Positions 1 through 64,000 of a stretch of 64,000 nucleotides of DNA are shown here, piece by piece. The DNA comes from an uncultured Porphyromonadaceae bacterium. GTDB taxonomy: Bacteria; Bacteroidota; Bacteroidia; Bacteroidales; Muribaculaceae. Each line of letters opens with the position of its first letter. Within the stretch, counting starts at the first letter, position 1. Location of the stretch: contig CAMHQD010000007.1 of assembly GCA_946187345.1 (NCBI GenBank), positions 9,514 to 73,513 of the forward strand, in the 5' to 3' direction. The position numbers and the translations under genes are program-made. Under the pieces are notes generated by a model. It did no database searches and was not told where the DNA came from. It saw only the letters and a list, made by a program, of their open reading frames with translations.

Positions 1-1
1 G

Positions 2-1342
2 CAGCAGTGGCCGCTGACGGGCGACAACATCGACCGCGTGGTCTTCCCTGCCTTCAACGCGAGCGATGACACGCTCATCACGGGCATCACCACGGCCGGC
101 AGTCCGCTGTTGGCGCCGCGCGCCGAGGGGCAGGTGTTTGTTGTCGATATGCCTGGCTTTGACGGCAGCAAGGCCAACTTTGCCGGCGACGCACGCTACG
201 AGGCGATGAGCCGCCGCGTGGACCTTGTGCTGTTTGTGCATAGTTCAGTGACGGCTGTCGGAGTGGCTGCCGCAGATTATCTGCAGAGTTTGAGGCTGCA
301 CAATCCCGGAGTGCCCGTCGTGTTGCTGCATAATGTGTTTGACACAGCCCACTGGCGTGCCGACGATAGCCGCGCGGCTGATGCCGAGCGCCAGATGCAG
401 GCCGAGCGAGAGGAAATTCAGAGCAAAGGCTTCAACATCAGCGTGGAGCATTGCCACGCTATCAATCTGGGAATGGTCGCTGACCACCGTGCCGGCGACA
501 ACGTGTTGCCTGAATACAGGGCGGCGTTGGAGGCCGAGGCACAGCGTTTTGAGACGTTCGAGGTGTCGCTGCGCGACTTGATTGTGAACAACATCAGCGA
601 CATGCGCGTCAACCGCTGCCTCGGAAGGGCCGGCGCGATGCGTGACGAGATTGTGGCCGAACTTGACACTCAGCGTGCCGACCTTGATGAGCGCCTTGCG
701 CGTCAGCGCGCCTTCAAGGACACGGTGGCGAGCCTGCGCGCCGAGTGCTCAATGCCACGTCACGCTGTCAGCGACCTGGTCAAGGCCTCCCATGCCGACG
801 CCGAGCAGTGCGCGTCGGTGTTCAACGGTGACATCAGCGGGGGAGTGCGCTCGATGGATAACGAGCAATGTGAGGCCCACTTGACGGCGTTGGCCAAACT
901 CTACTTCGAGGCGTTTGACACACGACTCTCGCTGGCTGTATATGACTGGTACACACAGCGAGTGGCCGACTATGCCCGCTCGCTCAACACGGCCGTGCCG
1001 TTGTCGCTGCCGCGGCTGACGCGGCAGACGCCGGCAATGATGCCAATCTTCCTGCCCGACGGAGTGCGGCAGTTCTTCCCGGGCAAATTCTTGTCGGGAT
1101 GGTTTAAGCACAGCGCCGACGACATCAGCGGCTACGTGCGCGTGATGCGCGACAATTTGCTGAACGCGAGTGTGTTCGAATTGCGTGTTACGGCTGTTGT
1201 GGAGCAACTCGCGGCAGCCTACGTGGCGCAGATAGAGCGGCACTACGACGGCATCGCCTCCACGCTGGCCAGCGATGGACTCGAGGCGCGTCGCGACGCC
1301 ATCGCCTCCCTCGCGCGCGGCCTGCGCGACATCATTTTCTGA
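2..1342 (+). CDS. P-loop GTPase-like protein (dynamin/YcjX-like), C-terminal part; 5' end outside window
   Basis: The frame is open from nt 2, with no stop upstream of the GTG at 38, so the gene is truncated by the window edge. VFVVDMPGFDG resembles a dynamin-type G3 (DxPG) motif and LLHNVFD a degenerate G4. A long helical region follows. It sits directly upstream of a DUF697/YcjF-like membrane protein. Confidence 0.45.
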   Translation, partial: QQWPLTGDNIDRVVFPAFNASDDTLITGITTAGSPLLAPRAEGQVFVVDMPGFDGSKANFAGDARYEAMSRRVDLVLFVHSSVTAVGVAAADYLQSLRLHNPGVPVVLLHNVFDTAHWRADDSRAADAERQMQAEREEIQSKGFNISVEHCHAINLGMVADHRAGDNVLPEYRAALEAEAQRFETFEVSLRDLIVNNISDMRVNRCLGRAGAMRDEIVAELDTQRADLDERLARQRAFKDTVASLRAECSMPRHAVSDLVKASHADAEQCASVFNGDISGGVRSMDNEQCEAHLTALAKLYFEAFDTRLSLAVYDWYTQRVADYARSLNTAVPLSLPRLTRQTPAMMPIFLPDGVRQFFPGKFLSGWFKHSADDISGYVRVMRDNLLNASVFELRVTAVVEQLAAAYVAQIERHYDGIASTLASDGLEARRDAIASLARGLRDIIF

Positions 1343-1348
1343 AAAAAG

Positions 1349-1418
1349 TTGACCGTTCACCGTTTACCGTTTACCGAAAGTAGACGCCACGGTTAACTGT
1401 CAACGGTAAACGGTAAAC
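1349..1418. repeat. TTTACCG-hairpin repeat (family 2), full copy
   Basis: gttgaccgttcaccgtttaccgtttaccg / loop / cggttaactgtcaacggtaaacggtaaac forms an imperfect hairpin of about 70 nt. It ends 12 nt before the ATG at 1431. Confidence 0.8.
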
Positions 1419-1430
1419 AATAAACCTTTC

Positions 1431-2489
1431 ATGAAGCGGAATCTGATTATAATAGCGTCCATCTTCATCGGCACAATAGTGCTGATGCTGCTTGGTAATA
1501 TCATTATTATCGGCGAGAAGTTGTCGCAGATGACCCACCTGTGGTGGGCCGAATGGGTGTTCTACGGACTGCTGGCCATCGTTGGTTTCTGGCTGGTGTT
1601 ACTGCCGATGATAAGGCTGCACGGCGCGCCGGAGTTTCCGGTGCTGACGCTCTCGCCCGATATGCAGGGACAACTCACTCCGCAGTCGCGCGCCGCATTG
1701 CAAGAGTTGGGTCACCGTCTGGCCGACAATGTGGAGCACTTGCCCAAAGCCAAGCGGGCCGAGCACGCGCGGCAACTGCGCCACGACGTGGACCGCTACA
1801 TTGACGACGAGAGCCTGCGCCGCACGGTGCAGGCCGAACTTGACACACGCCTGCAGTTGGTCAAGAGCCACGTGCATGAGTGGGGCAAGACGGTGTTCAT
1901 GATCACCGCCCTGTCACAAAACAGCAAGGTGGACGCCATCGCCTCGATGGTAATCAATATGCGGATGATTAGCGACGTGATACGCTGCTCGGGGTTCCGG
2001 CCCAGTCATAGCCAACTCTTCAAACAGTATGTGCGCATCCTCGCCACGTCGCTATTCAGTTACTACCTGCAGGGCGCGGTGGACGGCGCGGTGGACGACA
2101 TCGACATCACCTTTGGTGACGGCGCGACCGACGCGGCCACCACGGCCGACGGCATGACCGAGGCCGAGTTTATCAACTCCATCCCGGGCATCCACATCGC
2201 GGGTTTCATTCCGTCATCGCTGCTGGACGGTGCCATAAACACGCTGCTCACGCTGCGCATCGGCTACGTGACGCGCAGTTACCTTGAGCACGGTGCCGAG
2301 GCGCTGGCGGGCCGCGCGGGCATGTCGGTACGGCGTCACGCGATGATTGACGCCCTCAAGGAGGTGGCCACCATCAGCGCCGAGGCCACCAAGCAGGGCG
2401 TGAGCGCCGCCGCCGGCAAGGTCGCCGACTTCTTCCGGACCACGCCAAGTCCTTCCCCCACCCCCGTGAGTCCTTCCCCCACCTCCTAA
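1431..2489 (+). CDS. DUF697/YcjF-like inner-membrane protein
   Basis: ATG ORF of 352 aa with two N-terminal TM helices. ALSQNSKVDAIASMVINMRMISDVIRCSGF...LLDGAINTLLTLRIGYVTRSYL parallels the conserved core of E. coli YcjF (UPF0283/DUF697). The Pro/Ser tail TPSPSPTPVSPSPTS is encoded by a REP-1 copy. Confidence 0.6.
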   Translation: MKRNLIIIASIFIGTIVLMLLGNIIIIGEKLSQMTHLWWAEWVFYGLLAIVGFWLVLLPMIRLHGAPEFPVLTLSPDMQGQLTPQSRAALQELGHRLADNVEHLPKAKRAEHARQLRHDVDRYIDDESLRRTVQAELDTRLQLVKSHVHEWGKTVFMITALSQNSKVDAIASMVINMRMISDVIRCSGFRPSHSQLFKQYVRILATSLFSYYLQGAVDGAVDDIDITFGDGATDAATTADGMTEAEFINSIPGIHIAGFIPSSLLDGAINTLLTLRIGYVTRSYLEHGAEALAGRAGMSVRRHAMIDALKEVATISAEATKQGVSAAAGKVADFFRTTPSPSPTPVSPSPTS

Positions 2490-2503
2490 AGGAGGGGGAG
2501 ACA
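2470..2503 (-). repeat. REP-1 (CCCCTCC-loop-GGAGGGG hairpin with poly-G/C tail), reverse orientation
   Basis: ccttcccccacctcctaaaggagggggag. It overlaps the last codons and the stop of the 1431..2489 gene. Confidence 0.75.
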
Positions 2504-2583
2504 GCAGCCGTCTCCCAAAATCGTCCATTTGACCTCTCGATTGCTCGAAATTCGAAAAAAACTAAAAATGAAATAATGAAATA

Positions 2584-3588
2584 ATGAAAAAGACAATTTT
2601 ATCATTGATGATGGTGGGAGCGGCTCTCGCGGTCGCTGCACAGAGCGCACCCGTGGTGGCACCGGCGCCACTGCGAGCCGGGGACAAGGTCGCCGTGATG
2701 TCGATTGCCAGTACGCCGCGCGACTCTGTCGCCGAGCGTGCCGCCGCCGTGCTCGAGCAGTGGGGCTTCAAGCCCGTGATTATGCCGCACGTGACGGCTA
2801 ACCATCACGGGTTTGCCGGCACGGTGGAGGAACGCCTGAGCGACTTGATGACGTGCCTGCATGACCCCGAGGTGAAAGCGATCATCTCGACGCGCGGCGG
2901 TTACGGCACATCGATGCTGCTGGAGCCGCTCACCCGCGACACTCTGGCGCGCTACGGTAACAAGTGGATTGTGGGCTACAGCGATATCACGGCCATGCAT
3001 AGCGCGATGGTGTGTGCCGGACACCAGAGCCTGCACGCCAACATGGGCGGCTACATCGGTTCGCACAGTGCCACCGACAGCCTCAACCTGCTGCTGCGCG
3101 ACGTGCTGATGGGCAAGCGCCCCACCTACACTGTGCCCGGTCACGAGTTCAACCGGCCCGGCTCGGCCACCGGCATCGTCGTGGGCGGTAATATGGCGGT
3201 GTTCAGCAACATCGCCGGTAGCCGCGACTTTGACTTCCTTGACCGCGACAACATCGCCGATCGCGACATCATCCTCTTCTTTGAGGACGTGGGCGAGAAC
3301 ATCTCGCGCGTGAGCAGCATGTTCACCCAACTTGTGGTGAAAGGCGTGATGAAGCGCGTGAAAGGTGTCATCGTTGGCCGCTTCACAGAGTATTCTCCCT
3401 CCAACGGCTATGAGACGATGGAGGCGATGCTGCGCGAGCGCCTCGCACCTTACGGCGATATTCCCATCTGCTTTGACTTCCCCGTGAGCCACGACGAGAG
3501 TTGGAACTATCCGATGATTGTTGGCGCCACGGTCACACTCTCGGTTCCGGCCGACTGTGGCCCGGTCACGCTCATCTACCACGAATAG
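2584..3588 (+). CDS. LD-carboxypeptidase (peptidase S66, LdcA/MccF family), secreted
   Basis: 334 aa with a signal peptide (MKKTILSLMMVGAALAVAAQS). It has the GYSDITAMH nucleophile-Ser motif and the overall S66 layout with a C-terminal His region (FDFPVSHDE). Confidence 0.8.
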   Translation: MKKTILSLMMVGAALAVAAQSAPVVAPAPLRAGDKVAVMSIASTPRDSVAERAAAVLEQWGFKPVIMPHVTANHHGFAGTVEERLSDLMTCLHDPEVKAIISTRGGYGTSMLLEPLTRDTLARYGNKWIVGYSDITAMHSAMVCAGHQSLHANMGGYIGSHSATDSLNLLLRDVLMGKRPTYTVPGHEFNRPGSATGIVVGGNMAVFSNIAGSRDFDFLDRDNIADRDIILFFEDVGENISRVSSMFTQLVVKGVMKRVKGVIVGRFTEYSPSNGYETMEAMLRERLAPYGDIPICFDFPVSHDESWNYPMIVGATVTLSVPADCGPVTLIYHE

Positions 3589-3590
3589 AG

Positions 3591-3620
3591 CCTCCCCCTC
3601 CTCTCCTGAAGGAGAGGTGT
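3591..3620 (-). repeat. REP-1 copy, reverse orientation
   Basis: cctccccctcctctcctgaaggagaggtgt, immediately after the stop of the S66 gene. Confidence 0.7.
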
Positions 3621-3644
3621 ATTGAAGCAAAAACAATATTGGAA

Positions 3645-4103
3645 ATGGTTAGAACATTTATTTTAATGGTGACGATGTTGCTGTGCGCGACGGGCGCCGA
3701 GGCGGCGAGTTACCTCTACCGTGGCAACTCGACTTACACGAGCGACATCCTCTACACGTGGGATGGCCGTCACGTCTATAGTGGCCGCTCCACCTATTCG
3801 AGCGACATCCTCTACACGTGGGACGGCCGCCACGTCTATAGCGGCCGCTCCACCTATTCGAGCGACATCCTCTACACGTGGGACGGCCGTTACGTTTATA
3901 ACGGCAACTCTACCTACTCGAGCGACATACTCTGCACTTGGGACGGCCGTCACGTCTATCGTGGCCGTTCCACCTATTCGAGCGACATCCTCTGCACGGT
4001 GAGCAAGGGTCACGTTTACCGCGGCCGCAGCGAGTATACGAGCGACATCCTCTACACGTTCAGCGGTTCCCTTCCCATACCGGTGCTGCTACTGCTGCTG
4101 TGA
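3645..4103 (+). CDS. Secreted protein built from about seven tandem 20-aa repeats (YxGxSTYSSDILYTWDGRHV)
   Basis: I chose the ATG at 3645 (MVRTFILMVTMLLCATGAEA signal peptide) over the track start at 3501, which overlaps the upstream gene and a REP. The body is a 60-bp periodic coding repeat with a hydrophobic C-terminus, LPIPVLLLLL. Confidence 0.55.
   Translation: MVRTFILMVTMLLCATGAEAASYLYRGNSTYTSDILYTWDGRHVYSGRSTYSSDILYTWDGRHVYSGRSTYSSDILYTWDGRYVYNGNSTYSSDILCTWDGRHVYRGRSTYSSDILCTVSKGHVYRGRSEYTSDILYTFSGSLPIPVLLLLL
3711..4065 (+). repeat. 60-bp tandem coding repeat, about 6-7 units
   Basis: Units such as cacgtctatagtggccgctccacctattcgagcgacatcctctacacgtgggacggccgc recur head to tail. The central copies are nearly identical. 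Confidence 0.85.
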
Positions 4104-4871
4104 ACGGCCGGTGGTGATGGTGAGGCGGGCTTGCTCGACGAGGAAGGTAAAGAAGCGGAGCATGGGGTTGGCGGGGTCGGCTGCGACGAAGTTCTCGGGG
4201 TGCCACTGCACGGCAAGAATGGGCCGCTCGGGATAGCCGTCGAGCATTTCGATGACAGCGTCGGGGCTCCAAGCGGTAGCCGTGAGGCACGGCGCGATTT
4301 TCTTGACGGCTTGATGATGGCGACTGTTGACTCCGAGCGATGTCACTCCCATCACTTCGGCCGACTTGGTACCGGGTTCGATATAGACATCGTGGGCAGC
4401 GGCGGCGCGCGGCTCTGAGACCTTGTGAGCGACAACCGACGGCACCTGTGATGGCAGGTCCTGCCACAGCGAGCCTCCCAGAGCCACGTTGAGCACCTGC
4501 ATACCGCGGCAGACGCCTAATATCGGTATTCGGCGCGCCACGGCACGCTCTATCAACGCCATCTCGAAGGTGTCGCGCACGGCGTTCACCTCGCCCAGCA
4601 TCGGGTGTGGCGGCTCGCCATAATAAGCGGGGTCGATGTCCGCGCCACCCGATAGCAGCAAGCCGTCGACGCTCGCTATCATCTCATCTATCGCCGCAGT
4701 ATCGCAAGTGGCCTGCAGCAACAGCGGTTTGCCGCCGGCCATGGTCACCGCGGTGAAGTAGTCGATGCCAACGGACTGCTCGTCGGCATCCGGCGAGGCG
4801 GTGATACCAATTACCGGCGATTGTGCGAGCGCTTGCAATCCCATAAAACAAAATGCGATTATCGTTTTCAT
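4089..4871 (-). CDS. Class I glutamine amidotransferase / gamma-glutamyl hydrolase (peptidase C26, PuuD-like), secreted
   Basis: GVCRGMQVLNVALGGSL (Cys nucleophile), HHQAV and VQWHPE (His/Glu) motifs, plus an N-terminal signal peptide. Its 3' end overlaps the convergent repeat-protein gene by 15 nt. Confidence 0.8.
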   Translation of the reverse strand: MKTIIAFCFMGLQALAQSPVIGITASPDADEQSVGIDYFTAVTMAGGKPLLLQATCDTAAIDEMIASVDGLLLSGGADIDPAYYGEPPHPMLGEVNAVRDTFEMALIERAVARRIPILGVCRGMQVLNVALGGSLWQDLPSQVPSVVAHKVSEPRAAAAHDVYIEPGTKSAEVMGVTSLGVNSRHHQAVKKIAPCLTATAWSPDAVIEMLDGYPERPILAVQWHPENFVAADPANPMLRFFTFLVEQARLTITTGRSQQQ

Positions 4872-4872
4872 G

Positions 4873-4908
4873 AAAGGTTTACCGTTGACCGTTTACCGTT
4901 GACCGTTT
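4873..4908. repeat. TTTACCG-hairpin family, half copy
   Basis: aaaggtttaccgttgaccgtttaccgttgaccg lies directly upstream of the minus-strand start codon at 4871. Confidence 0.6.
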
Positions 4909-4910
4909 TA

Positions 4911-4936
4911 TCCTCCCCCCTTCTGAAGGAGGGGGC
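4911..4936 (-). repeat. REP-1 copy, reverse orientation (left member of an inverted pair)
   Basis: tcctccccccttctgaaggagggggc. Confidence 0.75.
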
Positions 4937-4958
4937 TATAGGTTGCCACAACTGCCAA

Positions 4959-4987
4959 CTCCCCTCCTTAGGAGGGGTGGGGGGAGG
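4959..4987 (+). repeat. REP-1 copy, forward orientation (right member of an inverted pair)
   Basis: actcccctccttaggaggggtggggggagg. It supplies the last codons (SSPHPS) and the stop of xth. Confidence 0.8.
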
Positions 4988-5753
4988 ACACCGCGAGGTC
5001 GAGCGAGACGGGGCAATGGTCGCTGCCGAGGATGGCGGTGTGGATGTCGGCGGCGGCGACCTGCGGAGCCAGTCGGGCCGAGACCAGGAAGTAGTCGATG
5101 CGCCACCCGGCGTTCTTCTCTCTCGCGCGGAAGCGGTAACTCCACCAACTGTAGATGTCGCGACGTTCAGGATACAAGAGGCGGAAAGTATCGACCATGG
5201 CGCCATCGTCGGGGTCGAGCAACCGCGTCATCTTGGCGCGTTCCTCGTCGGTGAAGCCGGCGTTGCGGCGGTTAGTCTTCGGGTTTTTGAGGTCGATTTC
5301 CTGGTGGGCGACATTCATGTCGCCACACACAATCACGGGCTTGACGGCGTCCAACCGCTTGAGGTAGGCTCGGAAGTCGTCTTCCCAGCGCATCCGGTAG
5401 TCCAAGCGGCGCAGGCCGTCCTGACTGTTGGGCACATAGACGGTGACGAGGTAGTAGGCCGGCATCTCAAGGGTAATCACGCGGCCCTCATGGTCGTGCT
5501 CGTCGACACCGATGCCGGTGGTGACGGCAATCGGCTCGTGGCGCGAGAAGATGGCTGTGCCGCTGTAGCCCTTCTTGTCGGCGTAATTATAGTAGGCCTT
5601 ATAGCCCGGCAACTCGAGGTCAAGTTGGCCGGCCTGCATCTTGGTTTCCTGCAGGCATATGAAATCGGCGTCAAGGGCGAGCACGCTGTCGACGAAGCCT
5701 TTGTCGACACAGGCTCTGAGGCCGTTGACGTTCCATGAGACAAAGCGTGTCAT
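4968..5753 (-). CDS. xth: Exodeoxyribonuclease III
   Basis: MTRFVSWNVNGLRA...FICLQETK...SDHCPV are canonical ExoIII/AP-endonuclease (EEP family) motifs. The length of 261 aa fits. Confidence 0.9.
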   Translation of the reverse strand: MTRFVSWNVNGLRACVDKGFVDSVLALDADFICLQETKMQAGQLDLELPGYKAYYNYADKKGYSGTAIFSRHEPIAVTTGIGVDEHDHEGRVITLEMPAYYLVTVYVPNSQDGLRRLDYRMRWEDDFRAYLKRLDAVKPVIVCGDMNVAHQEIDLKNPKTNRRNAGFTDEERAKMTRLLDPDDGAMVDTFRLLYPERRDIYSWWSYRFRAREKNAGWRIDYFLVSARLAPQVAAADIHTAILGSDHCPVSLDLAVSSPHPS

Positions 5754-5804
5754 AAGATGTTAGTTGTTAGATGGTTGCCACAAGGTGGCAGCACGCAGGA
5801 CGGG

Positions 5805-6083
5805 TTATTCGTCGGTTTCCTCTTCTTCGTCAAGGCGACGCTGCGCGGCCTTGATGGTGTTGCGATAGGCCAGATAGAAGGCCACAGTCATCAGCAGGGC
5901 GGCAACCAGAATCACCAGTCCCACCCATAGGCCAGTCTCGCCGATGATGCCGGCGTTGCCGCAGTAGAGCAGCGCCAGACCGGCCAGCAGCACCACCAGG
6001 TTGGCCACCAGCACGATATTCAGCCCCTTGCGAGCCATTTGGCCCAGACGTCGCCGGGCCTCAATTCTTTTCTCTTGTTCCAT
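5805..6083 (-). CDS. Small membrane protein (2 TM), unknown function
   Basis: 92-aa ATG ORF with two clear hydrophobic helices and charged termini. A candidate -7 box lies upstream. Confidence 0.5.
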   Translation of the reverse strand: MEQEKRIEARRRLGQMARKGLNIVLVANLVVLLAGLALLYCGNAGIIGETGLWVGLVILVAALLMTVAFYLAYRNTIKAAQRRLDEEEETDE

Positions 6084-6148
6084 ATTAGTCGTTAGTTAGT
6101 AGATAGAGGGCAGCCACGAGGTGGCTGCACACCTAACATTAGTCGTTA

Positions 6149-6156
6149 CAAAAATA
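6149..6156 (-). promoter_or_regulatory. Candidate -7 promoter box (TATTTTTG)
   Basis: The reverse complement matches the Bacteroides primary-sigma -7 consensus TAnnTTTG, about 65 nt upstream of the start at 6083. Confidence 0.35.
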
Positions 6157-6199
6157 CAAAAAAAACTGCACTTTGAGATGGCTCACCGGCTTTTTTGTG

Positions 6200-6207
6200 T
6201 AACTTTG
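6200..6207 (+). promoter_or_regulatory. Candidate -7 promoter box (TAACTTTG)
   Basis: Matches TAnnTTTG, 34 nt upstream of the ATG at 6241. Confidence 0.4.
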
Positions 6208-6240
6208 TGGCATTATTTGACGAAAACCTTTTATTCTGCT

Positions 6241-6873
6241 ATGGCAAACTATAATGCCAGCGATGCCGTCACGCTTTATCCCGACGGTAAATACCGGTGG
6301 GTGTATGAGATGAACCTCTACACAAACCCAACGATTTTGTTCCTGGTGTTGAAGATTTTCTTTTGGATTTGCTTCGGCCTGTGGGTGTTCATGACGTTGC
6401 TCACGGCGTGCGAGTCGCGGCACTTTGTCGACGATTGGCTGAACATGAGCAAGTTCGCGCTAATCTTCACCGCCGGCTTCCTCGCTTTGGTCACAATCGG
6501 TTACTATTTCTACGCCTTGATAATGGGCGGCCGCTACTGTGTCCTCTTTGAGATGGACGACAAGGGCGTGCTGCACCAGCAGTTACTCAAGGATGTGAAG
6601 AAGGCCCACGTGCTCGCGGCGCTCACCTCGCTGACCGGCGCACTCAGAGGCAATCTCACCGCCACGGGAATCGGCCTCAATCTTGCCACGCGTACCCAGC
6701 AGTATAGCGACTTTGCCTCGGTGACCTCTGTGGAACTATATCGCAACCGTGGCTTAATCAAGGTGAACGCTCCGCTCAACTATAATCAAGTGTACGCCTC
6801 GCCTGCCGACTTTGACCGCGTCCTCAATCACATTCTGGCCCACATTCCAGCCACAGCCACCATCCACCGTTAG
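6241..6873 (+). CDS. Membrane protein, unknown function
   Basis: I chose the ATG at 6241 (MANYNASDAV...), downstream of the -7 box, over the track start at 6121. It has three hydrophobic helices followed by a soluble C-terminal domain. Confidence 0.55.
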   Translation: MANYNASDAVTLYPDGKYRWVYEMNLYTNPTILFLVLKIFFWICFGLWVFMTLLTACESRHFVDDWLNMSKFALIFTAGFLALVTIGYYFYALIMGGRYCVLFEMDDKGVLHQQLLKDVKKAHVLAALTSLTGALRGNLTATGIGLNLATRTQQYSDFASVTSVELYRNRGLIKVNAPLNYNQVYASPADFDRVLNHILAHIPATATIHR

Positions 6874-8072
6874 TCGCCGAGAAAGGCGAAGTGGGCAGGG
6901 ATGTCTCCGGTGCGCACTTGCCAGAGCAGCGTGCCGTCGCCCTTGAGGCAGTAGAGGGTGCCGGGGGTGACGTAGGAGCGGGCATCGGCGATGAGGATGT
7001 CGCCGGTGACGGGGTTGACGGCGATGCCGTAGGGTCGCTGAATGGCGTCTTCGGTGCCGTCGGTGATAAAGCCGTCGTTCACCACTTGCATTGTGGCGGT
7101 GTTGACGATGAGGTATCGCACGTCGCCGGCGGTGCGGTTCACCTCGCTCCACTGGCTGCTGACCACGTATAGCGAGTCGCCCCGCATGGCCATTGAGGCG
7201 ACGGGCACGTCAAGCGTGGCGACGATGCGGCGCTTGCGGGTGTCGTAGGCGTAGAGGCGTCCCGGCGTGTCGAGGTAGTCGCCACGCGAACTCACCCAGA
7301 GCACGCCGCGGTTGTCGCCGCGCACGCATTGCAGGTTGATGTCTATCTTGACGCGCTCAGTCTCGCGGAACGTGGCGAGGTCGATGACGCTAAGTGTGTT
7401 CTCATAGTTCGGCACCATGTATCCGCCCGAATTGGCGACGTAGATGCGGTCGCCCACGATTTCCAGTTCGTCGGGTTGGAATCCCACGATGCAGCGGTCG
7501 ACGACCTCAAGTGTGGCGGTGTCTACCTTGGCCACATATCCCAGTTGCTTGTAGTTCTCATCAATCTGGACGGGTCCGGCGTAACTGGTGACGTAGGCAT
7601 AGCGGCCGTGGAAGCGGATGTTGCGGCAGTTGGGAATGTCGATTTGTCCGATTTTGCGGACGCTCATGCGGTCCATCACGTCCACCTTGTTGCTGCAGTT
7701 GACCACGGCATAGAGGCGCGTGCCGTAGATGGCGAGGTCGTTGCCCACGTCGCCGAGTTCCTTGGGCACGTCGGGGTTGGCGAAGGCGAACACGTTGCGG
7801 GTGTACCGGCCGGAGGCGTAGTTGTAGTAGTCGATTGTGGCCTTGTTGGTGCCCATGTTACCCTCGTTGAGCAGGAAGAAGCCGCGCACGCTGGTGAGTT
7901 CGGGTCGTGCCACGTCGACGTGCTCGGGGATGAAGATGACATCGTCGTGGCGGCAGGAGACCGACAGCAGGCCTATCGCGAGGGCAGCCACGAGGTGGCT
8001 GCACAGCGAACGTAGGCCTATCGGTAAACGGTAAACGGTAAACGGTAAACCTTTCATTTTTAGAAGTCGCAT
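6870..8072 (-). CDS. BtuG-like surface lipoprotein (YncE/beta-propeller type), last gene of the B12 operon
   Basis: About 400 aa with a lipobox (LLSVSC). The sequence periodicity is typical of a beta-propeller (repeated hydrophobic-strand/Gly-Asp turns). It lies immediately downstream of btuB, as btuG does in Bacteroides. An alternative start at 8057 (MKGLPF...) avoids overlap with btuB. Confidence 0.6.
   Translation of the reverse strand: MRLLKMKGLPFTVYRLPIGLRSLCSHLVAALAIGLLSVSCRHDDVIFIPEHVDVARPELTSVRGFFLLNEGNMGTNKATIDYYNYASGRYTRNVFAFANPDVPKELGDVGNDLAIYGTRLYAVVNCSNKVDVMDRMSVRKIGQIDIPNCRNIRFHGRYAYVTSYAGPVQIDENYKQLGYVAKVDTATLEVVDRCIVGFQPDELEIVGDRIYVANSGGYMVPNYENTLSVIDLATFRETERVKIDINLQCVRGDNRGVLWVSSRGDYLDTPGRLYAYDTRKRRIVATLDVPVASMAMRGDSLYVVSSQWSEVNRTAGDVRYLIVNTATMQVVNDGFITDGTEDAIQRPYGIAVNPVTGDILIADARSYVTPGTLYCLKGDGTLLWQVRTGDIPAHFAFLGD
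8023..8050. repeat. Perfect heptanucleotide array (GGTAAAC)x4
   Basis: ggtaaacggtaaacggtaaacggtaaac. On the coding strand, (GTTTACC)4 encodes GLPFTVYRLP at the extreme 5' end of the BtuG-like ORF. Confidence 0.9.
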
Positions 8073-10123
8073 CGCAGGGTGATTTTGAAGTTGCGGCCGG
8101 GCATGGGGTAGTTTTGGATTACCTCATACTGCTGGTTGAAGATGTTGTTCACGGCGAGCGTCAGTCGCCAGTTGGCTTTCCACAACGCGTGTGAGGCGGT
8201 GAGCGCCAGGTCGTGGGTGTACCAGGGCTGCTCGTGGTTGGCGGGGATGTTGGCCGATGTGTGGTATCGCTCGCCCACGTAGACGAAACTGTAGTTCAAC
8301 TCGAGCCATCTCCACGCGGCGTGACCGAGCACACTGCCGTTGTGCCAAGGCACGTATGCGATTTGTCCGCCATAGGTGCCTCCATCGTGTGTGTCGGATG
8401 GATCGCTGCGGTCGCGCGCGCTCTGATAGGTGTAGTTGAGCGTGGCGTCGAGCGTCAGGTCGCGATGTGGCTTGACGGCGAGCATGGCGGTGAGGTCGAT
8501 GCCGGTGATGCGCACCCGGCCGATGTTCATCATCATCCAGCGGTACTGGCTGCTGCCGGTTGGCACGGCGATGATTTTGTCAGTGATGCGGTTATGGTAG
8601 GCGTCGGCGGTGAGTTTGACGGCGGTGATGCCGGTGGCGCCGGTTGTGGCGGCATACCATTGATACTGTGCTCCAACGTTCCACTGGGTGGCCATCTCGG
8701 GTCGCAGTGATGCGTTGCCGATGTCGGTGTAGTAGAGGTCGTTGAATGTGGGCATACGGAAGGCACGCTTGAAGAAGGCGCGCAGGGTGAGGTCGGCGGC
8801 GGTGGTGGGGCGGTAACTGATGATAACGGCGGGCGTGAAGCGGTCAAGGCGCTTGACGTGTGCCGCGACGAGTTCGTCGCCACGGCGGTTGCTGTAGCGG
8901 TCGGCCACGTGCGTCCATAGCAGGCTTGCCTGCGCCTTGAGGCCTCGCCAAGTGGCGGCGGTGGCCAGGGCGGTGAGCACGGTGTGGCGCGTGGGCCGAG
9001 CGAAGTTGGCCAGCGTGGCGTCGAGTGTGTTCCAGCGGTAGTCGACGGCTGCGCTGGCGTCCCAGCCGTCCCTCAGCGTGTATTTTGCCGCGCCGCTGGC
9101 GTATGCCTCCCACTGCGTGAAACGGTTGTCGACGTAGAGTAGGGTAGTGTCCGGGTTGAGGTATCGCATCCAGTCGCGTGCCACTTTGGCACTGACGAGC
9201 GTGGTGAGGCGTTCGGAGCATCGGTGCTGCCAGTTGCCTTGCAGGAAGGCGTTGCGGTCCCACTGTCGCTGGGCGTTGCGCCACACGTTATTGACGATGG
9301 CACCAGGTATGCCTCGCTCGCTGTCGTAATAGTAGCCTTGTGCGGTCCATCGTCCGCCTCGCTCGGTGCCGTGCAATGCGGCCTCGACGCGCAGTGCCTG
9401 CACATCGCCGTTGCGGCGCACGGCCGTTGTGTCCCACGCCAGAGTGCCGTCGCTGAAGCGCTTGCGGTATCTGAAGTGATATTTGCCGTGGGCACTCATC
9501 CACTCGGCGCTCGCACTGAGCGAGACTGCTTGCGAGAGGCGTTGCTCGAATCTCACGCTGGGGTTGAACAGGCCAAAGGAGCCGGTGCGCAGGGTGATGT
9601 TGACGTTGGTGCGTTTGCCCTCACGGAAGCGTGGCAGGCGTGACTGCAGGTAGATTGAGCCGCTGGTGCCGAAGTCGCGCGCGGGCTGGAGGATGTCGCT
9701 CTTTTGTCCGTTGTAGAGGTCGATAGCCTCGATATTGTCGAGCGAGAAGCGGCTGAGGTCGATTTGGCCGTTCTGGGCGTTGCCCAGTTCGAGACCGTCG
9801 TAGAACACGCCCATATGGTTGCTGCCCATCGAGCGCATATCCACGGTCTTGATGCCTCCCACGCCGCCGTAGTCCTTGAGTTGCACGCCACTGAAGTAGC
9901 GAATGGCGTCGGCCACGCTGCCGGTGCCGCCCAGCGTCTCGAGTTGCTTTCCCTCAAGACGTTGCGACGGGATGACTTCGGCGTATGGCTTGAAGGCTCG
10001 CACGACGACCTCCTCGAGATACACCGAGTCGAGTGTCTGGCCTCCCTCCTGCGCGAAGCAAAGCGCGAAGCAAGAAGCAAGAAACAAGAGGCAAGAAGTG
10101 CGAAGCAGAGAGTAGTGTCTCAT
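8060..10123 (-). CDS. btuB: TonB-dependent outer-membrane receptor, cobalamin type
   Basis: 687 aa with a signal peptide, a TonB-box-like LEEVVVRA, a plug domain (IRYFSGVQLKDYGGVGGIKTVDMRSMG) and a C-terminal barrel ending in an aromatic residue (LRCDF). It sits in an operon behind a cobalamin riboswitch. Confidence 0.8.
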   Translation of the reverse strand: MRHYSLLRTSCLLFLASCFALCFAQEGGQTLDSVYLEEVVVRAFKPYAEVIPSQRLEGKQLETLGGTGSVADAIRYFSGVQLKDYGGVGGIKTVDMRSMGSNHMGVFYDGLELGNAQNGQIDLSRFSLDNIEAIDLYNGQKSDILQPARDFGTSGSIYLQSRLPRFREGKRTNVNITLRTGSFGLFNPSVRFEQRLSQAVSLSASAEWMSAHGKYHFRYRKRFSDGTLAWDTTAVRRNGDVQALRVEAALHGTERGGRWTAQGYYYDSERGIPGAIVNNVWRNAQRQWDRNAFLQGNWQHRCSERLTTLVSAKVARDWMRYLNPDTTLLYVDNRFTQWEAYASGAAKYTLRDGWDASAAVDYRWNTLDATLANFARPTRHTVLTALATAATWRGLKAQASLLWTHVADRYSNRRGDELVAAHVKRLDRFTPAVIISYRPTTAADLTLRAFFKRAFRMPTFNDLYYTDIGNASLRPEMATQWNVGAQYQWYAATTGATGITAVKLTADAYHNRITDKIIAVPTGSSQYRWMMMNIGRVRITGIDLTAMLAVKPHRDLTLDATLNYTYQSARDRSDPSDTHDGGTYGGQIAYVPWHNGSVLGHAAWRWLELNYSFVYVGERYHTSANIPANHEQPWYTHDLALTASHALWKANWRLTLAVNNIFNQQYEVIQNYPMPGRNFKITLRCDF

Positions 10124-10162
10124 CTACTAATTGTTCTTAGAGTTCTAAGAATTCTAAGTGTT

Positions 10163-11383
10163 CTATGGAGTTTGGCTTCCGCCGTTGATGATGGTTTCTA
10201 ATATGGCGTTGACGTCGCCCACGTCGATGTTGCCATCGTGGTTGACGTCGGCGAGGGCAGTGACGCCGGGGTTGCCCAGACAGATGTCAAGCACGGCGTT
10301 GACGTCGCCCACGTCCACCTTGCGGTCGCCGTTAAGGTCGCCCTTGAGCCAGTCGAGCGGCGCGTCGGGGTGGAAGTCGCGTCCGCCGCGCACCTCGGTG
10401 GATGTCTCGCCAAGCGATGCCACCGTTTGGTTCATCGCGTTGTAGACTTTGATGAAGTCCACCCACGGGAGGTAAACCGCTTGTCCCTCGCTGTTGACAG
10501 CCCAACTGATGTCGAAGCCGTCGCTATAAATGCCCGGGTTGACCTCATCACCCTCACTGGCCTGGTCGCGGCTGGGCTTGTTGTCGACATATCCCCAGTC
10601 GAAGAATTGCAGTTCCACCATGCCGTTCACCGGCTTGACGTTGCCGCGCAGCCGTGCGCCGGAGAAGGTGAGCGTCTGCACGTCATCATCGAGCCATAGC
10701 GGCCAGTAGTCCTGCTTGTGGTACTCGAGTTTCTGGACGTAGCCGTTACGTTTCTTTGGGTTGTCGTCGTTGCTCTCCCATCGGATATACTGCGTGTCGT
10801 CAAACGGTCGGCTGCCGGGCACGGCCACGTGGTCGGCAGCCGGCTTAAAGTAGGTGATGGTGAAGTCGTGCTGGGTGCCCTCGTTGTCATACTCGCTGCC
10901 GGCGAGTTCAAACCACTCGTCGTCGGGGAGACCGTTGCCGTTGGCGTCGATGCTCACGAGGACGATGCCCGGCTCGGCGCTACCGCCGGTTGTGCTGCCG
11001 TCGGCCACAATAGCGTTGCCGTATATCTCGAAGTCGTATTCGCCCGGTACGTTCACAACAGGGTGGTCAAACGCCACGGTGACGCTGCCGCCGTATCCGC
11101 CCAGGCTGATTGTGCCCGGGCAGTAGGTGACAACGGTCTCGGTGACGACAGTGCCGTCAGGCAGTTCGCCCTCGATGGTCTCGGTTGTGCCGCAGATTGC
11201 CTCGGCTGCGCGGGCAAGCACTTTGCCGTAGGGGTCACCTGGGTTGCAGGCCGGTATCTGGTTGACAAACTGACCGGGCGCCGGAGCATAGTCCAGCACT
11301 CGGGTCAGGTAAGGCGCATGCTCCGTGGCGTGCGCCACGGAGCAAAGCGCGAAGAACGAAGTACAAAGTACGAACTTTTTCAT
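10163..11383 (-). CDS. Secreted protein with C-terminal dockerin-like double Ca-binding repeat
   Basis: 406 aa with a signal peptide. The C-terminus is GDLNGDRKVDVGDVNAVL...ADVNHDGNIDVGDVNAILETII, two DxNxDGxxDxxD loop-helix units as in type I dockerins. It is the second gene of the riboswitch-controlled operon. Confidence 0.7.
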   Translation of the reverse strand: MKKFVLCTSFFALCSVAHATEHAPYLTRVLDYAPAPGQFVNQIPACNPGDPYGKVLARAAEAICGTTETIEGELPDGTVVTETVVTYCPGTISLGGYGGSVTVAFDHPVVNVPGEYDFEIYGNAIVADGSTTGGSAEPGIVLVSIDANGNGLPDDEWFELAGSEYDNEGTQHDFTITYFKPAADHVAVPGSRPFDDTQYIRWESNDDNPKKRNGYVQKLEYHKQDYWPLWLDDDVQTLTFSGARLRGNVKPVNGMVELQFFDWGYVDNKPSRDQASEGDEVNPGIYSDGFDISWAVNSEGQAVYLPWVDFIKVYNAMNQTVASLGETSTEVRGGRDFHPDAPLDWLKGDLNGDRKVDVGDVNAVLDICLGNPGVTALADVNHDGNIDVGDVNAILETIINGGSQTP

Positions 11384-11451
11384 TTTCTTTCTGTTCTGAG
11401 AAATCCGATAGTTCTGATAGTTCTAAGATTTCTAAAGTACTGAACAAATAG

Positions 11452-11483
11452 CCCCCTCCAAAAGGAGGGGGTTGGGGGGAAGG
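11452..11483 (+). repeat. REP-1 copy, forward orientation
   Basis: gccccctccaaaaggagggggttggggggaaggg, just downstream of the stop of the 11495..12886 gene. Confidence 0.8.
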
Positions 11484-11494
11484 GCATTAGGACA

Positions 11495-12886
11495 TTAGTT
11501 AATCATAACCTTCTTGCCGGCACGGATGTAGATGCCGCGGCCGGGGTTGAGCACTCGGCGTCCCATCAGGTCGTAGGTGGGAGCGTCGCTGTCGTCGGCG
11601 TCGGCGTTGAGGTTGTCGATGCCGTTAACGGCGTCGACCGTGACGGTGAGGTCAACAAACTGGGTGTGGCCCTTTTGGGTGGCGCTCAGACGGACGGTGC
11701 CGCTCGCGCCGTTCTCCTTGCCGCTGACGACGATTTTGCTGCCCTCGAGGTTGACGTCCAGTCCGGCACTCGCCACAGGCTCCTCAATGGCAAAGGTGAC
11801 CATCGAGCCGTCGGCGTCAAGTTCAAAGAAATTGGCGGCCTTGTAGGTGCTCGGTCCCACGCCGGCGAGCACCTCGGCGGTGCCTGCCTCGGGCTCACCG
11901 CCCAGGTCGTCCATGGCGAAGTACATCGGCGTGTTCAGACCCCACGTCGGGTCGGCGTCGGTGCCGTCAAAGGTGAACGTGAGTTTTGTCACCTCGCCCA
12001 ATTCGCGCAGGTCAAACCACTCCCAGTCCTCAACGATGTAGCGGTCGATCTCTTTCTCGGCGCGGTAGTCGGCCAGATAGAAGTCCTTGGTAGTGGTGGT
12101 GCCGTCGGCGTGGTGGCCAACGGCGGTCACCTTAAACCAGTCGCCCTTGTTGGCCTTGGTGGAGAACTTGTTGCCGTTGACCATAGCGTTCTTGGCGTAG
12201 GCGGTGTTGGTGATATAGAAGCCGCTGATTACCTCGCCGGCCTCGTTGTTGGTCACCTCAATCTCGTTGGCGTCGCCGCCCCAGGGCACAGGGTTGGCGA
12301 TGACGAAGTTGTCGCCGCTGTGTGCGCCACCCATCACGCTGTTGAACTGGTCGGGATAGAGGTAAGAGAAGCCGCGCCACTGGTTGTCGGTGGTTGAGGC
12401 GAGGGCGTAGCCGTTCCATGTCCAATAGCCGTAGTCGACACCCTCGACGATATTGGGCGTGTAGTAACTGCCAACTTGCAGGCCGTAGGAGCCGCTGTAC
12501 CACTGCTCGAGGGCGGTGTAGCCCTGGTCGTAGTCATCGGCGGGCGAAGCGTTGTCGTCAAAGGTTGCCACGGCCTGGTCGCCACGCACCTTCACGCCGG
12601 TGCGCGCGCTCACGCTCTTGCCGTCCTCGTCGGTAATCGTGACCACATATCCGGTGGAGACTTTGGGCGCGACCATGAGTTGTCGGCCCACACCCACCTG
12701 GTCACCCTGCTGGTTGGTCCACACGATGGTCACCGTTTCGGTGCCGCCGGTCCAACTGACCTCGAGCGTGGTGTTCTGTCCGGCGTTAATCACAACGGGC
12801 TCCGGCGCTGTCACTGTCAGTTCGTCGGCCATTGCCGGCATGGCAACCATTGCCATGGCCAGCATCTTGATAGTAGTCTTTGTCAT
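11495..12886 (-). CDS. BtuH-like (DUF4465-type) putative corrinoid-binding protein with T9SS C-terminal sorting tail
   Basis: It is the first gene after the riboswitch. It has a signal peptide without a lipobox Cys, an Ig-like N-domain, a core with YGYWTWNGYALASTTDNQWRGFSYLYPDQFNSVMGG, and the C-terminus YDLMGRRVLNPGRGIYIRAGKKVMIN, typical of Bacteroidales T9SS type-A CTDs. The DUF4465/BtuH assignment comes from operon context and motif memory and was not searched. Confidence 0.65.
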   Translation of the reverse strand: MTKTTIKMLAMAMVAMPAMADELTVTAPEPVVINAGQNTTLEVSWTGGTETVTIVWTNQQGDQVGVGRQLMVAPKVSTGYVVTITDEDGKSVSARTGVKVRGDQAVATFDDNASPADDYDQGYTALEQWYSGSYGLQVGSYYTPNIVEGVDYGYWTWNGYALASTTDNQWRGFSYLYPDQFNSVMGGAHSGDNFVIANPVPWGGDANEIEVTNNEAGEVISGFYITNTAYAKNAMVNGNKFSTKANKGDWFKVTAVGHHADGTTTTKDFYLADYRAEKEIDRYIVEDWEWFDLRELGEVTKLTFTFDGTDADPTWGLNTPMYFAMDDLGGEPEAGTAEVLAGVGPSTYKAANFFELDADGSMVTFAIEEPVASAGLDVNLEGSKIVVSGKENGASGTVRLSATQKGHTQFVDLTVTVDAVNGIDNLNADADDSDAPTYDLMGRRVLNPGRGIYIRAGKKVMIN

Positions 12887-12930
12887 AAGCGTTTAATTTA
12901 TATGGTTTATATAGTGTTTATAGATAATAC

Positions 12931-12991
12931 AAAAAATCCACTCGATGCCCCAGGTCACGCAATGTGACCTCGCCCACGGGACACCGAGTGG
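12931..12991 (-). terminator. Intrinsic terminator/attenuator (expression platform of riboswitch 1)
   Basis: The minus strand reads ccactcggtg...catcgagtgg (10-bp stem enclosing a smaller hairpin) followed by attttttg. It lies between the aptamer and the start codon at 12886. Confidence 0.6.
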
Positions 12992-13039
12992 AAAAATCGG
13001 TTGCACGCTACATGCTACGTGCTACATGCTAAACAGCTG

Positions 13040-13320
13040 TATCTCCCGACCCTAATTCCACGAGGGTGCGATGAGCGTTACCACGTCGCGTTGACGTTGG
13101 AACGATGGCAGGCAGGTCTTCTGGCTTGTCCCTTGCTTCGGCGCCGCCTTCCCACTCTCTAACCGAGAGCAGTGACGTTTGATTAATTACGAAGTACTAT
13201 GTACTAAGTAATGCGCGTTGCAAGTTGTTGGCGATGCTTTGTACTTTGTACTTGCAATCAGCCGTGGGACTTACAGCAGCGGGTACTGCTCAGGAATTTC
13301 ACCTGATTCCCTAAACCTTG
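13040..13320 (-). promoter_or_regulatory. Cobalamin (B12) riboswitch 1
   Basis: The minus strand reads TAGGGAATCAGGTGAAATTCCTGAGCAGTACCCGCTGCTGTAAG ... GGGAAGG ... AAGCCAGAAGACCTGCCTGCC. These are the conserved cobalamin-aptamer core and the B12 box (plus-strand about 13108-13129). Confidence 0.85.
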
Positions 13321-13331
13321 CTATCACGGTG

Positions 13332-13339
13332 CAAAATTA
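13332..13339 (-). promoter_or_regulatory. Candidate -7 promoter box (TAATTTTG) for riboswitch 1 operon
   Basis: The reverse complement matches TAnnTTTG, about 15-20 nt upstream of the aptamer 5' end. The same arrangement is seen at riboswitch 2. Confidence 0.55.
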
Positions 13340-13562
13340 CAATTTTTTTACATCACAACCAACTATCTCACAGTTTTTTTTACTATTTAATTATTCTAAC
13401 TCTCACATTCAGTGGGGAAATCACCCCACAAACAAGTTTTTGGCAAAATAAGGAAAAAGTGAGAGCCGCCCGTCGCAGTTTCGACCGGGTGGCCCTCACA
13501 CTCTACAAAAACAAGTTGTTAGTTGTTCAGGTGTGGCGGGCACCGTCCCGCCACACAACACG

Positions 13563-16500
13563 CTACATTACCACTTTCTTGCCGGCGCGGACATAGATGC
13601 CCGGACCCGGGTTGACCACGCGGCGGCCCTGCAGGTCGTAGAGCGTGTTGTCGGCGTTGGTGTCGTCGTCAATGATGTCGGCGATGCCGGTGACGCTGTC
13701 GACGGTGACGCGCAGTCGCACGTACTGAGTGTGGCCTTTCTGCGTGGCGACAAGCACAACGTCGCGGCTGGCGCCGTCCACCTTGCCGTTCACCTCGATT
13801 TTGCCGGTTGTCGCGTTGTAACTCACATCGAGTTCATCGCTGCTCACCGGCTCCTCGAGCGAGATGGTGACAGTGGAGCCGTCGCCGTCGAGCGTAAAGT
13901 AACTTGCGGCGTCATACTTGCTGCGTCCCACGCCAACGGACACGCTGGCCGGCAGTTCGTCGCGCTGGCCGCCCAGGTTGTCCATGGCGAAGTACATCGG
14001 CGTGTTCAGGCCCCACTCGGGGTCGACGTCGCTGCCGTCAAAGGCGAACGTGAGTTTGGTCACCTCGCCCAGGTCGCGCAGGTCAAACCATTCCCACTTG
14101 TCGATGATGTAGCGGTCGACCTCCTTGTCGGCGCGGTAGTCGGCCAGATAGAAGTCCTTGCTTGTGGTAGTGCCGTCGGCGTGGTGGCCGATGGCCGTCA
14201 CCTTGAACCAGTCGCCCTTGTTGGCCTTGGTGGAGAACTTGTTGCCGGTGAGCATGGCGCTGACGGCGTAGGCGGTGTTGGTGATATAGAAGCCGCTCAC
14301 CGTCTCGCCCTGCTCGCTCGAGGTAACCTCAATCTCACAGGGGTTGCTGCCGTAGGGGACGGGGCAGGCGATGACGAAGTTGTCGGAACCGTCGTGTGCG
14401 CCTCCCATCACGCTGTTGAACTGGTCGGGATAGAGGTAAGAGAAGCCTCGCCACTGGTTGTCGGTGGTTGAGGCGAGGGCGTAGCCGTACCACGTCCAGT
14501 AGCCGTAGTCCACCTCGTCAACCATCACGGGAGTCCAGTAACTGCCCACCTGCAGGCCGTAGGAGCCGCTATACCACTGCTCCATGTCGCTGAAGCCCTG
14601 GTCGTAGCCCTCGGCGGGCGACAGGTTGTCGTCGAATGTGGCTTGTCCGCTCGCTCCGCGCACCTTCACGCCGGTTCGTGCGTGTGCCGTCTGTCCGTCG
14701 GCGCTCTCCACGGTGAGAACATAGCCGGTGGAAATCGACGGCGACACAGTGATTTGGTACTCCTCGCCTGCGGCGGTGGCAACGGTGTTGCCCATCTGGT
14801 CGGTCCACGTGACGGTGTAAGGCTCTGTGCCACCGGCCCAGATGCCGGTCAGGGTGGCGCTGCCACCGGCCTCGATGGTCACGGGGTCGTCAATCTCTAT
14901 GACGAGCGTTTCCACCTCGGCGGCCGCGGTGGTGAACGTTTCGCTCTCCACGATGTCGCTCTCCACGCCCTGCTCCGAGACCATAAGGAAGTAGGCCTTG
15001 TAAGCCGTTTCGGGCGATAGACCGTCAAACGTGGTGGTCACGTCGCTACCGGCGATGACGGCTTGCGGCGTGCCACTCTTGATGTCGGCGGCAGCCGGTG
15101 CCCTGTGTCGCGGTGCGCCTTGTGCCACCGGCTCCACGATGCTATAGAGTTGTCCCGCCTGGCTCCACCGGGTGACGAAAGAGGCCGTGGTGGCGGTCGC
15201 CTCGCCGCTGAGCGCGACGGGAGAGGCGACAAGAAGTTCGGGTTTGTCGGCGGTGAGTTCGCGATACTCGTAGGCGCCCACGGTGGGAGTATCGGCGTCG
15301 CGAGCCAGGCCGTCGTGGTCAACGGTGACGTAACTCACTGGCACGCCGCAGCGCAGGCCACCCTCGGCGGCCAAATGGTTGTCGGTGTCGCCGGCAAACG
15401 AGGCCTGCTCAACGGTGTTCACGCCGTGGACGGTGGTGTTGAACGTGTTGATGTCGCTCGTGGCGTTGGTCAGGCTGCCGCTCGTGTGGTAGAGCACATT
15501 GCCGGTTGCCGTGACGTTGTCGTAGCGGTTGCCGTAGATGAACAGCACCTCGCCGCTCTCGCCAAGGCCTTGCAGCAGGTTGCTCGTGAGTTTCAGGCCG
15601 GTGAACTGGCCGGCGCTGTTGAAACCGTAGAAGCAGCGTCCGAGGTTGCTCATGCGGATGGTGTTGAAGGCAAACTCAATGTTGGCGCACGTCGAGTGGT
15701 AATACACACCGTAACTCGACGCGCTGCTGCTGTTGACCACGATGCTGTTGTTGAACACGCGTGCCGGAGCGTCGGCCTGGGCCACGTTCTGCTGGCGCAG
15801 GTAGATGCCGTAACTATAGGCGCTGTTGGTGTTCACAATGGTGTTGCCCTCGATGACGAACTGGCCGTCGTTCTGCGTCATGTCGATGGCTGGGTAGCCG
15901 CTTTGGGTGGTCGAGGTCTGGGTGATGGTGTTGCCCTTTATGAGGGCGTCGCTTGTCATGTTCACATAGATGCCGATGCGTCCGGTCTCGCTGACGGTAT
16001 TGCCGCTGACGACGGGGCGCTGAGCCTTGCTGTCACTGACACTGCCGTATTTGAAGTTGACGCCGATGCGTCCGCCTTGCAGGGTGTTACCCTCGATGAC
16101 AACGTCGTCACAGGCCTTGCCGTCGCCGGTGGACTGGACAGTCACGAGGCAGATGCCCGTGGTGGCGGTGGCCTGGTCGGCCTTCACGAGCGAGCCGCGC
16201 AGGGTGAAGTGGTGGCTGCCGTCGACGGCTCGCACGCCGTGGCTGAAACTTTGTGAGGCGGGAATGATGCTCACGTTCTCGAATGTCACCCACGGGGTGC
16301 CCGAGACGAGCACCACCTGTGAGGTCGCGCCGTAACTCGTGTCGGGCGAGCCTCCGGCGAGCACCACGGCGTTGCGGTTACCGCTCTGTGAGGTGAAGGT
16401 CACATTGTGGGTCTCACCGGTGCCGGCGATGTCGGCGATGGTGATGTTTTCGGCATAGGTGCCGTCCTCAATCTCGAAACGCACGGCGCCCTCGACACCC

Positions 16501-19500
16501 ACCTGCATTGCTTGGATTGCGGCGGCGAAGGTGGGGTAGTCGGCCCGGTCGCTCGCGCCGATGACGTAGTCGCCCTTGAAACCGGCCTTGACGACACGCG
16601 TGGCCTCGGTGCTCTCCACAGCGGCCTCGGCATTGAGGCTGTTGAAAATCGCGCTGACGGTGCTGCCCGGCTCGGCGTCGGCATCCACGTCGACAGCCAG
16701 CCACAAGTAGTAAGTTCCTTTCGAATTGATGGTGAGCGGCTCGGCGGCGGTGAAAGTGACGTCGCCCGTGCCGGTGACGGTGGCAGCCAACTGCTCGTTG
16801 GTGGAGAAGGCTTCGGTTGTGCCGGTGTAGAACAAGCGTGCCGCGGTGGCGCTGCCACCGACGGTGAACGCGAAGTCGTTGAGGCTGACCTCGCCGTTGT
16901 CGCCCTCGATGGTGAGCGCGACCTTGACGAGCGGGGCATTGCTGCTGCCGCGCACCACCTCATCGGTGGCGGCCGCGGTTGCCGTGACTGCTGTCAGGGT
17001 GTTGGGGGCGTACTCGTGCAGTTTGACCTCGATGGCCCAGCCACTGGTGGGCGTACTGTAGGTGCCGCTCTTGAAGTATACCGTCAGCGTGCCGTCGGCG
17101 GCCTCGGAGATGACATCCACCGGGCCGGTGGTGCCGCTATAGACGCCCACACGGTCGGTCGTGCCGTTGTGCTCGCGGCCGTTGTAGACGTAGAAGTAGT
17201 TGCTCGTGGTGCCGGTGGCATATTCCACGGCGTTCAACTCGATGCCGTAGCCCGCAACGGCGGGAACAAACGTCACCGCGCCTTCAAAGCCCTTTGAGAA
17301 GTTGCCGTCGGCACCGCCGTCGTCGTAGAACATCAGCGGCTGGCTGACGACGACCGTGTTGTCGCCGCTCTGCATGACATACATCGCCTTGGCGACGCGC
17401 TCGCCGGTGGGGTCGCCGTTTGTCACGGTAGTCGCCTCGCCATCAATGATGAGCGCCGTCACGGCGGCGTCGATGGCCGTCTCGGGAGTGCCGTCGCTCT
17501 TGACGTCGACGGTAACATAGAAGTTGTTGGCTCCTTCGGCCAAAGTGAGGTCGCCGGTGACGGTCACTTCGCCGCTTGCGGGATTGGCAACCGTGCCAAA
17601 GAGCGTGGCATTGTCGCGCGAGGTCTCATAGCCGGTGTAATAGACGTTGATGGCGCTCAGCGCTTCGCCGCCCTTGACGTTGAGTTTCACGCCACCGAGT
17701 TGCATCGTGCTGAGTGTGCCCTCGGTGGTGACGGCAAAGTCAATCAGGTCGGCGCCCTCGCTGCCCAGCGGCACGATGTCGCTGCTGGTCTGGTTGACGG
17801 TGACCGCCTCGACGGTCATCGCGTGGTTGATGAAGGGACGCACTGCGGCGCTCCATCCCGCGCGGGCGTAGTAAGAGCTGGCATCCTTGGGGTCGAAGCG
17901 CACGGTCAGCGAGCCATCGGCGGCCGTCGAGCGCAGCACGCGTCCGGGGCCGGTGGTGGCCCGGTCGGCGTCGCTCAGTCTCCACAGCAGGTTCGCCTCG
18001 TTGACTGCGCTACCGCTATATACCTCAAAGAGAGCCTTTACACCATAGGAAGAACTGCTGTAGGCCACGTCGAAACTGTCGAAGTTCAACTCAACGACCG
18101 CGCCGTCCACCTTGGGATAGAAGGTGACGATGTGGTCGCCGGTGGTGGCGTCGTACTTGCCGCCGGAGCCTTCCTCATCGGTAAAGGTCCACTCGCCGTA
18201 GATGTTATGGCTGTGGGTGCCGGCAGTCAGGCGGCAGATGTTCTCGACGGTGAGCGTCGCGCTCACCGTGGTGGCCAAGGCCTGCACGGTGCCGGCGACG
18301 GTGACGTTGCTAACGCCCAGGGTCACCTCATCGTTGTTGTTGAGGCGCTCGTTCACATCGACGACGATGGCGAAATAGTTGTGTCCTTCACCCAGAGTGG
18401 TGTTGCCGGTGGCGGTGACGGTGTTGCCGCTCACCTCGCCCGTGGCAAAGGTCGTTGCGGTCGAGAACACGTTTTTCGGGCCGAGATAGTAGATGGTGTA
18501 GCCGTCGATGGCGCCGGGTGTGGCGGCGTTGAGCGTCATACCGGTGACGGAAAGCGGGTTGGACTGGTTGTCGGTGAGCACATCAACGACGAGCAGACGC
18601 GCGCCGCGCTCACCGGCGGCCACAGTCGCGGCGGCTCCCTCATCGGCCGCGGCGGTGACCTCCTTGAAGGTCATGTCGCCCGGCAGGAACTGGCTCACGG
18701 TGGCCTCCCAGCCGTCGGCCGGCACGCCGGTGGTGCTCACCAGGGTGACGGTCATCGAGCCGTCGGCGGCCGTGCTCTTGACGGTCTCGGCCTCGGTGAG
18801 CAGCGTGGTAATCAGGTTGTCCTCGTTAGCCTCGCGGCCGTTGTAGAACTTGAGGATATCATTCTTGCCAACAGAGGAGGTGTTGAAGATGGCCAACTTG
18901 GAGAAGTCCACCTTGATGGCGTTGCCGGCGGTGGCTGGCACAAAGGTGACCGTGCCGGTAAAGTTGCTGCCAATCTTGCCGTCCTTGCCACCGTCGTCAT
19001 AGAAAGCGACATCATCGCCAATGGTGAACGTGGTGGCCGTGGCCGGCATGAGGATGACGTTGTCGATGGTGAGCGCGCCGCCGGTGGCGGGAGCGGCACT
19101 GCGGGCCGTGCCGTCCACGGTGACGCTCTTGATGGCGAGCGCGGGCAGGGTGCCCGTGGCGTCGGGGTTAAGGCGGCCGACAACGGTGAACACATTGTTG
19201 CCACCCTTGAGGGTGAGGCCACTCGCGATGAGGTCGCTGCCCACGGTGGCCGCTGTGGCCAGCAGGTCGCCCGAGGCGGTCCCGCCGCGATAGAGGCGCA
19301 CGTCGCTCACCTGGTTGTTGCCCTTCAACGCGCTGCAATCAATAGTGAGATTGTTGAGCGTCAACGGGTTGCCGCCACCATCGGTGACGACGTTGCATTG
19401 GAAAAGCGGCACGTCTGCGGCGCCGCGCGTGGCGTGGGGCAGTTCGGCGATGGCGCCGGTGCTCACATATTCCATGTCTTTGGGAGACATCGACGTGACG

Positions 19501-20003
19501 GTGATGTTAAACCCCGTCTGACCATTGGCGCCTTTGCTGTGGAAGCCGAACGACAGTTTGCCGTCGGCGCTGGTCGAGGTGTAGGTCTCGCCGGCACTGG
19601 TCGAGTTATACCATTTTACAAAGCCGTCAGGCAAGTAATTGGACTGGCCCTGGTTGCCACCCGTGCCGTAACCGATTTTCTCAATCGCTCCGTCATAGAG
19701 GAGCAGGTAGTTGGTGGTGCCGTCCAGGTCGATGCTGTTGACGGTGATGGTGATGATTTCCCCCTCGTTGGCAGGCGAGAAAACGACGCCGCAGTCGCGC
19801 CATGTGGGGATTGTGCTACCTTCGGCTGCCGCCTTGAAGGTGATTGTCCCGTCGACGGTGTACTGCTCAAGCCCGTCATTGGTCTTGAGCAGGAAAGCGT
19901 TCTCGCTGTCGCTCCACGCGCGCCGCGGTCCGTCGGCATGGGCGGGCAGGGTAGCGCTCAGGAGCATCACCGTGAGGACAACAAACAATTTGTAAAGCCT
20001 CAT
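13563..20003 (-). CDS. Giant (2146 aa) secreted multidomain protein: 4x (CUB-like + beta-sandwich) modules, parallel beta-helix, FN3, BtuH-like module, T9SS CTD
   Basis: Uninterrupted ATG ORF with a signal peptide (MRLYKLFVVLTVMLLSATLPAHA). Four modules share the pattern VTF.P..G..I...F...Y.G...STAADGS.TV.F...GW.A.V. PbH1-like repeats (GNTLQGG.., VSGNTVSE.., IKGNTITQ.., IEGNTIVN.., FNNSIVVN..) lie at about nt 15450-16420. The last ~460 aa are paralogous to the 11495..12886 protein and end in LYDLQGRRVVNPGPGIYVRAGKKVVM. Confidence 0.85.
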   Translation of the reverse strand: MRLYKLFVVLTVMLLSATLPAHADGPRRAWSDSENAFLLKTNDGLEQYTVDGTITFKAAAEGSTIPTWRDCGVVFSPANEGEIITITVNSIDLDGTTNYLLLYDGAIEKIGYGTGGNQGQSNYLPDGFVKWYNSTSAGETYTSTSADGKLSFGFHSKGANGQTGFNITVTSMSPKDMEYVSTGAIAELPHATRGAADVPLFQCNVVTDGGGNPLTLNNLTIDCSALKGNNQVSDVRLYRGGTASGDLLATAATVGSDLIASGLTLKGGNNVFTVVGRLNPDATGTLPALAIKSVTVDGTARSAAPATGGALTIDNVILMPATATTFTIGDDVAFYDDGGKDGKIGSNFTGTVTFVPATAGNAIKVDFSKLAIFNTSSVGKNDILKFYNGREANEDNLITTLLTEAETVKSTAADGSMTVTLVSTTGVPADGWEATVSQFLPGDMTFKEVTAAADEGAAATVAAGERGARLLVVDVLTDNQSNPLSVTGMTLNAATPGAIDGYTIYYLGPKNVFSTATTFATGEVSGNTVTATGNTTLGEGHNYFAIVVDVNERLNNNDEVTLGVSNVTVAGTVQALATTVSATLTVENICRLTAGTHSHNIYGEWTFTDEEGSGGKYDATTGDHIVTFYPKVDGAVVELNFDSFDVAYSSSSYGVKALFEVYSGSAVNEANLLWRLSDADRATTGPGRVLRSTAADGSLTVRFDPKDASSYYARAGWSAAVRPFINHAMTVEAVTVNQTSSDIVPLGSEGADLIDFAVTTEGTLSTMQLGGVKLNVKGGEALSAINVYYTGYETSRDNATLFGTVANPASGEVTVTGDLTLAEGANNFYVTVDVKSDGTPETAIDAAVTALIIDGEATTVTNGDPTGERVAKAMYVMQSGDNTVVVSQPLMFYDDGGADGNFSKGFEGAVTFVPAVAGYGIELNAVEYATGTTSNYFYVYNGREHNGTTDRVGVYSGTTGPVDVISEAADGTLTVYFKSGTYSTPTSGWAIEVKLHEYAPNTLTAVTATAAATDEVVRGSSNAPLVKVALTIEGDNGEVSLNDFAFTVGGSATAARLFYTGTTEAFSTNEQLAATVTGTGDVTFTAAEPLTINSKGTYYLWLAVDVDADAEPGSTVSAIFNSLNAEAAVESTEATRVVKAGFKGDYVIGASDRADYPTFAAAIQAMQVGVEGAVRFEIEDGTYAENITIADIAGTGETHNVTFTSQSGNRNAVVLAGGSPDTSYGATSQVVLVSGTPWVTFENVSIIPASQSFSHGVRAVDGSHHFTLRGSLVKADQATATTGICLVTVQSTGDGKACDDVVIEGNTLQGGRIGVNFKYGSVSDSKAQRPVVSGNTVSETGRIGIYVNMTSDALIKGNTITQTSTTQSGYPAIDMTQNDGQFVIEGNTIVNTNSAYSYGIYLRQQNVAQADAPARVFNNSIVVNSSSASSYGVYYHSTCANIEFAFNTIRMSNLGRCFYGFNSAGQFTGLKLTSNLLQGLGESGEVLFIYGNRYDNVTATGNVLYHTSGSLTNATSDINTFNTTVHGVNTVEQASFAGDTDNHLAAEGGLRCGVPVSYVTVDHDGLARDADTPTVGAYEYRELTADKPELLVASPVALSGEATATTASFVTRWSQAGQLYSIVEPVAQGAPRHRAPAAADIKSGTPQAVIAGSDVTTTFDGLSPETAYKAYFLMVSEQGVESDIVESETFTTAAAEVETLVIEIDDPVTIEAGGSATLTGIWAGGTEPYTVTWTDQMGNTVATAAGEEYQITVSPSISTGYVLTVESADGQTAHARTGVKVRGASGQATFDDNLSPAEGYDQGFSDMEQWYSGSYGLQVGSYWTPVMVDEVDYGYWTWYGYALASTTDNQWRGFSYLYPDQFNSVMGGAHDGSDNFVIACPVPYGSNPCEIEVTSSEQGETVSGFYITNTAYAVSAMLTGNKFSTKANKGDWFKVTAIGHHADGTTTSKDFYLADYRADKEVDRYIIDKWEWFDLRDLGEVTKLTFAFDGSDVDPEWGLNTPMYFAMDNLGGQRDELPASVSVGVGRSKYDAASYFTLDGDGSTVTISLEEPVSSDELDVSYNATTGKIEVNGKVDGASRDVVLVATQKGHTQYVRLRVTVDSVTGIADIIDDDTNADNTLYDLQGRRVVNPGPGIYVRAGKKVVM

Positions 20004-20029
20004 GTTGCTAATAAAGGTTTGTTAAACAA

Positions 20030-20096
20030 TAAATAAAAATTCCACATCACACCACGGGCTTTTTGACGGCACACTGCCGACCCGGTGATGATGCGG
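20030..20096 (-). terminator. Intrinsic terminator/attenuator (expression platform of riboswitch 2)
   Basis: On the minus strand, catcatcaccggg...cccgtggtgtgatg forms a stem followed by gaatttttattt, about 30-40 nt before the start codon at 20003. Confidence 0.5.
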
Positions 20097-20129
20097 AAAG
20101 CGCTACACTGATTGTCTAATCAAACCCGA

Positions 20130-20470
20130 TGCCATTCCATGAATCGCTACCTGCTACCTGCTACATGCTACAAGCTATGGAATGTATCTCAGTGTCCCTA
20201 ATGCCGCGAGGGATCAACGAGCCTGCCATGCCGTCATGGCGCATGGCACAACAGCAGGCAGGTCTTCTGGCTTGTCCCCTTGCGTTGGCGCGGCCTTCCC
20301 ACCCGTTCCTAAACTCGGGCAGTGGCGAAATTAGTACTAAATACTAATTAATGCGCTCCGCAAGTGATTGCCGATGCTTCGTACTTTGTATGTGGTACTT
20401 CGTACTTGCTATCAGCGTGGGACTTACAGCAGCGGGTACTGCTCAGGATTTGCACCTGATTCCCTATTAT
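20130..20470 (-). promoter_or_regulatory. Cobalamin (B12) riboswitch 2
   Basis: The minus strand reads GGGAATCAGGTGCAAATCCTGAGCAGTACCCGCTGCTGTAAG ... GGGAAGG ... AAGCCAGAAGACCTGCCTGC (B12 box at plus-strand about 20256-20273). It is collinear with riboswitch 1. Confidence 0.85.
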
Positions 20471-20508
20471 GGGTTGCCGTGTGGCAACCCCACCTTGCTA
20501 TCACGCTG

Positions 20509-20516
20509 CAAAATTA
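20509..20516 (-). promoter_or_regulatory. Candidate -7 promoter box (TAATTTTG) for riboswitch 2
   Basis: It has the same sequence and context (gctatcacgCTGCAAAATTAca) as the box upstream of riboswitch 1. Confidence 0.55.
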
Positions 20517-20580
20517 CACATTTTAATCCAAATACCATAATCTTAAAACAGAATTTCCACAAATTATCCACAAATTATCG

Positions 20581-20702
20581 ATGTAGGGCCTGGCCTTGGC
20601 CTGGCCTCCAACGACAACGATGCGTGGGGGACGGTTCCTGTGTTTCATTTGCTGAAACACAAGAACCGTCCCCGTGTTTCAAGAACCGTCCCCGTGTCTC
20701 GC
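20581..20702. repeat. Composite intergenic repeat (TGTAGGGCCTGGCC module + GAACCGTCCCCGTGTTTC hairpin module)
   Basis: atgtagggcctggccttggcctggcc..., then gggggacggttcctgtgtttc / gaaacacaagaaccgtcccc hairpin with a duplicated arm. Both modules recur at 33170, 38930 and 39566. Confidence 0.7.
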
Positions 20703-20745
20703 AAAAAAGGCTGCCCCGGGGAGCGTGCGCTTCCTCGGGGCAGCC
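20703..20745 (-). terminator. Intrinsic terminator downstream of rng
   Basis: The minus strand reads aaggctgccccgaggaagcgcacgctccccggggcagcc followed by ttttttgc. Confidence 0.6.
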
Positions 20746-20792
20746 TTGTGCCAATGTTGGTGACGCCGTGGTGGACACAATGAATTGTGTCC

Positions 20793-20848
20793 CTACATGC
20801 TACATGCTACGTGCTACGTGCTACGTGCAACGTGCTACATGCAACGTG
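20793..20848. repeat. Heptanucleotide array (GCTACRT)n
   Basis: ctacatgctacatgctacgtgctacgtgctacgtgcaacgtgctacatgcaacgtgctac, abutting the rng stop codon. Shorter versions occur in both riboswitch leaders (about 13005-13036 and 20145-20180). Confidence 0.85.
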
Positions 20849-22483
20849 CTACTCGTCGGTGTGTTGCTCGCGTGAGCGCCGCTCTTTTTTGGATGTGGAA
20901 CTGTTGGTGTCCTTCTCCTCTTTGAGGTCAATCTCCACGCGGTTGCTGTCCACCACGCGGTAGGCCAGCAGCGGTAGCGACTCGTCGGCAACGATCTTGA
21001 ATTTGTTCAGCCCGAACTCAAATAGCCAACGGTAATACTCGCTGATGATGCCTTTCTTGAGATATGCGTCCACATATGGGTGGACGTAGAGCGTGAAGCC
21101 GTTCACGTGCAGGTCGTTGACAAGATAACTGATCTTGTCCTTGAGCACATCGGTGAACAGCAGCGACGGCATGACGTGTCCTTTGCCTCCACACGAGGGG
21201 CAGGTCTCGGTCGTGACGATGTCTAAAGCCGGCCGCACGCGTTGTCGCGTGATCTGCATCAGTCCGAATTTGGTCAGCGGCAGGATGTTGTGTCGCGCCC
21301 GGTCGGTGGCCATGAGTTCGCGCATCCTGTCGTAGAGCGCTTGTCGGTTCTCGCTCTTGGCCATATCGATGAAGTCGATGACGATGATGCCGCCCATGTC
21401 TCGCAGTCGCAGTTGTCGCGCTATCTCTTCGGCGGCGAGCAGATTGACGTTGACTGCATTTGTCTCTTGGTCGGTGATGCCACGGCTGCGGTTGCCGCTA
21501 TTGACGTCGATAACGTGGAGTGCCTCGGTGCTCTCGATGATGATGTAGGCACCGGAGCGGAAAGATACTGTTTTGCCAAACGACGACTTGATTTGCCGTG
21601 TGATGTTGTATTTATCAAACACGGGCGTGTCGTCGCTGTAAAGCTTGACGATGTCTTTGCGGTCGGGTGCGATGATGCTCACATAGTGCAGAATTTGCTC
21701 ATACACCTCGGCGTCATTTACCACGATGCTCTCAAAGTCGGGGTTGAACACGTCTCGGATTTCACCCACCGCACGGCTTTCTTCCTCGTAGAGGAGTTCT
21801 GGCGCTGTGGCATGGACGAGTTTTGCAACGGCGTCTTCCCAACACTTTATCAGCACATTAAGTTCGGCATGCAGTTCAGCGGCCCGTTTGTCTTCGGCGC
21901 TGGTGCGGATGATGACCCCGAAGTTTTTGGGTCGAATGCTCTCGATGAGCCTTTTGAGGCGCACCTTCTCGGCGTTGCTTTTGATTTTCTGCGACACCGA
22001 CACCTTGTTATTGAAGGGTATGAGCACCATGAATCGGCCTGTGAAACTGATTTCGGTGGTCAGTCGTGGCCCCTTGGTGTTGATTGGCTCCTTGGCAATC
22101 TGGACAACGATTTCTTGTCCTTGCTCGAGCGCGTCACCGATGGCGCCGTGCTTGTCGATGTCTCCTTGCAACGTCAGGTCGCTGATTGACGGCAATGTGC
22201 CGCCTCGCTTGTGGTTAGAGCGTACTGCCGCGACGAACTTTGAGAATGTGCCGAACTGTGTGCCGAGGTCAAGATAATGCAGGAAAGCCTCCTTGGGATG
22301 TCCAACGTTGACAAAGGCGGCGTTCAATCCCGGCAGAAGTTTCTTGACTTTGGCAAGATAGAGGTTCCCCACAGCGTAGGTCGCGTCGCGCGACTCGCGT
22401 TGCAGTGACATCAGCCGGCCGTCCTCGGTGAGGGCGGTGGTGATGGTTTTTGGGGAAACATCAACTACAAGTTCGCTTCTCAT
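20849..22483 (-). CDS. rng: Ribonuclease G/E family endoribonuclease
   Basis: 544 aa. It has an N-terminal S1 domain (VGNLYLAKVKKLLPGLNAAFVNVGHPKEAFLH), an RNase E/G catalytic core (GGIIVIDFIDM) and a Zn-link CPSCGGKG. Confidence 0.85.
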   Translation of the reverse strand: MRSELVVDVSPKTITTALTEDGRLMSLQRESRDATYAVGNLYLAKVKKLLPGLNAAFVNVGHPKEAFLHYLDLGTQFGTFSKFVAAVRSNHKRGGTLPSISDLTLQGDIDKHGAIGDALEQGQEIVVQIAKEPINTKGPRLTTEISFTGRFMVLIPFNNKVSVSQKIKSNAEKVRLKRLIESIRPKNFGVIIRTSAEDKRAAELHAELNVLIKCWEDAVAKLVHATAPELLYEEESRAVGEIRDVFNPDFESIVVNDAEVYEQILHYVSIIAPDRKDIVKLYSDDTPVFDKYNITRQIKSSFGKTVSFRSGAYIIIESTEALHVIDVNSGNRSRGITDQETNAVNVNLLAAEEIARQLRLRDMGGIIVIDFIDMAKSENRQALYDRMRELMATDRARHNILPLTKFGLMQITRQRVRPALDIVTTETCPSCGGKGHVMPSLLFTDVLKDKISYLVNDLHVNGFTLYVHPYVDAYLKKGIISEYYRWLFEFGLNKFKIVADESLPLLAYRVVDSNRVEIDLKEEKDTNSSTSKKERRSREQHTDE

Positions 22484-22599
22484 TAGCGGAATGTTGGGAG
22501 TTAATGTAACTAATATGTCAATGTATTACAATGCGGCACTCTTGCCGCATGTCCGGTCAAGACGACGATTGCTCGTCGTTAGGAACTTGCGCACAGTTT

Positions 22600-22705
22600 T
22601 TTAACATGAAAAATTTACCGTTGACTGTTTACCGTTTACTGAAACATAAACGCACGGTCAACGGTCGACGGTAAACGGTAAACTATTCATGTTAAAAATC
22701 GTGCG
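22600..22705. repeat. TTTACCG-hairpin family, full copy with extended outer stem
   Basis: ttttttaacatgaaaaatttaccgttgactgtttaccgtttactgaaacataaacgcacggtcaacggtcgacggtaaacggtaaactattcatgttaaaaa, located between the small basic-protein gene and rng. Confidence 0.8.
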
Positions 22706-22757
22706 GCATTCTTCATCGAAGCCGATGTGAGCGCGGGGCGGCTTATGCCGCCGCGTC

Positions 22758-22850
22758 TCACTTCTTGCTCTTGTGGCGATTCTTGCGCAGTCTCTTTTTG
22801 CGCTTGTGGGTCGCCATCTTGTGTCCTTTTCTCTTCTTACCGCTGGGCAT
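22758..22850 (-). CDS. 30-aa Lys/Arg-rich peptide, probably a small ribosomal protein (bS22-like)
   Basis: It is not in the ORF track because it is under 60 aa. My translation is ATG...TGA = MPSGKKRKGHKMATHKRKKRLRKNRHKSKK. Its position between the HU gene and rng, and its extreme basicity, fit the conserved Bacteroidota mini-protein. The family name is uncertain. Confidence 0.55.
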   Translation of the reverse strand: MPSGKKRKGHKMATHKRKKRLRKNRHKSKK

Positions 22851-22888
22851 AATTATTGCTGTTTGAAGTAATTAGAATGTAGTGAAAA

Positions 22889-22943
22889 TAGTCGTTAGTC
22901 GTTAGTCGTTAGACTTGTATCTGACATCTGACATCTGACATCT
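22889..22943. repeat. Two adjacent heptanucleotide arrays, (TAGTCGT)x3 and (CTGACAT)x3
   Basis: tagtcgttagtcgttagtcgttag ... ctgacatctgacatctgacatct, in the 97-nt spacer between the HU stop codon and the start of the mini-protein gene. Confidence 0.85.
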
Positions 22944-22947
22944 AAAC

Positions 22948-23226
22948 TTAGGCCTGCTTGACTTGCTCCATGAACACCTTGGCGGGCTTGAAGGCCGGGA
23001 TCTTGTGCTCGGGGATAATCAGAGTGGTGCCCTTGCTGATGTTGCGGGCCGTCTTCTGTGAGCGGGTCTTGATGATGAAGCTGCCAAAGCCGCGCAGGTA
23101 GACGTTCTCGCCATTGGTCATGGCGTCCTTGACGGTCTCCATAAAGCGCTCGACGGTCTCAAGAACGGTTGCCTTGTCGATGCCGGTTGCCTTAGCGATT
23201 TCGCTAACGATTTCTGCTTTAGTCAT
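22948..23226 (-). CDS. hup: HU family DNA-binding protein
   Basis: 92 aa. MTKAEIVSEIAKATGIDKATVLETVERFMETV...VYLRGFGSFIIKTR...IPAFKPAK is the canonical HU/IHF fold signature. Confidence 0.9.
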   Translation of the reverse strand: MTKAEIVSEIAKATGIDKATVLETVERFMETVKDAMTNGENVYLRGFGSFIIKTRSQKTARNISKGTTLIIPEHKIPAFKPAKVFMEQVKQA

Positions 23227-23434
23227 TGTTGTTGTTTATAAAGAGTTATTTGTTAATTATTGGATTTTCAATAATTTATATTGTTTTGCGGTCTATCCCG
23301 CCGAAAATGCAGTGCAAATATCGCAATTTTTTTTGAAATAAGCGCAATAAATTCGTAAAAAAGTGATTTTTTTGTGGTTAGCAAATGTCAAAGCGGCCAA
23401 GCCGCTTTGCGCTCCACTCCTTTAATGCTACTAT

Positions 23435-24223
23435 CTATTTGTCGCTGTCGACGAGTCGCAGTGTCTCACCGTCCCACACCGCATATGCGCCCGTGCCGTG
23501 GAGCCATGCGCCGAGGCGGGCGACGGTCATCCCTGTTGTGGGGTGGCTAACTCCGGGCACGTGGAGGTGGCCCATGACGACGTATTCGATGTCGGGGTGG
23601 TCGTGGGCGATTTGTCGCAAGGCGATATCTTGCTCGTTGAGCAGTGACGTGGCGAGGGAGCGCTCGCGCGCCTCGTTGCGGCTGGTGCGGTTGTGGCTGC
23701 TCCAATGGGTTGCCACCCAGTGGCTGATGTTGGGGTGCAATGAACTGTAGAGCGCCTGGCAGACGGGGTTGAGAAAGCACCACTTCATGAAGCGGTAGTT
23801 CCACGGCTGGCGGCCGATGTCGTCGCCGTGTGAGAGCAGGAAGCGGTGGCCGTCGAGGGTGATAAACATCTTGCCGGTGACCACGGTGATGCCGATTTCG
23901 TCGCGCAGGTAGTCACGCAGCCACACGTCGTGGTTGCCTGTCATCCACATGATTTCGACGCCATCGTCAGCCAACTCGGCCAGTTTGCCGAAAAAGCGGA
24001 TATGGCCGCGCGGCACGACGCTATCGTACTCATACCAATAGTCGAGCACGTCGCCGAGCATCATCAGCCGGCGGGCGTCGCCGCGGATGCTCTCGAGGAA
24101 GTCGGTGACCAGTTTCTCATGCGCGCGCGCGTCATTAATATATCTCGCGCCCAAATGCATGTCGCTGATGAAATAAGTCTTTGACCTTATGACGCTCGGA
24201 TTATTTAATTGTGAATTATGCAT
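23435..24223 (-). CDS. lpxH: UDP-2,3-diacylglucosamine diphosphatase
   Basis: YFISDMHLG ... LGDVLDYW ... GNHD ... GH motifs belong to the calcineurin-like metallophosphoesterase LpxH family. The length of 262 aa fits. Confidence 0.8.
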   Translation of the reverse strand: MHNSQLNNPSVIRSKTYFISDMHLGARYINDARAHEKLVTDFLESIRGDARRLMMLGDVLDYWYEYDSVVPRGHIRFFGKLAELADDGVEIMWMTGNHDVWLRDYLRDEIGITVVTGKMFITLDGHRFLLSHGDDIGRQPWNYRFMKWCFLNPVCQALYSSLHPNISHWVATHWSSHNRTSRNEARERSLATSLLNEQDIALRQIAHDHPDIEYVVMGHLHVPGVSHPTTGMTVARLGAWLHGTGAYAVWDGETLRLVDSDK

Positions 24224-24236
24224 TGTGAGTTATGCA

Positions 24237-24557
24237 TTACATGAAGCCCATTTCGAGTTTTGCCTCCTCGCTCATCATATCGGGGTTCCATTCCGGTTCC
24301 CAGACGAGGTTGACATCGACGGCCGTGACGCCGTCGATAGAGGCGACCTTGACGCGGACGTCCTCGAGAATAAAGTCGGCCATCGGGCATGTCGGGGCGG
24401 TGAATGTCATGTCGATGGCCACAGCGCCGTCGTCGGTGACCTCGATGCGGTAAATCAGTCCCATATCATAGACGTTGACGGGCATCTCGGGGTCATAGAC
24501 TGTCTTGAGCATAGCCACGGTTTGCTCCTCTATATTAAGTTTTTCTTCGTTTGTCAT
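24237..24557 (-). CDS. DUF59 / SufT-like Fe-S cluster assembly protein
   Basis: 106 aa. VYDPEMPVNVYDMGLIY ... TFTAPTCPMADF is the conserved DUF59 (MIP18/PaaD-like) signature including the Cys. Confidence 0.8.
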   Translation of the reverse strand: MTNEEKLNIEEQTVAMLKTVYDPEMPVNVYDMGLIYRIEVTDDGAVAIDMTFTAPTCPMADFILEDVRVKVASIDGVTAVDVNLVWEPEWNPDMMSEEAKLEMGFM

Positions 24558-24606
24558 TAAAAATGCGAATTTTGCGAATAATGCGAATTGTGCTAATTAT
24601 CGGGTG

Positions 24607-24614
24607 CAAAGGTA
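24607..24614 (-). promoter_or_regulatory. Candidate -7 promoter box (TACCTTTG)
   Basis: The reverse complement of caaaggta matches TAnnTTTG, about 50 nt upstream of the start at 24557. Confidence 0.45.
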
Positions 24615-24765
24615 CAAAAAAAACGGGAGAATACGAGATTTCGTCTCGCAATGCGCAACTTTTAATTTTAGTGTATAATCATACTGAGATGTGAATTTTT
24701 AAGAAATCTGAGTGCGAAATTTCATTTTTAACACAAAAAGTTGCGCGTTTTATTGAAATTTTTAC

Positions 24766-24773
24766 TACTTTTG
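24766..24773 (+). promoter_or_regulatory. Candidate -7 promoter box (TACTTTTG) for the SusC/D locus
   Basis: Matches TAnnTTTG in the AT-rich divergent intergenic region. It would give a leader of about 240 nt before susC. Confidence 0.35.
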
Positions 24774-25019
24774 CACACTGATTGTGGAAACGACATTAAG
24801 AAACTGCTGAGTCATCCACCATAACTAATGCATGATTAAGCCATTGTGTCGCCATCTGCCGCGGCTCCGTGCCGTGTGTCGCAGCCGGTGGTGTGCAATG
24901 CTGATTTTGCTGAATAGCAGCGAGGTGTGTGGCTCTGAAGTTTCAACTGTCAGTTCCGCGACGGATATTAGTTCAGTTGAAATTTTATTCAATAATCATA
25001 GTAAAAATTATCAGTGCTT

Positions 25020-28000
25020 ATGAGATTTCAAAAGTTACTAATGCTATTGGTCGCCTTGGTGGTGGCGCTTGGCGCCGCCGCCCAGATCAAGGTTACCGGC
25101 GTCGTGCTTGACGACACCAAGGAACCTGTCATTGGCGCGACCGTCAAGCAAAAGGACAAGCCCACCAATGGCGTGATGACCGACATTGACGGGCACTTCA
25201 CCATCACGGTGCCGGCCAAGTCCAAACTGGTCATCACCATGGTGGGAACAAAAACTCAAGAAGTAGCCGCCACCACCGAGCCTTTGACTATCACATTGGA
25301 GACGGAGGGCGAGCTCATCGATGAGATTGTTGTCACCGGTTACCAGAACGTTGACAAGCGTCTGTTCACCGGTGCCACGAGCACCATCAGCGCCGACAAG
25401 GCCAAACTCTCGGGTGTGGCCGACGTGAGCCGCGGCCTTGAGGGTCGCGCGGCCGGCGTGAGCGTGCAGAACGTGAGCGGTACCTTCGGTACGGCTCCCA
25501 AGATTCGCGTGCGCGGCGCCACATCAATCTACGGTAACTCGCGTCCCCTTTGGGTTGTGGACGGCGTTATTCTCGAGGACAACGTCGAGATCAGTGCCGA
25601 CGACCTCAGTTCGGGTGATGCCACCACGCTGATCGCCAGTGCTGTGGCCGGCCTGAATGCCGACGACATCGAGAACTTCCAGATTCTTAAGGACGGCTCG
25701 GCAACCAGTATATATGGTGCCAAGGCTAACGCCGGCGTTATCGTTATCACCACCAAGCAAGGTCGCAAGGGTCACTCCCAAATTAATTATACAGGCGAGT
25801 TCACCTACCGCTTCAAACCCCGCTACAGCGAGTTCAACATCTGTAACTCACAAGAGCAGATGGGTATCTACAAGGAGATGGAGCAGAAGGGCTGGCTCGA
25901 GTTCGCCAGCCTGGCCAACGGCTCGGAGACGGGTATCTACGGACACATGTACAACCTGATGGACACCTACGATCCCGCCACTGGCAAGTATGGCCTCGAG
26001 AACACGACCGCCGCCAAGAACGCTTACCTGCGTGAGGCCGAGATGCGCAACACTGACTGGTTTGACCTGTTGTTCAACAACAACATCATGCAGAACCACG
26101 CCGTGAGCATCAGTGGCGGTACGGACCGCGGTCAGTTCTACACCTCGGTGTCGCTGATGAACGACCCGGGATGGTACAAGAGCAGCCGTGTGGAACGCTA
26201 CACCTTTAACGCCAACGCGTCTTATCAACTCACCGACAAGATTAAGGTGAAGATTCTCAACAGCGACAGTTACCGCAAGCAGAAGGCTCCAGGCACGCTC
26301 TCGCAGGACGTTGACCCTGTCTACGGCGAGGTGCGCCGCGACTTCGACATCAACCCGTACAGTTACGCGTTGAACACGAGCCGCACGCTCGACCCGAATC
26401 AGTACTACCGCCGCAACTACACTGACTTCAACATCTTCCATGAGTTGGAGAACAACTATATCGACATCGACGTGCTTGACCTCAAGTTCCAGGGTGAGTT
26501 GCAGATCAAGCCCATCAGCAACGCGGTGCAGTCGTTGGAGTTCAACTTCCTGGGCAGTTACCGCTACAGTTCGGCCGACCGCAACCACTATGTGCTCGAC
26601 AACAGCAACCAGGCCAAGGCCTACCGCGCCGGTATCGATCCTGAGGACGCGTTGATTCGCTCGGGCAACACCTATTTATATACTGACATTGATGATCCCA
26701 ACTCGCTGCCGGTGAGTGTTGTGCCCAAGGGCGGTTTCCTGTTCTCCAGCCGCAACACGTTGTCACAGTATGACTTCCGTGCCACCGGCCAGTATCGTCG
26801 TTCGATTGGCGACGATCACGTGATTAATATTTTCGCCGGCTTGGAATCGACGCGCATCAACCGCAAGTCACAGTCGTTCAACAGCATCGGTGTTGTCTAC
26901 GAGAACGGTATGCTGCCGTTCATCGACTGGAAGTACTTCAAGCAACTCCAGGAGGAGAATGGTTCCTACTATAGCATCAGCGAGACGCGCCGCCGCAGTA
27001 TGGCTTACTTCGCCAACGCCAACTATGCCCTAATGGGCCGCTATATCTTGAATGGAACGTTCCGTTACGAGGGCAGCAACCTGATGGGCAAGACGAGCCA
27101 GAGCCGCTGGCTGCCCACGTGGAACGTGTCGGCCGGTTGGAACTTGAGCGACGAGCCGTTCTTCCAGAAGAGTGGTATGTATGAGAAGGGCATCTGGAGT
27201 TATGCCAAGATTCGTGCCAGTTATTCGCTCACCGGCGAGAGTGGCCCGATGGGCTATGCCAACGCCGAGGCGCTTTATTATCCCAACCGCCCGTGGCGCC
27301 AGGAGACTGACGCGATGGAGATGGGTCTGACCCTCGACGGCCTTGCCAACAGTGAGTTGACCTATGAGAAGAAGCACGAACTTGACATCGGTGTCGACCT
27401 CGGTTTCTACCACAACCGCATCAACCTCGAGTTTGACTGGTACAAGCGTAACAACTACGACCTGATTGGCCGCATCTACACCCAGGGCGTGGGTGGTGTG
27501 ACCAGCAAGTTCGCTAACGTTGCCGAGATGGCCTCCCACGGTGTGGAGTTCACCTTGAGCACCAAGAACATCGAGGCCATCAAGCCGGGCGACTTCTCGT
27601 GGAGCACCGACCTCACGTTCGCCTTCGCCAAGAACAAGATTACCAAACTCGTGTCGCGTTCGCGCGTCATCGACCTCGTGCCGGGCACCGGTTTCCCGCT
27701 GGAGGGTTATCCAGTGCGCGCCATCTTCTCGATCCCGTTTGTCGGTCTGGACGCCTATGGTATCCCCCAGATCATCAACGAGGAGGGTGAGGTCACCACG
27801 AGCAACATCAACTTCCAGGAGTATGACAAACTCGGCTTCCTCAAGTATGAGGGTCCGGTTGACCCGCTCTACACCGGCGGCTTCAACAACGCCTTCTCGT
27901 TCAAGGGCTTCCATCTGAACGTGTTCTTGACCTACTCGTTCGGCAACAAGTTGCGTCTGTCGCCCGACTTCGCCCGTGCCTACAGCGACCTGGCCGCTAT

Positions 28001-28379
28001 GCCCAAGGAGTTCAAGAACCGCTGGGTGCTGCCAGGTGACGAGAAGTACACCGACATTCCCGTGATCGCCTCGCGCCGTCAGGCCTACGACGACATCTAC
28101 CTGTCGCGCGCCTATAACGCCTACAATTATAGTACGGCCCGCATCGCCGACGGCGGCTTTATCCGCCTCAAGGAGATCGCGCTCACCTATGAGTTGCCGC
28201 AGTCGTTCATCAAGCACCTCCGGCTCACCAACGCCTCGGTGAAGGTTGCCGCCACCAACGTGTGCCTGATCTACAGCGACAAGAAACTCAACGGCCAGGA
28301 TCCGGAGTTCTTCAACAGCGGTGGTGTGGCCAGCCCCACTCCGCGTCAGATCACGTTCACGCTGCGCTTCGGCCTCTAA
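25020..28379 (+). CDS. SusC/RagA family TonB-linked outer-membrane protein
   Basis: I used the ATG at 25020 (MRFQKLLMLLVALVVALGAAAQ); the track starts at a GTG two codons upstream. It has a CarboxypepD_reg-like N-domain (IKVTGVVLDDTKEPVIGATV), a plug (ILKDGSATSIYGAKANAGVIVITTKQG) and a barrel ending FTLRFGL. Confidence 0.9.
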   Translation: MRFQKLLMLLVALVVALGAAAQIKVTGVVLDDTKEPVIGATVKQKDKPTNGVMTDIDGHFTITVPAKSKLVITMVGTKTQEVAATTEPLTITLETEGELIDEIVVTGYQNVDKRLFTGATSTISADKAKLSGVADVSRGLEGRAAGVSVQNVSGTFGTAPKIRVRGATSIYGNSRPLWVVDGVILEDNVEISADDLSSGDATTLIASAVAGLNADDIENFQILKDGSATSIYGAKANAGVIVITTKQGRKGHSQINYTGEFTYRFKPRYSEFNICNSQEQMGIYKEMEQKGWLEFASLANGSETGIYGHMYNLMDTYDPATGKYGLENTTAAKNAYLREAEMRNTDWFDLLFNNNIMQNHAVSISGGTDRGQFYTSVSLMNDPGWYKSSRVERYTFNANASYQLTDKIKVKILNSDSYRKQKAPGTLSQDVDPVYGEVRRDFDINPYSYALNTSRTLDPNQYYRRNYTDFNIFHELENNYIDIDVLDLKFQGELQIKPISNAVQSLEFNFLGSYRYSSADRNHYVLDNSNQAKAYRAGIDPEDALIRSGNTYLYTDIDDPNSLPVSVVPKGGFLFSSRNTLSQYDFRATGQYRRSIGDDHVINIFAGLESTRINRKSQSFNSIGVVYENGMLPFIDWKYFKQLQEENGSYYSISETRRRSMAYFANANYALMGRYILNGTFRYEGSNLMGKTSQSRWLPTWNVSAGWNLSDEPFFQKSGMYEKGIWSYAKIRASYSLTGESGPMGYANAEALYYPNRPWRQETDAMEMGLTLDGLANSELTYEKKHELDIGVDLGFYHNRINLEFDWYKRNNYDLIGRIYTQGVGGVTSKFANVAEMASHGVEFTLSTKNIEAIKPGDFSWSTDLTFAFAKNKITKLVSRSRVIDLVPGTGFPLEGYPVRAIFSIPFVGLDAYGIPQIINEEGEVTTSNINFQEYDKLGFLKYEGPVDPLYTGGFNNAFSFKGFHLNVFLTYSFGNKLRLSPDFARAYSDLAAMPKEFKNRWVLPGDEKYTDIPVIASRRQAYDDIYLSRAYNAYNYSTARIADGGFIRLKEIALTYELPQSFIKHLRLTNASVKVAATNVCLIYSDKKLNGQDPEFFNSGGVASPTPRQITFTLRFGL

Positions 28380-28387
28380 GATATAAA

Positions 28388-28455
28388 AGGTTTACCGTCG
28401 ACCGTTCTCCGTTTACCGAAACGTAAACGCAACGGTCAACGGTAAACGGGAAACT
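28388..28455. repeat. TTTACCG-hairpin family, full copy in the susC-susD spacer
   Basis: aggtttaccgtcgaccgttctccgtttaccgaaacgtaaacgcaacggtcaacggtaaacgggaaac fills most of the 99-nt susC-susD intergenic gap. Confidence 0.8.
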
Positions 28456-28478
28456 ATAATAATCAGTCAAGAACAATC

Positions 28479-30218
28479 ATGATACAGATTAAGTCAAAAT
28501 ATATCGCAGCGGCCGCCGCATTGTGCCTGTTGTCGCTGGGCTCCTGCAAGGACTTCCTCGAGGCCGTGCCCGACACGCGCGTGGAGATCAAGAGTGTGGA
28601 GCAGATGCGCGAGCTGCTTGTCGACGGATATATGCAGTACGGCTACGCCGCCGTGTGTGAACTCTCGACCGACAATGTGGTTGACAACAACAGCACCGAG
28701 ACCGGTTTTATCCGTTACAACCGTGCCTCCTATAGCGCCACCGACGAGGAACTCTACCGCTGGCAGGATGTCAAGTTGGGTATGGGCAGCGACACGCCGT
28801 CGGGCGTGTGGGAAGGCTGCTACCACGCCATCGCTGTGGCAAACGCCGTGCTTGAGCGCATCAACGAGATGGAGCAGAACGGCGAGGCCGCCGCGCTGAG
28901 CTCCTCCGACAAGGACAAGTTCCGCGCCGTCAAGGGTGAGGCGTTGCTTATCCGCGCCTATCACCACTTCATCCTGGCCCAGGTGTTCTGTATGCCCTAT
29001 CGTGGCGAGAACCTGAGCAACAACGACCCGGGCGTGCCCTACATGACCGCGCCCGAGACCACCGTCAAGCCAAACTATGATCGTGGCACAGTGACCAATG
29101 TCTATAAGAACATTGAGAAGGACTTGACCGAAGGTCTGCCGCTGATTAACGACGGCCTCTACGAGGTGCCCAAGTATCACTTCAACAAGGCTGCCGCCAA
29201 CGCCTTTGCCGCGCGCTTCTATCTGATTATGCGTGACTATCCCAAGGTGGTGGACTATGCCACGGCCGCCTTTAACGGCAACGACCCGATGCAGATGGTG
29301 AGCACCCTGTGGGGCAACACCGGCTCGCTCTACTACATCAGCGACCTGGGCCGTTACTACACCGCGACGGCTCGCTCCAACGTGATGATGTGCATCTCGG
29401 CCTACAGCACGTGGTGGCGCCGCTTCGTCAGCAGCGGCCGCTACGCCACCAACCGCAAGGCCAAGCGCGCCACCATCGAGGGCCCGGGCGTGACCTGGGA
29501 GAACTGCCGCTGGAAGCGCAGTTCAACCAACGAGACGTTCTCGATGCACCCCTGCTTCAACGGCGTGTGTGGCACGGCCGGCGGGCAGGAGTACGGCACC
29601 TACTTTGCCGGTAACTGCTCCGAGCAGTTTGAGTACACCGACAAGATTCAGGGCATCGGCTACTGCCACATGGTGCGCAGCGAGTTCACCACCGAGACCG
29701 TGCTGCTCGACCGCGCCGAGGCCAAGGCCTTCATGGGCGACCTCGAGGGCTGCGTGGCCGACCTCAAGATTTGGGACGAGGCCCGCAAAATCGGTGTGTC
29801 CAGCACGAGCAGCATGATTCCGATGACCGGTGCCGCCATCGAGCGCTTCTACGCCAAGGACACCGAGAACTTCGGCATCGTCAAGCCGCTGCACATCGAC
29901 GAGGTCTTCCCCGGCGCGGCCTATACGCTCACCGAGGCCAACACCCCCTACGTGCAGGCCTGCCAGCACCTGCGCCGCGTGGAGACCGTCCACACCGGCC
30001 AACGCTGGTTTGACATCAAGCGCTTCGGCCTCGAGGTGGGACACGCCTACGGCCGCAGCGTCACCGACACCGACACCCTGCGCACTCTCGACCCGCGCTA
30101 CGCCATCCAAATCCCCTACGAGGTGGTGGCCGCCGGTATGGAGCCCTCGCCCCGCTTGACTACGCCGGTGGCCAACGCCACCGTCTCGCGCGGCGATGTG
30201 GTGTGCATCTCGAAGTGA
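28479..30218 (+). CDS. SusD/RagB family nutrient-binding lipoprotein
   Basis: 579 aa with lipobox LSLGSC followed by KDFLEAVPDTRV (the typical SusD N-terminus). It is TPR-like and helix-rich and lies immediately after susC. Confidence 0.85.
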   Translation: MIQIKSKYIAAAAALCLLSLGSCKDFLEAVPDTRVEIKSVEQMRELLVDGYMQYGYAAVCELSTDNVVDNNSTETGFIRYNRASYSATDEELYRWQDVKLGMGSDTPSGVWEGCYHAIAVANAVLERINEMEQNGEAAALSSSDKDKFRAVKGEALLIRAYHHFILAQVFCMPYRGENLSNNDPGVPYMTAPETTVKPNYDRGTVTNVYKNIEKDLTEGLPLINDGLYEVPKYHFNKAAANAFAARFYLIMRDYPKVVDYATAAFNGNDPMQMVSTLWGNTGSLYYISDLGRYYTATARSNVMMCISAYSTWWRRFVSSGRYATNRKAKRATIEGPGVTWENCRWKRSSTNETFSMHPCFNGVCGTAGGQEYGTYFAGNCSEQFEYTDKIQGIGYCHMVRSEFTTETVLLDRAEAKAFMGDLEGCVADLKIWDEARKIGVSSTSSMIPMTGAAIERFYAKDTENFGIVKPLHIDEVFPGAAYTLTEANTPYVQACQHLRRVETVHTGQRWFDIKRFGLEVGHAYGRSVTDTDTLRTLDPRYAIQIPYEVVAAGMEPSPRLTTPVANATVSRGDVVCISK

Positions 30219-30275
30219 TAGAGGATTGCTTATTCGCAAAATTCGCATTAATTCGCAAAATTCGCATTTCATATT

Positions 30276-31412
30276 ATGAAGGCATTCAAGATATTTGTTA
30301 GCGCCCTCGCCCTCGCGGGTTTGATGGGCATGGGGCTGACCTCCTGCAAGGAGGATAAACTGGGCCCGACGATCTTCCCCGATGAGGAGGATGTGCTCGA
30401 CCCCAACTCCTACACCTATAAACTCGACAAGTTCCTCAAGGAGAACTACCTGCAGGTGTACAACCTCGACTTCCGTTACAAGATGCAGGACGTGGGCACC
30501 GACATGGACTACAACCTCGTGCCGGCCACCTACGAGAACTCGATTGATATGGCTGTGCTCACCAAGCACTTGTGGTTTGATGTCTATAAGGACATTGTCA
30601 ACCCGGAGTTCCTCAAGCAGTACGGCCCCCGCATCATCCACCTCATCGGCTCGCCTGCCTATAACGCCAATAGCGGCTCGATGGTGCTCGGTCTCGCCGA
30701 GGGCGGCCTCAAGGTCTCGCTGTTCCGCGTCAACGCGATGAACATCAACGACTTTGACCAGATGAACGAGTTCTATTTCAAGACGATGCACCACGAGTTC
30801 TGCCACATCTTGCACCAGACCAAGAGTTATCCGGTGGAGTTCAACACCATCAGCACCGGTCACTATGACGGCAGCAACTGGCAGGATCGCCAGGAGGGTG
30901 TGGTCGCCTCGCTGGGCTTTGTCACCACCTACGCCAGCAGCGCCTATCGTGAGGACTTCGCCGAGGTGATGGCCAACTTCATCGTCAAGACCGACGCACA
31001 GTGGAACCGCATCCTTGAACTCGCCGCCCGCGGCTGGGAGTCGCCCAGCAGCGCCGACGACCCCAACGCCTACTACTATTGCTATTATTACTATAAGGAT
31101 AACGTTGCCGGAGACGAGAACAAGGCTTACGCCCAAGAGTCTCAGGTGGCGACCGTCGAGGAAGATGGAGTGACGCACTACTATCTGGGTAGCCAGCGCG
31201 ACAAGAATGGCAACCGCATCGTGGTCTATCCTGTCGAGGACAAGGACGGCATCGACGGCGTGGCCGCCATCAACCAGAAGGTGGAGATCATGCGCAACTG
31301 GCTCAAGAACGAGTGGGGCGTTGACCTTGATGCCCTCCGCGCCGAGGTGCAGAAGCGCCAAGTGAGTTACGACATCGAGGAACTGCGCAAGTGGGTCACC
31401 GAGATTGAGTAA
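30276..31412 (+). CDS. Substrate-import-associated zinc metallohydrolase lipoprotein (putative)
   Basis: Lipobox (GLTSC) and the HEFCHILHQ (HExxH) zinc site. This gene type typically follows SusC/SusD pairs in Bacteroidota. Confidence 0.75.
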   Translation: MKAFKIFVSALALAGLMGMGLTSCKEDKLGPTIFPDEEDVLDPNSYTYKLDKFLKENYLQVYNLDFRYKMQDVGTDMDYNLVPATYENSIDMAVLTKHLWFDVYKDIVNPEFLKQYGPRIIHLIGSPAYNANSGSMVLGLAEGGLKVSLFRVNAMNINDFDQMNEFYFKTMHHEFCHILHQTKSYPVEFNTISTGHYDGSNWQDRQEGVVASLGFVTTYASSAYREDFAEVMANFIVKTDAQWNRILELAARGWESPSSADDPNAYYYCYYYYKDNVAGDENKAYAQESQVATVEEDGVTHYYLGSQRDKNGNRIVVYPVEDKDGIDGVAAINQKVEIMRNWLKNEWGVDLDALRAEVQKRQVSYDIEELRKWVTEIE

Positions 31413-31422
31413 TAAAATAAAA

Positions 31423-31616
31423 GGTTTACCGTTGACCGTTTACCGTTGACCGAAACGTAAACGCAACGGTCAACGGTCAACGATAAACTTCTAACACCGT
31501 TTAACGTTACCGAAACGTAAACGCAACGGTCAACGGTCAACGGTAAACTTCTAACATCGTTTAACGTTACCGAAACGTAAACGCAACGGTCAACGGTCAA
31601 CGGTAAACGGTAAACT
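31423..31616. repeat. Three tandem copies (60-bp period) of the TTTACCG-hairpin element
   Basis: ...taccgaaacgtaaacgcaacggtcaacggtcaacgRtaaac occurs three times (31441-31500, 31501-31560, 31561-31616). The array ends 18 nt before the ATG at 31634. Confidence 0.9.
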
Positions 31617-31633
31617 TTTCACAAACTAAGACA

Positions 31634-33097
31634 ATGAAGAAGTTATTCAACATAATGATGCTCGTGGCTGTCACCGCCACCGCAGCCCTCACCTCTTGCA
31701 AGAACGAGGTGGACGACATCTTTGACAAGAGTGCCGCCGAGCGCCTCACCGAGGGTCAGGAGTACTTCACCAACATCCTCTCGGACAAGGGTGGCAAGTG
31801 GCAGATGGAGTATTTCGCCAACGCCAACGAGCCGGGCTACGTCTATGTGGTCACCTTCAACAAGGACGGCTCGGTGAAGATGGCCGGCAACAACCTCTAC
31901 ATCGCCCGCCTGACCAACGCCTCGGCAATGGCACCGGCCTACGGCGACCAAACCTCACTCTGGGACGTGATTACCGATAACGGCCTCACGCTCACTTTTA
32001 ACAGTTACAACCGCGTGTTCCACTTGTTCTCCACACCCGAGGATCTCTCCGACACCGAGGCCAGCGAGACCGGTGTGGGTCACGAGGGCGACTATGAGTT
32101 CAACCTGATGAAGTACAGCAACGACACGCTCTACCTCACCGGCAAGAAGCGCCACATCGACATCATCATGACGCGCCTCTCGCCCGAGGTTGACGACCGC
32201 GCCTATCTCGACGAGGTGAACGCCCTGCCGGCGAAGTACTTCAACGCGCTCATCCCCGACGTGTATATCACGTTGCCCAACGGCGCCCGCTACCAGACCG
32301 CCTACGGCTCGACGCTCATCGTGAGTATGGCTCCGGAGGCCAACGAGACGCGCACCAAGGACCAGGACGCCGACTGGATCAGTTACGTTGAGAAGCACAA
32401 CGCCATCATCACTCCCGGCGGACTGCGCTTTATGGAGCCGATTACGCTCTACGGCACCTACGAGGCCCGTCAGCGCTATGAGGCCTACTGGAAAGAGAAC
32501 CCCGAGGCCACCAGCGAGCCGGACATCCCCAACGTATATAAGGTGCAGACGTTCGACCTCCAGGAGGACGGCTCCCTGCTGTGCCGTGAGGACGGCGTGT
32601 CGCGCATCGCGGCCGACGACCTGGGCAAGGTGTTTGCCAGTTACAAGATCAAGTGGCGTGTGAACATGACGTCCGGCCAGGGCGAACTGGCCGAGGCCAT
32701 CTCGAACTTTGTCAGCGCTATGGCGGCGCGCGACGGCAGCACGGTGCAGACGCTCGACTTCCTGGTGTACCGCACCACGCGTGACCCGGCAACCGGCGAT
32801 GTGATCGACAGCCAGTATATGATGGAGGCGACAGTGCGTCGTCGTCGTGGAGGCTCGTTCAAGATGGACTTCTACTATAAGCCCGAGGTGAAAGCCGATG
32901 GCACGGTGAAACTCGTCTTTGACGGCACCTACAATGCCAACGCCACCTCATACGTGGCCAATGTGCCGGCGGTGCAGGCCCTGGTTGACGTCATCGGCGG
33001 CGCGACGTTCACCGTCACCTCAACCTCGCGTTTGGCTCCGGTTAATATCACTCTCACCTCCGGCGAGGGCAATTATATTGAGGCTTCCGCATTCTGA
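31634..33097 (+). CDS. Lipoprotein, DUF4302-like (PUL accessory)
   Basis: 487 aa with lipobox LTSC. Its position after the zinc metallohydrolase matches the recurrent SusC/SusD/metallohydrolase/DUF4302 arrangement. The family call rests on context and was not searched. Confidence 0.55.
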   Translation: MKKLFNIMMLVAVTATAALTSCKNEVDDIFDKSAAERLTEGQEYFTNILSDKGGKWQMEYFANANEPGYVYVVTFNKDGSVKMAGNNLYIARLTNASAMAPAYGDQTSLWDVITDNGLTLTFNSYNRVFHLFSTPEDLSDTEASETGVGHEGDYEFNLMKYSNDTLYLTGKKRHIDIIMTRLSPEVDDRAYLDEVNALPAKYFNALIPDVYITLPNGARYQTAYGSTLIVSMAPEANETRTKDQDADWISYVEKHNAIITPGGLRFMEPITLYGTYEARQRYEAYWKENPEATSEPDIPNVYKVQTFDLQEDGSLLCREDGVSRIAADDLGKVFASYKIKWRVNMTSGQGELAEAISNFVSAMAARDGSTVQTLDFLVYRTTRDPATGDVIDSQYMMEATVRRRRGGSFKMDFYYKPEVKADGTVKLVFDGTYNANATSYVANVPAVQALVDVIGGATFTVTSTSRLAPVNITLTSGEGNYIEASAF

Positions 33098-33100
33098 TCA

Positions 33101-33281
33101 GGTTGAGAGGTTTAGCGTTGAGAGGTTTAGCGTTGAGAGGTTGAGCCATTTGCTGACGCAAATGGGAATAAATGTAGGGCCTGGCCGCAATCAGCGACAA
33201 AACTATTATCCCCGAGCGCGTCAGCGCGAGGCTCAACCCCTCAACCCTCAACCCTCAACCCCTCTACCCCTCCAACCCTCA
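33101..33281. repeat. Palindromic intergenic element (family 3) with heptamer/15-mer arms
   Basis: (gagaggtttagcgtt)x2 gagaggttgagccatttgctgacgcaaatggg ... cccgagcgcgtcagcgcgaggctcaacc (cctcaac)n. It is homologous to 48683..48813. Confidence 0.8.
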
Positions 33282-33319
33282 GTGAAATCAACATTTTATT
33301 AACCATAATTGAGTTTTTT

Positions 33320-35365
33320 ATGAAAAGATTGTTTCTCCTTTCATTAGCCGCCTTGGCTCTTGGCGTGTCGGCACAGGAAGTGTCGCGCGCGCGCCTGGCC
33401 AAGTCGCAGCCTGCCCAGCCGCTGCGCATCGAGCAGGCCGTCACCGCCGGCCCGAAGACCCACAACGTTGTTGCCCAAAAGGCCAGCGATGAGGTGATTG
33501 AGGCTCGCCGCGCCGCCCGCCGTCGCGCAGAGGTCCTGCCCACGGCCAAGTACATACGTCCTGCCGGCTCGTTCTACGGCGTCACCGCCGACGGAAGCAC
33601 CGGCTTCTGGGGCGCCCCATTTGTGTGGGTTCCCACCTGGCGTGATGTCACGTTCCCCAACGTCACTACCGACGCCACCGAGTATGCGTGGACGTGGACG
33701 TTCTGGTCCAGCACAGCCATCGACCCGGAGGATGGCGAGCCCGGTGCCTATGTCACCGAGGAGGGCGAGGCCGATGAGAACGGCGGTTTGATTGCCCACT
33801 ACGTCAACGGCGAGATGGCCGACGCTCCCACTCTGACTGCCACCGGCGCCGGCGGCACAGCCTCCTACCAAATGTTCGGTATGGTCAAGCCCGAGGGTGC
33901 CAGCGATTATGAGCAGAGCAACGCTGTGATTTGCAGTTCGCTCGACCCCTGTGACCGTTTGGCTCAGACCTCCAGTTGGGCCGGTATCACCAGTTTCGGT
34001 TTGTCGCCGAAGAGTTTTAAGAAGGCTTACAGTGAGCATGAGGACGGCACCGGTGACTGGTACAACACCGTCACCTATAGCGGTGCCATGGGTTCCACAA
34101 TGACCGATGACGACAATAGTGGACTGTGGTTCGGCCGCAACTGGAGCGGTTGGAACGCCATGGGTGTCCGCTTCGAGAAGCCCGAATACCGCTATGCCCT
34201 GCGCAAGGTGCTCATGCAATATCATGACCTCGAACTCGTCGACGAGTTCAGCGGTGAGCCCATCATGATTACCGCCAAGGTCTATAAGATCAAGAAGAAC
34301 GCCGACCGTACTCCCGGCATAGGTACCGAGACCAGAACCAGAGATGATGGCACTACCCGTGAGGTGACTATCGCCGCCGGCGACCTGCAGTTGGGTGACC
34401 TCATCTGCGAGGGCTCGGCCGACCTGATGCGCTATGACGAGGCCGGCTCGCTGATTAAGGAGGGCTTGCTTGAGATCCCGATGATGGGCTTCGACCCCGA
34501 ATTCCCCGACCTCGAGTTTGAGGAGCCGGCCGACATCGACGATGAGATTTTCGTCATGGTGAGCGGCTATGAGCACGACAACATCTCCAAGTTCTCGATG
34601 TCCATCGCCAGCGACGAGCAGGATGAGGGCCACGGTTACCTCGGCTACATGATCAGCCTCGACGACAATAGCGAGCCCACCCGCATCATCGAGTTGGAGA
34701 ACTTCTTCAGCAGCCCGCTGGGCAACACGGCTCCGACGCTCTACATTGACATTGAGCAGCCGATGATGACCTGGAACTGGAGCAACGAGGACGGCGAGGT
34801 TGAGTTCCCGGTGGCCGGTGGCGCGATCAGCCGCACCCACACTACTACCGGTGATGACGGCAATCCCGTCACTGAGACTGAGAACGGCTTGAGCATCTTC
34901 ACCAACAAGGAGAGCAGCGAGTTCTACACCACAGTGAACGCCGCCGGTGAACTGTTTGACATCGACGATGCCACGGGCGAGCAGATCAACCCCGCCGGCT
35001 GGCTGCACCTCACCTTTGAGGATAAGTATGAGACCACAGAGGAAGGCACCGAGGAGTTCTCTTACATCGTGCTGGCCGGTATGAGCGCCGACGCGCTGCC
35101 TGACGGTGTTGAGGGTCGTGAGGAGACATTCTTCATCAACTTCCCCGGCGGCCGCCTGCAGGTGCACGCCGTCCAGGGCAAGGTTGCAAGTGCCGATCCG
35201 TGTGATGTCAACGCCGATGGCAAGGTCGACGTGGGCGACGTGAACGCTGTGCTCGAGGCCATCTTGGCCGGCAACAAGGATGCCAAGTTTGACGTCAACG
35301 GCGATGATACTGTCGACGTGGGCGATGTCAACACCATCCTCGACGCTATCCTCAACCAGCAGTAA
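33320..35365 (+). CDS. Large acidic secreted protein with C-terminal dockerin-like double repeat
   Basis: 681 aa with a signal peptide. The C-terminus is CDVNADGKVDVGDVNAVLEAIL...FDVNGDDTVDVGDVNTILDAILNQQ. Confidence 0.7.
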   Translation: MKRLFLLSLAALALGVSAQEVSRARLAKSQPAQPLRIEQAVTAGPKTHNVVAQKASDEVIEARRAARRRAEVLPTAKYIRPAGSFYGVTADGSTGFWGAPFVWVPTWRDVTFPNVTTDATEYAWTWTFWSSTAIDPEDGEPGAYVTEEGEADENGGLIAHYVNGEMADAPTLTATGAGGTASYQMFGMVKPEGASDYEQSNAVICSSLDPCDRLAQTSSWAGITSFGLSPKSFKKAYSEHEDGTGDWYNTVTYSGAMGSTMTDDDNSGLWFGRNWSGWNAMGVRFEKPEYRYALRKVLMQYHDLELVDEFSGEPIMITAKVYKIKKNADRTPGIGTETRTRDDGTTREVTIAAGDLQLGDLICEGSADLMRYDEAGSLIKEGLLEIPMMGFDPEFPDLEFEEPADIDDEIFVMVSGYEHDNISKFSMSIASDEQDEGHGYLGYMISLDDNSEPTRIIELENFFSSPLGNTAPTLYIDIEQPMMTWNWSNEDGEVEFPVAGGAISRTHTTTGDDGNPVTETENGLSIFTNKESSEFYTTVNAAGELFDIDDATGEQINPAGWLHLTFEDKYETTEEGTEEFSYIVLAGMSADALPDGVEGREETFFINFPGGRLQVHAVQGKVASADPCDVNADGKVDVGDVNAVLEAILAGNKDAKFDVNGDDTVDVGDVNTILDAILNQQ

Positions 35366-35538
35366 TGTGCGGTTTGCGGTCTAACGACCGTTGACCGGCG
35401 ACTATCAACTGATAGCAGTTTCTTAACATATTATTTCCTATTTTGCGTGCAGGACGGCCGTGACGGCTGCCCTGCATTCTTTGTTACTTTTTTGGTGATG
35501 TAACACTTTTTTTGGGATTTTGACGTTATTATTATATT

Positions 35539-37977
35539 ATGGCAGCATTTGATTTTGTTAAGATATGCGGCAGGGGAGTGGCGGCGGTGTTGCTGCTGCT
35601 GATTGCGGCATTGCCTGTAGTCGCCCAGCCGGCGGCACCCGCGTCGCGCAACGTCAAGATTCAGGGCACGGTGGTCGACGAGGCCGGCGCGCCGGTGGCG
35701 TTCGCCACGGTGCGCGTGCCGGGCACGGCCATCGGCACAAGTACGAGCGAGAAGGGCACCTATGAACTCACGGTGGCGCGTGCCGACACCATAATGGTCG
35801 AGTTCTCGATGATTGGCTACAGCACGGTGCGCCGCCAACTCGTCAACCCCGAGGGCACCATCACGATTAGCCCGAAACTCTACGAGAAGTCGCAGGAACT
35901 CACCGAATTGCAGGTGACCGAATACCGCAAGCAGACCAACACCATGCAGAACATCGACGCCGATGTGGTGAACCGCACCCCGGACGCCAGCGGCGGCAGC
36001 GTGGAGGCCGTGCTGACCACGATGGCCGGCGTCAGTTCAAAGAACGAATTGAGTTCGCAGTATATGGTGCGCGGCGGCAGTTACGACGAGAACAGCGTCT
36101 ATATCAACGGCATCGAGGTGTACCGTCCGCAACTCATCAGCAACGGCCAGCAGGAGGGCTTGAGCATCATCAACCCCGACATGGTGCGGAGCGTGCAGTT
36201 CAGCACCGGCGGCTTCAACGCGGAGTACGGCGACAAGATGTCGAGCGTGCTCGACATCACTTATCGCGACCCCGAGGCGGTTGAAGGGAGCCTCTCGGCG
36301 AGTTTGCAGGGCGGCAGCGTGTCGTTCGGGCAAGGTTCCAAAAGTTTCTCGCAGTTGCACGGCGTGCGCTACAAGCGCAACGGCCTGTTGCTTGGCTCAT
36401 TAGAGAGCAAGGGCGAGTATGACCCGCAATACTTCGACTATCAGACCCACATCGTTATCAAGCCGGGCGACCGCTTCCGGTTGGCTCTGTTAGGCAACAT
36501 CTCGTTGAACGACTACCGCTTCACGCCGGTCGACCGCGAGACGAGTTTCGGCACGAGCATGGCGGCCAAGTCGTTCAAGGTCTATTTTGACGGTCAAGAG
36601 CGCGACAAGTTCCGCACGTTCTTCGGCGCTCTCACGGCGAGTTACAAGGTGAGTGCCGGCACCACGCTGGCGCTGCAGGCCAGTGGCTACCGCAGCGACG
36701 AGTTGGTGAGTTACGACGTTCACGGCGAGTATTGGCTCGACGAGGCCGGCGCCGAGGGCGTGGGCGGCGAGTTGGGCGTGGGCAAGTACCACGAGCATGC
36801 CCGCAACCGCTTGAAGTTTACCGTCTATGACTTCGGCTTTAAGGGCACCACGGGCCTTGGCGGCCACAACATCGGCTACGGTGTGTCGATGCGCCGCGAG
36901 AACGTCACCGACCGCTCGCGCGAGTGGCAGTGGCGCGATTCGGCCGGCTACTCGCTGCCGCGGGTGCCGGACCTGGTGAGCGTGATCTACAATCAAGGCA
37001 GCAACCACGACCTCAAGTCGACGCGCATCATGGCCTATGTGCAGGACACCTACAAGGTGATGAGTGGTGCCGGTTTGTGGAACATCAACCTGGGAGTGCG
37101 CTTCTCGCGCTGGGACTTCAATAAGGAGACTCTTATCTCGCCGCGTGCCAGTGTGGGTTTCGTGCCGGCCAACCACAGCCGCTGGGCGTTCCGCCTTGCC
37201 GGAGGCCTCTACTATCAGGCGCCGTTCTACAAAGAATACCGCGTGGAGCGCGTCGGTGACGACGGCAACGCCTATATCGACCTCAACCGCGACATCAAGA
37301 GTCAGCGTAGCATTCAGGCCATCCTGGGAGCCGACTACACCTTCCGGGCTATGGGGCGGCCGTTCAAGTTCAGCGCCGAGGCCTATTACAAGAACTTGGC
37401 AAACCTCATCCCCTATGAGGTGGACAACCTCAAGGTGGTTTATAGCGGAGAGAACTCGAGTAAAGGCAGCGCGATGGGCCTCGACATGAAACTGTTCGGC
37501 CAGTTTGTGGAGGGCACCGACTCGTGGGTGAGTTTCTCGCTGATGAAGACCAGCGAGGACATGAACGGCGTCAAAGTGCCCCGTCCAACCGACCAGCGCT
37601 ACTCGTTCGCCTTGTTCTTCACCGACTATCTTCCCAAACTCAAGCGGCTGCGCTTCTCGCTGCGCGCCATCTTCAGCGACGGCTTGCCCACCACGGCTCC
37701 GCGCACCACGCGCGCCGACGCCTACTTCCGCCAGCCCGCCTACAAGCGCCTGGACGTGGGCCTGACGTTTGACTTTATCACGCGCGACCACAGGCCGTCG
37801 AGCGGCTTCTTCAGCCACTTCAAGGCCCTGTCGCTTGGCGTGGACGTGTTCAACCTGTTCGACATCAGCAACGTGAGCAGTTACTACTGGGTCACCGATG
37901 TCAACAATATGCAGTACGCGGTGCCCAACTACCTCACCCGCCGCCAGATCAACGTCCGCCTCACCGCCAAATTCTGA
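35539..37977 (+). CDS. TonB-dependent receptor with CarboxypepD_reg-like N-domain (no SusD partner)
   Basis: 812 aa. It has NVKIQGTVVDEAGAPVAFATVRV, plug motifs (MVRGGSYDENSVYINGIEVY) and a barrel ending NVRLTAKF. Confidence 0.8.
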   Translation: MAAFDFVKICGRGVAAVLLLLIAALPVVAQPAAPASRNVKIQGTVVDEAGAPVAFATVRVPGTAIGTSTSEKGTYELTVARADTIMVEFSMIGYSTVRRQLVNPEGTITISPKLYEKSQELTELQVTEYRKQTNTMQNIDADVVNRTPDASGGSVEAVLTTMAGVSSKNELSSQYMVRGGSYDENSVYINGIEVYRPQLISNGQQEGLSIINPDMVRSVQFSTGGFNAEYGDKMSSVLDITYRDPEAVEGSLSASLQGGSVSFGQGSKSFSQLHGVRYKRNGLLLGSLESKGEYDPQYFDYQTHIVIKPGDRFRLALLGNISLNDYRFTPVDRETSFGTSMAAKSFKVYFDGQERDKFRTFFGALTASYKVSAGTTLALQASGYRSDELVSYDVHGEYWLDEAGAEGVGGELGVGKYHEHARNRLKFTVYDFGFKGTTGLGGHNIGYGVSMRRENVTDRSREWQWRDSAGYSLPRVPDLVSVIYNQGSNHDLKSTRIMAYVQDTYKVMSGAGLWNINLGVRFSRWDFNKETLISPRASVGFVPANHSRWAFRLAGGLYYQAPFYKEYRVERVGDDGNAYIDLNRDIKSQRSIQAILGADYTFRAMGRPFKFSAEAYYKNLANLIPYEVDNLKVVYSGENSSKGSAMGLDMKLFGQFVEGTDSWVSFSLMKTSEDMNGVKVPRPTDQRYSFALFFTDYLPKLKRLRFSLRAIFSDGLPTTAPRTTRADAYFRQPAYKRLDVGLTFDFITRDHRPSSGFFSHFKALSLGVDVFNLFDISNVSSYYWVTDVNNMQYAVPNYLTRRQINVRLTAKF

Positions 37978-37980
37978 TGG

Positions 37981-38013
37981 CCTCCCCCCTTCCCCCTCCT
38001 GAAGGAGGGGGGC
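37981..38013 (-). repeat. REP-1 copy, reverse orientation (left member of an inverted pair)
   Basis: cctccccccttccccctcctgaaggaggggggc, starting 4 nt after the receptor stop codon. Confidence 0.8.
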
Positions 38014-38075
38014 ACAGTTGCAACAATGGAGCCTACGATTATATAAAAAATGATAATTATTTAGAATAACTGCCA

Positions 38076-38107
38076 ACCCCCCTCCTTTAGGAGGGGTGGG
38101 GGGAGGC
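38076..38107 (+). repeat. REP-1 copy, forward orientation (right member of an inverted pair)
   Basis: aacccccctcctttaggaggggtggggggaggc. Confidence 0.8.
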
Positions 38108-38122
38108 TTAAAACATTTAACA

Positions 38123-38869
38123 ATGAAATTACTTGAAGGAAAAGTTGCCTTGATCACGGGTGCCGCGCGTGGCATCGGCAAGGCTATCGCGTTGAAGTTT
38201 GCGGCCGAGGGTGCCGACGTGGCGTTCACCGACCTGGTGATTGACGAGAACGGCAAGGCCACCGAGGCCGAGATTGCCGCCCTGGGTGTCAAGGCCAAAG
38301 GCTATGCCAGCAATGCCGCCGACTTCGCGCAGACCGAGGCCGTTGTGGCGCAGGTCAAGGAGGAGTTTGGCCACATCGACATTCTGGTCAACAATGCCGG
38401 TATCACCAAGGACGGCTTGATGCTGCGCATGACCGAGGCGCAGTGGGACGCCGTGATTGCGGTGAACCTCAAGAGCGCGTTTAACTTTATCCACGCCCTG
38501 GTGCCCATCATGATGCGCCAGCGTGGCGGCTCGATTATCAACATGGCGAGCGTGGTGGGTGTTCACGGCAATGCCGGTCAGGCCAACTATGCGGCGAGCA
38601 AGGCCGGCCTGATCGCGTTGGCCAAGAGTATCGGTCAGGAGATGGGCAGCCGCGGCATCCGCGCCAATGCGATTGCTCCGGGCTTTATCGAGACGGCGAT
38701 GACGGCCGCCCTGCCCGATGACGTGCGTCAGGAGTGGGTGAAGAAGATTCCGCTGCGTCGCGGTGGCACGGTCGACGACATCGCCAACGTGGCCACGTTC
38801 CTGGCCAGCGATATGTCGAGTTACATCACCGGCCAAGTCATCCAAGTGGACGGCGGCATGAACATGTAA
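38123..38869 (+). CDS. fabG: 3-oxoacyl-[acyl-carrier-protein] reductase
   Basis: I used the ATG at 38123 (MKLLEGKVALITGAARGIGKAIA); the track start at 38096 lies inside a REP. It has the SDR motifs TGxxxGIG, NNAG and YxxxK (YAASKAG), and the C-terminus GQVIQVDGGMNM. Confidence 0.9.
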   Translation: MKLLEGKVALITGAARGIGKAIALKFAAEGADVAFTDLVIDENGKATEAEIAALGVKAKGYASNAADFAQTEAVVAQVKEEFGHIDILVNNAGITKDGLMLRMTEAQWDAVIAVNLKSAFNFIHALVPIMMRQRGGSIINMASVVGVHGNAGQANYAASKAGLIALAKSIGQEMGSRGIRANAIAPGFIETAMTAALPDDVRQEWVKKIPLRRGGTVDDIANVATFLASDMSSYITGQVIQVDGGMNM

Positions 38870-38884
38870 TCTATTTTTCTTAGA

Positions 38885-39345
38885 ATCCCTAGTATTGCTG
38901 TCCGGTAAAATTCATCTGGATTGTCAAAGACTGTAGGGCCTCGCCTTGGCGAGGCCGCAAGCGGCGACAAATGTGAGCCCCGTCAGGGGCGACAGCTCCT
39001 AGGCGGGGGCGCCAGCCCCCGTGACTATGGTGTGAGTTTTTTCTCAAACAAAGCCCTGTAAGGGCGACAGAAACGCGCTGAGACTGTCGCCCCTACGGGG
39101 TTGTTGTTACTTGTATGGGCAGAACCTTTAGCTCGCGACCGAACGGGAGCAATTTATTCTGCCCATCCTGTTTACGGGGGCTGGCGCCCCCGCCTATGTG
39201 CTGTCGCCCCCTATTGGGGGCTCTTGGCCTCGCATTGGCGGGGCTATAGAGTAAGCCCCAACAATGTCAAAGGCGCCAAATTACTATGATATATTCGATT
39301 ATCTGAACGTTAATTTAATTTACCGGACAGCAATAATTCCCTAGG
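38885..39345. repeat. About 460-bp nested palindromic element (family 4)
   Basis: Outer inverted repeat: attgctgtccggtaaaatt / aatttaccggacagcaat. Inner perfect 22-bp inverted repeat: aggcgggggcgccagcccccgt / acgggggctggcgcccccgcct. It also has several local hairpins (gggcgacag...ctgtcgccc; gggcagaa...ttctgccc). Confidence 0.8.
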
Positions 39346-39371
39346 AACCCTAGGAAATATAGGTTCCATAG

Positions 39372-39418
39372 AAAAGCAATGCCGAGGGGCGAGTTGTGAA
39401 ACTCGCCCCTCGGCATTG
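39372..39418 (-). terminator. Intrinsic terminator after tRNA-Cys
   Basis: The minus strand reads caatgccgaggggcgagt ttcaca actcgcccctcggcattg followed by cttttct. Confidence 0.55.
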
Positions 39419-39490
39419 AGGTCGCAAGCGGACTCGAACCGCTGTACCTGGTTTTGCAGACCAGTGACTAAACCACTCATCCATGCGACC
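39419..39490 (-). tRNA. tRNA-Cys (GCA)
   Basis: The reverse complement is GGTCGCATGGATGAGTGGTTTAGTCACTGGTCTGCAAAACCAGGTACAGCGGTTCGAGTCCGCTTGCGACCT. It has a 7-bp acceptor stem, a 5-bp anticodon stem with loop CTGCAAA, a T-arm CAGCGG-TTCGAGT-CCGCTT and no encoded CCA. Confidence 0.9.
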
Positions 39491-39509
39491 CGTTGATGGT
39501 TTGCGGCTG

Positions 39510-39517
39510 CAAAGGTA
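39510..39517 (-). promoter_or_regulatory. Candidate -7 promoter box (TACCTTTG) for tRNA-Cys
   Basis: The reverse complement of caaaggta lies about 20 nt upstream of the tRNA 5' end. Confidence 0.5.
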
Positions 39518-39565
39518 ATACTTTTTTTTCATTCCCGCAACAATTGCGTGAATTTATTTTCGGAT

Positions 39566-39650
39566 GACGTCGGCGAGGGGTCGGCGAGGGGACGGTTCTT
39601 GTGTTTTACCGCAGCGCGGCCAAAACAAAAGAACCGTCCCCGTGTTTCGC
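39566..39650. repeat. GAACCGTCCCCGTGTTTC hairpin module (second copy)
   Basis: ggggacggttcttgtgtttt...aaaacaaaagaaccgtccccgtgtttcgc, related to 20620-20700. Confidence 0.7.
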
Positions 39651-39786
39651 AATGATGACCCCTTTTTTGGGGGAGATTTTTGTTGCAAAAGGGGCTTTTT
39701 TTGCATTTTTTGACCCAAAAATGCAGAAATTGTGAATTTGATAATAGAAATTGTGAATTTGGTAGTCCTCGGATTGCTTTTCAATT

Positions 39787-39794
39787 TAATTTTG
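39787..39794 (+). promoter_or_regulatory. Candidate -7 promoter box (TAATTTTG)
   Basis: Matches TAnnTTTG, 37 nt upstream of the ATG at 39831. Confidence 0.45.
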
Positions 39795-39830
39795 TGGCAG
39801 AATTAGTCACAATGCAAAACCGCGAAAACT

Positions 39831-40892
39831 ATGAAAAAAATTTTACTTCTCATTGCGGCCTTCGCGACATTGGAGTGCGGAGCGCAGAGTTATACCTCGG
39901 TGCCCAGCGCCACGCTGGAGCATAACGGAGAGGTGACCGTCTACTACGGCGCGGCAGCGTTTGCCGCCGCCTATCAGGCCGCTGCCGACACGCTCGACGT
40001 GATCTACCTCAGCGCGGGCGAGTTCAATAACCCGGGCGTGATTCAGAAGTCTATCACGGTCTATGGTGTGGGCTTCGAGACCGATCCCGCGACGAGCGTG
40101 TTGCGCACGAGTGTCGCCGGCGGACTGGGCATCACTCCCGCCGAGGGGAAGAAGGTGGGTGGCTGTCACTTCGAGGGCATCTGGTTTGACTCTGACTTTA
40201 GAGTTAACCGAGTGACGGTCAACGAGGAAGACTTGCGCGTCTATAACACCAGCCTGATCAAGTGTGGCGTGAACGGCGCAATTCGATTGTTTGCCCCTAC
40301 CCACTTCACGACCATCCGCCAGTGCCGCGTCACCGGCGATATTTCGGGTTCAGGCAACGACAACTATGGTGCAGCCCAGAGCCTGATAATTACTAACTGC
40401 CACATTGGTGGTCGCATCTGTAATTTTCCCTTGAGCGTGACCAACATGAGCAGCGTTGTTGTCGACCATTGTGTGCTCTCGTATAGAGCGTATGGTGATT
40501 ATTACCACGGCCCGTATATTTACAACAATACCATCTTCACGGCCGACTACTACGGCGGTCAGGTGAGTCAAGGCGCGACGTTGAACTATTGTGTCTACTA
40601 TGGTAAAGATAGATACCCTGACCGTTGCAGCGGCGTAGGCAATTACTTCGGCATCCGCGACTGGGCCAATGTGTTCACCGAGCCCGACAAGGCGACCCCC
40701 AACTATGACGAGACGCGCACGTTTGCCGTCAAGGAGGAACTGGTGGGCAGTGACGGCACACCCGTTGGTGTGGCCGGCGGTTTCGGCTGGCACAAGTTCC
40801 CGTCGCTGCCGCGCGTGACAGAGTTGAGCACAACGCTGAGCGAGGACGCCAAGAAGGTCACGGTCACCATCAAGGCCGACGTGCCGGAGTGA
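39831..40892 (+). CDS. Secreted protein, possible parallel beta-helix fold, unknown function
   Basis: 353 aa with a signal peptide (MKKILLLIAAFATLECGAQS). It has PbH1-like periodic segments (ITNCHIGGRI.., VVDHCVLS.., IYNNTIFT..). Confidence 0.55.
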   Translation: MKKILLLIAAFATLECGAQSYTSVPSATLEHNGEVTVYYGAAAFAAAYQAAADTLDVIYLSAGEFNNPGVIQKSITVYGVGFETDPATSVLRTSVAGGLGITPAEGKKVGGCHFEGIWFDSDFRVNRVTVNEEDLRVYNTSLIKCGVNGAIRLFAPTHFTTIRQCRVTGDISGSGNDNYGAAQSLIITNCHIGGRICNFPLSVTNMSSVVVDHCVLSYRAYGDYYHGPYIYNNTIFTADYYGGQVSQGATLNYCVYYGKDRYPDRCSGVGNYFGIRDWANVFTEPDKATPNYDETRTFAVKEELVGSDGTPVGVAGGFGWHKFPSLPRVTELSTTLSEDAKKVTVTIKADVPE

Positions 40893-40947
40893 CAATTTAA
40901 TTCATAATTCATAATGCACAATGCATAATTATAATGCCGTTTGCATC

Positions 40948-42390
40948 ATGAAATATATATTATCTATAATAACGGCGATGGCGGTGTGGACGACGGCTGT
41001 GGCGCAGTCGGCGTTGACGACAGCCCGCGTGTGGGTCGACGGCGACGTGGCCGGGGCGCGCACGGTGTCGCTGAGCGGCGGCAGCGGTTCGCTGCAACTC
41101 GACGCGACGGCGCTGCTGCCGGGTGTGCACGTGCTGCACTCGCGCGTGGGCGACGGCACGCGGTGGGGCACCACGGCGAGCCACGCGTTCATCGTGCCCG
41201 GCCGCAGCGACCTCACCCCTGCCGCCACCAAGTACACCTATTGGGTGGACGACAACCGCGCCAAGGCCGTGACGGGTGACTTGAGTGCCGAGGGCATAGC
41301 GACGTTTGACCTCGACGCGACGGCGTTGCCGCCGGGCGTGCATGTGCTGCACTCGCGCGTGGGCGACGGCACGCGGTGGCACACCACGGCGAGCCACGCG
41401 TTTATCGTGCCCGGCCGCAGCGACCTCACTCCGGCCGCCACCAAGTACACTTATTGGGTGGACGACAACCGCGCCGAGGCTGTGACCGGCGACTTGAGTG
41501 CCGAGGGTGTCGCCACGTTTGACATCGACGTGGAGAACATGCGCGAAGGAATACACTTTGTACATTCGCGCATCGGCGACGGCACCACATGGGGCGCGAC
41601 GGCCTCCAGCGCCTTTGTGCTCACCCTCACCTCGTCCATCAGTTCGCGCCTGATAACGGGCTATGACTATTGGTTTAACAGCGATGTGATTCGCCACGTG
41701 GACCTCGAACCGATGGCCGCGCCGGTGACGCTCACCGCGCTGGCGCTCGACATCACCGATGTGGTGGCCAACAGCCTCGAGAACTATACGTTTGACGCCG
41801 TGACCGGTTTGGTGACGGTAACCGACGACCTCACCTTCGGCATCCGCATGGTAAACGACCGGGGCGCCGGCGAGCCGCAACTCACGGTCTTTGAGGACTA
41901 CAATATCACGCTCGACCCGCAGATTGTTCTGCTCGAGCACAAGCAGCCCTATAGCGGCGACGTGCCGCGCCGTGGCGCGATGCGTGGCTACAGCGTTGAC
42001 TTTGTCACGCCGAGCGCCAATGTGTCGTTCTCAGTCGCGTGCTCCGGTTTGAAGGTAGACTTCTTTGACAACGACGGCAACCGGCTTGAGGCAACCGTCG
42101 AGCCGGGCAATGAGGGCACGACGCTCTATCGCATGCGTCCCACGGTGAGCGGCAAGGTCTACGCGCTGGCCTATGACGTGACGGAGCCTGTCGCCGCGCT
42201 TGACGTGATGTGGAAGGTGCTCACCTTCTGTGACACTAACGATGACGGCTATGTCGACGTGGGCGATGTGAACACCGTGTTGACCGATATTTTGCTGGGC
42301 GGCACCAATATGGACCTTGACGTGAACGGCGACGGGCGCGTTGATGTGGGTGACGTGAACACCGTTCTCTGGACCATCCTCGAGCAATAG
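40948..42390 (+). CDS. Secreted repeat protein with C-terminal dockerin-like double repeat
   Basis: I used the ATG at 40948 (MKYILSIITAMAVWTTAVAQS). It has about 2.7 tandem 71-aa repeats. The C-terminus is CDTNDDGYVDVGDVNTVLTDIL...LDVNGDGRVDVGDVNTVLWTILEQ. Confidence 0.7.
   Translation: MKYILSIITAMAVWTTAVAQSALTTARVWVDGDVAGARTVSLSGGSGSLQLDATALLPGVHVLHSRVGDGTRWGTTASHAFIVPGRSDLTPAATKYTYWVDDNRAKAVTGDLSAEGIATFDLDATALPPGVHVLHSRVGDGTRWHTTASHAFIVPGRSDLTPAATKYTYWVDDNRAEAVTGDLSAEGVATFDIDVENMREGIHFVHSRIGDGTTWGATASSAFVLTLTSSISSRLITGYDYWFNSDVIRHVDLEPMAAPVTLTALALDITDVVANSLENYTFDAVTGLVTVTDDLTFGIRMVNDRGAGEPQLTVFEDYNITLDPQIVLLEHKQPYSGDVPRRGAMRGYSVDFVTPSANVSFSVACSGLKVDFFDNDGNRLEATVEPGNEGTTLYRMRPTVSGKVYALAYDVTEPVAALDVMWKVLTFCDTNDDGYVDVGDVNTVLTDILLGGTNMDLDVNGDGRVDVGDVNTVLWTILEQ
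41030..41640 (+). repeat. 213-bp tandem coding repeat, about 2.7 units
   Basis: ctcgacgcgacggcg(c/t)tgc(t/c)gccggg(t/c)gtgca(c/t)gtgctgcactcgcgcgtgggcgacggcacgcggtgg... recurs at about 41098 and about 41311, with a degenerate third unit at about 41524. Confidence 0.8.
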
Positions 42391-42437
42391 GCTCGATAAC
42401 GAAATACCAGATTCTCTTTTAACCTTTTTAACCAGCC

Positions 42438-42481
42438 GGGCCGGTGCCTCGCCTCTCGAGCGACGCACCGGCCCTTTTTTT
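42438..42481 (+). terminator. Intrinsic terminator
   Basis: A gggccggtgc ... gcaccggccc stem followed by ttttttttatt, about 50 nt after the stop at 42390. Confidence 0.7.
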
Positions 42482-42529
42482 ATTGCTGATAATAAAGAGA
42501 TTAATGTATGACCAGACCTTGGCCTGGCC

Positions 42530-42725
42530 GCTGTCAGCGACGATGTGAACCCACGAAGTGGGTGCCATATCAACGCAATCAGCCCCGTCGGGGCGACAGA
42601 AACGGTCGTTGTGGTCTGCAGTCTTATGGAAGAGGGCCCGTTGTTACGGGGGCTGGCGCCCCAGCCTATTGGCTTGTCACCCACTTCGTGGGTTCACGTC
42701 GCCGCCGCGCGGGGGGCGGCGGCAA
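42530..42725. repeat. Palindromic element related to family 4
   Basis: Inverted repeat gtgaacccacgaagtgggtg / cacccacttcgtgggttcac. It shares the modules agccccgtcggggcgacagaaac and gttacgggggctggcgcccc with 38885..39345, and ends in a gccgccgc...gcggcggc hairpin. Confidence 0.75.
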
Positions 42726-42943
42726 AAAATAAGGGAACGTCTCGCGACGGTCCCTTAGTTCTTTTGGAATACTAATTTGTGAAACTCAATGTCACAATGT
42801 TTCTTTAATGTGTTAAACTTACCCGTGGCAAAGTTAATAATATTATCAGTACCGCAAGCAAAGTTTGGATAAAAAACAAGATTAAGTTAACACAATTTAA
42901 CCGATGTGAGACTTGCCGCTACCGCCAATGGTAGTAAATAGCC

Positions 42944-45328
42944 TCAATCTTCCTTGTCGTCCTTGTAGTAGCCGCTGCCATAGCCGTAGCCATAGCCGTA
43001 ACCATAGCCGTAGCCATAACCGTAGCGTTTCCTGTCCACCTTGATGTCGTTGATGAGTAACGTGAGGTTCTTGATGCGGCCGTTATTGCTCATCTGCTCC
43101 ACCTCCTCGATGTACTGCTTGTCGACACGCCCGTCGCGCACAACGTAGATTGTTAAGTCTACTTGGCGGTTGATGATGGCGGCATCGGCGATGATGGTGT
43201 ATGGCACGGTGTCGAGGATGATGTAGTCATATTGCTTCTTGAGTAGCGCGATAAGTTGCTTGAGGCGGCTTGACGAGAGCAGTCCGGTGGGGTTGGGTGG
43301 AATGGTGCCCACGCAGATGATGTCAAGGTTGTCGTGGAATTTGCTGTGGGAGATAATCTCGTCAACATCGTCGAGCGCGCCGCTGAGGTAGGCACTCACG
43401 CCGGGCTTGGTGTTCTGCATGCCGATATATTCCGAGAAACGCCCCTTGCGCAGGTCAAGGTCCACAGCAACCACGCGCTTGCCGTCGTGGGCACAAGCGA
43501 GAGCGAGGTTGATGGCCACAAAACTCTTGCCCTCGCCGCTCATGGTGCTCGTGAATTGGATCACGGTTCCCTCAATCTGCTTTTGGTCAACGAGGTAGAC
43601 AAGGTTGCTACGCACGATGCGGAACGCCTCGTTGAGGTTGTCGCGGCCGTGCTCGGTGACGATGATTTCCTTGTCGCCCTTGTTGCGCTTGTTTGGCAAC
43701 TCGCCAAGCACAGGCAGGTTGCACACCTCCTCGATGTCGCGGCGCGTGTGCACCATCGTGTCGAGCGTGTAGTACCAGAAGATGCCGTAGAGCACGGCGG
43801 CCGGCAGCAGCAGGCCGAGCAGCAAGCCAAAGAGCATAATGCGCTGCGGCACAGGTGACACGGGTGTCGAACTGCCGCTGGCACTTTCGATTACCTTAGC
43901 GTTAGGCTCTGTGATGGCAAGTTGCAAGGCGTTCTCCTCGCGCTTGTTGAGTAGGTAGAGGTAAAGTTGTTCCTTGATCTTCTGCTGTCGGGTGACCTCG
44001 GTGATGGCTTTCTCTTGGCTTGGCACGGCAATCATGCTACCGGTGGCCACGCTGGCGCGGCTCACGGCCTGCCCCTTGCGCATCCTGAGGGTACTGATAT
44101 AGTTGTTCAAACCCTGCATGATGTTGCTCTTGAGCGAGTTGAGCGTGTTGTTAAGTTCCACCATCACGGGGTTTTCGGCACTGGAGGTGCTGGCGATTTT
44201 TTGGTAACGGAGCATTTGCTCGTTGTATTGCGCGATTTGTTCCTCGATGCCGGTGCTGGCGATGCCGGTGTTGCTGGGGATGAGTTGGTGTCCGCTCATT
44301 GAGTTAAGGTAGTCACGGATATATCCGGCCAGCGAGATTTGCATGTCAACGTCGGCTGCACCCTCGGCATACTTGAGCGAGGTGCCCGGGTCGGCATACA
44401 TGGCGCTGTTTGCCGCGCTCACCTTGAGTTGGGCCACTTGGCTATCGACACCGCTCAAGTCCTTGCTCAGGGCCTCCACACGTTCGGCGATAAACGCCTC
44501 GGTGCTGCGCGCCACAAGGTTCTTGTCGTTGATGGCATCCTGATTGTAGGCCACGATAAGGTTGTCGAGCACGTCCTTGCACATCTGGTAGTTGTCGGTG
44601 CCGAGCGAAATGCGAATCACGTCACTCGTCTTGTCGGCCAGATCGACAGAGAGGTTCCCCACGAGGGCGCGTGCCATGGCGGCGGGGGTGGTGATGCGTA
44701 CAATCACCTTGAAGTCTTCGGACGAACTCTTGAAGTGAGCGGTCTTGCTCACCATCAACGGGCCTCCGCTGGTCTGCACCTTGTTGCCGAAGCGCGCACG
44801 CTTCCAGCCGTCCTCGTCGTTGACCTTGAACTCGTACTCGGTGTCGCTCTTTGGCTCGATGGTGAGGGTAAACGGTGCCGTGAGTTCCCGCAGCAATGTC
44901 ACCTCCACCGGTGAACTGCCGTAGATGTTGACGTCGCGCAGGTACACATGGCCATAGTATTGCACGTTCAAGTCGAGAGTGTTCACCACGCTCTCCATGA
45001 GTTTTGTGCTGCGCAACTTGAACATCTCGTTGGGCAGATAACTCATACCGGTGCGGATACCCAGGTCACTGAATGCTTGTGACTGCGTGCCGTTGGCGCT
45101 GTCCTTGGTCTTGATAAGGATGAGCGTCGACGCGCTATAGCGTTGCGTCTGTGACTTGCTGTAGAGGTAGGCCAGCGCGCAGCAGATAACCAACGAGATG
45201 ACAAACCAATACCAGTTGCGGGCACACGATTTGAAGAAAGCGCTCAACGGGATTTGGTTATTGACTTTCTTCTTTGTAGTGCCGGTCATGTCCTGACGGA
45301 CGGGGCTCTCTTGAATGACTTCTTGCAT
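42944..45328 (-). CDS. Polysaccharide co-polymerase / tyrosine autokinase (Wzc/GumC-like)
   Basis: 794 aa. It has a Wzz-type N-terminal TM plus periplasmic coiled region, a second TM, a Walker A (TSTMSGEGKSFVAINLA), a DxD region and a Tyr-rich tail YGYGYGYGYGYGYGSGYY. Confidence 0.85.
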   Translation of the reverse strand: MQEVIQESPVRQDMTGTTKKKVNNQIPLSAFFKSCARNWYWFVISLVICCALAYLYSKSQTQRYSASTLILIKTKDSANGTQSQAFSDLGIRTGMSYLPNEMFKLRSTKLMESVVNTLDLNVQYYGHVYLRDVNIYGSSPVEVTLLRELTAPFTLTIEPKSDTEYEFKVNDEDGWKRARFGNKVQTSGGPLMVSKTAHFKSSSEDFKVIVRITTPAAMARALVGNLSVDLADKTSDVIRISLGTDNYQMCKDVLDNLIVAYNQDAINDKNLVARSTEAFIAERVEALSKDLSGVDSQVAQLKVSAANSAMYADPGTSLKYAEGAADVDMQISLAGYIRDYLNSMSGHQLIPSNTGIASTGIEEQIAQYNEQMLRYQKIASTSSAENPVMVELNNTLNSLKSNIMQGLNNYISTLRMRKGQAVSRASVATGSMIAVPSQEKAITEVTRQQKIKEQLYLYLLNKREENALQLAITEPNAKVIESASGSSTPVSPVPQRIMLFGLLLGLLLPAAVLYGIFWYYTLDTMVHTRRDIEEVCNLPVLGELPNKRNKGDKEIIVTEHGRDNLNEAFRIVRSNLVYLVDQKQIEGTVIQFTSTMSGEGKSFVAINLALACAHDGKRVVAVDLDLRKGRFSEYIGMQNTKPGVSAYLSGALDDVDEIISHSKFHDNLDIICVGTIPPNPTGLLSSSRLKQLIALLKKQYDYIILDTVPYTIIADAAIINRQVDLTIYVVRDGRVDKQYIEEVEQMSNNGRIKNLTLLINDIKVDRKRYGYGYGYGYGYGYGYGSGYYKDDKED
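42965..43027 (-). repeat. Hexanucleotide coding repeat (TAYGGY)n encoding (YG)n
   Basis: gccatagccgtagccatagccgtaaccatagccgtagccataaccgtagcg. Confidence 0.85.
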
Positions 45329-45367
45329 CGTTTGAGACTACTATAGTTCTAAAATGTTTTCAGCCTG

Positions 45368-45375
45368 CAAATTTA
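45368..45375 (-). promoter_or_regulatory. Candidate -7 promoter box (TAAATTTG)
   Basis: The reverse complement of caaattta lies 40 nt upstream of the start at 45328. Confidence 0.45.
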
Positions 45376-45491
45376 CTCTTTTTTTACCATAATTCAAAAT
45401 AAGAGCCACTAAATTCAAAAAAATCACCAAAAAAGCCCGCCGCTTTTGGCGGTAGGCCTTTTTGGTTGTGAGTATTGGGGGCTGTCGCGCG

Positions 45492-47165
45492 TCAGCGGAC
45501 AACGACCTTATAGGGTCGGCGGCTGCTGGGCGTGGTGACGATGAGCACGCCGGCGGGCAACTCGATGAAGTCGTCGTTGCTCACCACCGGCAGGTGCTTG
45601 ATGAGTTGGCCGGTGGGGTAGTAAACGCTCACGTCGCGCAGTGGCTCGCCGCACTTGACGCGCACTCCGCCCTCATCGACGAGCAGTGCCATCGGCAGGT
45701 CGGCGTCTACGCCGGTGATGCCGGCCGGGTCAACGGTGATTGTGTTGCTCTCCACACTGGTGTAGCCCAGGCGCGAGGCCTGCACGGTGTAGGTGTGGGT
45801 CTCGCCCTCGTGGCGGTCGTCAAAGGTGTAGAACGTGTCATCGGTGGTGTAACTCTCGCTGCTGAGGATGTCGCCGTCGGGGTCATAGACTGTGCGGTTG
45901 ACGATGTAGAAGTCGATGTCGTCGGTGGTCGCCTCCCAGTTGGCGGTGAAGCCGTCGTCGGTGATATTGGTTGCCGGCAATGCCTTGATGGCAGTGAGCG
46001 ACGGCACATCGAGGCAGGAGCCGTTGAGCACGGCAGCCACTGAGCCCACGATGCCACCATCACTCACGAGGATTTTACTCGTGTGATTGCCTAACGCCGA
46101 GGGGGTGTAGGTGATGGTGAGGGGGTAGCCGTCGTCACTGTTGGCGGCGGTGCGCTCAATGCTCTTGACGGGGATGGTAAACATCGTCTTGTCGCCGCTG
46201 TAGATCTGCACGCTCAGGTTGCTGGTCAAGTGCTCGCCCTTGACGTAGATGGTGAGTTGCAGGCTCTTGCCGATGGCAACTTCGCCGAAGTTGAACTCGG
46301 TGCCCTGTGTGGGCGAGATGAGGGTGGGAGTGCCCGTGTCATAGCCGCCGCCCTGATTATAGATCTGACCTTGCTTATCGCCCCAGATGTACTCGACCAA
46401 CTCGGGGTTGTCGATAAACGGGTTGCGGTTGTTCTGGCTGCGCTGCACGGCGTCGTTTCGCAGCCGCTCCTTCTCGCTGACGGGGTCGGCGCGGTGCCAT
46501 CGCAGCAACATGCTGATTGCCCACTGGTTGAGTGACTGCCACGAACTGTTGCTCATCATCCATGTGTACTTCCATGTGTAGTCGCTGCCGTAGGTGGCGG
46601 CCATATAGAAGTAGGTGCGGGCGAAGTCGCCTTTGTACCGGTCGTCCGGCTCGAACACGTTTGCCGAGCCTCCTCCTTGTCCGCTCTTGGGAGCACCCAC
46701 CTTGGTGCAGCCGTTGTCGAAACTGGTGCTGGACACCTCGCCCAGAGGGTAGTGCAACTTGGCCAAATTGGCGGGCTCGTCGCTGGGGTAGAGGTGGTTG
46801 AGGTCGGTGTAGGCGTTATAGCCGTCCTCGGGGCCGTATCCTCCCCACCAACTTTTGGGCAACGAGTGCTCCTTGTTCATGCCGCTCACGCTCTTGGTGC
46901 CGTTGAAGTAGTAGACGTTGTCGCTATACATATCCCACACGCGCGAGGGGTTGTCGGTGTAGCGGTCGGTGGCGGGGAAGTAGTTCCAGAGGCTGCCGTA
47001 ACTGAGCACGGTGTGCTTGACAGTGATGTCGCGCACAGCCGTCTTCAGGGCCTGTCCGCTCTTGCCGTCGAGCGTCTTGTAGTAGCCCGCGGGGGCGTCG
47101 GCGCCGGCCGTGACGGAGCCCAGGGCAATCGCCGCGATTGCGGCGAGTAGGTAACAGTGTTTCAT
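45492..47165 (-). CDS. Secreted endonuclease I family nuclease with FN3-like domain and T9SS-type C-terminal tail
   Basis: 557 aa with a signal peptide. NKEHSLPKSWWGG and RGDFARTYFYMATY... are typical of the EndA/NucM endonuclease I family. It has an FN3-like segment (GFTANWEATTDDIDFYIV). The C-terminal beta-rich tail ends PYKVVVR. Confidence 0.75.
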   Translation of the reverse strand: MKHCYLLAAIAAIALGSVTAGADAPAGYYKTLDGKSGQALKTAVRDITVKHTVLSYGSLWNYFPATDRYTDNPSRVWDMYSDNVYYFNGTKSVSGMNKEHSLPKSWWGGYGPEDGYNAYTDLNHLYPSDEPANLAKLHYPLGEVSSTSFDNGCTKVGAPKSGQGGGSANVFEPDDRYKGDFARTYFYMAATYGSDYTWKYTWMMSNSSWQSLNQWAISMLLRWHRADPVSEKERLRNDAVQRSQNNRNPFIDNPELVEYIWGDKQGQIYNQGGGYDTGTPTLISPTQGTEFNFGEVAIGKSLQLTIYVKGEHLTSNLSVQIYSGDKTMFTIPVKSIERTAANSDDGYPLTITYTPSALGNHTSKILVSDGGIVGSVAAVLNGSCLDVPSLTAIKALPATNITDDGFTANWEATTDDIDFYIVNRTVYDPDGDILSSESYTTDDTFYTFDDRHEGETHTYTVQASRLGYTSVESNTITVDPAGITGVDADLPMALLVDEGGVRVKCGEPLRDVSVYYPTGQLIKHLPVVSNDDFIELPAGVLIVTTPSSRRPYKVVVR

Positions 47166-47217
47166 TAGGTTGTGATATAGTTTTTGTTATTGATTGTCTT
47201 TAGGTTGCTTCACGGTG

Positions 47218-47225
47218 CAAAGGTA
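47218..47225 (-). promoter_or_regulatory. Candidate -7 promoter box (TACCTTTG)
   Basis: The reverse complement of caaaggta lies about 53 nt upstream of the start at 47165. Confidence 0.45.
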
Positions 47226-47307
47226 GTGAAAAAGTACGAAGTACGAAGTAAAAAGTACGAAGTAAATACATGAAAACTTCGTACTTTTTACTTCGTACTT
47301 CGTACTT
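47222..47307 (-). terminator. Long perfect hairpin built from GTACGAA heptamers; likely rplS terminator
   Basis: aaagtacgaagtacgaagtaaaaagtacgaagt / loop aaatacatgaaa / acttcgtactttttacttcgtacttcgtacttt gives a stem of about 33 bp. On the minus strand it is followed by ttttcac. Confidence 0.6.
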
Positions 47308-47316
47308 TGCAAAGCA

Positions 47317-47706
47317 TCAGCCCTTGAGAGCCTCGGCGTCGGCCTTGATCTTGGCCATGTTGACGCGGCGCTCTTTGATGCGAGCCTTCTTGCCGGTGAG
47401 ACCACGCAGGTAGTACAACTTGGCGCGACGCACCTTGCCATACTTGTTGACGGTGATGCTCTCGATAAACGGCGACTCTAACGGGTAGATACGTTCCACG
47501 CCGATGTTACCGCTCACCTTGCGCACGGTGAAGCGCTTCTTCTCGCCCTCGCCGGTAATCTTGATGACCACGCCGCGGTAGTTCTGGATACGCTCCTTGT
47601 CACCCTCCTTGATGCGGTAAGCCACGGTGATGGTGTCGCCCGGGCCGAACTGCGGGTGCTTCTTGCCGGTGGCAAAAGCCTGCTCTGCTACTTTAATCAG
47701 ATCCAT
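47317..47706 (-). CDS. rplS: 50S ribosomal protein L19
   Basis: MDLIKVAEQ...[29 protein letters not shown]...[18 protein letters not shown] is the canonical bL19 sequence. Confidence 0.95.
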
Positions 47707-47801
47707 GATTGTTGTTAACTTTCTTGTGTAAGTTATTAATAATCACTCTGCAACATTCACAAGCCACACGTTCTTCTTGCCAGAGGTTGCCAAAGCGACT
47801 G

Positions 47802-47809
47802 CAAAGGTA
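47802..47809 (-). promoter_or_regulatory. Candidate -7 promoter box (TACCTTTG) for rplS
   Basis: The reverse complement of caaaggta lies about 95 nt upstream of the rplS start. Confidence 0.4.
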
Positions 47810-47907
47810 CAAAAAAAGTACGAAGTATTAATTAAGAAGTACGAAGTTTTTTTTATTTTTTTGTTTTCCAATATTTTCCGTGAGTCTCCGCTCAACCTTT
47901 CAACCGT

Positions 47908-48669
47908 TCACTGGATGTGGGTGCCGTGGTTGAGGTTGGCGATGCCGGCGGCGCTGGTGATGATAACCTCCTTGACGCCGTGGTCGATGGCCGAGAAGGC
48001 GTTGTCCACCTTGTTTGCAAACCAGCCCTCGATGAGTTCCATGTCGCGGAAGGCCTTGTAGCGGCTGCGTGTGAGCGCGGGCACGACGCTGTCAGGGTCA
48101 TTCACGTCGAGCAGCACGCCGTTGCGCTCAAAGCAATAGACGAGCGTGATTTCATATCTCATGGCCAGTGAAGTGGCAACCTCGGCGGCCAGCGCGTCGG
48201 TCTCGTTGAAGAGGATGTTGCCCTTGCCGTCGTGGGTGAAGGGTGCAATCACGGGCACGATGCCGCCGTCGAGCAGTCGCGACAGGGCTGTGGCGTTCAC
48301 CTGACGCACGATGCCGGTGGCGCCGAGGTCGGGCTCTTTCTGTCGAACGCTCTGGATGAGACTCATGTCGGCACCTGTGAGGCCGGCGGCGTTCACCTTG
48401 CGGCCTTGCAGTAGTGCCACAAGACGGTTGTTCACCAGGCCGGCGTAGACCATCACCAGCAGTTGCAGCGTCTTCTCGTCGACGATGGGGCGGTCATTGT
48501 CGCTCTTGATGGTGATGCCAATCTTGTCGGCCACTTGGCTGGCCATCATCGCGCCGCTGTGGATGAGCAGTTTCTTGCCGCGAATGGCGGCGAATCCCTT
48601 TACAAACGTCTTCAGCAGGTCGGGGTTCTCGACAATCTTGCCCGACACTTTCACTATCGTCAGTTTCAT
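47908..48669 (-). CDS. Amino-acid kinase family protein, acetylglutamate-kinase-like with divergent active-site motifs
   Basis: 253 aa, collinear with NAGK-type kinases. The hallmark motifs are altered: KVSGK (canonical KxGG), IHSGA (HGGG), FNETDA (NxNAD) and EGWFANKV (DGMxxK). Confidence 0.65.
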   Translation of the reverse strand: MKLTIVKVSGKIVENPDLLKTFVKGFAAIRGKKLLIHSGAMMASQVADKIGITIKSDNDRPIVDEKTLQLLVMVYAGLVNNRLVALLQGRKVNAAGLTGADMSLIQSVRQKEPDLGATGIVRQVNATALSRLLDGGIVPVIAPFTHDGKGNILFNETDALAAEVATSLAMRYEITLVYCFERNGVLLDVNDPDSVVPALTRSRYKAFRDMELIEGWFANKVDNAFSAIDHGVKEVIITSAAGIANLNHGTHIQ

Positions 48670-48682
48670 CTGTTTTATGAAA

Positions 48683-48813
48683 GGTTTAGGGGTTTAGAGT
48701 TGAGTCATTTGCTTGCGCAATTGGGAAAAAGAGTGTTCGGCGATAATAAAAGTAATATTACCCGAGCGCGATAGCGCGAGGGCTAAACCTCTAAACGCTC
48801 AACCCTCAACCCT
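48683..48813. repeat. Palindromic intergenic element (family 3), second copy
   Basis: ggtttaggggtttagagttgagtcatttgcttgcgcaattggg ... cccgagcgcgatagcgcgagggctaaacctctaaacgctcaaccctcaaccc, homologous to 33101..33281. Confidence 0.8.
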
Positions 48814-48818
48814 TCGGT

Positions 48819-49928
48819 TTAGTCTTCGTTGAACTGCATGAGGTAGGCTTTGATAAAGTCGTCGATGTCACCGTCCATCACGCGGTTGACATCACTGGTT
48901 TGGTAGCCGGTGCGGTGGTCTTTGACGCGCCGGTCGTCGAAAACGTAACTTCGGATTTGGCTTCCCCACTCGATTTTCTTTTTTGAGTCCTCAATCTTGC
49001 GCTGCTCCTCGCGGCGGTGTTCCAATTCCTTATTGTAAAGGATGGACTTGAGGTTTCGCAGTGCGTTCTCGCGGTTTTTGGGCTGGTCGCGCGTCTCGGT
49101 GTTTTCCACGAGGATTTCCTCCTCCTCGCCGGTGTACGGGTCCTTGAACTGGTATCGGACTCGCACGCCGCTCTCCACCTTGTTCACGTTCTGTCCGCCG
49201 GCACCGCTGCTGCGGAAGGTGTCCCACGAGATGCGTGCCGGGTCGAGCACAATCTCGATGGTGTCGTCGACGAGTGGTGTGACGAAGACCGAGGCGAACG
49301 AGGTCATGCGCTTGCCCTGGGCGTTGTAGGGCGACACGCGCACGAGGCGGTGCACACCGTTCTCGCTCTTGAGGTAGCCGTAGGCGAAGTCGCCCTCGAT
49401 GGTGATTGACACGCTCTTGATGCCGGCCTCCTCACCGTCCACCAGGTGGGCGATGGACGTCTTGTAGCCGTGCTGCTCACACCAGCGAAGGTACATTCTC
49501 ATCAGCATCTCGGCCCAGTCTTGGCTTTCAGTGCCTCCGGCGCCGCTGTTGATTTTGAGGATTGCGCTCAGTTTGTCCTCGTCGTGGCGCAGCATATTGC
49601 GCAGTTCGAGTTTCTCGAGCGTCTCGACAGCGCTGGCGTAGAGGCTGTCGAGTTCCGCCTCGTCGATGAGGCCTTCCTTGACGAAGTCAAAGCCGGTGGC
49701 GACTTCCTGCACGGCGTTTTCCATCGCGGCGCAACTGTCAATCCAGAAGCGCAACTGTTTGATTTTGCGCATCTGTGCCTCGGCCGCCTTTTGGTCTTGC
49801 CAGAAGTCGGGCACGTGAGTGCGCAGTTCTTCCTCCTCGACTTGGATTTTTTTGCCCTCCACGTCGAGGTATCGGGCCAGGGCCGCGCTGCGGTCCTGCA
49901 GTTCCTTCAATTGCTCTTGGGTTATCAT
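48819..49928 (-). CDS. prfB: Peptide chain release factor 2
   Basis: 369 aa with GGQ (SGAGGQNVNKVESGVR) and an RF2-type SPY/SPF region (RVSPYNAQGKRMTSFASV). It is one continuous frame with no programmed +1 frameshift site. Confidence 0.9.
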   Translation of the reverse strand: MITQEQLKELQDRSAALARYLDVEGKKIQVEEEELRTHVPDFWQDQKAAEAQMRKIKQLRFWIDSCAAMENAVQEVATGFDFVKEGLIDEAELDSLYASAVETLEKLELRNMLRHDEDKLSAILKINSGAGGTESQDWAEMLMRMYLRWCEQHGYKTSIAHLVDGEEAGIKSVSITIEGDFAYGYLKSENGVHRLVRVSPYNAQGKRMTSFASVFVTPLVDDTIEIVLDPARISWDTFRSSGAGGQNVNKVESGVRVRYQFKDPYTGEEEEILVENTETRDQPKNRENALRNLKSILYNKELEHRREEQRKIEDSKKKIEWGSQIRSYVFDDRRVKDHRTGYQTSDVNRVMDGDIDDFIKAYLMQFNED

Positions 49929-49988
49929 TAATTGTTGTCGTTTTATAAAACTAAGAAGACTAAGAACTCTAAGAATGCTAAGTACTCT

Positions 49989-51812
49989 TTATTTTTTCTT
50001 GCGGTAGTCGGCGGCGTAGAGGGCGTCAATCAGGGGAGCGTAGCGCTTGTTGATGACGGCGCGCTTGATCTTGAGGGTGTTTGTGAGTTCGCCGCTCTCC
50101 ATCGTGAAGGGGCGCGGCAGGATGACGAAGCGCTTGATTTGCTCATAACTCGCCAAGTGCTGCTGGTAGCCCTCGATGCGCGCTTCGAGCATCTCGTGGA
50201 GGGCAGGGTTGTTGACCAACTCTTCGTTGCTCTCAAAAGGTATCTTTTGCTGCTCGGCCCAGGCCTTGATTTCCTCGAAGGCCGGCACGATGAGCGCCGA
50301 CACATACTTGCGGCCGTCGCCGATGATGGCTACCTGCTCGATGTATTTGTCTTGACCCAACAGCGTTTCGAGCACCTGCGGTGCGATGTACTTGCCGTTG
50401 CTGGTCTTGTAGAGGTCTTTGAGGCGCTCGGTGATGATGATGTCGCCGTCGGGGGTCAACTCACCGCAGTCGCCGGTGTGGAACCAGCCGTCGGCGTCGA
50501 TGGCTTTGGCCGTCTCCTCGGGCTTGTTGAAGTAGCCCTGCATGATGGTCGAGCCTTTGAGCAGAATTTCGTTCTGGTCGCCGATGCGCACCTGCAGATC
50601 GCCGATGGGCGTGCCCACGGTGCCGATTTGGTAGCCCTCGCTCTTGAAACACGACACGGTGGCGTTGGTCTCGCTCAGGCCATAGCCGATGCAGATGTTG
50701 ATGCCGATGGCGTGGAGGAACTCGGTGATGTTGTCGCTGAGCATGGCGCCGGCGGTGGGGAAGAGTTTGCCGTTCTCCACGCCGATGGCCTGGCGCAACT
50801 TGCGGAAGACTTTGCTCTCGAAGTACTCATACTGCTTCTCGACCCAGAATGGCGGCTTCTTGCCCAGGCGCACATAGTTGAGGTTGCGGTCGCGGCCTAC
50901 GCTGATGGCACGCTTGACGAGCATGCGCACTAATGGCTTGGCGCGCTGGAGGTTGTCATTGACGGCGGTGTAGACCTTCTCCCAGAAGCGCGGCACGCTG
51001 CACATCTCGTTGGGGCGGATTTCGCTGACGGCCTTCTGGATTTCTTTCGGGTTGCCGTTGATGGCGACGTGGATGCCGTTGGTCAGGCAGAACATCGTCC
51101 AGCCCAACTCAAAGATGTGGCTCAAGGGGAGGAAGCAGAGCGAGACATCGTCCTCGCTCCACATTTGCAGTCGCTCAGCGTGGAAGTCCATGGCGGCGTT
51201 GAAGTTGCTATGGGTGAGCATGACACCTTTGGGCACGCCCGTGGTGCCGCTGGTGTAGATGAGGTACATCAGGTCGCTTGGCTCGCCGGCGCGACACGTG
51301 GTCTGGACGGCCGGCAGCAGTTCGCGGCGCCGTTCGCCCAGTGCCAGCAACTGTTGCCACGAGAGGCTGTCGCTGTCGGCCGGGTCGTGGCGGATGGCCG
51401 GGTCAAAGGTAACGATATGCTTGAGCGTCGGATTCTTCTGCTTGACAGAGAGTGCGATGTCGTATTGCCGCTGGTCGCCCACCATGAGGATGGTGGCGCC
51501 GCTGTCGGCCACGATATATGCGGCCTCGTCGCGGCTGCTGGTGGCATAGATGGGCACCGGCACGGCGCGGTTATAGAAGGCGGCAAAGTGGGTGAGCAGA
51601 ATTTCCGGCGCGTTCTGCGAGAAGACGCACACCCTGCCGTGAGGCTCTAACTGCCAGCCGGCAAAGGCGAGAGCGACGCTCTCGATTTGCGATGCCATCT
51701 CACGCCATGACAACGACGTCCATTCTTGCGTGAAGTAGTCGCGATAGCGCAGGGCCTCGCGGTTACCGTATTTTGCCGCTTGACGCGGTATCAATTCCAC
51801 AAATTTGTTCAT
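49989..51812 (-). CDS. Long-chain-fatty-acid--CoA ligase (AMP-binding enzyme)
   Basis: 607 aa with AMP-binding motif I LIYTSGTTGVPKGVMLTH, YGLSE, and GWFHTGD plus the C-terminal KIKR typical of FadD-like ligases. Confidence 0.85.
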   Translation of the reverse strand: MNKFVELIPRQAAKYGNREALRYRDYFTQEWTSLSWREMASQIESVALAFAGWQLEPHGRVCVFSQNAPEILLTHFAAFYNRAVPVPIYATSSRDEAAYIVADSGATILMVGDQRQYDIALSVKQKNPTLKHIVTFDPAIRHDPADSDSLSWQQLLALGERRRELLPAVQTTCRAGEPSDLMYLIYTSGTTGVPKGVMLTHSNFNAAMDFHAERLQMWSEDDVSLCFLPLSHIFELGWTMFCLTNGIHVAINGNPKEIQKAVSEIRPNEMCSVPRFWEKVYTAVNDNLQRAKPLVRMLVKRAISVGRDRNLNYVRLGKKPPFWVEKQYEYFESKVFRKLRQAIGVENGKLFPTAGAMLSDNITEFLHAIGINICIGYGLSETNATVSCFKSEGYQIGTVGTPIGDLQVRIGDQNEILLKGSTIMQGYFNKPEETAKAIDADGWFHTGDCGELTPDGDIIITERLKDLYKTSNGKYIAPQVLETLLGQDKYIEQVAIIGDGRKYVSALIVPAFEEIKAWAEQQKIPFESNEELVNNPALHEMLEARIEGYQQHLASYEQIKRFVILPRPFTMESGELTNTLKIKRAVINKRYAPLIDALYAADYRKKK

Positions 51813-51853
51813 GTCAATCTCAATTTAAGTTAGACGAACACTAAACCAATCTG

Positions 51854-51861
51854 CAAAGATA
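51854..51861 (-). promoter_or_regulatory. Candidate -7 promoter box (TATCTTTG)
   Basis: The reverse complement of caaagata lies about 42 nt upstream of the start at 51812. Confidence 0.45.
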
Positions 51862-52020
51862 CGAAATTCCGAGCACAAACCAAAATCCCGCCTCCAAAAA
51901 ACACAAGAGAACAGATGAGAGTGGACAGAGAGTGGATGAGAGAGGTGGGGGCTAAAGAGACAAAAGGGCCGTAGAACATGGGAGATGGGAGTTTCTCTCA
52001 TGTCCTCCTGTTTTTTGGGG

Positions 52021-52551
52021 TTACCGGGGAGAGGTGCGGCGGCCAACGGTGATGTCGTAGCCGAGCAGGGTGTAACTCACGTCGTAGGGGGTGGCGCTCT
52101 TGCGGGGCTTGCCGCTGCCGTGGTAGTAGAATTCGTGGTGGGTGTCGAACGTGCGGAACTCGCTGACGGTGGTCTTGCCGGGCTCGAGCACGGCGCGGAT
52201 GGTGACATCGCGCTCGTTGAACACTTCGCCGGACATCGTGCGGTAGGTGAGGTGGACGTGGACGGCGGCGATGGTGTGGCCGGTGTTGTTGGTCACCATG
52301 ACGCTCTCTTTGTTGTCCATGGGTCGCTTGCTGTAGCCGCGCAGGGTGATGTCGTCGGGCGAGACGGTATCGGTCGCGGCGATGCGCGTCTGACCGGGAC
52401 TGTTGATGGTATCAGGGGCGGCGGTGTGTGTCCGACCGGGACTGTTGATGGTCATGCGTTCGCCGGCCGTGAGGTTGCCTCGCGTGGTGTTGACACGCTG
52501 GGCGCTTCCGGCTAATGTGGCCATGAGAAAAAGCAATGTAATGACCCGCAT
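52021..52551 (-). CDS. Secreted protein, unknown function
   Basis: 176 aa with a signal peptide (MRVITLLFLMATLAGSAQ) and an internal duplicated INSPG(R/Q)T segment. Confidence 0.5.
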   Translation of the reverse strand: MRVITLLFLMATLAGSAQRVNTTRGNLTAGERMTINSPGRTHTAAPDTINSPGQTRIAATDTVSPDDITLRGYSKRPMDNKESVMVTNNTGHTIAAVHVHLTYRTMSGEVFNERDVTIRAVLEPGKTTVSEFRTFDTHHEFYYHGSGKPRKSATPYDVSYTLLGYDITVGRRTSPR

Positions 52552-52578
52552 ACGAGAAATAAATGAATAATTTGTGTC

Positions 52579-53223
52579 TCAAAGGTAAACGATGGGGCGC
52601 GTCGCCGCATCACTGGCCGGGTATATTTTCTTGAAGCCGAGCGGCATACGTTCGCCGCTGGGCTGCGGCACAACACTCATGCCGCCGAATAGTGATGGCA
52701 GAAACCGCAGCACGTTCACTCTCACTTTCACTTGCCAGTGTGGCGGGTCAAATGTGAGTTCGGTGTTGGCGGCATTGATATGGGCGACGGTTTTCAGTGG
52801 TGTGGTCAGGGTGAGGCGGTCACGCTCGCTGTAGAGGGTAAGTGAGACGCGGTCGGTGGTGGCACCCGGCTCGATGTGGCCGATGACAGTGCCGGGCAGC
52901 AGTTCCACGTCGTCGCCGGCAAGCATCACCATGATGTGGCAAGGGCTGATGCCTGTGGCATGAGGGCAGGGGAGCACGCCCACGGTCATGCTCTCGGCAG
53001 GGTAGTACCAGATGCCCTCGATACCCTGGACTGGCGAGGTGTCGACCCAATGTCGCATCCACGCCTCGTCGACGCCGTCCATCGCTCGCGGCACCGCCTC
53101 GAGGTGGCTCACCGCGCCGGCCGAAAACGACGTTAGCAGAAGCAAAACAATAACGGCAAAGCCTCCCCCTCCCAAAGGAGGGGTGACCTGGTTTATGTTC
53201 AGTCTCTCGTTGTTCATCGTCAT
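52579..53223 (-). CDS. Membrane-anchored or secreted protein, unknown function
   Basis: 214 aa with an N-terminal hydrophobic segment. Residues PPLGGGG near the N-terminus are encoded by a REP-1 copy, so the true start is uncertain. Confidence 0.45.
   Translation of the reverse strand: MTMNNERLNINQVTPPLGGGGFAVIVLLLLTSFSAGAVSHLEAVPRAMDGVDEAWMRHWVDTSPVQGIEGIWYYPAESMTVGVLPCPHATGISPCHIMVMLAGDDVELLPGTVIGHIEPGATTDRVSLTLYSERDRLTLTTPLKTVAHINAANTELTFDPPHWQVKVRVNVLRFLPSLFGGMSVVPQPSGERMPLGFKKIYPASDAATRPIVYL
53161..53186 (-). repeat. REP-1 copy, reverse orientation, inside the 5' coding part of 52579..53223
   Basis: gcctccccctcccaaaggaggggtgac. Confidence 0.7.
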
Positions 53224-53238
53224 TGTTTTGTCATTGCC

Positions 53239-53271
53239 GGCTCCCCTTATTTAGGAGGGGTGGGGGAGGCC
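53239..53271 (+). repeat. REP-1 copy, forward orientation
   Basis: ggctccccttatttaggaggggtgggggaggcc, between the stop at 53276 and the start at 53223. Confidence 0.8.
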
Positions 53272-53275
53272 ACCG

Positions 53276-54505
53276 TCAGATGGTGGCGAAGCGGTAAGCG
53301 AGGCCGAAACTGAGGATTTCCTTCAACTGCCAGTATTTCCAACTCTTGTCCCAGGTGTGGGACTTGTCGTAGCGTAGGTGGACGAAGATTTTGGTTGTCA
53401 GATACTTGGTGATGGTGAAGTCAAACGTGTTCTCAAAGTCGCCTTGCACATATTTGTAATTTGTGAACACATAGAGGCGGCTATTCCACGTGATGCTCGG
53501 CCCGAGTTTCATCATCAGTTTGGCCTCCACATTGCTACCGAAGTCGCTCTTGGTGTGGTGGCCGGCCTTGATGCCAAAGGTGGTCGGGTCAATGTCGGTG
53601 ATGTTGCGGCAAATCTTCAGGTTATAAGAGAACGGGGCGATGGCAAGGGTGAACACCTTGTCGCCATCCTTGCTCTTGTACTCGTAGGTCATACCGAGAC
53701 CGAGGTTCAACTCGCCTGGCGAGAGGAACGCGGCGGTCATGTCGCGCGTGTTCACCTTGTAGTTGTTGAAGAACTGCGTCTTGAACTGCAGCATCGCGCT
53801 GTAGTACCAATGCTTGACGGCCTTATAGCCCAGTTGGCTGGTGAAGAGGAAGTTGTCCTCGTTGATGGCATAGTTGCGCAGGCTGTCGGCATGGGCGGTG
53901 CTCACGCCGAGTTTGTACTGCACCAGGTTGTTGAACAGCCAGTTGGGGTGTACCTCTTGGTTGAGGTTGCAGGTCCACTTGACGTCGGCCAGGATGTTGA
54001 GGTTGTTCTCACCGCCCTGATACCAGTTGGGGCTGATATAGGCCTGGGTGAAGTGCAGCGAGCCATCGAAGGTGTGCAGCCAGTTGTGGATGGGTGCCGG
54101 CGGCGCGACGGGTGCGGTGACGTCGGCGGGTGCCTCGACGGGCGGCGTGTCGATGGTGAGCAGTGCCAGTTCGGGCGCAGCCTCGAGCACGGCGGCCTTC
54201 GGGGCTTCTGGCAGGGTCTGTGAGTTGTATTCCACCAGTTCGGGGTGGGCCAGGGCGGCGCGCAGCCTCGTGTCGCTGTCGTGGGTCGCCTGGCGGTCGG
54301 CGTCGGTGAGCCACTCGGGGGCGTAGGCCATGTCGGCGGCGCTACCGCTACGGTCGGCCACATCGGGCACGGCGATGGTGTCGACGGCGGCCACCTCGCG
54401 ATAACTGTCAAAAACCAGCGGCAAGGCAAGGGTGCCGGCGGCCTGCTGCGCCGCGGCGGGCAGCAGCGCGGCGAGCGTCATCATTGTGGTAATCGTTCTT
54501 TTCAT
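53276..54505 (-). CDS. Outer-membrane beta-barrel-like protein (DUF3078-like)
   Basis: 409 aa with a signal peptide and an Ala/Pro-rich linker. It then has FTQAYISPNWYQGGENNLNIL... and alternating beta-strand patterns ending LAYRFATI. The family call is from motif memory only. Confidence 0.55.
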   Translation of the reverse strand: MKRTITTMMTLAALLPAAAQQAAGTLALPLVFDSYREVAAVDTIAVPDVADRSGSAADMAYAPEWLTDADRQATHDSDTRLRAALAHPELVEYNSQTLPEAPKAAVLEAAPELALLTIDTPPVEAPADVTAPVAPPAPIHNWLHTFDGSLHFTQAYISPNWYQGGENNLNILADVKWTCNLNQEVHPNWLFNNLVQYKLGVSTAHADSLRNYAINEDNFLFTSQLGYKAVKHWYYSAMLQFKTQFFNNYKVNTRDMTAAFLSPGELNLGLGMTYEYKSKDGDKVFTLAIAPFSYNLKICRNITDIDPTTFGIKAGHHTKSDFGSNVEAKLMMKLGPSITWNSRLYVFTNYKYVQGDFENTFDFTITKYLTTKIFVHLRYDKSHTWDKSWKYWQLKEILSFGLAYRFATI

Positions 54506-54507
54506 AT

Positions 54508-54535
54508 TTCGTTATTCGTTATTCGTTATTCGTTT
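54508..54535. repeat. Heptanucleotide array (TTCGTTA)x3-4 in the 5' UTR
   Basis: ttcgttattcgttattcgttattcgttt begins 3 nt upstream of the minus-strand start codon at 54505. The mRNA reads (TAACGAA)n. Confidence 0.85.
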
Positions 54536-54597
54536 TTCAAAACGGCGAGGCCGTTTTGCACACCACTCTTTTGTTACTCTTCTATTCTCTCTACAGC

Positions 54598-54631
54598 CGG
54601 CTCCCCTCCTTTAGGAGGGGTGGGGGGAGGC
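54598..54631 (+). repeat. REP-1 copy, forward orientation
   Basis: ggctcccctcctttaggaggggtggggggaggc abuts the stop codon of 54633..55253. Confidence 0.85.
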
Positions 54632-54632
54632 T

Positions 54633-55253
54633 TTATGCGTCGTAGATGCGGCGGCCGTCGGGTTTCTCCGGCTCCGGCTTGGGCTTTTGGTTTTTCTTGT
54701 CGTGTTGCTGCTTCTCGGCGTCCTCACGCTTTTGCACCTTTTGGCGCTTGAGGCCTTTCTTTGGACGGTCTTTGCCGATGGCAAAACTCTTGATGATATT
54801 GTCCGTAGTCTCACGGTTGCCGTAGAGGTAGTTGATGGTCACCTCCACAATCAGGTCCTTCTTGTCGCTCACCAGGCAGGCGATGACGGCCCGCGAGCCG
54901 TCGGGCATGGTGCCGTCGATGGCAAACGTCTTGAACCCTTTCACTTTATACTTCGGGGTGGAGGTGTCAAACATGCCGTAGCCGAGCGCGACGCTCTGCA
55001 GATGCTCGGGCAGGTAGTCTTTCTCCTTGGCGCCCTGGCGCTTGGTGAACAGTTGCACCGTGACGGCCATCTCGTCCCAGCGAATGTCGAAGCGCGTGTT
55101 GCTGTTATAGGTCACCCAACCCTCGTCCGGTGTCTCGAACGACAGTTCGTGGGCACTCCAGTTGAACACTTCGGCCGAGGCAGTGGCTGCCCATAGCAAA
55201 GTACAAAGTACGAAGTACGAAGTACGAAGTATAAAGTCAGACGTCGTTTTCAT
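54633..55253 (-). CDS. Secreted protein with Lys-rich C-terminal tail, unknown function
   Basis: I used the ATG at 55253 (MKTTSDFILRTSYFVLCTLLWAATASA), which overlaps the upstream stop as ATGA. The track's longer start runs through the GH25 gene. The signal peptide is encoded by a GTACGAA heptamer array. Confidence 0.55.
   Translation of the reverse strand: MKTTSDFILRTSYFVLCTLLWAATASAEVFNWSAHELSFETPDEGWVTYNSNTRFDIRWDEMAVTVQLFTKRQGAKEKDYLPEHLQSVALGYGMFDTSTPKYKVKGFKTFAIDGTMPDGSRAVIACLVSDKKDLIVEVTINYLYGNRETTDNIIKSFAIGKDRPKKGLKRQKVQKREDAEKQQHDKKNQKPKPEPEKPDGRRIYDA
55201..55235. repeat. Heptanucleotide array (GTACRAA)x5, three perfect GTACGAA units
   Basis: gtacaaagtacgaagtacgaagtacgaagtataaa. 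On the coding strand it encodes ILRTSYFVLCT of the signal peptide. Confidence 0.9.
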
Positions 55254-56050
55254 TGCTTGCTTTTGTCTAAGAATTCGTCCCATTGCTTGCTGTCGCCACA
55301 AAAGACGTTCAGGTCCACCTCGCCCTTGACGCCCTTGACGCTGCCGTGGTGGTCGATTTGCTGGATGACGTGTCCGCGGTGGGCCACCTTGTCCATGTCC
55401 TGGAAGGAGCATAGCCACAGGTCCATGTCGTCATCGCGGTCGTAGGTGCCGGCATAGACGGCTTTATAACCGTCGCCGTTGGTGTAGATGAGCAGCCGTT
55501 GGTGTCCGGCCTCACGTAGGGCGGTGACCATGTCACGCAGGTTGCGTTTCACCTCGGCATTGTAGTTCCGGTTGAGTTTGCTGTCTTTCTCCACATCAAT
55601 GGCTAATGGCATGTCGAGTTGTAGTCCTTTGATGGCCTCGAGAAAGTTGAGAGCCTGCTCTTGTCCGTTGCGTTTGAAGATGAAGTAATGGTACGCTCCC
55701 ACTTTGAGGCCGGCAGCCGCGGCGTTTCGGGTATGGGTGCGGCGCATGCCGTCCTTGAGGGTGACACCTTCGCTGGTTTTGACAAAGGCGAACTTGTGCC
55801 CGGCCTGTGCCACACGCTTCATATCCACCAGGCCATTGTGTTTCGACACGTCGATGCCGGTGATTGAATATCCGTTGATGGATGGTGTGGCGGGGTAGTA
55901 GTGGCGCCACACTTTCCATGCGCCACAGCCCACGGCGATGATTGCGGCGGCAAGCAACAACCACCGGCCGGCGCGCCGCGCGTCGCTTTTGGCGGAGCGC
56001 AGGATGCGAGCCAGGCCGTTGGCCGTCTTTTTCTGTCGCCGTTTCTTCAT
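55250..56050 (-). CDS. Glycoside hydrolase family 25 lysozyme (muramidase), membrane-anchored
   Basis: It has an N-terminal basic region plus a TM helix, then ITGIDVSKHNG...FAFVKTSEG...GAYHYF, typical of the GH25 catalytic domain. Confidence 0.8.
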   Translation of the reverse strand: MKKRRQKKTANGLARILRSAKSDARRAGRWLLLAAAIIAVGCGAWKVWRHYYPATPSINGYSITGIDVSKHNGLVDMKRVAQAGHKFAFVKTSEGVTLKDGMRRTHTRNAAAAGLKVGAYHYFIFKRNGQEQALNFLEAIKGLQLDMPLAIDVEKDSKLNRNYNAEVKRNLRDMVTALREAGHQRLLIYTNGDGYKAVYAGTYDRDDDMDLWLCSFQDMDKVAHRGHVIQQIDHHGSVKGVKGEVDLNVFCGDSKQWDEFLDKSKQ

Positions 56051-56083
56051 CTTGATGTGAGCAATGGGTTGTCGCTGCCGCCA

Positions 56084-56114
56084 ACTCCCCTCCTTTAGGA
56101 GGGGTGGGGGGAGG
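56084..56114 (+). repeat. REP-1 copy, forward orientation
   Basis: actcccctcctttaggaggggtggggggaggc, between the yidC stop (56121) and the GH25 start (56050). Confidence 0.85.
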
Positions 56115-56120
56115 CTTTCT

Positions 56121-58229
56121 TTAGCGGCGGCGCTTGCCGTGCGACTGCTGTTTGCGCTGTTGTTGCTCGAGCATGGCCTGCTGTTGCTTCTGGGCCTCGG
56201 CCAGGCGTCCCATGCAGCCCTGGCGCTCGCTGGCCGGCTTGGCGCGGTTCTCGGCGATGGTGCGTTGCACGTCCTCCTCCTTCACCAGCGCGCGGCACAG
56301 GTAGGTCTGCGCGATGGTAATCAGCAGCGAGATGAAGTAGTAGTAACTCAAGCCCGAGGCGTAGTTGTTGAAGAACACGAGGAACATGATCGGCATCAGG
56401 TACATCATCCACTTCATGCCCGGCATCTGGTTCTGCTGCGACTGTGACTGCATCGTCAGGTAGGTGTAAACGATATTGGTCACCGTCATCAGCAAGCAGA
56501 AGAGGCTGATGTGGTTGCCGAAGTAACTCGAGATTAAGGGAATCTGGGTGTTCCACTCAAAAATCTTGTCGGGCGCGCTCAGGTCGTTCGCCCACAGGAA
56601 CGACTGTCCGCGCAGTTCGATGCTCGAGGGGAAGAAGGTGAACATCGCGATCAGGATGGGCATCTGCAGCAGCATCGGCAGGCAGCCGCCAAAGGGGCTC
56701 GCGCCGGCCAGCGAGTAGAGTTTCATCGTCTCTTGCTGGCGCTTCATGGCGTTGTCGTCGCCGGGATACTTGTTGTTAATCTCGGCAATCTCCGGCGCCA
56801 ACAGGCGCATCTTGGCCTGCGACATATAACTCTTGAACGTCAGCGGCGACAGGACCAGTTTGATGATGATGGTCAACAGTAGGATGATGATGCCGTAACT
56901 GTTGATGAACTTGCCCAGGAAGGTGAAAATGGGGATGATAATCCACGTGTTGATCCAACGGAACAGAGCCCAACCCAACGAGATGAGGCGCGTGAGGTCC
57001 AGGTCCTCCTTGGGCGAGAAACTGTCGTAACTTGACAGCAGTGGGTAGCGGTTGGGGCCGAGGAAGACGTAGAACGACGCGGGTCGCTCACTCAGGCTGC
57101 TATAGGGCAGTGTGGTGGCGAAACTCAGGTTCTTGAGGTAGGTGTCGTAGCGCGGGTCGCCCTTGTCGATGCTCGTGCTCTCAAATTTGCCGCCCACCAT
57201 CACGCTGTCGGCGATGAGCACGGTGGAGAAGAACTGGTTTTTGGCGGCCATCCACTTGAGGTTGTCTTGCGTCTCGTCGTCATCGTTGCCGGACTCGCTC
57301 AGGTTGCTCACTCCGCCGCCGGCACTTTTGTAGTAGATGGCGCTGTTGCGCTCCTCAAACATCTTGCCCTCCTCATGGCGGCTCATCAACTGGTTCCACT
57401 TGAAGTCGATGGTGGAGATGTTGGTTGGGATGATGTGGTCCATGCCGCTCTGCTCGAGTTCCATACGCACCATGTAGGTGCCGGGCACGAGGGTGTAACG
57501 CAGGCTCCAGCGTGCGCCGCCGGCCAGATTGAGGCTCATCACGGCGGTGCTGTCGTTCACCTGCTCGGGGGTGAAATACAGGTCTTTGGTCTCAAACCGC
57601 TGGGTGTTGTTGGCCAGCGTGAAACTCATCGTGTTTTCGTTGCCTTTGAAGAGTTGCAGCGGTTTGCCGAAGGCGGTGTAGGCCTTGAGGGTGGCGCCCG
57701 CAATCATACCGCCGTGGCTGTTGATGTTCACGGCAACGCTATCGTTTTGGAGGGTGACCACGGTCTCGGTGCCGCTCAGGTTGGCGGCAAAATCGCCGCT
57801 GGCGAGGTAGCGCGCGGTGGCGTTCTTGACGGCAAGCACGGCCAGGTTGTTGAGGCGCGCGTCGGCCACCTTGCCGTCCACGATGTCGCTATAGGTGACG
57901 GTTGTGTCCTTGAGGGCGATGGTGCCCACCACGCGGCGGTTGGCGTCAAGGGTGAGCGTCACTCCGCCGTCGGCGATGGTGGCTGCGGCGCTGTCGGCGG
58001 TGGCCATCGTCGCCAGCACGCTGTGCAGGCGCTCGAGGTCGGTGGCGGCGAGCGTGTCGCGACGGCCAATCACGCCGGCGGCGGCCTCGTCGGCGGCCGC
58101 GGCCGCCGCGATGCTGTCCTGGCGGTGGCGTTGTGCCTCAATCTCGGCTTGTGATGGCGTGTTGAGCCACATGAAGCCGAAAATCACGGCACACATCAAT
58201 ATCATTCCTGTGATTGAATTCTTGTCCAT
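56121..58229 (-). CDS. yidC: Membrane protein insertase YidC
   Basis: 702 aa. It has an N-terminal TM, a large periplasmic domain, a C-terminal 60-kDa IMP core (PLLSSYDSF..., GCLPMLLQMPILIAMF) and a basic tail. It lies downstream of pyrG, as is usual in Bacteroidota. Confidence 0.9.
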   Translation of the reverse strand: MDKNSITGMILMCAVIFGFMWLNTPSQAEIEAQRHRQDSIAAAAAADEAAAGVIGRRDTLAATDLERLHSVLATMATADSAAATIADGGVTLTLDANRRVVGTIALKDTTVTYSDIVDGKVADARLNNLAVLAVKNATARYLASGDFAANLSGTETVVTLQNDSVAVNINSHGGMIAGATLKAYTAFGKPLQLFKGNENTMSFTLANNTQRFETKDLYFTPEQVNDSTAVMSLNLAGGARWSLRYTLVPGTYMVRMELEQSGMDHIIPTNISTIDFKWNQLMSRHEEGKMFEERNSAIYYKSAGGGVSNLSESGNDDDETQDNLKWMAAKNQFFSTVLIADSVMVGGKFESTSIDKGDPRYDTYLKNLSFATTLPYSSLSERPASFYVFLGPNRYPLLSSYDSFSPKEDLDLTRLISLGWALFRWINTWIIIPIFTFLGKFINSYGIIILLLTIIIKLVLSPLTFKSYMSQAKMRLLAPEIAEINNKYPGDDNAMKRQQETMKLYSLAGASPFGGCLPMLLQMPILIAMFTFFPSSIELRGQSFLWANDLSAPDKIFEWNTQIPLISSYFGNHISLFCLLMTVTNIVYTYLTMQSQSQQNQMPGMKWMMYLMPIMFLVFFNNYASGLSYYYFISLLITIAQTYLCRALVKEEDVQRTIAENRAKPASERQGCMGRLAEAQKQQQAMLEQQQRKQQSHGKRRR

Positions 58230-58253
58230 TTATTTTCGTTTTTCGTTTTTCGA
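58230..58253. repeat. Heptanucleotide array (TTTTCGT)x3 in the yidC 5' UTR
   Basis: ttattttcgtttttcgtttttcgag starts directly upstream of the start codon at 58229. The mRNA reads (ACGAAAA)n. Confidence 0.8.
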
Positions 58254-58266
58254 GTAGTCGATGTGA

Positions 58267-59955
<1,689 letters not shown>

Positions 59956-60055
59956 CTGAAAAAGTACGAAGTAACCAAAACGGCTTAACCGTTTTCCACC
60001 GTTTTGCGCTCACCCCCCCTAATTATTTCCCGCAAAGGAGAAAATAGCCATGATA

Positions 60056-61489
60056 TCAGTTGAAGAGGTCATCCATTGTAATAACCTTGGTGAAGCGGTT
60101 GCTGTAGGGCGTGCGCGCCAGTCCCCAAGTGGTCACAAGAGTCATGTGGAGCGATGAGCGCGAGTGTGTCTCAGAGGCAAAGAGGCTTAGTTTGTGCCGC
60201 AACTGTTTGTCGTAGGCGGCGTCAACTGCGAAATCGTCTTTGCAGAATTTCATTTCGCAAAGGTTGATGACGTGGTCGGCTCGCTCGATGACCATATCCA
60301 CTTGAGCACCGTCACTCACCGCGTCGCTGTGCCACGGGCATGCGGTAGTCTGTACGCCCGAGATGCCCAATGCCTGTTTCAATTGCGCCAGGTGATTAAA
60401 ACAAACCGCTTCAAAAGCAAAGCCACGCCAAGCGTTCAAAGCCGGTGTCTCGTCATTATCTTGCCAGAAAGTCGGATTGTGGTGCTTGTTCTTGCTGTTG
60501 AAATAGAGCCAGAACAAGCAGAACATATCCGACAAACGGTAGTAGGTGTGTCGCTCGCTATGGCCGTAGTTGACGTATGTTGAGACGAAATCGCTTACCA
60601 CCAGAGTGTTAAGCAGCGTCGTTAGGCCGCCGCCGTTCATGCCGGTGTGGCCGGCGATCTCTTTGCGAGTGTAGCCGATGCGCTTTGTTGACAGAAATTT
60701 TACCAATGCTTTACACTCTTCGGCGTTGACAAACGCTGATGCGAAGAGGCGGTCAAACTCCATTCGCAACGGCGCTGTTGGCGCAAATACCAGGAGGTCG
60801 ATATTCTGCGCCAACGACAGGTCGCGCTTGAATTGCGACAGATAATACGGCACCCCGCCAAAGACCATATAACTTATCATTTGGTCATAGCGGCCTAATT
60901 CAATGTCCATTGACTTGAAATAGGCTTCACATTCTCCAATCGAAAACGGTGCCAATTTGATTTCGCTCGTCAAGCGCCCGTAGAGCCCGCCGTGATTGTT
61001 GATTAGTTTATCGTTAATCCATGATGTGGCCGAGCCGCATGTGACCAACATGACGCGTGGCTGTCCGGCCGCCCACCCGTTCCAGAAGTGTTCCAGAGCG
61101 GTAATGAATCCCGAGCGGGCTGTGTCCATCCATGGCATCTCATCGATGAATACGAGTAATCTCGCTTCGCTTTTGCTTTCCAGTAGCGCAATCAGTCTGT
61201 CGAAGGCCTCAAGCCAGTTGGCGGGTGGTTGTGTGTGCATGTCGCCATACCTGACAAGCGAACTGTGGAATGACTGCAACTGTTGCGCCAATAGTTTGTT
61301 AGGCGCCAGTTCCGCTGGTGATAGCCCGGTGTGGTAAAAAGAGAACTGGCCATCAAATAACTCTCTCACAAGGTATGTCTTGCCCACGCGACGCCGGCCA
61401 TAGACAACGACAAACTCCGGTTTGGCGCTATTATATCGCGCCTGCAATTCTGCGATTTCGGCTTTGCGGCCCAGAATTAATTGTCCCAT
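60056..61489 (-). CDS. AAA-type ATPase (archaeal-ATPase/DUF234-like) with C-terminal PD-(D/E)xK-like module
   Basis: I used the ATG at 61489 (MGQLILGRKAEIAEL). It has Walker A VYGRRRVGKTYL and Walker B LLVFIDEMPW. The C-terminus has QVDMVIERADHVINLCEMKF (D...E.K pattern). Confidence 0.7.
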   Translation of the reverse strand: MGQLILGRKAEIAELQARYNSAKPEFVVVYGRRRVGKTYLVRELFDGQFSFYHTGLSPAELAPNKLLAQQLQSFHSSLVRYGDMHTQPPANWLEAFDRLIALLESKSEARLLVFIDEMPWMDTARSGFITALEHFWNGWAAGQPRVMLVTCGSATSWINDKLINNHGGLYGRLTSEIKLAPFSIGECEAYFKSMDIELGRYDQMISYMVFGGVPYYLSQFKRDLSLAQNIDLLVFAPTAPLRMEFDRLFASAFVNAEECKALVKFLSTKRIGYTRKEIAGHTGMNGGGLTTLLNTLVVSDFVSTYVNYGHSERHTYYRLSDMFCLFWLYFNSKNKHHNPTFWQDNDETPALNAWRGFAFEAVCFNHLAQLKQALGISGVQTTACPWHSDAVSDGAQVDMVIERADHVINLCEMKFCKDDFAVDAAYDKQLRHKLSLFASETHSRSSLHMTLVTTWGLARTPYSNRFTKVITMDDLFN

Positions 61490-61507
61490 AAGAAATATAT
61501 TTTGTCG

Positions 61508-61515
61508 CAAAGGTA
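61508..61515 (-). promoter_or_regulatory. Candidate -7 promoter box (TACCTTTG)
   Basis: The reverse complement of caaaggta lies about 19 nt upstream of the ATG at 61489, implying a very short leader. Confidence 0.4.
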
Positions 61516-61527
61516 ATAAAAAATCCG

Positions 61528-61622
61528 GTTGCGGCAAAATATAGTTTCGCTATTTTGCCGCAACGGGGTCGAAAATGCGCGTTGCGGCAAAATATAGTTT
61601 CGCTATTCTGCCGCAACGGGGG
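61528..61622. repeat. Two tandem copies (53-bp period) of a 41-bp palindrome
   Basis: gttgcggcaaaatatagtttcgctatt(t/c)tgccgcaacgggg occurs twice. It lies between the maf stop and the ATPase promoter. Confidence 0.85.
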
Positions 61623-61624
61623 TG

Positions 61625-62203
61625 TCAGAAGGTTTTCAGCAGGGTGTAGAGGCGCTGGATGGGCAGCCCCATCACGTTGTAGAAACTGCCCTGGATGCCG
61701 CGCACGCCGATGTAGCCTATCCATTCCTGGATGCCGTAGGCTCCGGCCTTGTCCATCGGGCGGTAGTTCTCAATGTAGTAGTCGATTTCCTCGTCGCTGA
61801 GTGTGTCAAACTCCACTTGGGTCTGGGCACTGAAACTTTGCAGCCGTTGAGCCGTGTGTACGGTCACGCCGGTCACTACCGAGTGGGTGGCGCCGCTCAA
61901 CAGTTGCAGCATCGCGCGCGCTTCGGCCTCGTCGTGAGGCTTGCCCATCACTTCGCCGTGGGGGGCGATGACCACTGTGTCTGCTGTGATAATTAACTGG
62001 TTATTATCGGGATAGTAGGCTTGTGCCTTGAGGCGCGACAGGTGTTCGGCAACCTGCATTGCGAGCATACCCTTTGGCACCACCTCCTCGATGTCGTCGC
62101 GCACCTCCACACGGAAGCGCACGCCGAGGCCGGCCAGCAATTCGCGGCGTCGCGGCGACCCGCTGGCCAGCACCACATCATATTTGTCTAAATTCTGTAG
62201 CAT
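61625..62203 (-). CDS. maf: Maf family nucleoside triphosphate pyrophosphatase
   Basis: 192 aa with VLASGSPRRRELL, ADTVV and DKAGAYGIQ motifs. Confidence 0.85.
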   Translation of the reverse strand: MLQNLDKYDVVLASGSPRRRELLAGLGVRFRVEVRDDIEEVVPKGMLAMQVAEHLSRLKAQAYYPDNNQLIITADTVVIAPHGEVMGKPHDEAEARAMLQLLSGATHSVVTGVTVHTAQRLQSFSAQTQVEFDTLSDEEIDYYIENYRPMDKAGAYGIQEWIGYIGVRGIQGSFYNVMGLPIQRLYTLLKTF

Positions 62204-62227
62204 AAGATTTAGTATATTAACGCTAAT

Positions 62228-63226
62228 TTATCGCATCTCACTATTGATGAGATTAACTACCACTTTGACCATTACGTCTTTCTCCTCGGTACGGCTCTCG
62301 GCTATCATTAGGGTGAGTGCGACAAGAGTGTTGTCGGCAATGCGTTTTGTGCCATCAGTACGATAGAGGATGCCATTGTTGTTGAGAAACCATAAGAATA
62401 AGGTGGCTGCAATTCGCTTGTTCCCATCGCTGAACGAATGGTTTTTAGTGACAAGATAAAGAAGCATTGCGGCTTTTTCTTCAACGCTTGGATATAGCTC
62501 CTCTCCATCAAAGGTTTGGTAGATTTGTCCGATGCTGCTTTTGAAAGAATCATCTTTTTCATTACCAAACAAAGGGTTCCGGCCAAATTTTTCCCGTAAT
62601 GCCTCTATCGCTTGCATAGCATTTTCGTAGGTGGCGTGAAATTTATCCTCAAGTGTTGTTCCTTCGATTTTCAGACGCTGATAATCATAGTCGTCAAGCG
62701 TGTCAAGAGCTTGAGCATAGTCAGTAACTACATTGAAAAGAGCTTGGCCATCGTCGGTTGACAGTAGTGGCTGACTGAGTATTGTTCGTCCTAAAACGCC
62801 CACAAGTTGGCGCAATTCTCCAACTTGCTCATGGCGAATTCGGTCATTTACGGCATACCCTTTAATCAGGTAGTCTTTTAGTATGCTTCTTGCCCAAATG
62901 CGGAATGCGGTACCACGTTTGCTTTTTACACGATAACCAACAGAGATTATAACATCTAAATTGTACAGGACAATTTCTTGGCGTTGACTTTTGCTTTCAA
63001 TCGCGCCGTGGCGTGTGGTGTGTGCAAATTTTGCACACACCACGTCGCGTTCAAGTTCTCCTTCTTTAAATATATTGTTGATGTGACGGCCTATGACAGT
63101 TCTGTCTTTCATAAACAATTCCGCCATCTGTGCTTGTGACAGCCAAACGGTTTCGTTATCCAGCCGAACATCTATTTGCGTCCGGCCGTCATCTGTCTGA
63201 TATATGACAATGCTGTTTTCAGCCAT
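62228..63226 (-). CDS. RhuM-family N-terminal domain fused to a Fic/Doc-type domain
   Basis: The N-terminus VIYQTDDGRTQIDVRLDNETVWLSQAQMAELF...VISVGYRVKSKRGTAFRIWA is RhuM-like. The C-terminus has HSFSDGNKRIAA, matching the Doc-type Fic motif HxFx(D/N)(A/G)NKR. Confidence 0.75.
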   Translation of the reverse strand: MAENSIVIYQTDDGRTQIDVRLDNETVWLSQAQMAELFMKDRTVIGRHINNIFKEGELERDVVCAKFAHTTRHGAIESKSQRQEIVLYNLDVIISVGYRVKSKRGTAFRIWARSILKDYLIKGYAVNDRIRHEQVGELRQLVGVLGRTILSQPLLSTDDGQALFNVVTDYAQALDTLDDYDYQRLKIEGTTLEDKFHATYENAMQAIEALREKFGRNPLFGNEKDDSFKSSIGQIYQTFDGEELYPSVEEKAAMLLYLVTKNHSFSDGNKRIAATLFLWFLNNNGILYRTDGTKRIADNTLVALTLMIAESRTEEKDVMVKVVVNLINSEMR

Positions 63227-63271
63227 TAACCATGGTTATTCTTTGGCTTTATAGTCTGACAGGTTAAAATA

Positions 63272-64000
63272 CTACTTGGCGGTGGCGGCTCGCCGGCCGT
63301 CGCCCATGGCGAGGATGACGGTTGCGCCGCCGCGCACGATGTCACCGCCGGCCACGAGGCCGTCGATGTTGCTTTGCATAGTGTCCTCGTCGACGACGAT
63401 TGTGCCGCGTCGGCTCATTTCCAACCCGGGCACCGACTGCGGCACTATGGGGTTGGGGCTGACGCCCACGGCGACAATCACGAGGTCGACGGGCACCTCG
63501 TCGATGGCGCCCTCGACGGGCACCGGCGAGCGGCGACCGCTGGCGTCGGGCTCTCCCAACTCCATCCGCTGGACACGCATTGCCTTGACGCGGCCGGTCT
63601 CGTCGCCGAGGTATTCCACGGGGTTGTGGAGCGTCATCAGTTCCACGCCCTCCTCGATGGCGTGCTCGATTTCCTCGCGTCGCGCCGGCATCTCGTCGCG
63701 GCCGCGGCGATAGACGAGCATCACCCGCTCGGCGCCTTGTCGCAGTGCCGTGCGGCTACTGTCCATAGCGGTGTTGCCGCCGCCGATGACGGCCACCGTG
63801 TGGCCGGTAAGCACCGGCGTGTCGCCGCCGCGGCCGGCCTCCATCAGGTTGATGCGAGTGAGGTATTCGTTGCTCGACATGACGCCCTTGAGGTTCTCGC
63901 CGGGGATGTTCATGAAGCGTGGGAAACCGGCTCCCGAGCCGATGAAGATTTGCTCGTAGCCTTCGGCTTTCAGTTCGTCGACGGTGATTGTCTTGCCCAC
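63272..64000 (-). CDS. NADPH-dependent glutamate synthase small-subunit-like FAD/NAD oxidoreductase, C-terminal part; 5' end outside window
   Basis: FIGSGAG, VAVIGGGNTAMDSSRTA and VAGGDIVRGGATVILAMGDGRRAA are GltD/homotetrameric GltA-type pyridine-nucleotide disulfide oxidoreductase motifs. The frame is open to the window edge. Confidence 0.7.
   Translation of the reverse strand: MGKTITVDELKAEGYEQIFIGSGAGFPRFMNIPGENLKGVMSSNEYLTRINLMEAGRGGDTPVLTGHTVAVIGGGNTAMDSSRTALRQGAERVMLVYRRGRDEMPARREEIEHAIEEGVELMTLHNPVEYLGDETGRVKAMRVQRMELGEPDASGRRSPVPVEGAIDEVPVDLVIVAVGVSPNPIVPQSVPGLEMSRRGTIVVDEDTMQSNIDGLVAGGDIVRGGATVILAMGDGRRAATAK

What the first reader, a model, noticed from the sequence alone, without database searches (positions are those of the whole stretch)
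8023..8050. Heptanucleotide arrays embedded in the 5' coding ends (signal peptides) of exported-protein genes, a possible slipped-strand on/off switch
A perfect (GTTTACC)x4 on the coding strand encodes GLPFTVYRLP at the start of the BtuG-like ORF. (TTCGTAC)x3, flanked by degenerate units, encodes LRTSYFV in the signal peptide of 54633..55253 (nt 55201-55235).

Degenerate 7-mers of the same kind underlie two other signal peptides. One is in the dockerin protein (ttcgtac tttgtac ttcgttc ttcgcgc, nt about 11345-11378). The other is in BtuB (ttcttgc ttcttgc ttcgcgc tttgctt, nt about 10055-10107).

Because 7 is not a multiple of 3, gain or loss of one unit would frameshift the gene. This is the classic architecture of contingency loci. 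Alternatively, the arrays show that signal peptides are being built from a genome-wide T/C-rich heptamer word.
Basis: partly seen in the sequence, partly recalled or inferred. Interest (0 to 1): 0.65.

Follow-up and report, generated by a model that had tools for sequence, protein, structure and literature searches.

The report
Heptamer-array hairpin arms encoding signal peptides
The perfect 7-base repeat at the start of this vitamin-B12 uptake gene is real, but it looks like one arm of a hairpin-forming repeat element scattered between genes in this rumen bacterium, reused as the disposable export-signal part of the protein, and no evidence was found that it is an on/off switch.

Summary
Observation confirmed. 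(GTTTACC)x4 lies at 8023-8050 on the minus strand, two codons after the only good ATG (8057) of a BtuG-like lipoprotein gene. The signal peptides of the TonB-dependent receptor, the next gene upstream and ORF 54633-55253 are also period-7 DNA.

Period 7 is uniquely enriched in the window: 25 arrays against 0-6 for other periods. 81% of array bases lie in the 11.7% that is non-coding. The rest lie only in the first ~30 codons of four exported-protein genes.

The array is not a free microsatellite. It aligns in register with five other copies that all have exactly four units. Four of those are full palindromic hairpin elements. The ACTTCGT-type signal-peptide arrays likewise match the 5-unit arms of a hairpin element at 47232-47307.

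Within one 90%-identity protein cluster, the receptor-BtuG junction has four alleles. Three of them have array-encoded signal-peptide parts. One differs by 147 nt (21 units, in frame), and its reading frame stays open (permutation p about 0.02).

No +/-1-unit or frameshifted allele was seen. Raw reads were not available, so low-frequency slippage is untested.

The contingency-switch reading is not. Closest known kinds are intergenic heptanucleotide repeats (TAACTGA type), REP-like elements and Neisseria opa coding repeats.

The parts
8023..8050 (-). (GTTTACC)x4. A solo left arm of a dispersed palindromic heptamer-array element, translated as GLPFTVYRLP in the n-region of the BtuG-like signal peptide.
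7953..8057 (-). Predicted 35-codon lipoprotein signal peptide of the BtuG-like (DUF5074) gene 6870-8057. The ATG at 8057 has an A-rich context. The lipobox Cys is conserved in the homologues inspected.
8060..10123 (-). TonB-dependent receptor (BtuB-like). Its stop TAA (8060-8062) lies 2 nt before the BtuG ATG.
10051..10107 (-). Degenerate CTTCTTG/CTTCGCG period-7 array encoding the receptor signal peptide (LLRTSCLLFLASCFALCFA).
11345..11378 (-). Degenerate ACTTCGT-family 5-unit arm encoding the signal peptide of gene 10163-11383. It is preceded by ATGAAAAAG, which resembles the loop-proximal flank of the full element.
55197..55237 (-). ACTTCGT-family arm (5-6 units) encoding the signal peptide of ORF 54633-55253. 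It is identical in a 99.9%-identical strain.
47232..47307 (-). Full palindromic element of the ACTTCGT family: two 5-unit inverted arms and the loop TTTTCATGTATTT. Folding energy is -50 kcal/mol. It lies 10 nt after the rplS stop and is followed by a U-run.
1344..1418 (+). Full palindromic element of the GTTTACC family (4-unit arms) between the stop at 1342 and the ATG at 1431.
22606..22690 (-). Full palindromic GTTTACC-family element with CATG at both ends.
28383..28454 (+). Full GTTTACC-family element between the SusC-like stop (28379) and the SusD-like ATG (28479). Its loop is GAAACGTAAACGC.
31417..31615 (+). Full GTTTACC-family element with the same loop, followed by a 60-nt-period tandem amplification of the loop plus right arm.
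4870..4908 (+). Second solo arm, CATGAAAGG(TTTACCG/TTGACCG)x4. On the minus strand it is the leader of gene 4089-4871 and supplies its ATG.
54508..54538 (-). (AACGAAT)x4 leader array in A-rich orientation, ending 3 nt before the ATG at 54505.
58233..58252 (-). (ACGAAAA)x3 leader array ending 4 nt before the ATG at 58229 (yidC-like gene).

Best explanation
The (GTTTACC)x4 is a solo arm of a dispersed, REP-like palindromic element whose arms are short heptanucleotide arrays. One family has 4 units of GTTTACC type. A second family has 5 units of ACTTCGT type.

How the elements are used in this rumen Muribaculaceae lineage:
- They occupy the short gaps between genes.
- Complete elements (arm-loop-inverted arm) form strong hairpins after stop codons. 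A terminator or RNA-stability role is inferred.
- Single arms in the A-rich, stop-containing orientation run up to start codons as structure-poor leaders (role inferred).
- Single arms in the T-rich orientation are free of stop codons in all three frames.

Why T-rich arms suit signal peptides: the elements carry CATG at a boundary, so such an arm brings its own ATG and can be read as the start of the downstream gene. A 7-nt unit is read in all three frames, so it gives a 7-residue peptide period. GTTTACC gives VYRLPFT, which is basic and fits the n-region. ACTTCGT/ACTTTGT gives TSYFVL(R/C), which is hydrophobic and fits the h-region. Signal peptides are cleaved off and are constrained only in charge and hydrophobicity, so such insertions are tolerated and then shaped by selection.

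At the receptor-BtuG junction the arm replaced an older spacer and moved the start codon to 8057. Other strains carry other element-derived solutions. The arrays turn over by replacement and by expansion in 7-nt steps. In coding positions only frame-preserving states were seen.

Shown here: the repeat anatomy, the element family, the allelic series, and the frame and codon signatures. Inferred: translation and export, the leader and terminator roles, and the way elements spread.
For: Distribution
- Period 7 is uniquely enriched.
- 81% of array bases lie in the 11.7% of the window that is non-coding. The rest lie only in the first ~30 codons of four exported-protein genes.

The arrays are arms of elements
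- Six GTTTACC-type copies align in register. All share the flank A(T/A)(G/A)AA(A/G)G and have exactly 4 units. Four are full palindromes, two with the same loop.
- GGTAAACCTTTCAT with up to 2 mismatches gives 10 hits against 0.22 expected.
- The signal-peptide arrays of ORF 55253, gene 10163-11383 and BtuG alleles C and D align unit for unit with the two 5-unit arms of the hairpin at 47232-47307. Alleles D aside, they share the terminal ACTTTGC. Gene 10163-11383 also shares an ATGAAAA-like flank with the element.

Structure
- Paired arms fold with z-scores of -3.8 to -11.9. The solo arm at 8010-8075 is structure-poor (z +1.4).

Orientation
- 7 of 7 arrays within 30 nt upstream of an ATG are A-rich on the sense strand.
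- 4 of 4 coding arrays are T-rich and have no stop codon in any frame.

Allelic series inside one 90%-identity protein cluster
- Allele A: the window.
- Allele B: a C-rich hairpin and a GTG start.
- Allele C: (ACTTYGT)x5 encoding YFVLCTSYFVLC.
- Allele D: a TAATTCA-type array carrying the ATG, plus (ACTTNGT)x5 or about x28.

Signatures of translation
- The 28-unit allele differs by 147 nt (21 units, 49 codons). Its BtuG frame has 0 stops against 7 and 2 in the other frames. Only 1.9% of unit-order permutations keep that frame open.
- In h-regions, CGT units are TGT/TGC exactly where CGT would be in frame as Arg (read from the sequences).
- All BtuG homologues inspected have a lipobox Cys followed by R-x-[DE]-[DEQ]-[VI]-IFIPE, 14-32 residues from the start.

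Same architecture in unrelated organisms
- Exact (GTTTACC)x4 occurs in at least 120 metagenome contigs of 31-72% GC.
- Examples include MSVYRLPFTVYRK-IVVGFLFLSS, MIFKKKVYRLPFTVYRR-LFVLSTVYCLL and MKTRLPFTVYRLPLK-FVFLVSVLWFLVSGLCGC.
Against: - There is no direct evidence of translation, export or lipidation. No signal-peptide predictor or proteome was available.
- The start at 8057 is inferred from context only. An in-frame GTG at 7992 cannot be excluded.
- How the elements spread is unknown, and no transposase is linked to them here.
- The simple terminator scan did not flag the array hairpins, because their loops exceed its limit. The terminator role therefore rests on folding and position alone.
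- Allele A was seen only in the window and, as fragments, in three runs.
- The frame-preservation and Arg-to-Cys arguments rest on a handful of sequences.
- Consensus contigs cannot reveal minority slipped variants.
Confidence: 0.65

Rival explanations
1. Contingency locus. The heptamer tract gains or loses single units by slipped-strand mispairing during replication. This shifts the frame between ATG 8057 and the lipobox and switches the surface lipoprotein on and off in a fraction of cells, as the CTCTT repeats do in the leader-peptide region of Neisseria opa genes.
For: - The 7-nt unit lies inside the ORF, after the only good ATG. There is no upstream ATG in the other two frames, so a +/-1-unit change would give an OFF state.
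- The tract is perfect.
- The locus is hypervariable between strains, and one allele shows a large expansion in 7-nt steps.
- The products are surface-exposed B12-uptake proteins, a plausible target for variable expression (my inference).
- The opa precedent: pentameric coding repeats in the region encoding the leader peptide, switching at about 1e-3 per cell per generation (PMC3960869).
Against: - The tract has only 4 units.
- All six arms of this family in the window have exactly 4 units.
- Allele C is invariant at 5 units in contigs from several samples.
- Three arrays have unchanged copy number in a 99.9%-identical strain.
- Unitigs from two further samples are compatible with 4 units at this site.
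- No frameshifted allele was found.
- The only length change in a coding array is a multiple of 21 nt, with the frame kept open.
- Most arrays are non-coding, where frameshifting has no meaning.
- Two of the four signal-peptide arrays are degenerate.
Confidence: 0.15
2. The array is purely a non-coding intercistronic element. BtuG translation would start downstream of the array (GTG 7992, giving MAALAIGLLSVSC). The array would act only at the RNA or DNA level, as an unstructured spacer, a ribosome-loading site or a protein-binding site between the receptor gene and btuG. This is what has been proposed for TAACTGA repeats.
For: - In allele B, NCBI annotates a GTG start just upstream of the h-region and no array is present.
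- Most arrays in the window are non-coding leaders ending 3-25 nt before start codons.
- The solo arm is structure-poor.
- MacGregor 2015 proposes binding of a post-transcriptional regulator for heptamer repeats upstream of start codons (PMC4679880).
Against: - In the window the allele-B GTG is CTG, so that start is lost.
- The remaining GTG would leave a 13-residue signal with no charged n-region, shorter than any homologue inspected.
- ATG 8057 follows the receptor gene's stop by 2 nt and has AAAA at positions -1 to -4.
- The array is in the stop-free orientation, whereas leader arrays are in the stop-containing A-rich orientation.
- In the other three genes the arrays are unambiguously inside the ORF.
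Confidence: 0.12
3. Artefact or chance. The periodicity would reflect assembly error, or selection on amino-acid composition of signal peptides rather than a DNA-level repeat.
For: Signal peptides are compositionally biased. Metagenome assemblies can mis-handle repeats, and contigs do break at these arrays.
Against: - The same units occur in non-coding DNA, on both strands and as inverted pairs.
- No shuffle reproduces the period-7 excess.
- Independent assemblies carry identical arrays.
- Most signal peptides in the window are not periodic.
Confidence: 0.02

Closest known systems
Intergenic heptanucleotide direct repeats: TAACTGA repeats of Beggiatoaceae, cyanobacteria and a few Bacteroidetes (MacGregor 2015, PMC4679880); heptamer repeats of Nostoc PCC 7120 (bioRxiv 10.1101/2022.06.06.494920); cyanobacterial STRR sequences (from memory, Mazel et al. 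1990)
   Same: - 7-nt tandem units in sets of a few copies.
- Several heptamer families per genome.
- Overwhelmingly intergenic, and often ending a few nucleotides before a start codon.
- One orientation carries stops in all frames. The other is open and is occasionally found at the periphery of ORFs.
- Strain differences come in 7-nt steps.
- No known mechanism of spread.
   Different: - The units differ (GTTTACC, ACTTCGT, CTTCTTG, TAATTCA and others).
- Here many arrays are the arms of palindromic hairpin elements with a fixed arm length.
- Array-derived segments encode signal peptides, with allelic replacement between strains. Neither paper consulted reports this. The nearest remark there is that repeat-encoded residues lie at the very beginning of one permease.
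- The host is a gut Muribaculaceae.
Neisseria opa coding repeats: CTCTT pentamers in the region encoding the leader peptide, phase-variable by slipped-strand mispairing (PMC3960869)
   Same: A tandem repeat whose unit is not a multiple of three lies inside the signal-peptide-coding 5' end of a surface-protein gene, and is pyrimidine-rich.
   Different: opa tracts change copy number at about 1e-3 per generation and are found out of frame. Here no +/-1-unit variant or OFF allele was found, copy number is fixed at 4 or 5 across element copies and strains, and the same arrays are mostly non-coding.
REP/BIME-type repetitive extragenic palindromes of proteobacteria (from memory)
   Same: Short imperfect palindromes dispersed in many copies. 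They lie in intergenic gaps, including within operons, just after stop codons. They form stable RNA hairpins and show presence/absence polymorphism between strains.
   Different: The stems here are built from tandem heptamer units. Solo arms occur and are recruited into coding sequence. No REP-associated (RAYT-like) transposase was looked for or seen in the window.
Haemophilus influenzae hmw1A/hmw2A 7-bp promoter repeats (from memory, Dawid et al. 1999)
   Same: Heptanucleotide tandem repeats upstream of surface-protein genes that modulate expression through copy number.
   Different: Those tracts are long (roughly 10-30 copies), variable between and within strains, and act on transcription. 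The tracts here have 4-5 units, and no copy-number difference was seen between the strains compared.

Membership tests
Simple-sequence contingency locus (opa-type coding repeat) | A tandem repeat whose unit is not a multiple of 3 lies inside the ORF, downstream of the start codon in use. | tested here: met
   (GTTTACC)x4 begins 2 codons after ATG 8057. The arrays in ORF 55253, the receptor gene and gene 10163-11383 lie within codons 3-25.
Simple-sequence contingency locus (opa-type coding repeat) | Copy number differs by single units between closely related strains or within a population. | tested here: not met
   Between strains: 5 units in all allele-C contigs, identical copy numbers in a 99.9%-identical strain, and 4 units in all six arms. 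Within a population this was not testable, because no raw reads were available.
Simple-sequence contingency locus (opa-type coding repeat) | Out-of-frame (OFF) alleles exist. | tested here: not met
   All assembled alleles keep an open frame from an ATG to the lipobox. The 147-nt expansion is in frame.
Simple-sequence contingency locus (opa-type coding repeat) | The tract is long and pure enough for a high slippage rate. | tested here: inconclusive
   The BtuG tract has 4 perfect units and ORF 55253 has 3 perfect units. The receptor and gene-10163 arrays are 75-84% pure. No rate data exist for this organism.
Intergenic heptanucleotide direct repeats (TAACTGA/STRR kind) | Tandem 7-nt units are strongly over-represented relative to other periods. 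| tested here: met
   The density is about 20 times that of 80 other Muribaculaceae loci.
Intergenic heptanucleotide direct repeats (TAACTGA/STRR kind) | The arrays are mostly intergenic and often abut start codons. | tested here: met
   81% of array bases are non-coding. Seven arrays end within 30 nt upstream of an ATG.
Intergenic heptanucleotide direct repeats (TAACTGA/STRR kind) | Strain differences come in 7-nt increments. | tested here: met
   L083 and L089 differ by 147 nt, which is 21 x 7. Most other differences are replacements rather than copy-number steps.
Intergenic heptanucleotide direct repeats (TAACTGA/STRR kind) | Same repeat unit as a described family. | tested here: not met
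   The units are GTTTACC, ACTTCGT and others, and none is TAACTGA. In viral contigs, x4 arrays were found 32 times for TAACTGA, 2 for GTTTACC, 0 for ACTTCGT and 0 for a control heptamer.
REP-like dispersed palindromic element | Multiple dispersed copies share sequence and form an imperfect palindrome in intergenic DNA. | tested here: met
   Six aligned copies, four of them full palindromes with conserved loops. Hairpin z-scores are -3.8 to -11.9. Logan depth rises several-fold to more than 10-fold at the arrays, with many different flanks.
REP-like dispersed palindromic element | An associated mobilising enzyme (RAYT-type). | not tested
   No search for such a gene was made. Only 64 kb of the genome is in hand.
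Bacterial lipoprotein (Sec/SPII) signal peptide | A charged n-region, a hydrophobic h-region, and a lipobox Cys at the position conserved in homologues. | tested here: met
   MKGLPFTVYRLPIGLRSLCSH-LVAALAIGLLSV-SC|RHDDVIFIPE. The Cys aligns with the lipobox Cys of the 70 homologues inspected. This was judged by inspection. No predictor was run and no experiment was done.

The most novel reading that the evidence does not exclude
Heptamer-array palindromic elements would be a widespread, so far undescribed class of small mobile or self-propagating intergenic elements. (GTTTACC)n occurs in contigs of 31-72% GC from soil, water and gut. Their arms carry an ATG and are stop-free and T-rich in one orientation, so they would act as ready-made start-codon-plus-signal-peptide cassettes. 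That would give a general route to de novo birth and rapid allelic turnover of signal peptides, leaders and terminators at surface-protein genes.
Probability: 0.3. Interest if true: 0.8.

Novelty: new variant of a known kind. Interest (0 to 1): 0.58.

Why it matters
If correct, this shows a concrete route by which non-coding repeat elements become protein-coding N-termini. A hairpin element dropped after a stop codon can donate a start codon and a signal-peptide segment to the next gene. Strains of one species then carry different element-derived solutions at the same vitamin-B12 uptake lipoprotein.

It also extends the poorly understood heptanucleotide-repeat phenomenon to gut Bacteroidales. 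So far that phenomenon has been described for Beggiatoaceae, cyanobacteria and a few Bacteroidetes. The extension links it to palindromic elements with a fixed arm length.

There are two practical consequences:
- Short-read assemblies of rumen Muribaculaceae break at these arrays.
- Gene callers mis-place start codons there. One 90%-identity protein cluster was annotated with lengths of 356, 364, 378, 393, 395, 413 and 414 residues.

Tried and rejected
- Copy number in public reads: only Logan contigs were offered in three run searches. Contigs end at every array, with depth spikes and many alternative flanks. Minority length variants could therefore not be counted.
- A joint in run X2 that skips 7963-8069: I read it as an alignment artefact of allele C, which shares GCGATG|GTC on both sides, not as a deletion.
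- A metagenome scan with a degenerate anchor in the mature BtuG region found nothing.
- Exact-protein look-ups found nothing on record for the window's BtuG (395 and 400 aa versions), its receptor protein and the DUF3078 protein.
- A protein search with a synthetic periodic peptide (TSYFVLC-type), meant to count array-derived signal peptides, returned 6 weak hits from 437 candidates. It is uninformative, probably because of composition filters.
- Orientation of (GTTTACC)n relative to the nearest long ORF in 120 metagenome loci: 27-31 T-rich against 17-21 A-rich, with 74 near no ORF start. This is not decisive.
- The terminator consensus scan did not list the array hairpins, because their loops exceed its limit. 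The terminator role remains an inference.
- The 33-nt identity between the L001 signal of gene 10163-11383 and the L081 BtuG signal was first taken as evidence of cassette transfer. It is equally explained by a shared arm consensus plus selection against in-frame Arg, so it is not used as evidence of transfer.
- One row of alignment A2 (L001:6645-6700) was mis-addressed and is ignored.
- Literature searches for heptanucleotide repeats with signal peptides, for Muribaculaceae tandem repeats, and for STRR found nothing.
Full report
**1. What is at the coordinates**

The minus strand from 8068 to 7995 reads TTC TAA AA ATG AAA G(GTTTACC)x4 G ATA GGC .... TAA (8060-8062) is the stop of a TonB-dependent receptor (8060-10123, Plug plus barrel). 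The ATG at 8057 opens a 395-codon DUF5074 (BtuG-like) gene.

Tandem Repeats Finder gives 8022-8050, period 7, 4.1 copies, 100% matches. The translation is MKGLPFTVYRLPIGLRSLCSHLVAALAIGLLSVSC|RHDDVIFIPE.

- ORF 54633-55253: FILRTSYFVLCTLLW from ACTTCGT x3, ACTTTGT, ACTTTGC. Its ATG overlaps the stop of the upstream GH25 gene.
- The receptor: LLRTSCLLFLASCFALCFA from CTTCTTG-type units.
- Gene 10163-11383: KFVLCTSFFALC from TTCGTAC-type units.

That last gene has no Pfam hit, so the 'dockerin' label is unconfirmed.

The genes form a B12 uptake operon behind a cobalamin riboswitch at 13094-13378.

**2. More than chance, and not confined to signal peptides**

Perfect arrays of at least 3 copies number 9 for period 7. 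They number 0 for every other period from 4 to 15, and 0 in shuffles. Allowing mismatches, there are 25 period-7 arrays against 0-6 for other periods.

With a rough gene map, 81% of array bases lie in the 11.7% of the window that is non-coding. The remaining 19% lie only within the first ~30 codons of four exported-protein genes. No array lies inside a gene body.

The window comes from a rumen Muribaculaceae:
- The best relative is JAFTDD010000057 from goat rumen, 93-96% identical.
- The runs that hold the sequence are sheep, bovine and other gut metagenomes.

Eighty loci from other Muribaculaceae also have periods 7 and 14 as the commonest repeat periods, but at about one twentieth of the density.

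**3. The arrays are arms of palindromic elements**

Several arrays come as inverted pairs that fold into strong hairpins:

| Region | Energy (kcal/mol) | z-score |
|---|---|---|
| 1340-1430 | -27 | -3.8 |
| 22605-22695 | -31.5 | -5.3 |
| 31415-31500 | -33.6 | -6.2 |
| 47225-47315 | -50 | -11.9 |

The last lies 10 nt after the rplS stop and is followed by a U-run.

An alignment of the BtuG array with five other GTTTACC-type copies was made:
- All six share the flank A(T/A)(G/A)AA(A/G)G.
- All six have exactly four heptamer units.
- Four continue into a loop and an inverted right arm. Two of these have the identical loop GAAACGTAAACGC.
- The BtuG copy and the copy at 4870-4908 are solo arms.

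GGTAAACCTTTCAT with up to 2 mismatches occurs 10 times against 0.22 expected.

The second family behaves the same way:
- The signal-peptide arrays of ORF 55253, gene 10163-11383 and two BtuG alleles from other strains align unit for unit with the two 5-unit arms of the hairpin at 47232-47307.
- Apart from allele D, they share the terminal ACTTTGC.
- Gene 10163-11383 also shares an ATGAAAA-like flank with the element.

The elements carry CATG at a boundary, so a solo arm brings an ATG with it.

**4. An orientation rule**

All seven arrays that end within 30 nt upstream of a start codon are A-rich on the sense strand, and most carry stop codons. All four coding arrays are T-rich and have no stop in any frame. 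By my own calculation, Fisher's exact test on 7/0 against 0/4 gives about 0.003.

The solo arm at the BtuG start is less structured than its shuffles (z +1.4).

A 7-nt unit is read in all three frames in turn, which gives a 7-residue period:
- GTTTACC gives VYRLPFT (one Arg, no acidic residue), suited to an n-region.
- ACTTCGT/ACTTTGT gives TSYFVL(R/C), suited to an h-region.

**5. Comparison of strains at the receptor-BtuG junction**

One 90%-identity cluster of the BtuG protein contains annotated lengths of 356, 364, 378, 393, 395, 413 and 414 residues. The DNA behind them shows four alleles of the spacer plus signal peptide:

| Allele | Where seen | Spacer and signal peptide |
|---|---|---|
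| A | the window | ATG + (GTTTACC)x4 |
| B | L001 | a C-rich hairpin (CCCCCTCC-TGAA-GGAGGGGG), no array, GTG start (MCSHLVAAL...) |
| C | L081, L082, L084-L088, several samples | another spacer + (ACTTYGT)x5 encoding HYFVLCTSYFVLCTLCMVSC, always 5 units, only point changes |
| D | L083 | a TAATTCA-type array that carries the ATG (MHNQ...) + (ACTTNGT)x5 |
| D, expanded | L089 | the same with about 28 units |

Points that bear on translation:
- The L083/L089 difference is 147 nt, which is 21 units or 49 codons.
- The BtuG frame of the L089 array has no stop, while the other frames have 7 and 2. Only 1.9% of unit-order permutations leave that frame open.
- In the h-regions of allele C and of the L001 orthologue of gene 10163-11383, CGT units are TGT/TGC exactly where CGT would be read as Arg (sequences).

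Both are signatures of translation through the arrays.

In the window, the GTG start of allele B has become CTG. This fits a move of the start to 8057.

All homologues inspected are lipoproteins whose Cys precedes R-x-[DE]-[DEQ]-[VI]-IFIPE, with signals of 14-32 residues. The window's 35-residue signal is just beyond that range.

**6. The switch hypothesis**

The architecture allows it. A +/-1-unit change would break the frame, and no ATG exists in the other frames. The following speak against it:
- Arm length is fixed at four units in six copies.
- Allele C is invariant at five units across samples.
- A 99.9%-identical strain (L244) has the same copy number at three arrays, with one point change.
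- Unitigs from two other samples are compatible with four units at this site.
- No out-of-frame allele exists among the assembled sequences.

The test that matters, minority length variants in raw reads, could not be run. Every run offered is held as Logan contigs, and these end at the arrays. At the arrays, depth rises from several-fold to more than 10-fold, with many different flanks. That pattern does show that the same arrays sit at many loci in these communities. I put the switch at about 0.15.

**7. Beyond this genome**

Those contigs have 219 period-7 arrays against 1-11 for each of periods 4-13.

Many of the arrays lie just upstream of long ORFs or in their first codons. Three have the same architecture as the window:
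- MSVYRLPFTVYRK-IVVGFLFLSS
- MIFKKKVYRLPFTVYRR-LFVLSTVYCLL
- MKTRLPFTVYRLPLK-FVFLVSVLWFLVSGLCGC

Orientation relative to the nearest ORF start is not decisive in that set.

In viral contigs, x4 arrays were found 32 times for TAACTGA, 2 for GTTTACC, 0 for ACTTCGT and 0 for a control heptamer.

**8. Comparison with what is known**

Three known kinds are closest:
- Intergenic heptanucleotide direct repeats have been described for Beggiatoaceae, cyanobacteria and five Bacteroidetes. They lie mostly just upstream of start codons, differ between strains in 7-nt steps, and have no known mechanism of spread (PMC4679880). They have also been described for Nostoc.
- The opa genes of Neisseria have CTCTT repeats in the region encoding the leader peptide, and these do switch (PMC3960869).
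- REP/BIME elements (from memory) are the nearest analogue for the palindromic, post-stop-codon copies.

The present case shares features with each. It differs in that the palindrome stems are heptamer arrays of fixed length, and in that solo arms are recruited as signal-peptide coding sequence with allelic turnover. I rate it a new variant of a known kind.

**9. Verdict**

The on/off-switch reading is not supported by the evidence available.

Best explanation (0.65): element arms have been co-opted as cleavable signal-peptide segments and as leaders.

Still inferred rather than shown: translation and export, the leader and terminator functions, and how the elements spread.

Noticed in passing
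window 10132-10167, 11407-11424, 49951-49977; L001 and L081: 9-nt tandem arrays (CTNAGAANN, each unit holding a stop codon) run from the stop codon of one gene to the ATG of the next. The array before the receptor gene has 4 units in the window, 6 in L001 and 4 in L081. This is the only simple copy-number polymorphism seen.
   Followed up: partly
window 13094-13378 (-) and 20240-20513 (-): Two cobalamin riboswitches are about 90 nt longer than the Rfam model. Heptamer-array hairpins sit in a variable region (13184-13253, 20377-20407). In L001 the same loop holds a 9-mer array (CTAGGGTTC type) instead. ATGTAGC-type arrays lie between each aptamer and its start codon (13007-13031, 20146-20177).
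   Followed up: partly
window 3600, 4961, 11453, 37993, 38079, 53166, 54603, 56087: A second dispersed family: C-rich hairpins CCCCTCC-N4-GGAGGGG, often nested inside CCTCCCCCC...GGGGGGAGG. There are eight copies, mostly just after stop codons. Allele B of the receptor-BtuG spacer carries one.
   Followed up: partly
L090-L209 (metagenome contigs): Exact (GTTTACC)x4 occurs in at least 120 contigs of 31-72% GC from very different habitats, with further period-7 arrays of related units beside it. The taxa and the reason for this particular heptamer are unknown.
   Followed up: partly
window 24208-24238 (-), 40898-40937 (+); L083 about 2975-3010: TAATTCA/TAATGCA arrays carry ATG codons and give the N-termini MHNSQL, MHNYNA and MHNQRL in three unrelated genes. 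For 40921 the real start may be the later MKYILS.
   Followed up: no
L081 about 2865-2883, against window 8060-8075: In allele C the replaced segment reaches into the last codons of the receptor gene. The C-terminus changes from ...LRCDF* to ...LRWSPN*, which removes the terminal aromatic residue usual in such barrels.
   Followed up: no
window 31435-31608: A 60-nt unit (loop plus right arm of the GTTTACC-family element) is tandemly repeated 2.9 times at 96% identity, upstream of the gene at 31634.
   Followed up: no
window 6869; L001 11160-21155: Synteny with the 93-96%-identical relative L001 ends exactly at the stop of the BtuG-like gene. L081 and L089 have an ATPase_2/AAA gene there instead of the window's neighbours.
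   Followed up: no
window 3723-4059, 41098-41585 and 61520-61621: Longer tandem repeats unrelated to the heptamers. The 60/180-nt repeat (3723-4059) lies inside ORF 3645-4103, and the 213-nt repeat (41098-41585) lies inside ORF 40921-42390. A 53-nt repeat lies between genes near 61520.
   Followed up: no
window 47751-47789 (-): An Rfam L19-Flavobacteria ribosomal leader lies upstream of rplS (47317-47706). The gene is followed by the strongest array hairpin in the window.
   Followed up: no

Follow-up and report, generated by a model that had tools for sequence, protein, structure and literature searches.

Relationship to described B12-binding proteins

DUF4465 proteins are described in the literature as BtuJ, and in BtuJ1 the tyrosines Y146 and Y245 contact B12 (bioRxiv 10.1101/2025.07.01.662609; PMC13398666). 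DUF4465 proteins of eight clades bind B12 (PMC13398666), and BtuJ1 is exposed on the surface and passes B12 on to BtuG2 and BtuH2 (10.1101/2025.07.01.662609). The closest described relatives of the giant protein analyzed here are BtuJ1 (BT1491) and BtuJ2 (BT1957) of Bacteroides thetaiotaomicron (DUF4465/IPR027828; PDB 9FCT, 9QPM, 9HMU, 4JQR), with which it shares a homologous jelly-roll (PF14717 E=1e-47), the HI-loop NTPxY tyrosine and the DE-helix tyrosine, an N-terminal signal peptide, a paralog within one genome, and a B12-riboswitch-controlled unit adjoining btuB and btuG. However, BtuJ1 and BtuJ2 are lipoproteins of ~250 aa with a single domain, whereas the giant has 2146 aa, lacks a lipobox, and adds a C-terminal tail, flanking Ig-like domains, and an arm of 1650 aa built from CUB, sandwich, beta-helix, and FN3-like domains. 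Moreover, most species have the giant-type gene as a riboswitch-gene unit standing by itself, apart from btuB and btuG.

A T9SS C-terminal domain (CTD) is found on 229/824 DUF4465 proteins (PMC12751083). In these proteins a C-terminal extracellular sorting domain replaces the lipid anchor, as in many orthologs of the giant, but the giant's own tail is not recognized as a CTD. BtuH2 (BT1956, PDB 7BIZ) is likewise a surface-exposed accessory B12 binder of riboswitch-controlled Bacteroidetes btu loci, but its domain is unrelated to the giant, and the BtuH homolog here is a separate 406-aa ORF at 10163-11383. We found no literature description or study of the giant design, and its CUB plus beta-helix architecture is absent from the published survey (PMC12751083), yet proteins of this design occur in more than 100 species of Bacteroidales.

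By its sequence, the giant is a predicted exported protein of a Muribaculaceae bacterium (rumen or gut) that joins a BtuJ/DUF4465 domain to an arm of CUB, sugar-binding-like, and beta-helix domains. We read it as probably a B12-repressed, Sec-exported giant BtuJ (DUF4465) corrinoid binder that is likely displayed on the surface, with a long N-terminal arm that docks or reaches.

Gene organization and riboswitch leader

Translation of the 64-kb window (the whole stretch of DNA analyzed) gave an intact ORF of 2146 aa at 13563..20003 (-), as uninterrupted as the earlier note had claimed. The gene, its leader, and its 3' end comprise the following features:

20509..20516 (-): putative Bacteroidetes-type -7 promoter box TAATTTTG, read directly in the sequence
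20240..20513 (-): cobalamin aptamer RF00174 of the giant gene (cmscan 81 bits, E=2.3e-18, model 1-189)
20028..20098 (-): terminator-like expression platform, a long hairpin at 20098-20040 and a U-tract at 20039-20028 (RNAfold)
19935..20003 (-): signal peptide, residues 1-23, MRLYKLFVVLTVMLLSATLPAHA followed by DG (SPase I type, by inspection of the translation)
16584..19865 (-): four tandem units of CUB plus sialidase-N-terminal-like (BNR_assoc_N) sandwich, residues 47-1140 (self-similarity and profiles)
15324..16583 (-): right-handed parallel beta-helix, residues ~1141-1560 (Pfam PF13229 Beta_helix, 40.8-44.9 bits)
14934..15251 (-): FN3-like beta-sandwich, residues ~1585-1690 (model fold; Pfam fn3 E=0.11)
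14634..14912 (-): Ig-like domain, residues 1698-1790 (residue 1698 is where the paralog begins to align in BLASTP)
13968..14606 (-): DUF4465/BtuJ-type corrinoid-binding jelly-roll, residues 1800-2012 (PF14717 162.9 bits, E=1.2e-47)
13566..13967 (-): post-DUF4465 domain (residues 2013-2100) and short tail ending in TLYDLQGRRVVNPGPGIYVRAGKKVVM, a putative sorting/anchoring signal
13454..13556 (-): two hairpins 3' of the stop codon (RNAfold and sequence)

All parts of the complete leader described earlier were present: the -7 box, the RF00174 aptamer (gathering score 31.5), and a stable hairpin with U-tract. The -7 box and the sequence downstream of it were kept in the paralogous leader at 13339-13332. 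RNAfold gave the leader hairpin a dG of -31 kcal/mol and a z of -4.8, with 0/200 shuffles equally stable, and the U-tract abuts it ~25 nt 5' of the ATG. A simple terminator scanner did not flag this hairpin because its loop is long and branched. In a crude comparative scan only 36/75 leaders had a hairpin and U-tract, so the mechanism, transcriptional or translational, may vary. Past the stop codon, the giant gene has a terminator of its own, made up of the second hairpin (13499-13459) and the T-run after it (13458-13454).

C-terminal B12 cassette and the neighboring operon

A second riboswitch heads an operon downstream of the giant gene, in the order btuJ (short), btuH, btuB, btuG:

13094..13378 (-): second cobalamin riboswitch RF00174 (cmscan 63.5 bits)
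11495..12886 (-): short BtuJ paralog, 463 aa (PF14717 E=8e-48)
10163..11383 (-): BtuH homolog, 406 aa, with a type-I dockerin pair at its C-terminus (PDB 7biz, BtuH2, E=2.9e-40)
8060..10123 (-): BtuB-like TonB-dependent receptor, 687 aa (Pfam Plug and TonB_dep_Rec_b-barrel)
6870..8072 (-): BtuG-like beta-propeller lipoprotein, 400 aa, DUF5074 (PF16819)

The two leaders were 77% identical when aligned, and the homologous hairpin of the second had a dG of -37.8 and a z of -6.3 (RNAfold). The 406-aa BtuH homolog also matched 8blw_B (BtuGH, E=3.4e-50) and dockerin 2y3n_B (E=3e-5). The top NCBIfam match of the 687-aa receptor was TIGR01779 TonB-B12, under the cut-off, while the 400-aa protein matched the BtuG structures 8ptf and 8blw in the PDB at E=2e-38 and has a visible lipobox, SVSC.

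Residues 1698-2146 of the giant were 66% identical to the 463-aa neighbor over 449 aa (BLASTP), bearing out the close paralogy proposed for the last ~460 aa, and the earlier hand count proved exact (168/204 positions identical, 36 differences). The neighbor consists of a signal peptide, Ig-like domain, DUF4465, post-domain, and tail as in the giant. The Ig-like domain, with weak Pfam Ig matches (E=0.01-0.04), opens the cassette common to both proteins. The giant's DUF4465 domain matched PDB entries 9hmu, 4jqr, 9qpm, and 9fct at E=1e-13 to 2e-18. Alignment placed the B12-contacting tyrosines Y146 and Y245 of BtuJ1 at Y1912 and Y2004 of the giant. The NTPxY loop is also kept, and the motif LNTPMYF is present. 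On these sequence comparisons the cassette is homologous to BtuJ; corrinoid binding and transfer by it would follow by analogy. We rejected a BtuH identity for the B12 module, since DUF4465 is BtuJ and BtuH is a separate family. The giant protein had no BtuH match, and the "BtuH-like module" of the earlier note is instead a PF14717 domain (E=1e-47), the real BtuH homolog being the adjacent 406-aa ORF.

N-terminal arm

Self-similarity resolved a repeat unit of ~275 aa in four copies, and family profiles placed CUB modules at residues 47-180, 325-447, 598-732, and 883-1005 and beta-sandwiches at 182-316, 448-589, 733-871, and 1005-1140. Pfam matched the repeat region with BNR_assoc_N (82.8 bits) and CUB (24.3 bits), and Pfam CUB matched 21/23 orthologous CUB2 modules. 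The AlphaFold model of unit 2 (pLDDT 92) hit CUB domains in Foldseek at target-normalised TM 0.75-0.82, and also sialidase N-terminal domains. Self-similarity and profiles bear out the four CUB-like and beta-sandwich pairs first noticed by eye, and the model does so for unit 2. CUB2 (18663-19031) was more conserved than any other segment of the protein, with 64-76% identity vs 26-48% for DUF4465.

The PbH1-type parallel beta-helix was likewise confirmed, with PF13229 above its cut-off of 25.9 bits, a match to the TIGR03804 repeat, and an AlphaFold pLDDT of 90. Its top Foldseek matches were GH136 lacto-N-biosidases (TM ~0.5), then tailspikes and pectin methylesterases; because it is most like glycosidases, esterases, and tailspikes, an enzymatic role may hold. 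For the proposed FN3 domain the predicted fold was FN3-like, matching CDO FN3 domains in Foldseek at target-normalised TM 0.5-0.6, but sequence support was weak, as the Pfam E value above indicates.

A CUB2 profile search retrieved a large bacterial CUB-repeat family of 2095 cluster representatives, many of them non-B12 proteins. Among these relatives are the poly-CUB T9SS proteins P0164, P0187, and P0197, of ~1090 aa, with eight CUB domains and a Por_Secre_tail (CUB2 profile E=1e-78 to 1e-97; Pfam CUB E=1e-40 to 1e-48). Unlike the giant they have no DUF4465, beta-helix, or known B12 link, and their CUBs stand in tandem whereas those of the giant alternate with sialidase-N-terminal-like sandwiches. 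This wide occurrence, including poly-CUB proteins with a T9SS CTD, weakens the analogy to cubilin raised earlier: the likeness is one of fold and coincidental, and having CUB modules does not point specifically to recognition of a B12 carrier. In Foldseek, the structure of cubilin CUB5-8 with intrinsic factor-cobalamin (PDB 3KQ4) ranked 22 among many CUB proteins and shares nothing specific beyond the fold. The giant's CUB module has no cysteines, and by hand comparison only, the canonical Ca2+-site glutamate position is apparently replaced.

Export and C-terminal tail

Inspection of the translation found no lipobox cysteine in the giant's signal peptide. The T9SS-style tail seen in the earlier note was not recovered: TIGR04183 and PF18962 gave no match even at E<=10, and a CTD profile built from orthologs scored the tail at E=1.1. 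The tail of ortholog P0002, 64% identical to the giant, was also sub-threshold (18.1 bits vs 23). At this position orthologs bear canonical CTDs (Por_Secre_tail at 49 bits, with many matches to PF18962), other short tails, or dockerins. We consider the giant's tail a putative short, unrecognized variant of a C-terminal sorting/anchoring signal. With the tail unrecognized by T9SS models and no T9SS machinery genes identified in the window, surface anchoring is something we infer.

Proposed function and alternatives

At high intracellular cobalamin, the aptamer would bind cobalamin and the hairpin and U-tract would end transcription; when cobalamin is scarce, a 6.4-kb monocistronic mRNA would be made. 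This switching logic is suggested by the aptamer and hairpin. The protein is predicted to be exported via its SPase-I signal peptide and not as a lipoprotein, unlike BtuJ1/BtuJ2 of B. thetaiotaomicron, and its sorting/anchoring tail would carry it across, or fix it to, the outer membrane. By extension from BtuJ1 biochemistry, the membrane-proximal cassette (Ig-like, DUF4465, second sandwich) would bind corrinoids in the conserved BtuJ pocket and pass these on to the products of the adjacent operon, BtuH and the complex of BtuG with BtuB. The 1650-aa arm may project from the anchor and serve to dock onto, or reach, corrinoid sources that bear glycan or protein, a role proposed only from its fold types and strong conservation. 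The corrinoid-scavenging scaffold of the earlier note stands in its riboswitch control, signal peptide, B12-binding module with adhesin- or enzyme-like domains, and conserved design; the BtuH label does not.

The same protein might instead act as a released scavenger or "corrinophore", secreted free or on vesicles, capturing corrinoids at a distance and being recaptured at BtuG/BtuB, by analogy to hemophores. The arm would then let the protein bind again to surface glycans of its own producer or to vesicles. A tail that is not a recognizable T9SS CTD, the missing lipobox, and the fact that BtuJ proteins of B. thetaiotaomicron act beyond the cell surface, on extracellular vesicles (PMC12751083, PMC13616437), are consistent with release. 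We nevertheless think it unlikely, given that the canonical CTDs or dockerins of orthologs at the tail position are both anchoring devices and that no release or cleavage site is indicated in the giant's sequence.

Another reading puts catalysis foremost: the beta-helix would be an active glycosidase, lyase, or esterase with the CUB and sandwich modules as its CBMs, glycans would be stripped from glycosylated corrinoid carriers or producer-cell envelopes, and DUF4465 would catch the freed cofactor. The structural matches to GH136 lacto-N-biosidases, pectin methylesterases, alginate epimerases, and phage depolymerases, the invariant polar beta-helix residues D1374, R1403, N1418, N1419, and Y1396, and the likeness of the sandwiches to sialidase N-terminal domains all point this way. 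However, the beta-helix TM is only ~0.5 at 13% identity, the profile search did not match it to any solved enzyme at the sequence level, no catalytic residues could be placed on it, and non-catalytic adhesins often contain beta-helices too, and we regard a primarily enzymatic protein as distinctly improbable. It is very improbable that the conserved CUB modules are extra corrinoid-binding sites of a high-capacity surface store: CUB2 conservation does exceed that of DUF4465 and BtuJ1 has been proposed as a surface reservoir (10.1101/2025.07.01.662609), but many poly-CUB T9SS proteins without B12 context carry near-relative CUB modules, and searches of the arm showed no known fold or motif for B12 binding.

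Distribution and gene neighborhoods

Relatives of the giant were encoded in no fewer than 114 species-level genomes, most of them from Muribaculaceae and the others from Dysgonomonas, Paludibacter, and Marinilabiliaceae. The gene is intact and is not the assembly chimera that the earlier note had named as a risk, and its design is conserved rather than an assembly artefact. The suggested survey of related genomes found a cobalamin riboswitch upstream on the same strand in 78/80 species-level loci examined, the upstream sequence being absent in the remaining 2. About 73 loci were standalone riboswitch-gene units in unrelated neighborhoods, making the riboswitch the gene's only constant partner. 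The arm-DUF4465 fusion was kept in 67/67 complete orthologs. In the one split case (P0081, locus L004) an arm protein without DUF4465 and a separate DUF4465 protein lie in one riboswitch-btuB-btuG operon, which connects the arm as such with B12 uptake.

Gene structure and leader

The giant gene was uninterrupted in the window translation, encoding 2146 aa as the earlier note had described. With its own box, aptamer and leader hairpin, and with two hairpins 3' of the stop codon, the second followed by a T-run, it has the look of an independent unit that runs from promoter and riboswitch through the ORF to a terminator.

20516-20509 (-), promoter box TAATTTTG, read from the leader sequence
20240-20513 (-), cobalamin aptamer RF00174, 81 bits against a gathering threshold of 31.5, model positions 1-189 of 189
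20098-20040 (-), leader hairpin, dG -31 kcal/mol, z -4.8, 0/200 shuffles equally stable
13563..20003 (-), giant ORF
13094-13378 (-), second cobalamin aptamer RF00174, full-length, 63.5 bits, upstream of the 463-aa ORF

The aptamer lies directly upstream on the same strand and ends 237 nt 5' of the ATG, and AAUUUUUAUUUAUU adjoins the hairpin ~25 nt 5' of the ATG; the leader of box, cobalamin aptamer and hairpin claimed from the sequence alone was therefore present. A simple terminator scanner missed both the leader hairpin and the post-stop terminator, which were found by direct folding. Direct folding also gave a stable hairpin and U-tract in both leaders of the window, the hairpin of the second leader being the more stable, and 36/75 related leaders were positive for this combination in a comparative scan not fine enough to settle how regulation works.

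The two window leaders were 77% identical end to end, from promoter box to terminator. The second leader has the same TAATTTTG box at 13339-13332, and when aligned to the giant-gene leader its riboswitch is without the first hairpin GGGGUUGCC...GGCAACCC; the Rfam pairing for this riboswitch (13094-13378 (-)) uses AT-rich sequence 5' of the box. Should this common box be the promoter, the second aptamer would be one stem short and may differ in function. A short tandem repeat, GTAGCAnGTAGC, occurred in eight copies at three sites only (chance expectation 0.02), all non-coding and on the minus strand (13007-13025, 20146-20171 and 20799-20824). These sites fall in both riboswitch expression platforms and in the stretch immediately 3' of the stop codon of RNase G.

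The C-terminal BtuJ cassette

Residues 1698-2146 of the giant protein were 66% identical to the entire mature 463-aa neighbour, and the earlier manual alignment had counted the differences between the two exactly (36 in 204 positions). The cassette matched PF14717 (DUF4465, IPR027828) at 162.9 bits (cut-off 25; E=1.2e-47), covering profile positions 4-176 of 176, and its DUF4465 core is homologous in sequence to B12-binding proteins of solved structure, 9HMU (E=2e-18), 4JQR, 9QPM and 9FCT. From this homology the core is predicted to adopt the augmented beta-jelly-roll fold of BtuJ. DUF4465 is BtuJ, represented by BtuJ1 (BT1491) and BtuJ2 (BT1957), and BtuH (BT1956) is a separate family (10.1101/2025.07.01.662609; PMC13398666; PMC12751083; PMC13616437). 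In BtuJ1 two tyrosines contact the corrin, one (Y146) from the DE helix and the other (Y245) from the HI-loop sequence MNTPSY (10.1101/2025.07.01.662609; PMC13398666), and an HI-loop (M/L)NTPxY motif has been defined for DUF4465 (PMC13398666, PMC12751083). A phmmer alignment to 9fct_B equated Y1912 of the giant protein with Y146 and Y2004, in LNTPMYF, with Y245, and both residues were nearly invariant across orthologs. Judged by its sequence, the cassette is a BtuJ-type domain with conserved binding residues and a predicted corrinoid binder.

The same module had previously been called BtuH-like. Its relationship to DUF4465 stood, and BtuH membership was rejected: the PDB search with the giant protein gave DUF4465 structures only, with no BtuH-like match (7BIZ or 8BLW), and a neighbouring 406-aa ORF matched both BtuH structures instead.

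In a comparison of the loci L005, L006 and L007, the short BtuJ was 67% identical to the giant cassette of its own genome in the window and 72% in the L007 lineage, and the giant cassettes of these two lineages were only 44% identical to each other. This pattern between short BtuJ (11495-12886) and giant cassette (13563-14912) reads as concerted evolution or repeated duplication.

The neighbouring btu operon

10163-11383 (-), BtuH homolog, 406 aa, matching 7BIZ (E=2.9e-40) and 8BLW_B (E=3.4e-50)

The BtuH homolog ends C-terminally in a paired type-I dockerin; next in order come a BtuB-like receptor and a BtuG-like lipoprotein. Because the giant unit ends in a terminator, and given the BtuH, BtuB and BtuG assignments of the downstream ORFs, the local layout comprises two units: riboswitch and giant btuJ fusion, closed by the terminator, then riboswitch, short btuJ, btuH (with dockerin), btuB and btuG.

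Relatives and genomic context

With the N-terminal 1683 aa as the query, we found >120 full-length homologs of 2040-2190 aa that were 39-96% identical and kept the domain order. The nearest relative was MBQ9466425.1, in the cluster P0001, at 96% identity, whereas an exact-match query of the contig index with the window protein gave no hit. Homologs were named, where a name was given, 'DUF4465 domain-containing protein [Muribaculaceae bacterium]'. The species-representative genome collection contained 114 loci with a relative, the nearest to the window being that of a goat-rumen Muribaculaceae MAG (L005, 93%). Carriers were mostly rumen/gut Muribaculaceae and Sodaliphilus MAGs, with further examples in the isolate Dysgonomonas sp. 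BGC7, Paludibacter, Marinilabiliaceae and one soil Bacteroidetes.

The earlier note had suggested a survey for synteny of riboswitch and giant gene. The riboswitch profile detected a same-strand upstream cobalamin riboswitch in 78/80 retained loci, the remaining two having <200 nt of upstream sequence, and DUF4465 was present in 67/67 complete orthologs of these loci. The riboswitch lay directly 5' of the giant gene at ~73 loci whose neighbourhoods were otherwise unrelated; two loci had the order riboswitch-btuB-btuG-btuH-giant, and three had an intervening gene or fragment. Riboswitch-gene linkage is thus the defining conserved feature of the giant BtuJ family. Because the domain order recurs in full-length homologs from independent assemblies and the riboswitch recurs upstream, we rejected an assembly chimera or broken ORF, a possibility the earlier note had raised.

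One homolog, P0081, belonged to a split system:

L004 (ENA ERZ27257293 k141_7176), 6436-19527, one riboswitch-led operon

Besides btuB and btuG, the operon encoded P0081 itself, an arm protein of 1982 aa that has a canonical T9SS CTD and no DUF4465. The other products were a BtuH homolog, whose CTD was weak, and a DUF4465-FN3-CTD protein of 765 aa. The position of P0081 in a btuB-btuG operon with a separate DUF4465 protein connects the arm as such with B12 uptake.

The N-terminal arm

Segment-wise phmmer resolved a fourfold repeat of ~275 aa per unit, which BLASTP self-comparison did not detect, and family profiles delimited the modules:

residues 47-180, 325-447, 598-732 and 883-1005, CUB modules, copies 1-4
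residues 182-316, 448-589, 733-871 and 1005-1140, sandwich modules, copies 1-4

The entire protein matched Pfam CUB (PF00431) at 24.3 bits (cut-off 21.4); CUB2, the second CUB module, scored 20.7 bits alone, and 21/23 orthologous CUB2 modules matched at E<0.01. The AlphaFold model of unit 2 (CUB2 with its adjoining sandwich; pLDDT 92) aligned in Foldseek to the CUB domains of TSG-6, NRP2 and C1r at target-normalised TM 0.75-0.82, with neuropilin a2b1 as its best two-domain match. BNR_assoc_N (PF14873) was matched in two stretches at 82.8 bits against 25 and in four copies by the family profile, and the second domain of the unit 2 model resembled the N-terminal domains of the Bacteroidales sialidases 6myv, 4q6k and 4fj6 (Foldseek). 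The four pairs of CUB-like and beta-sandwich modules proposed from the sequence were thus borne out by phmmer, family profiles, Pfam and structural comparison.

Ligand-binding eukaryotic CUB domains have canonical disulfides and a Ca2+-binding Tyr/Glu/Asp/Asp site. CUB2 has no cysteines, and its invariant acidic residues lie in FYDDGG, ND and DGS motifs (Ca2+-site mapping by hand comparison only). It was the most conserved segment of the protein: in a set of 118 homologs, identity to the window protein was 64-76% here and 26-48% in DUF4465.

The CUB module is a generic building block of bacterial surface proteins, because the CUB2 profile matched 2095 proteins among 1.84 billion cluster representatives, including poly-CUB proteins with up to 29 copies (in a protein of 6578 aa). 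Examples of ~1090 aa had eight CUB domains, a T9SS CTD and no B12 domain. Close relatives of CUB2 were strong Pfam CUB repeats, and bacterial CUB-repeat proteins are abundant and appear little studied. CUB repeats occurred together with DUF6531 in one member of the homologs P0161-P0302. The earlier note had mentioned as a curiosity that the host B12 receptor cubilin also uses CUB domains. We rejected a specific relationship on the basis of Foldseek and of the CUB2 relatives without a B12 domain; cubilin and the giant protein have the CUB fold in common and nothing beyond it.

Residues 1141-1700 were modelled (pLDDT 90) as a right-handed beta-helix and an FN3-like sandwich. The top fold neighbours of the beta-helix were GH136 lacto-N-biosidases (TM ~0.5, 13% identity), followed by phage tailspikes, pectin methylesterases and alginate epimerases. 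Searched as a profile against PDB sequences, the beta-helix and FN3 region had no sequence-level match to a solved enzyme and no GH136 entry among its hits. Membership of GH136 was rejected, the likeness being at fold level only.

The C-terminal tail and possible anchoring

A beta-helix, an FN3 domain and a T9SS-style tail had been predicted to follow the repeats. The helix and an FN3-like fold were recovered in the model; a T9SS tail was not recognised by sequence searches. TIGR04183 and PF18962 had no match at E<=10 in the last 101 or 135 residues and none in the whole protein, and a custom CTD profile built from 29 canonical orthologous tails reached only E=1.1. As the Pfam, NCBIfam and custom searches were all negative, we dropped the 'T9SS-tailed' label. 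Pfam, run on 17 of the window ORFs, found no T9SS component among them. Orthologs differed at this position: P0072 had a canonical CTD (49.2 bits), P0002 (64% identical) a CTD-like tail below threshold (18.1 bits versus 23), and others further short tails or a dockerin directly after DUF4465. Because of this variety, the C-terminal position appears to behave as a swappable sorting/anchoring module. The signal peptides of the giant protein and its short paralog lack the lipobox cysteine, unlike BtuJ1 and BtuJ2.

Paired type-I dockerin repeats (DVNxDGxVDVGDVN...) end three proteins within 64 kb:

10163-11383 (-), BtuH homolog
33320-35365 (+), 681 aa, no Pfam match
40921-42390 (+), 489 aa

Together with the dockerin-ended giant orthologs, these proteins suggest cohesin-dockerin surface display in these rumen Muribaculaceae. 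The exchange of CTD, short tail and dockerin suggests that lineage-dependent anchoring systems display B12-capture proteins.

Possible function and novelty

Several parts of a possible mechanism are present in the sequence (aptamer, terminator-like platform, signal peptide, and BtuJ-type domain with binding residues) and in its context (conserved riboswitch linkage, and btuH, btuB and btuG adjoining in the window genome). The leader would mediate B12-dependent repression. The product would be exported and displayed at the surface through its C-terminal tail, with the BtuJ cassette membrane-proximal and the arm distal. Corrinoid captured by the cassette could be handed to BtuH and the BtuG-BtuB complex, for which BtuJ1 offers an in vitro precedent, and the arm may serve docking, reach or an enzymatic role.

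A tentative and rather doubtful reading is that the arm is a targeting device that makes the BtuJ binder a contact-dependent B12 'pirate'. In B12-starved cells a ~230 kDa fibre would dock through its CUB, CBM-like and beta-helix modules on glycosylated carriers (e.g. salivary/gastric haptocorrin or intrinsic factor) or on the envelopes of corrinoid producers, so that the source would come to lie beside the BtuG-BtuB importer and the BtuJ pocket, itself close to the membrane. The protein might instead be a released scavenger and not anchored, which we consider unlikely; its own tail matched no CTD model, and the same position holds a canonical CTD or a dockerin in some orthologs. An enzyme-first protein, with a beta-helix that resembles GH136 in fold and matches no solved enzyme in sequence, is improbable, and a multi-site corrinoid reservoir, in a protein whose CUB modules have relatives without a B12 domain, is very improbable. 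On the 'pirate' reading, CUB2 would be so extremely conserved because its ligand or partner is itself conserved.

Competition for B12 and other corrinoids shapes gut and rumen communities, and current models of corrinoid uptake are built on the small lipoproteins BtuG, BtuH, BtuJ and BtuK of one Bacteroides species. The Muribaculaceae, a dominant gut/rumen family, are poorly studied. Conserved in them and in several other Bacteroidales is a 230-kDa BtuJ fusion under riboswitch control, labelled in databases only as 'DUF4465 domain-containing protein'. Should the arm dock or be enzymatic, corrinoid acquisition would gain a new step in which the source is reached or opened. One gene and one riboswitch, together with carriers that can be cultivated (Dysgonomonas sp. 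BGC7 among them), would then give a concrete handle on the B12 supply of non-Bacteroides Bacteroidales. The fusion is valuable mainly because it gives a testable lead to the way in which Muribaculaceae and their relatives reach corrinoid sources.

BtuJ/DUF4465 as a B12 binder (papers of 2025-2026), riboswitch-controlled btu loci and bacterial CUB repeats are already known, and DUF4465 is combined with a T9SS CTD in 229/824 members (PMC12751083). We found no description of the giant BtuJ fusion in the searchable literature, including the topics T9SS/cobalamin riboswitch and Muribaculaceae/BtuB. New relative to that literature are the giant conserved architecture and its standalone riboswitch unit in >100 Bacteroidales species.

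Other features of the window

The stretches 25014-33097 (+) and 35539-37977 (+) contain a SusC/SusD-like pair, after which come a Peptidase_Mx1 metallopeptidase and a DUF4302 protein, and, further along, a second TonB-dependent receptor (CarboxypepD_reg and Plug). Together these may be a protein- or glycan-uptake locus. The remaining features are ordinary context, consistent with a Bacteroidota chromosome:

39419-39490 (-), tRNA
45492-47165 (-), Endonuclease_1 family protein, 557 aa
47751-47789 (-), L19-Flavobacteria ribosomal leader, 34.8 bits
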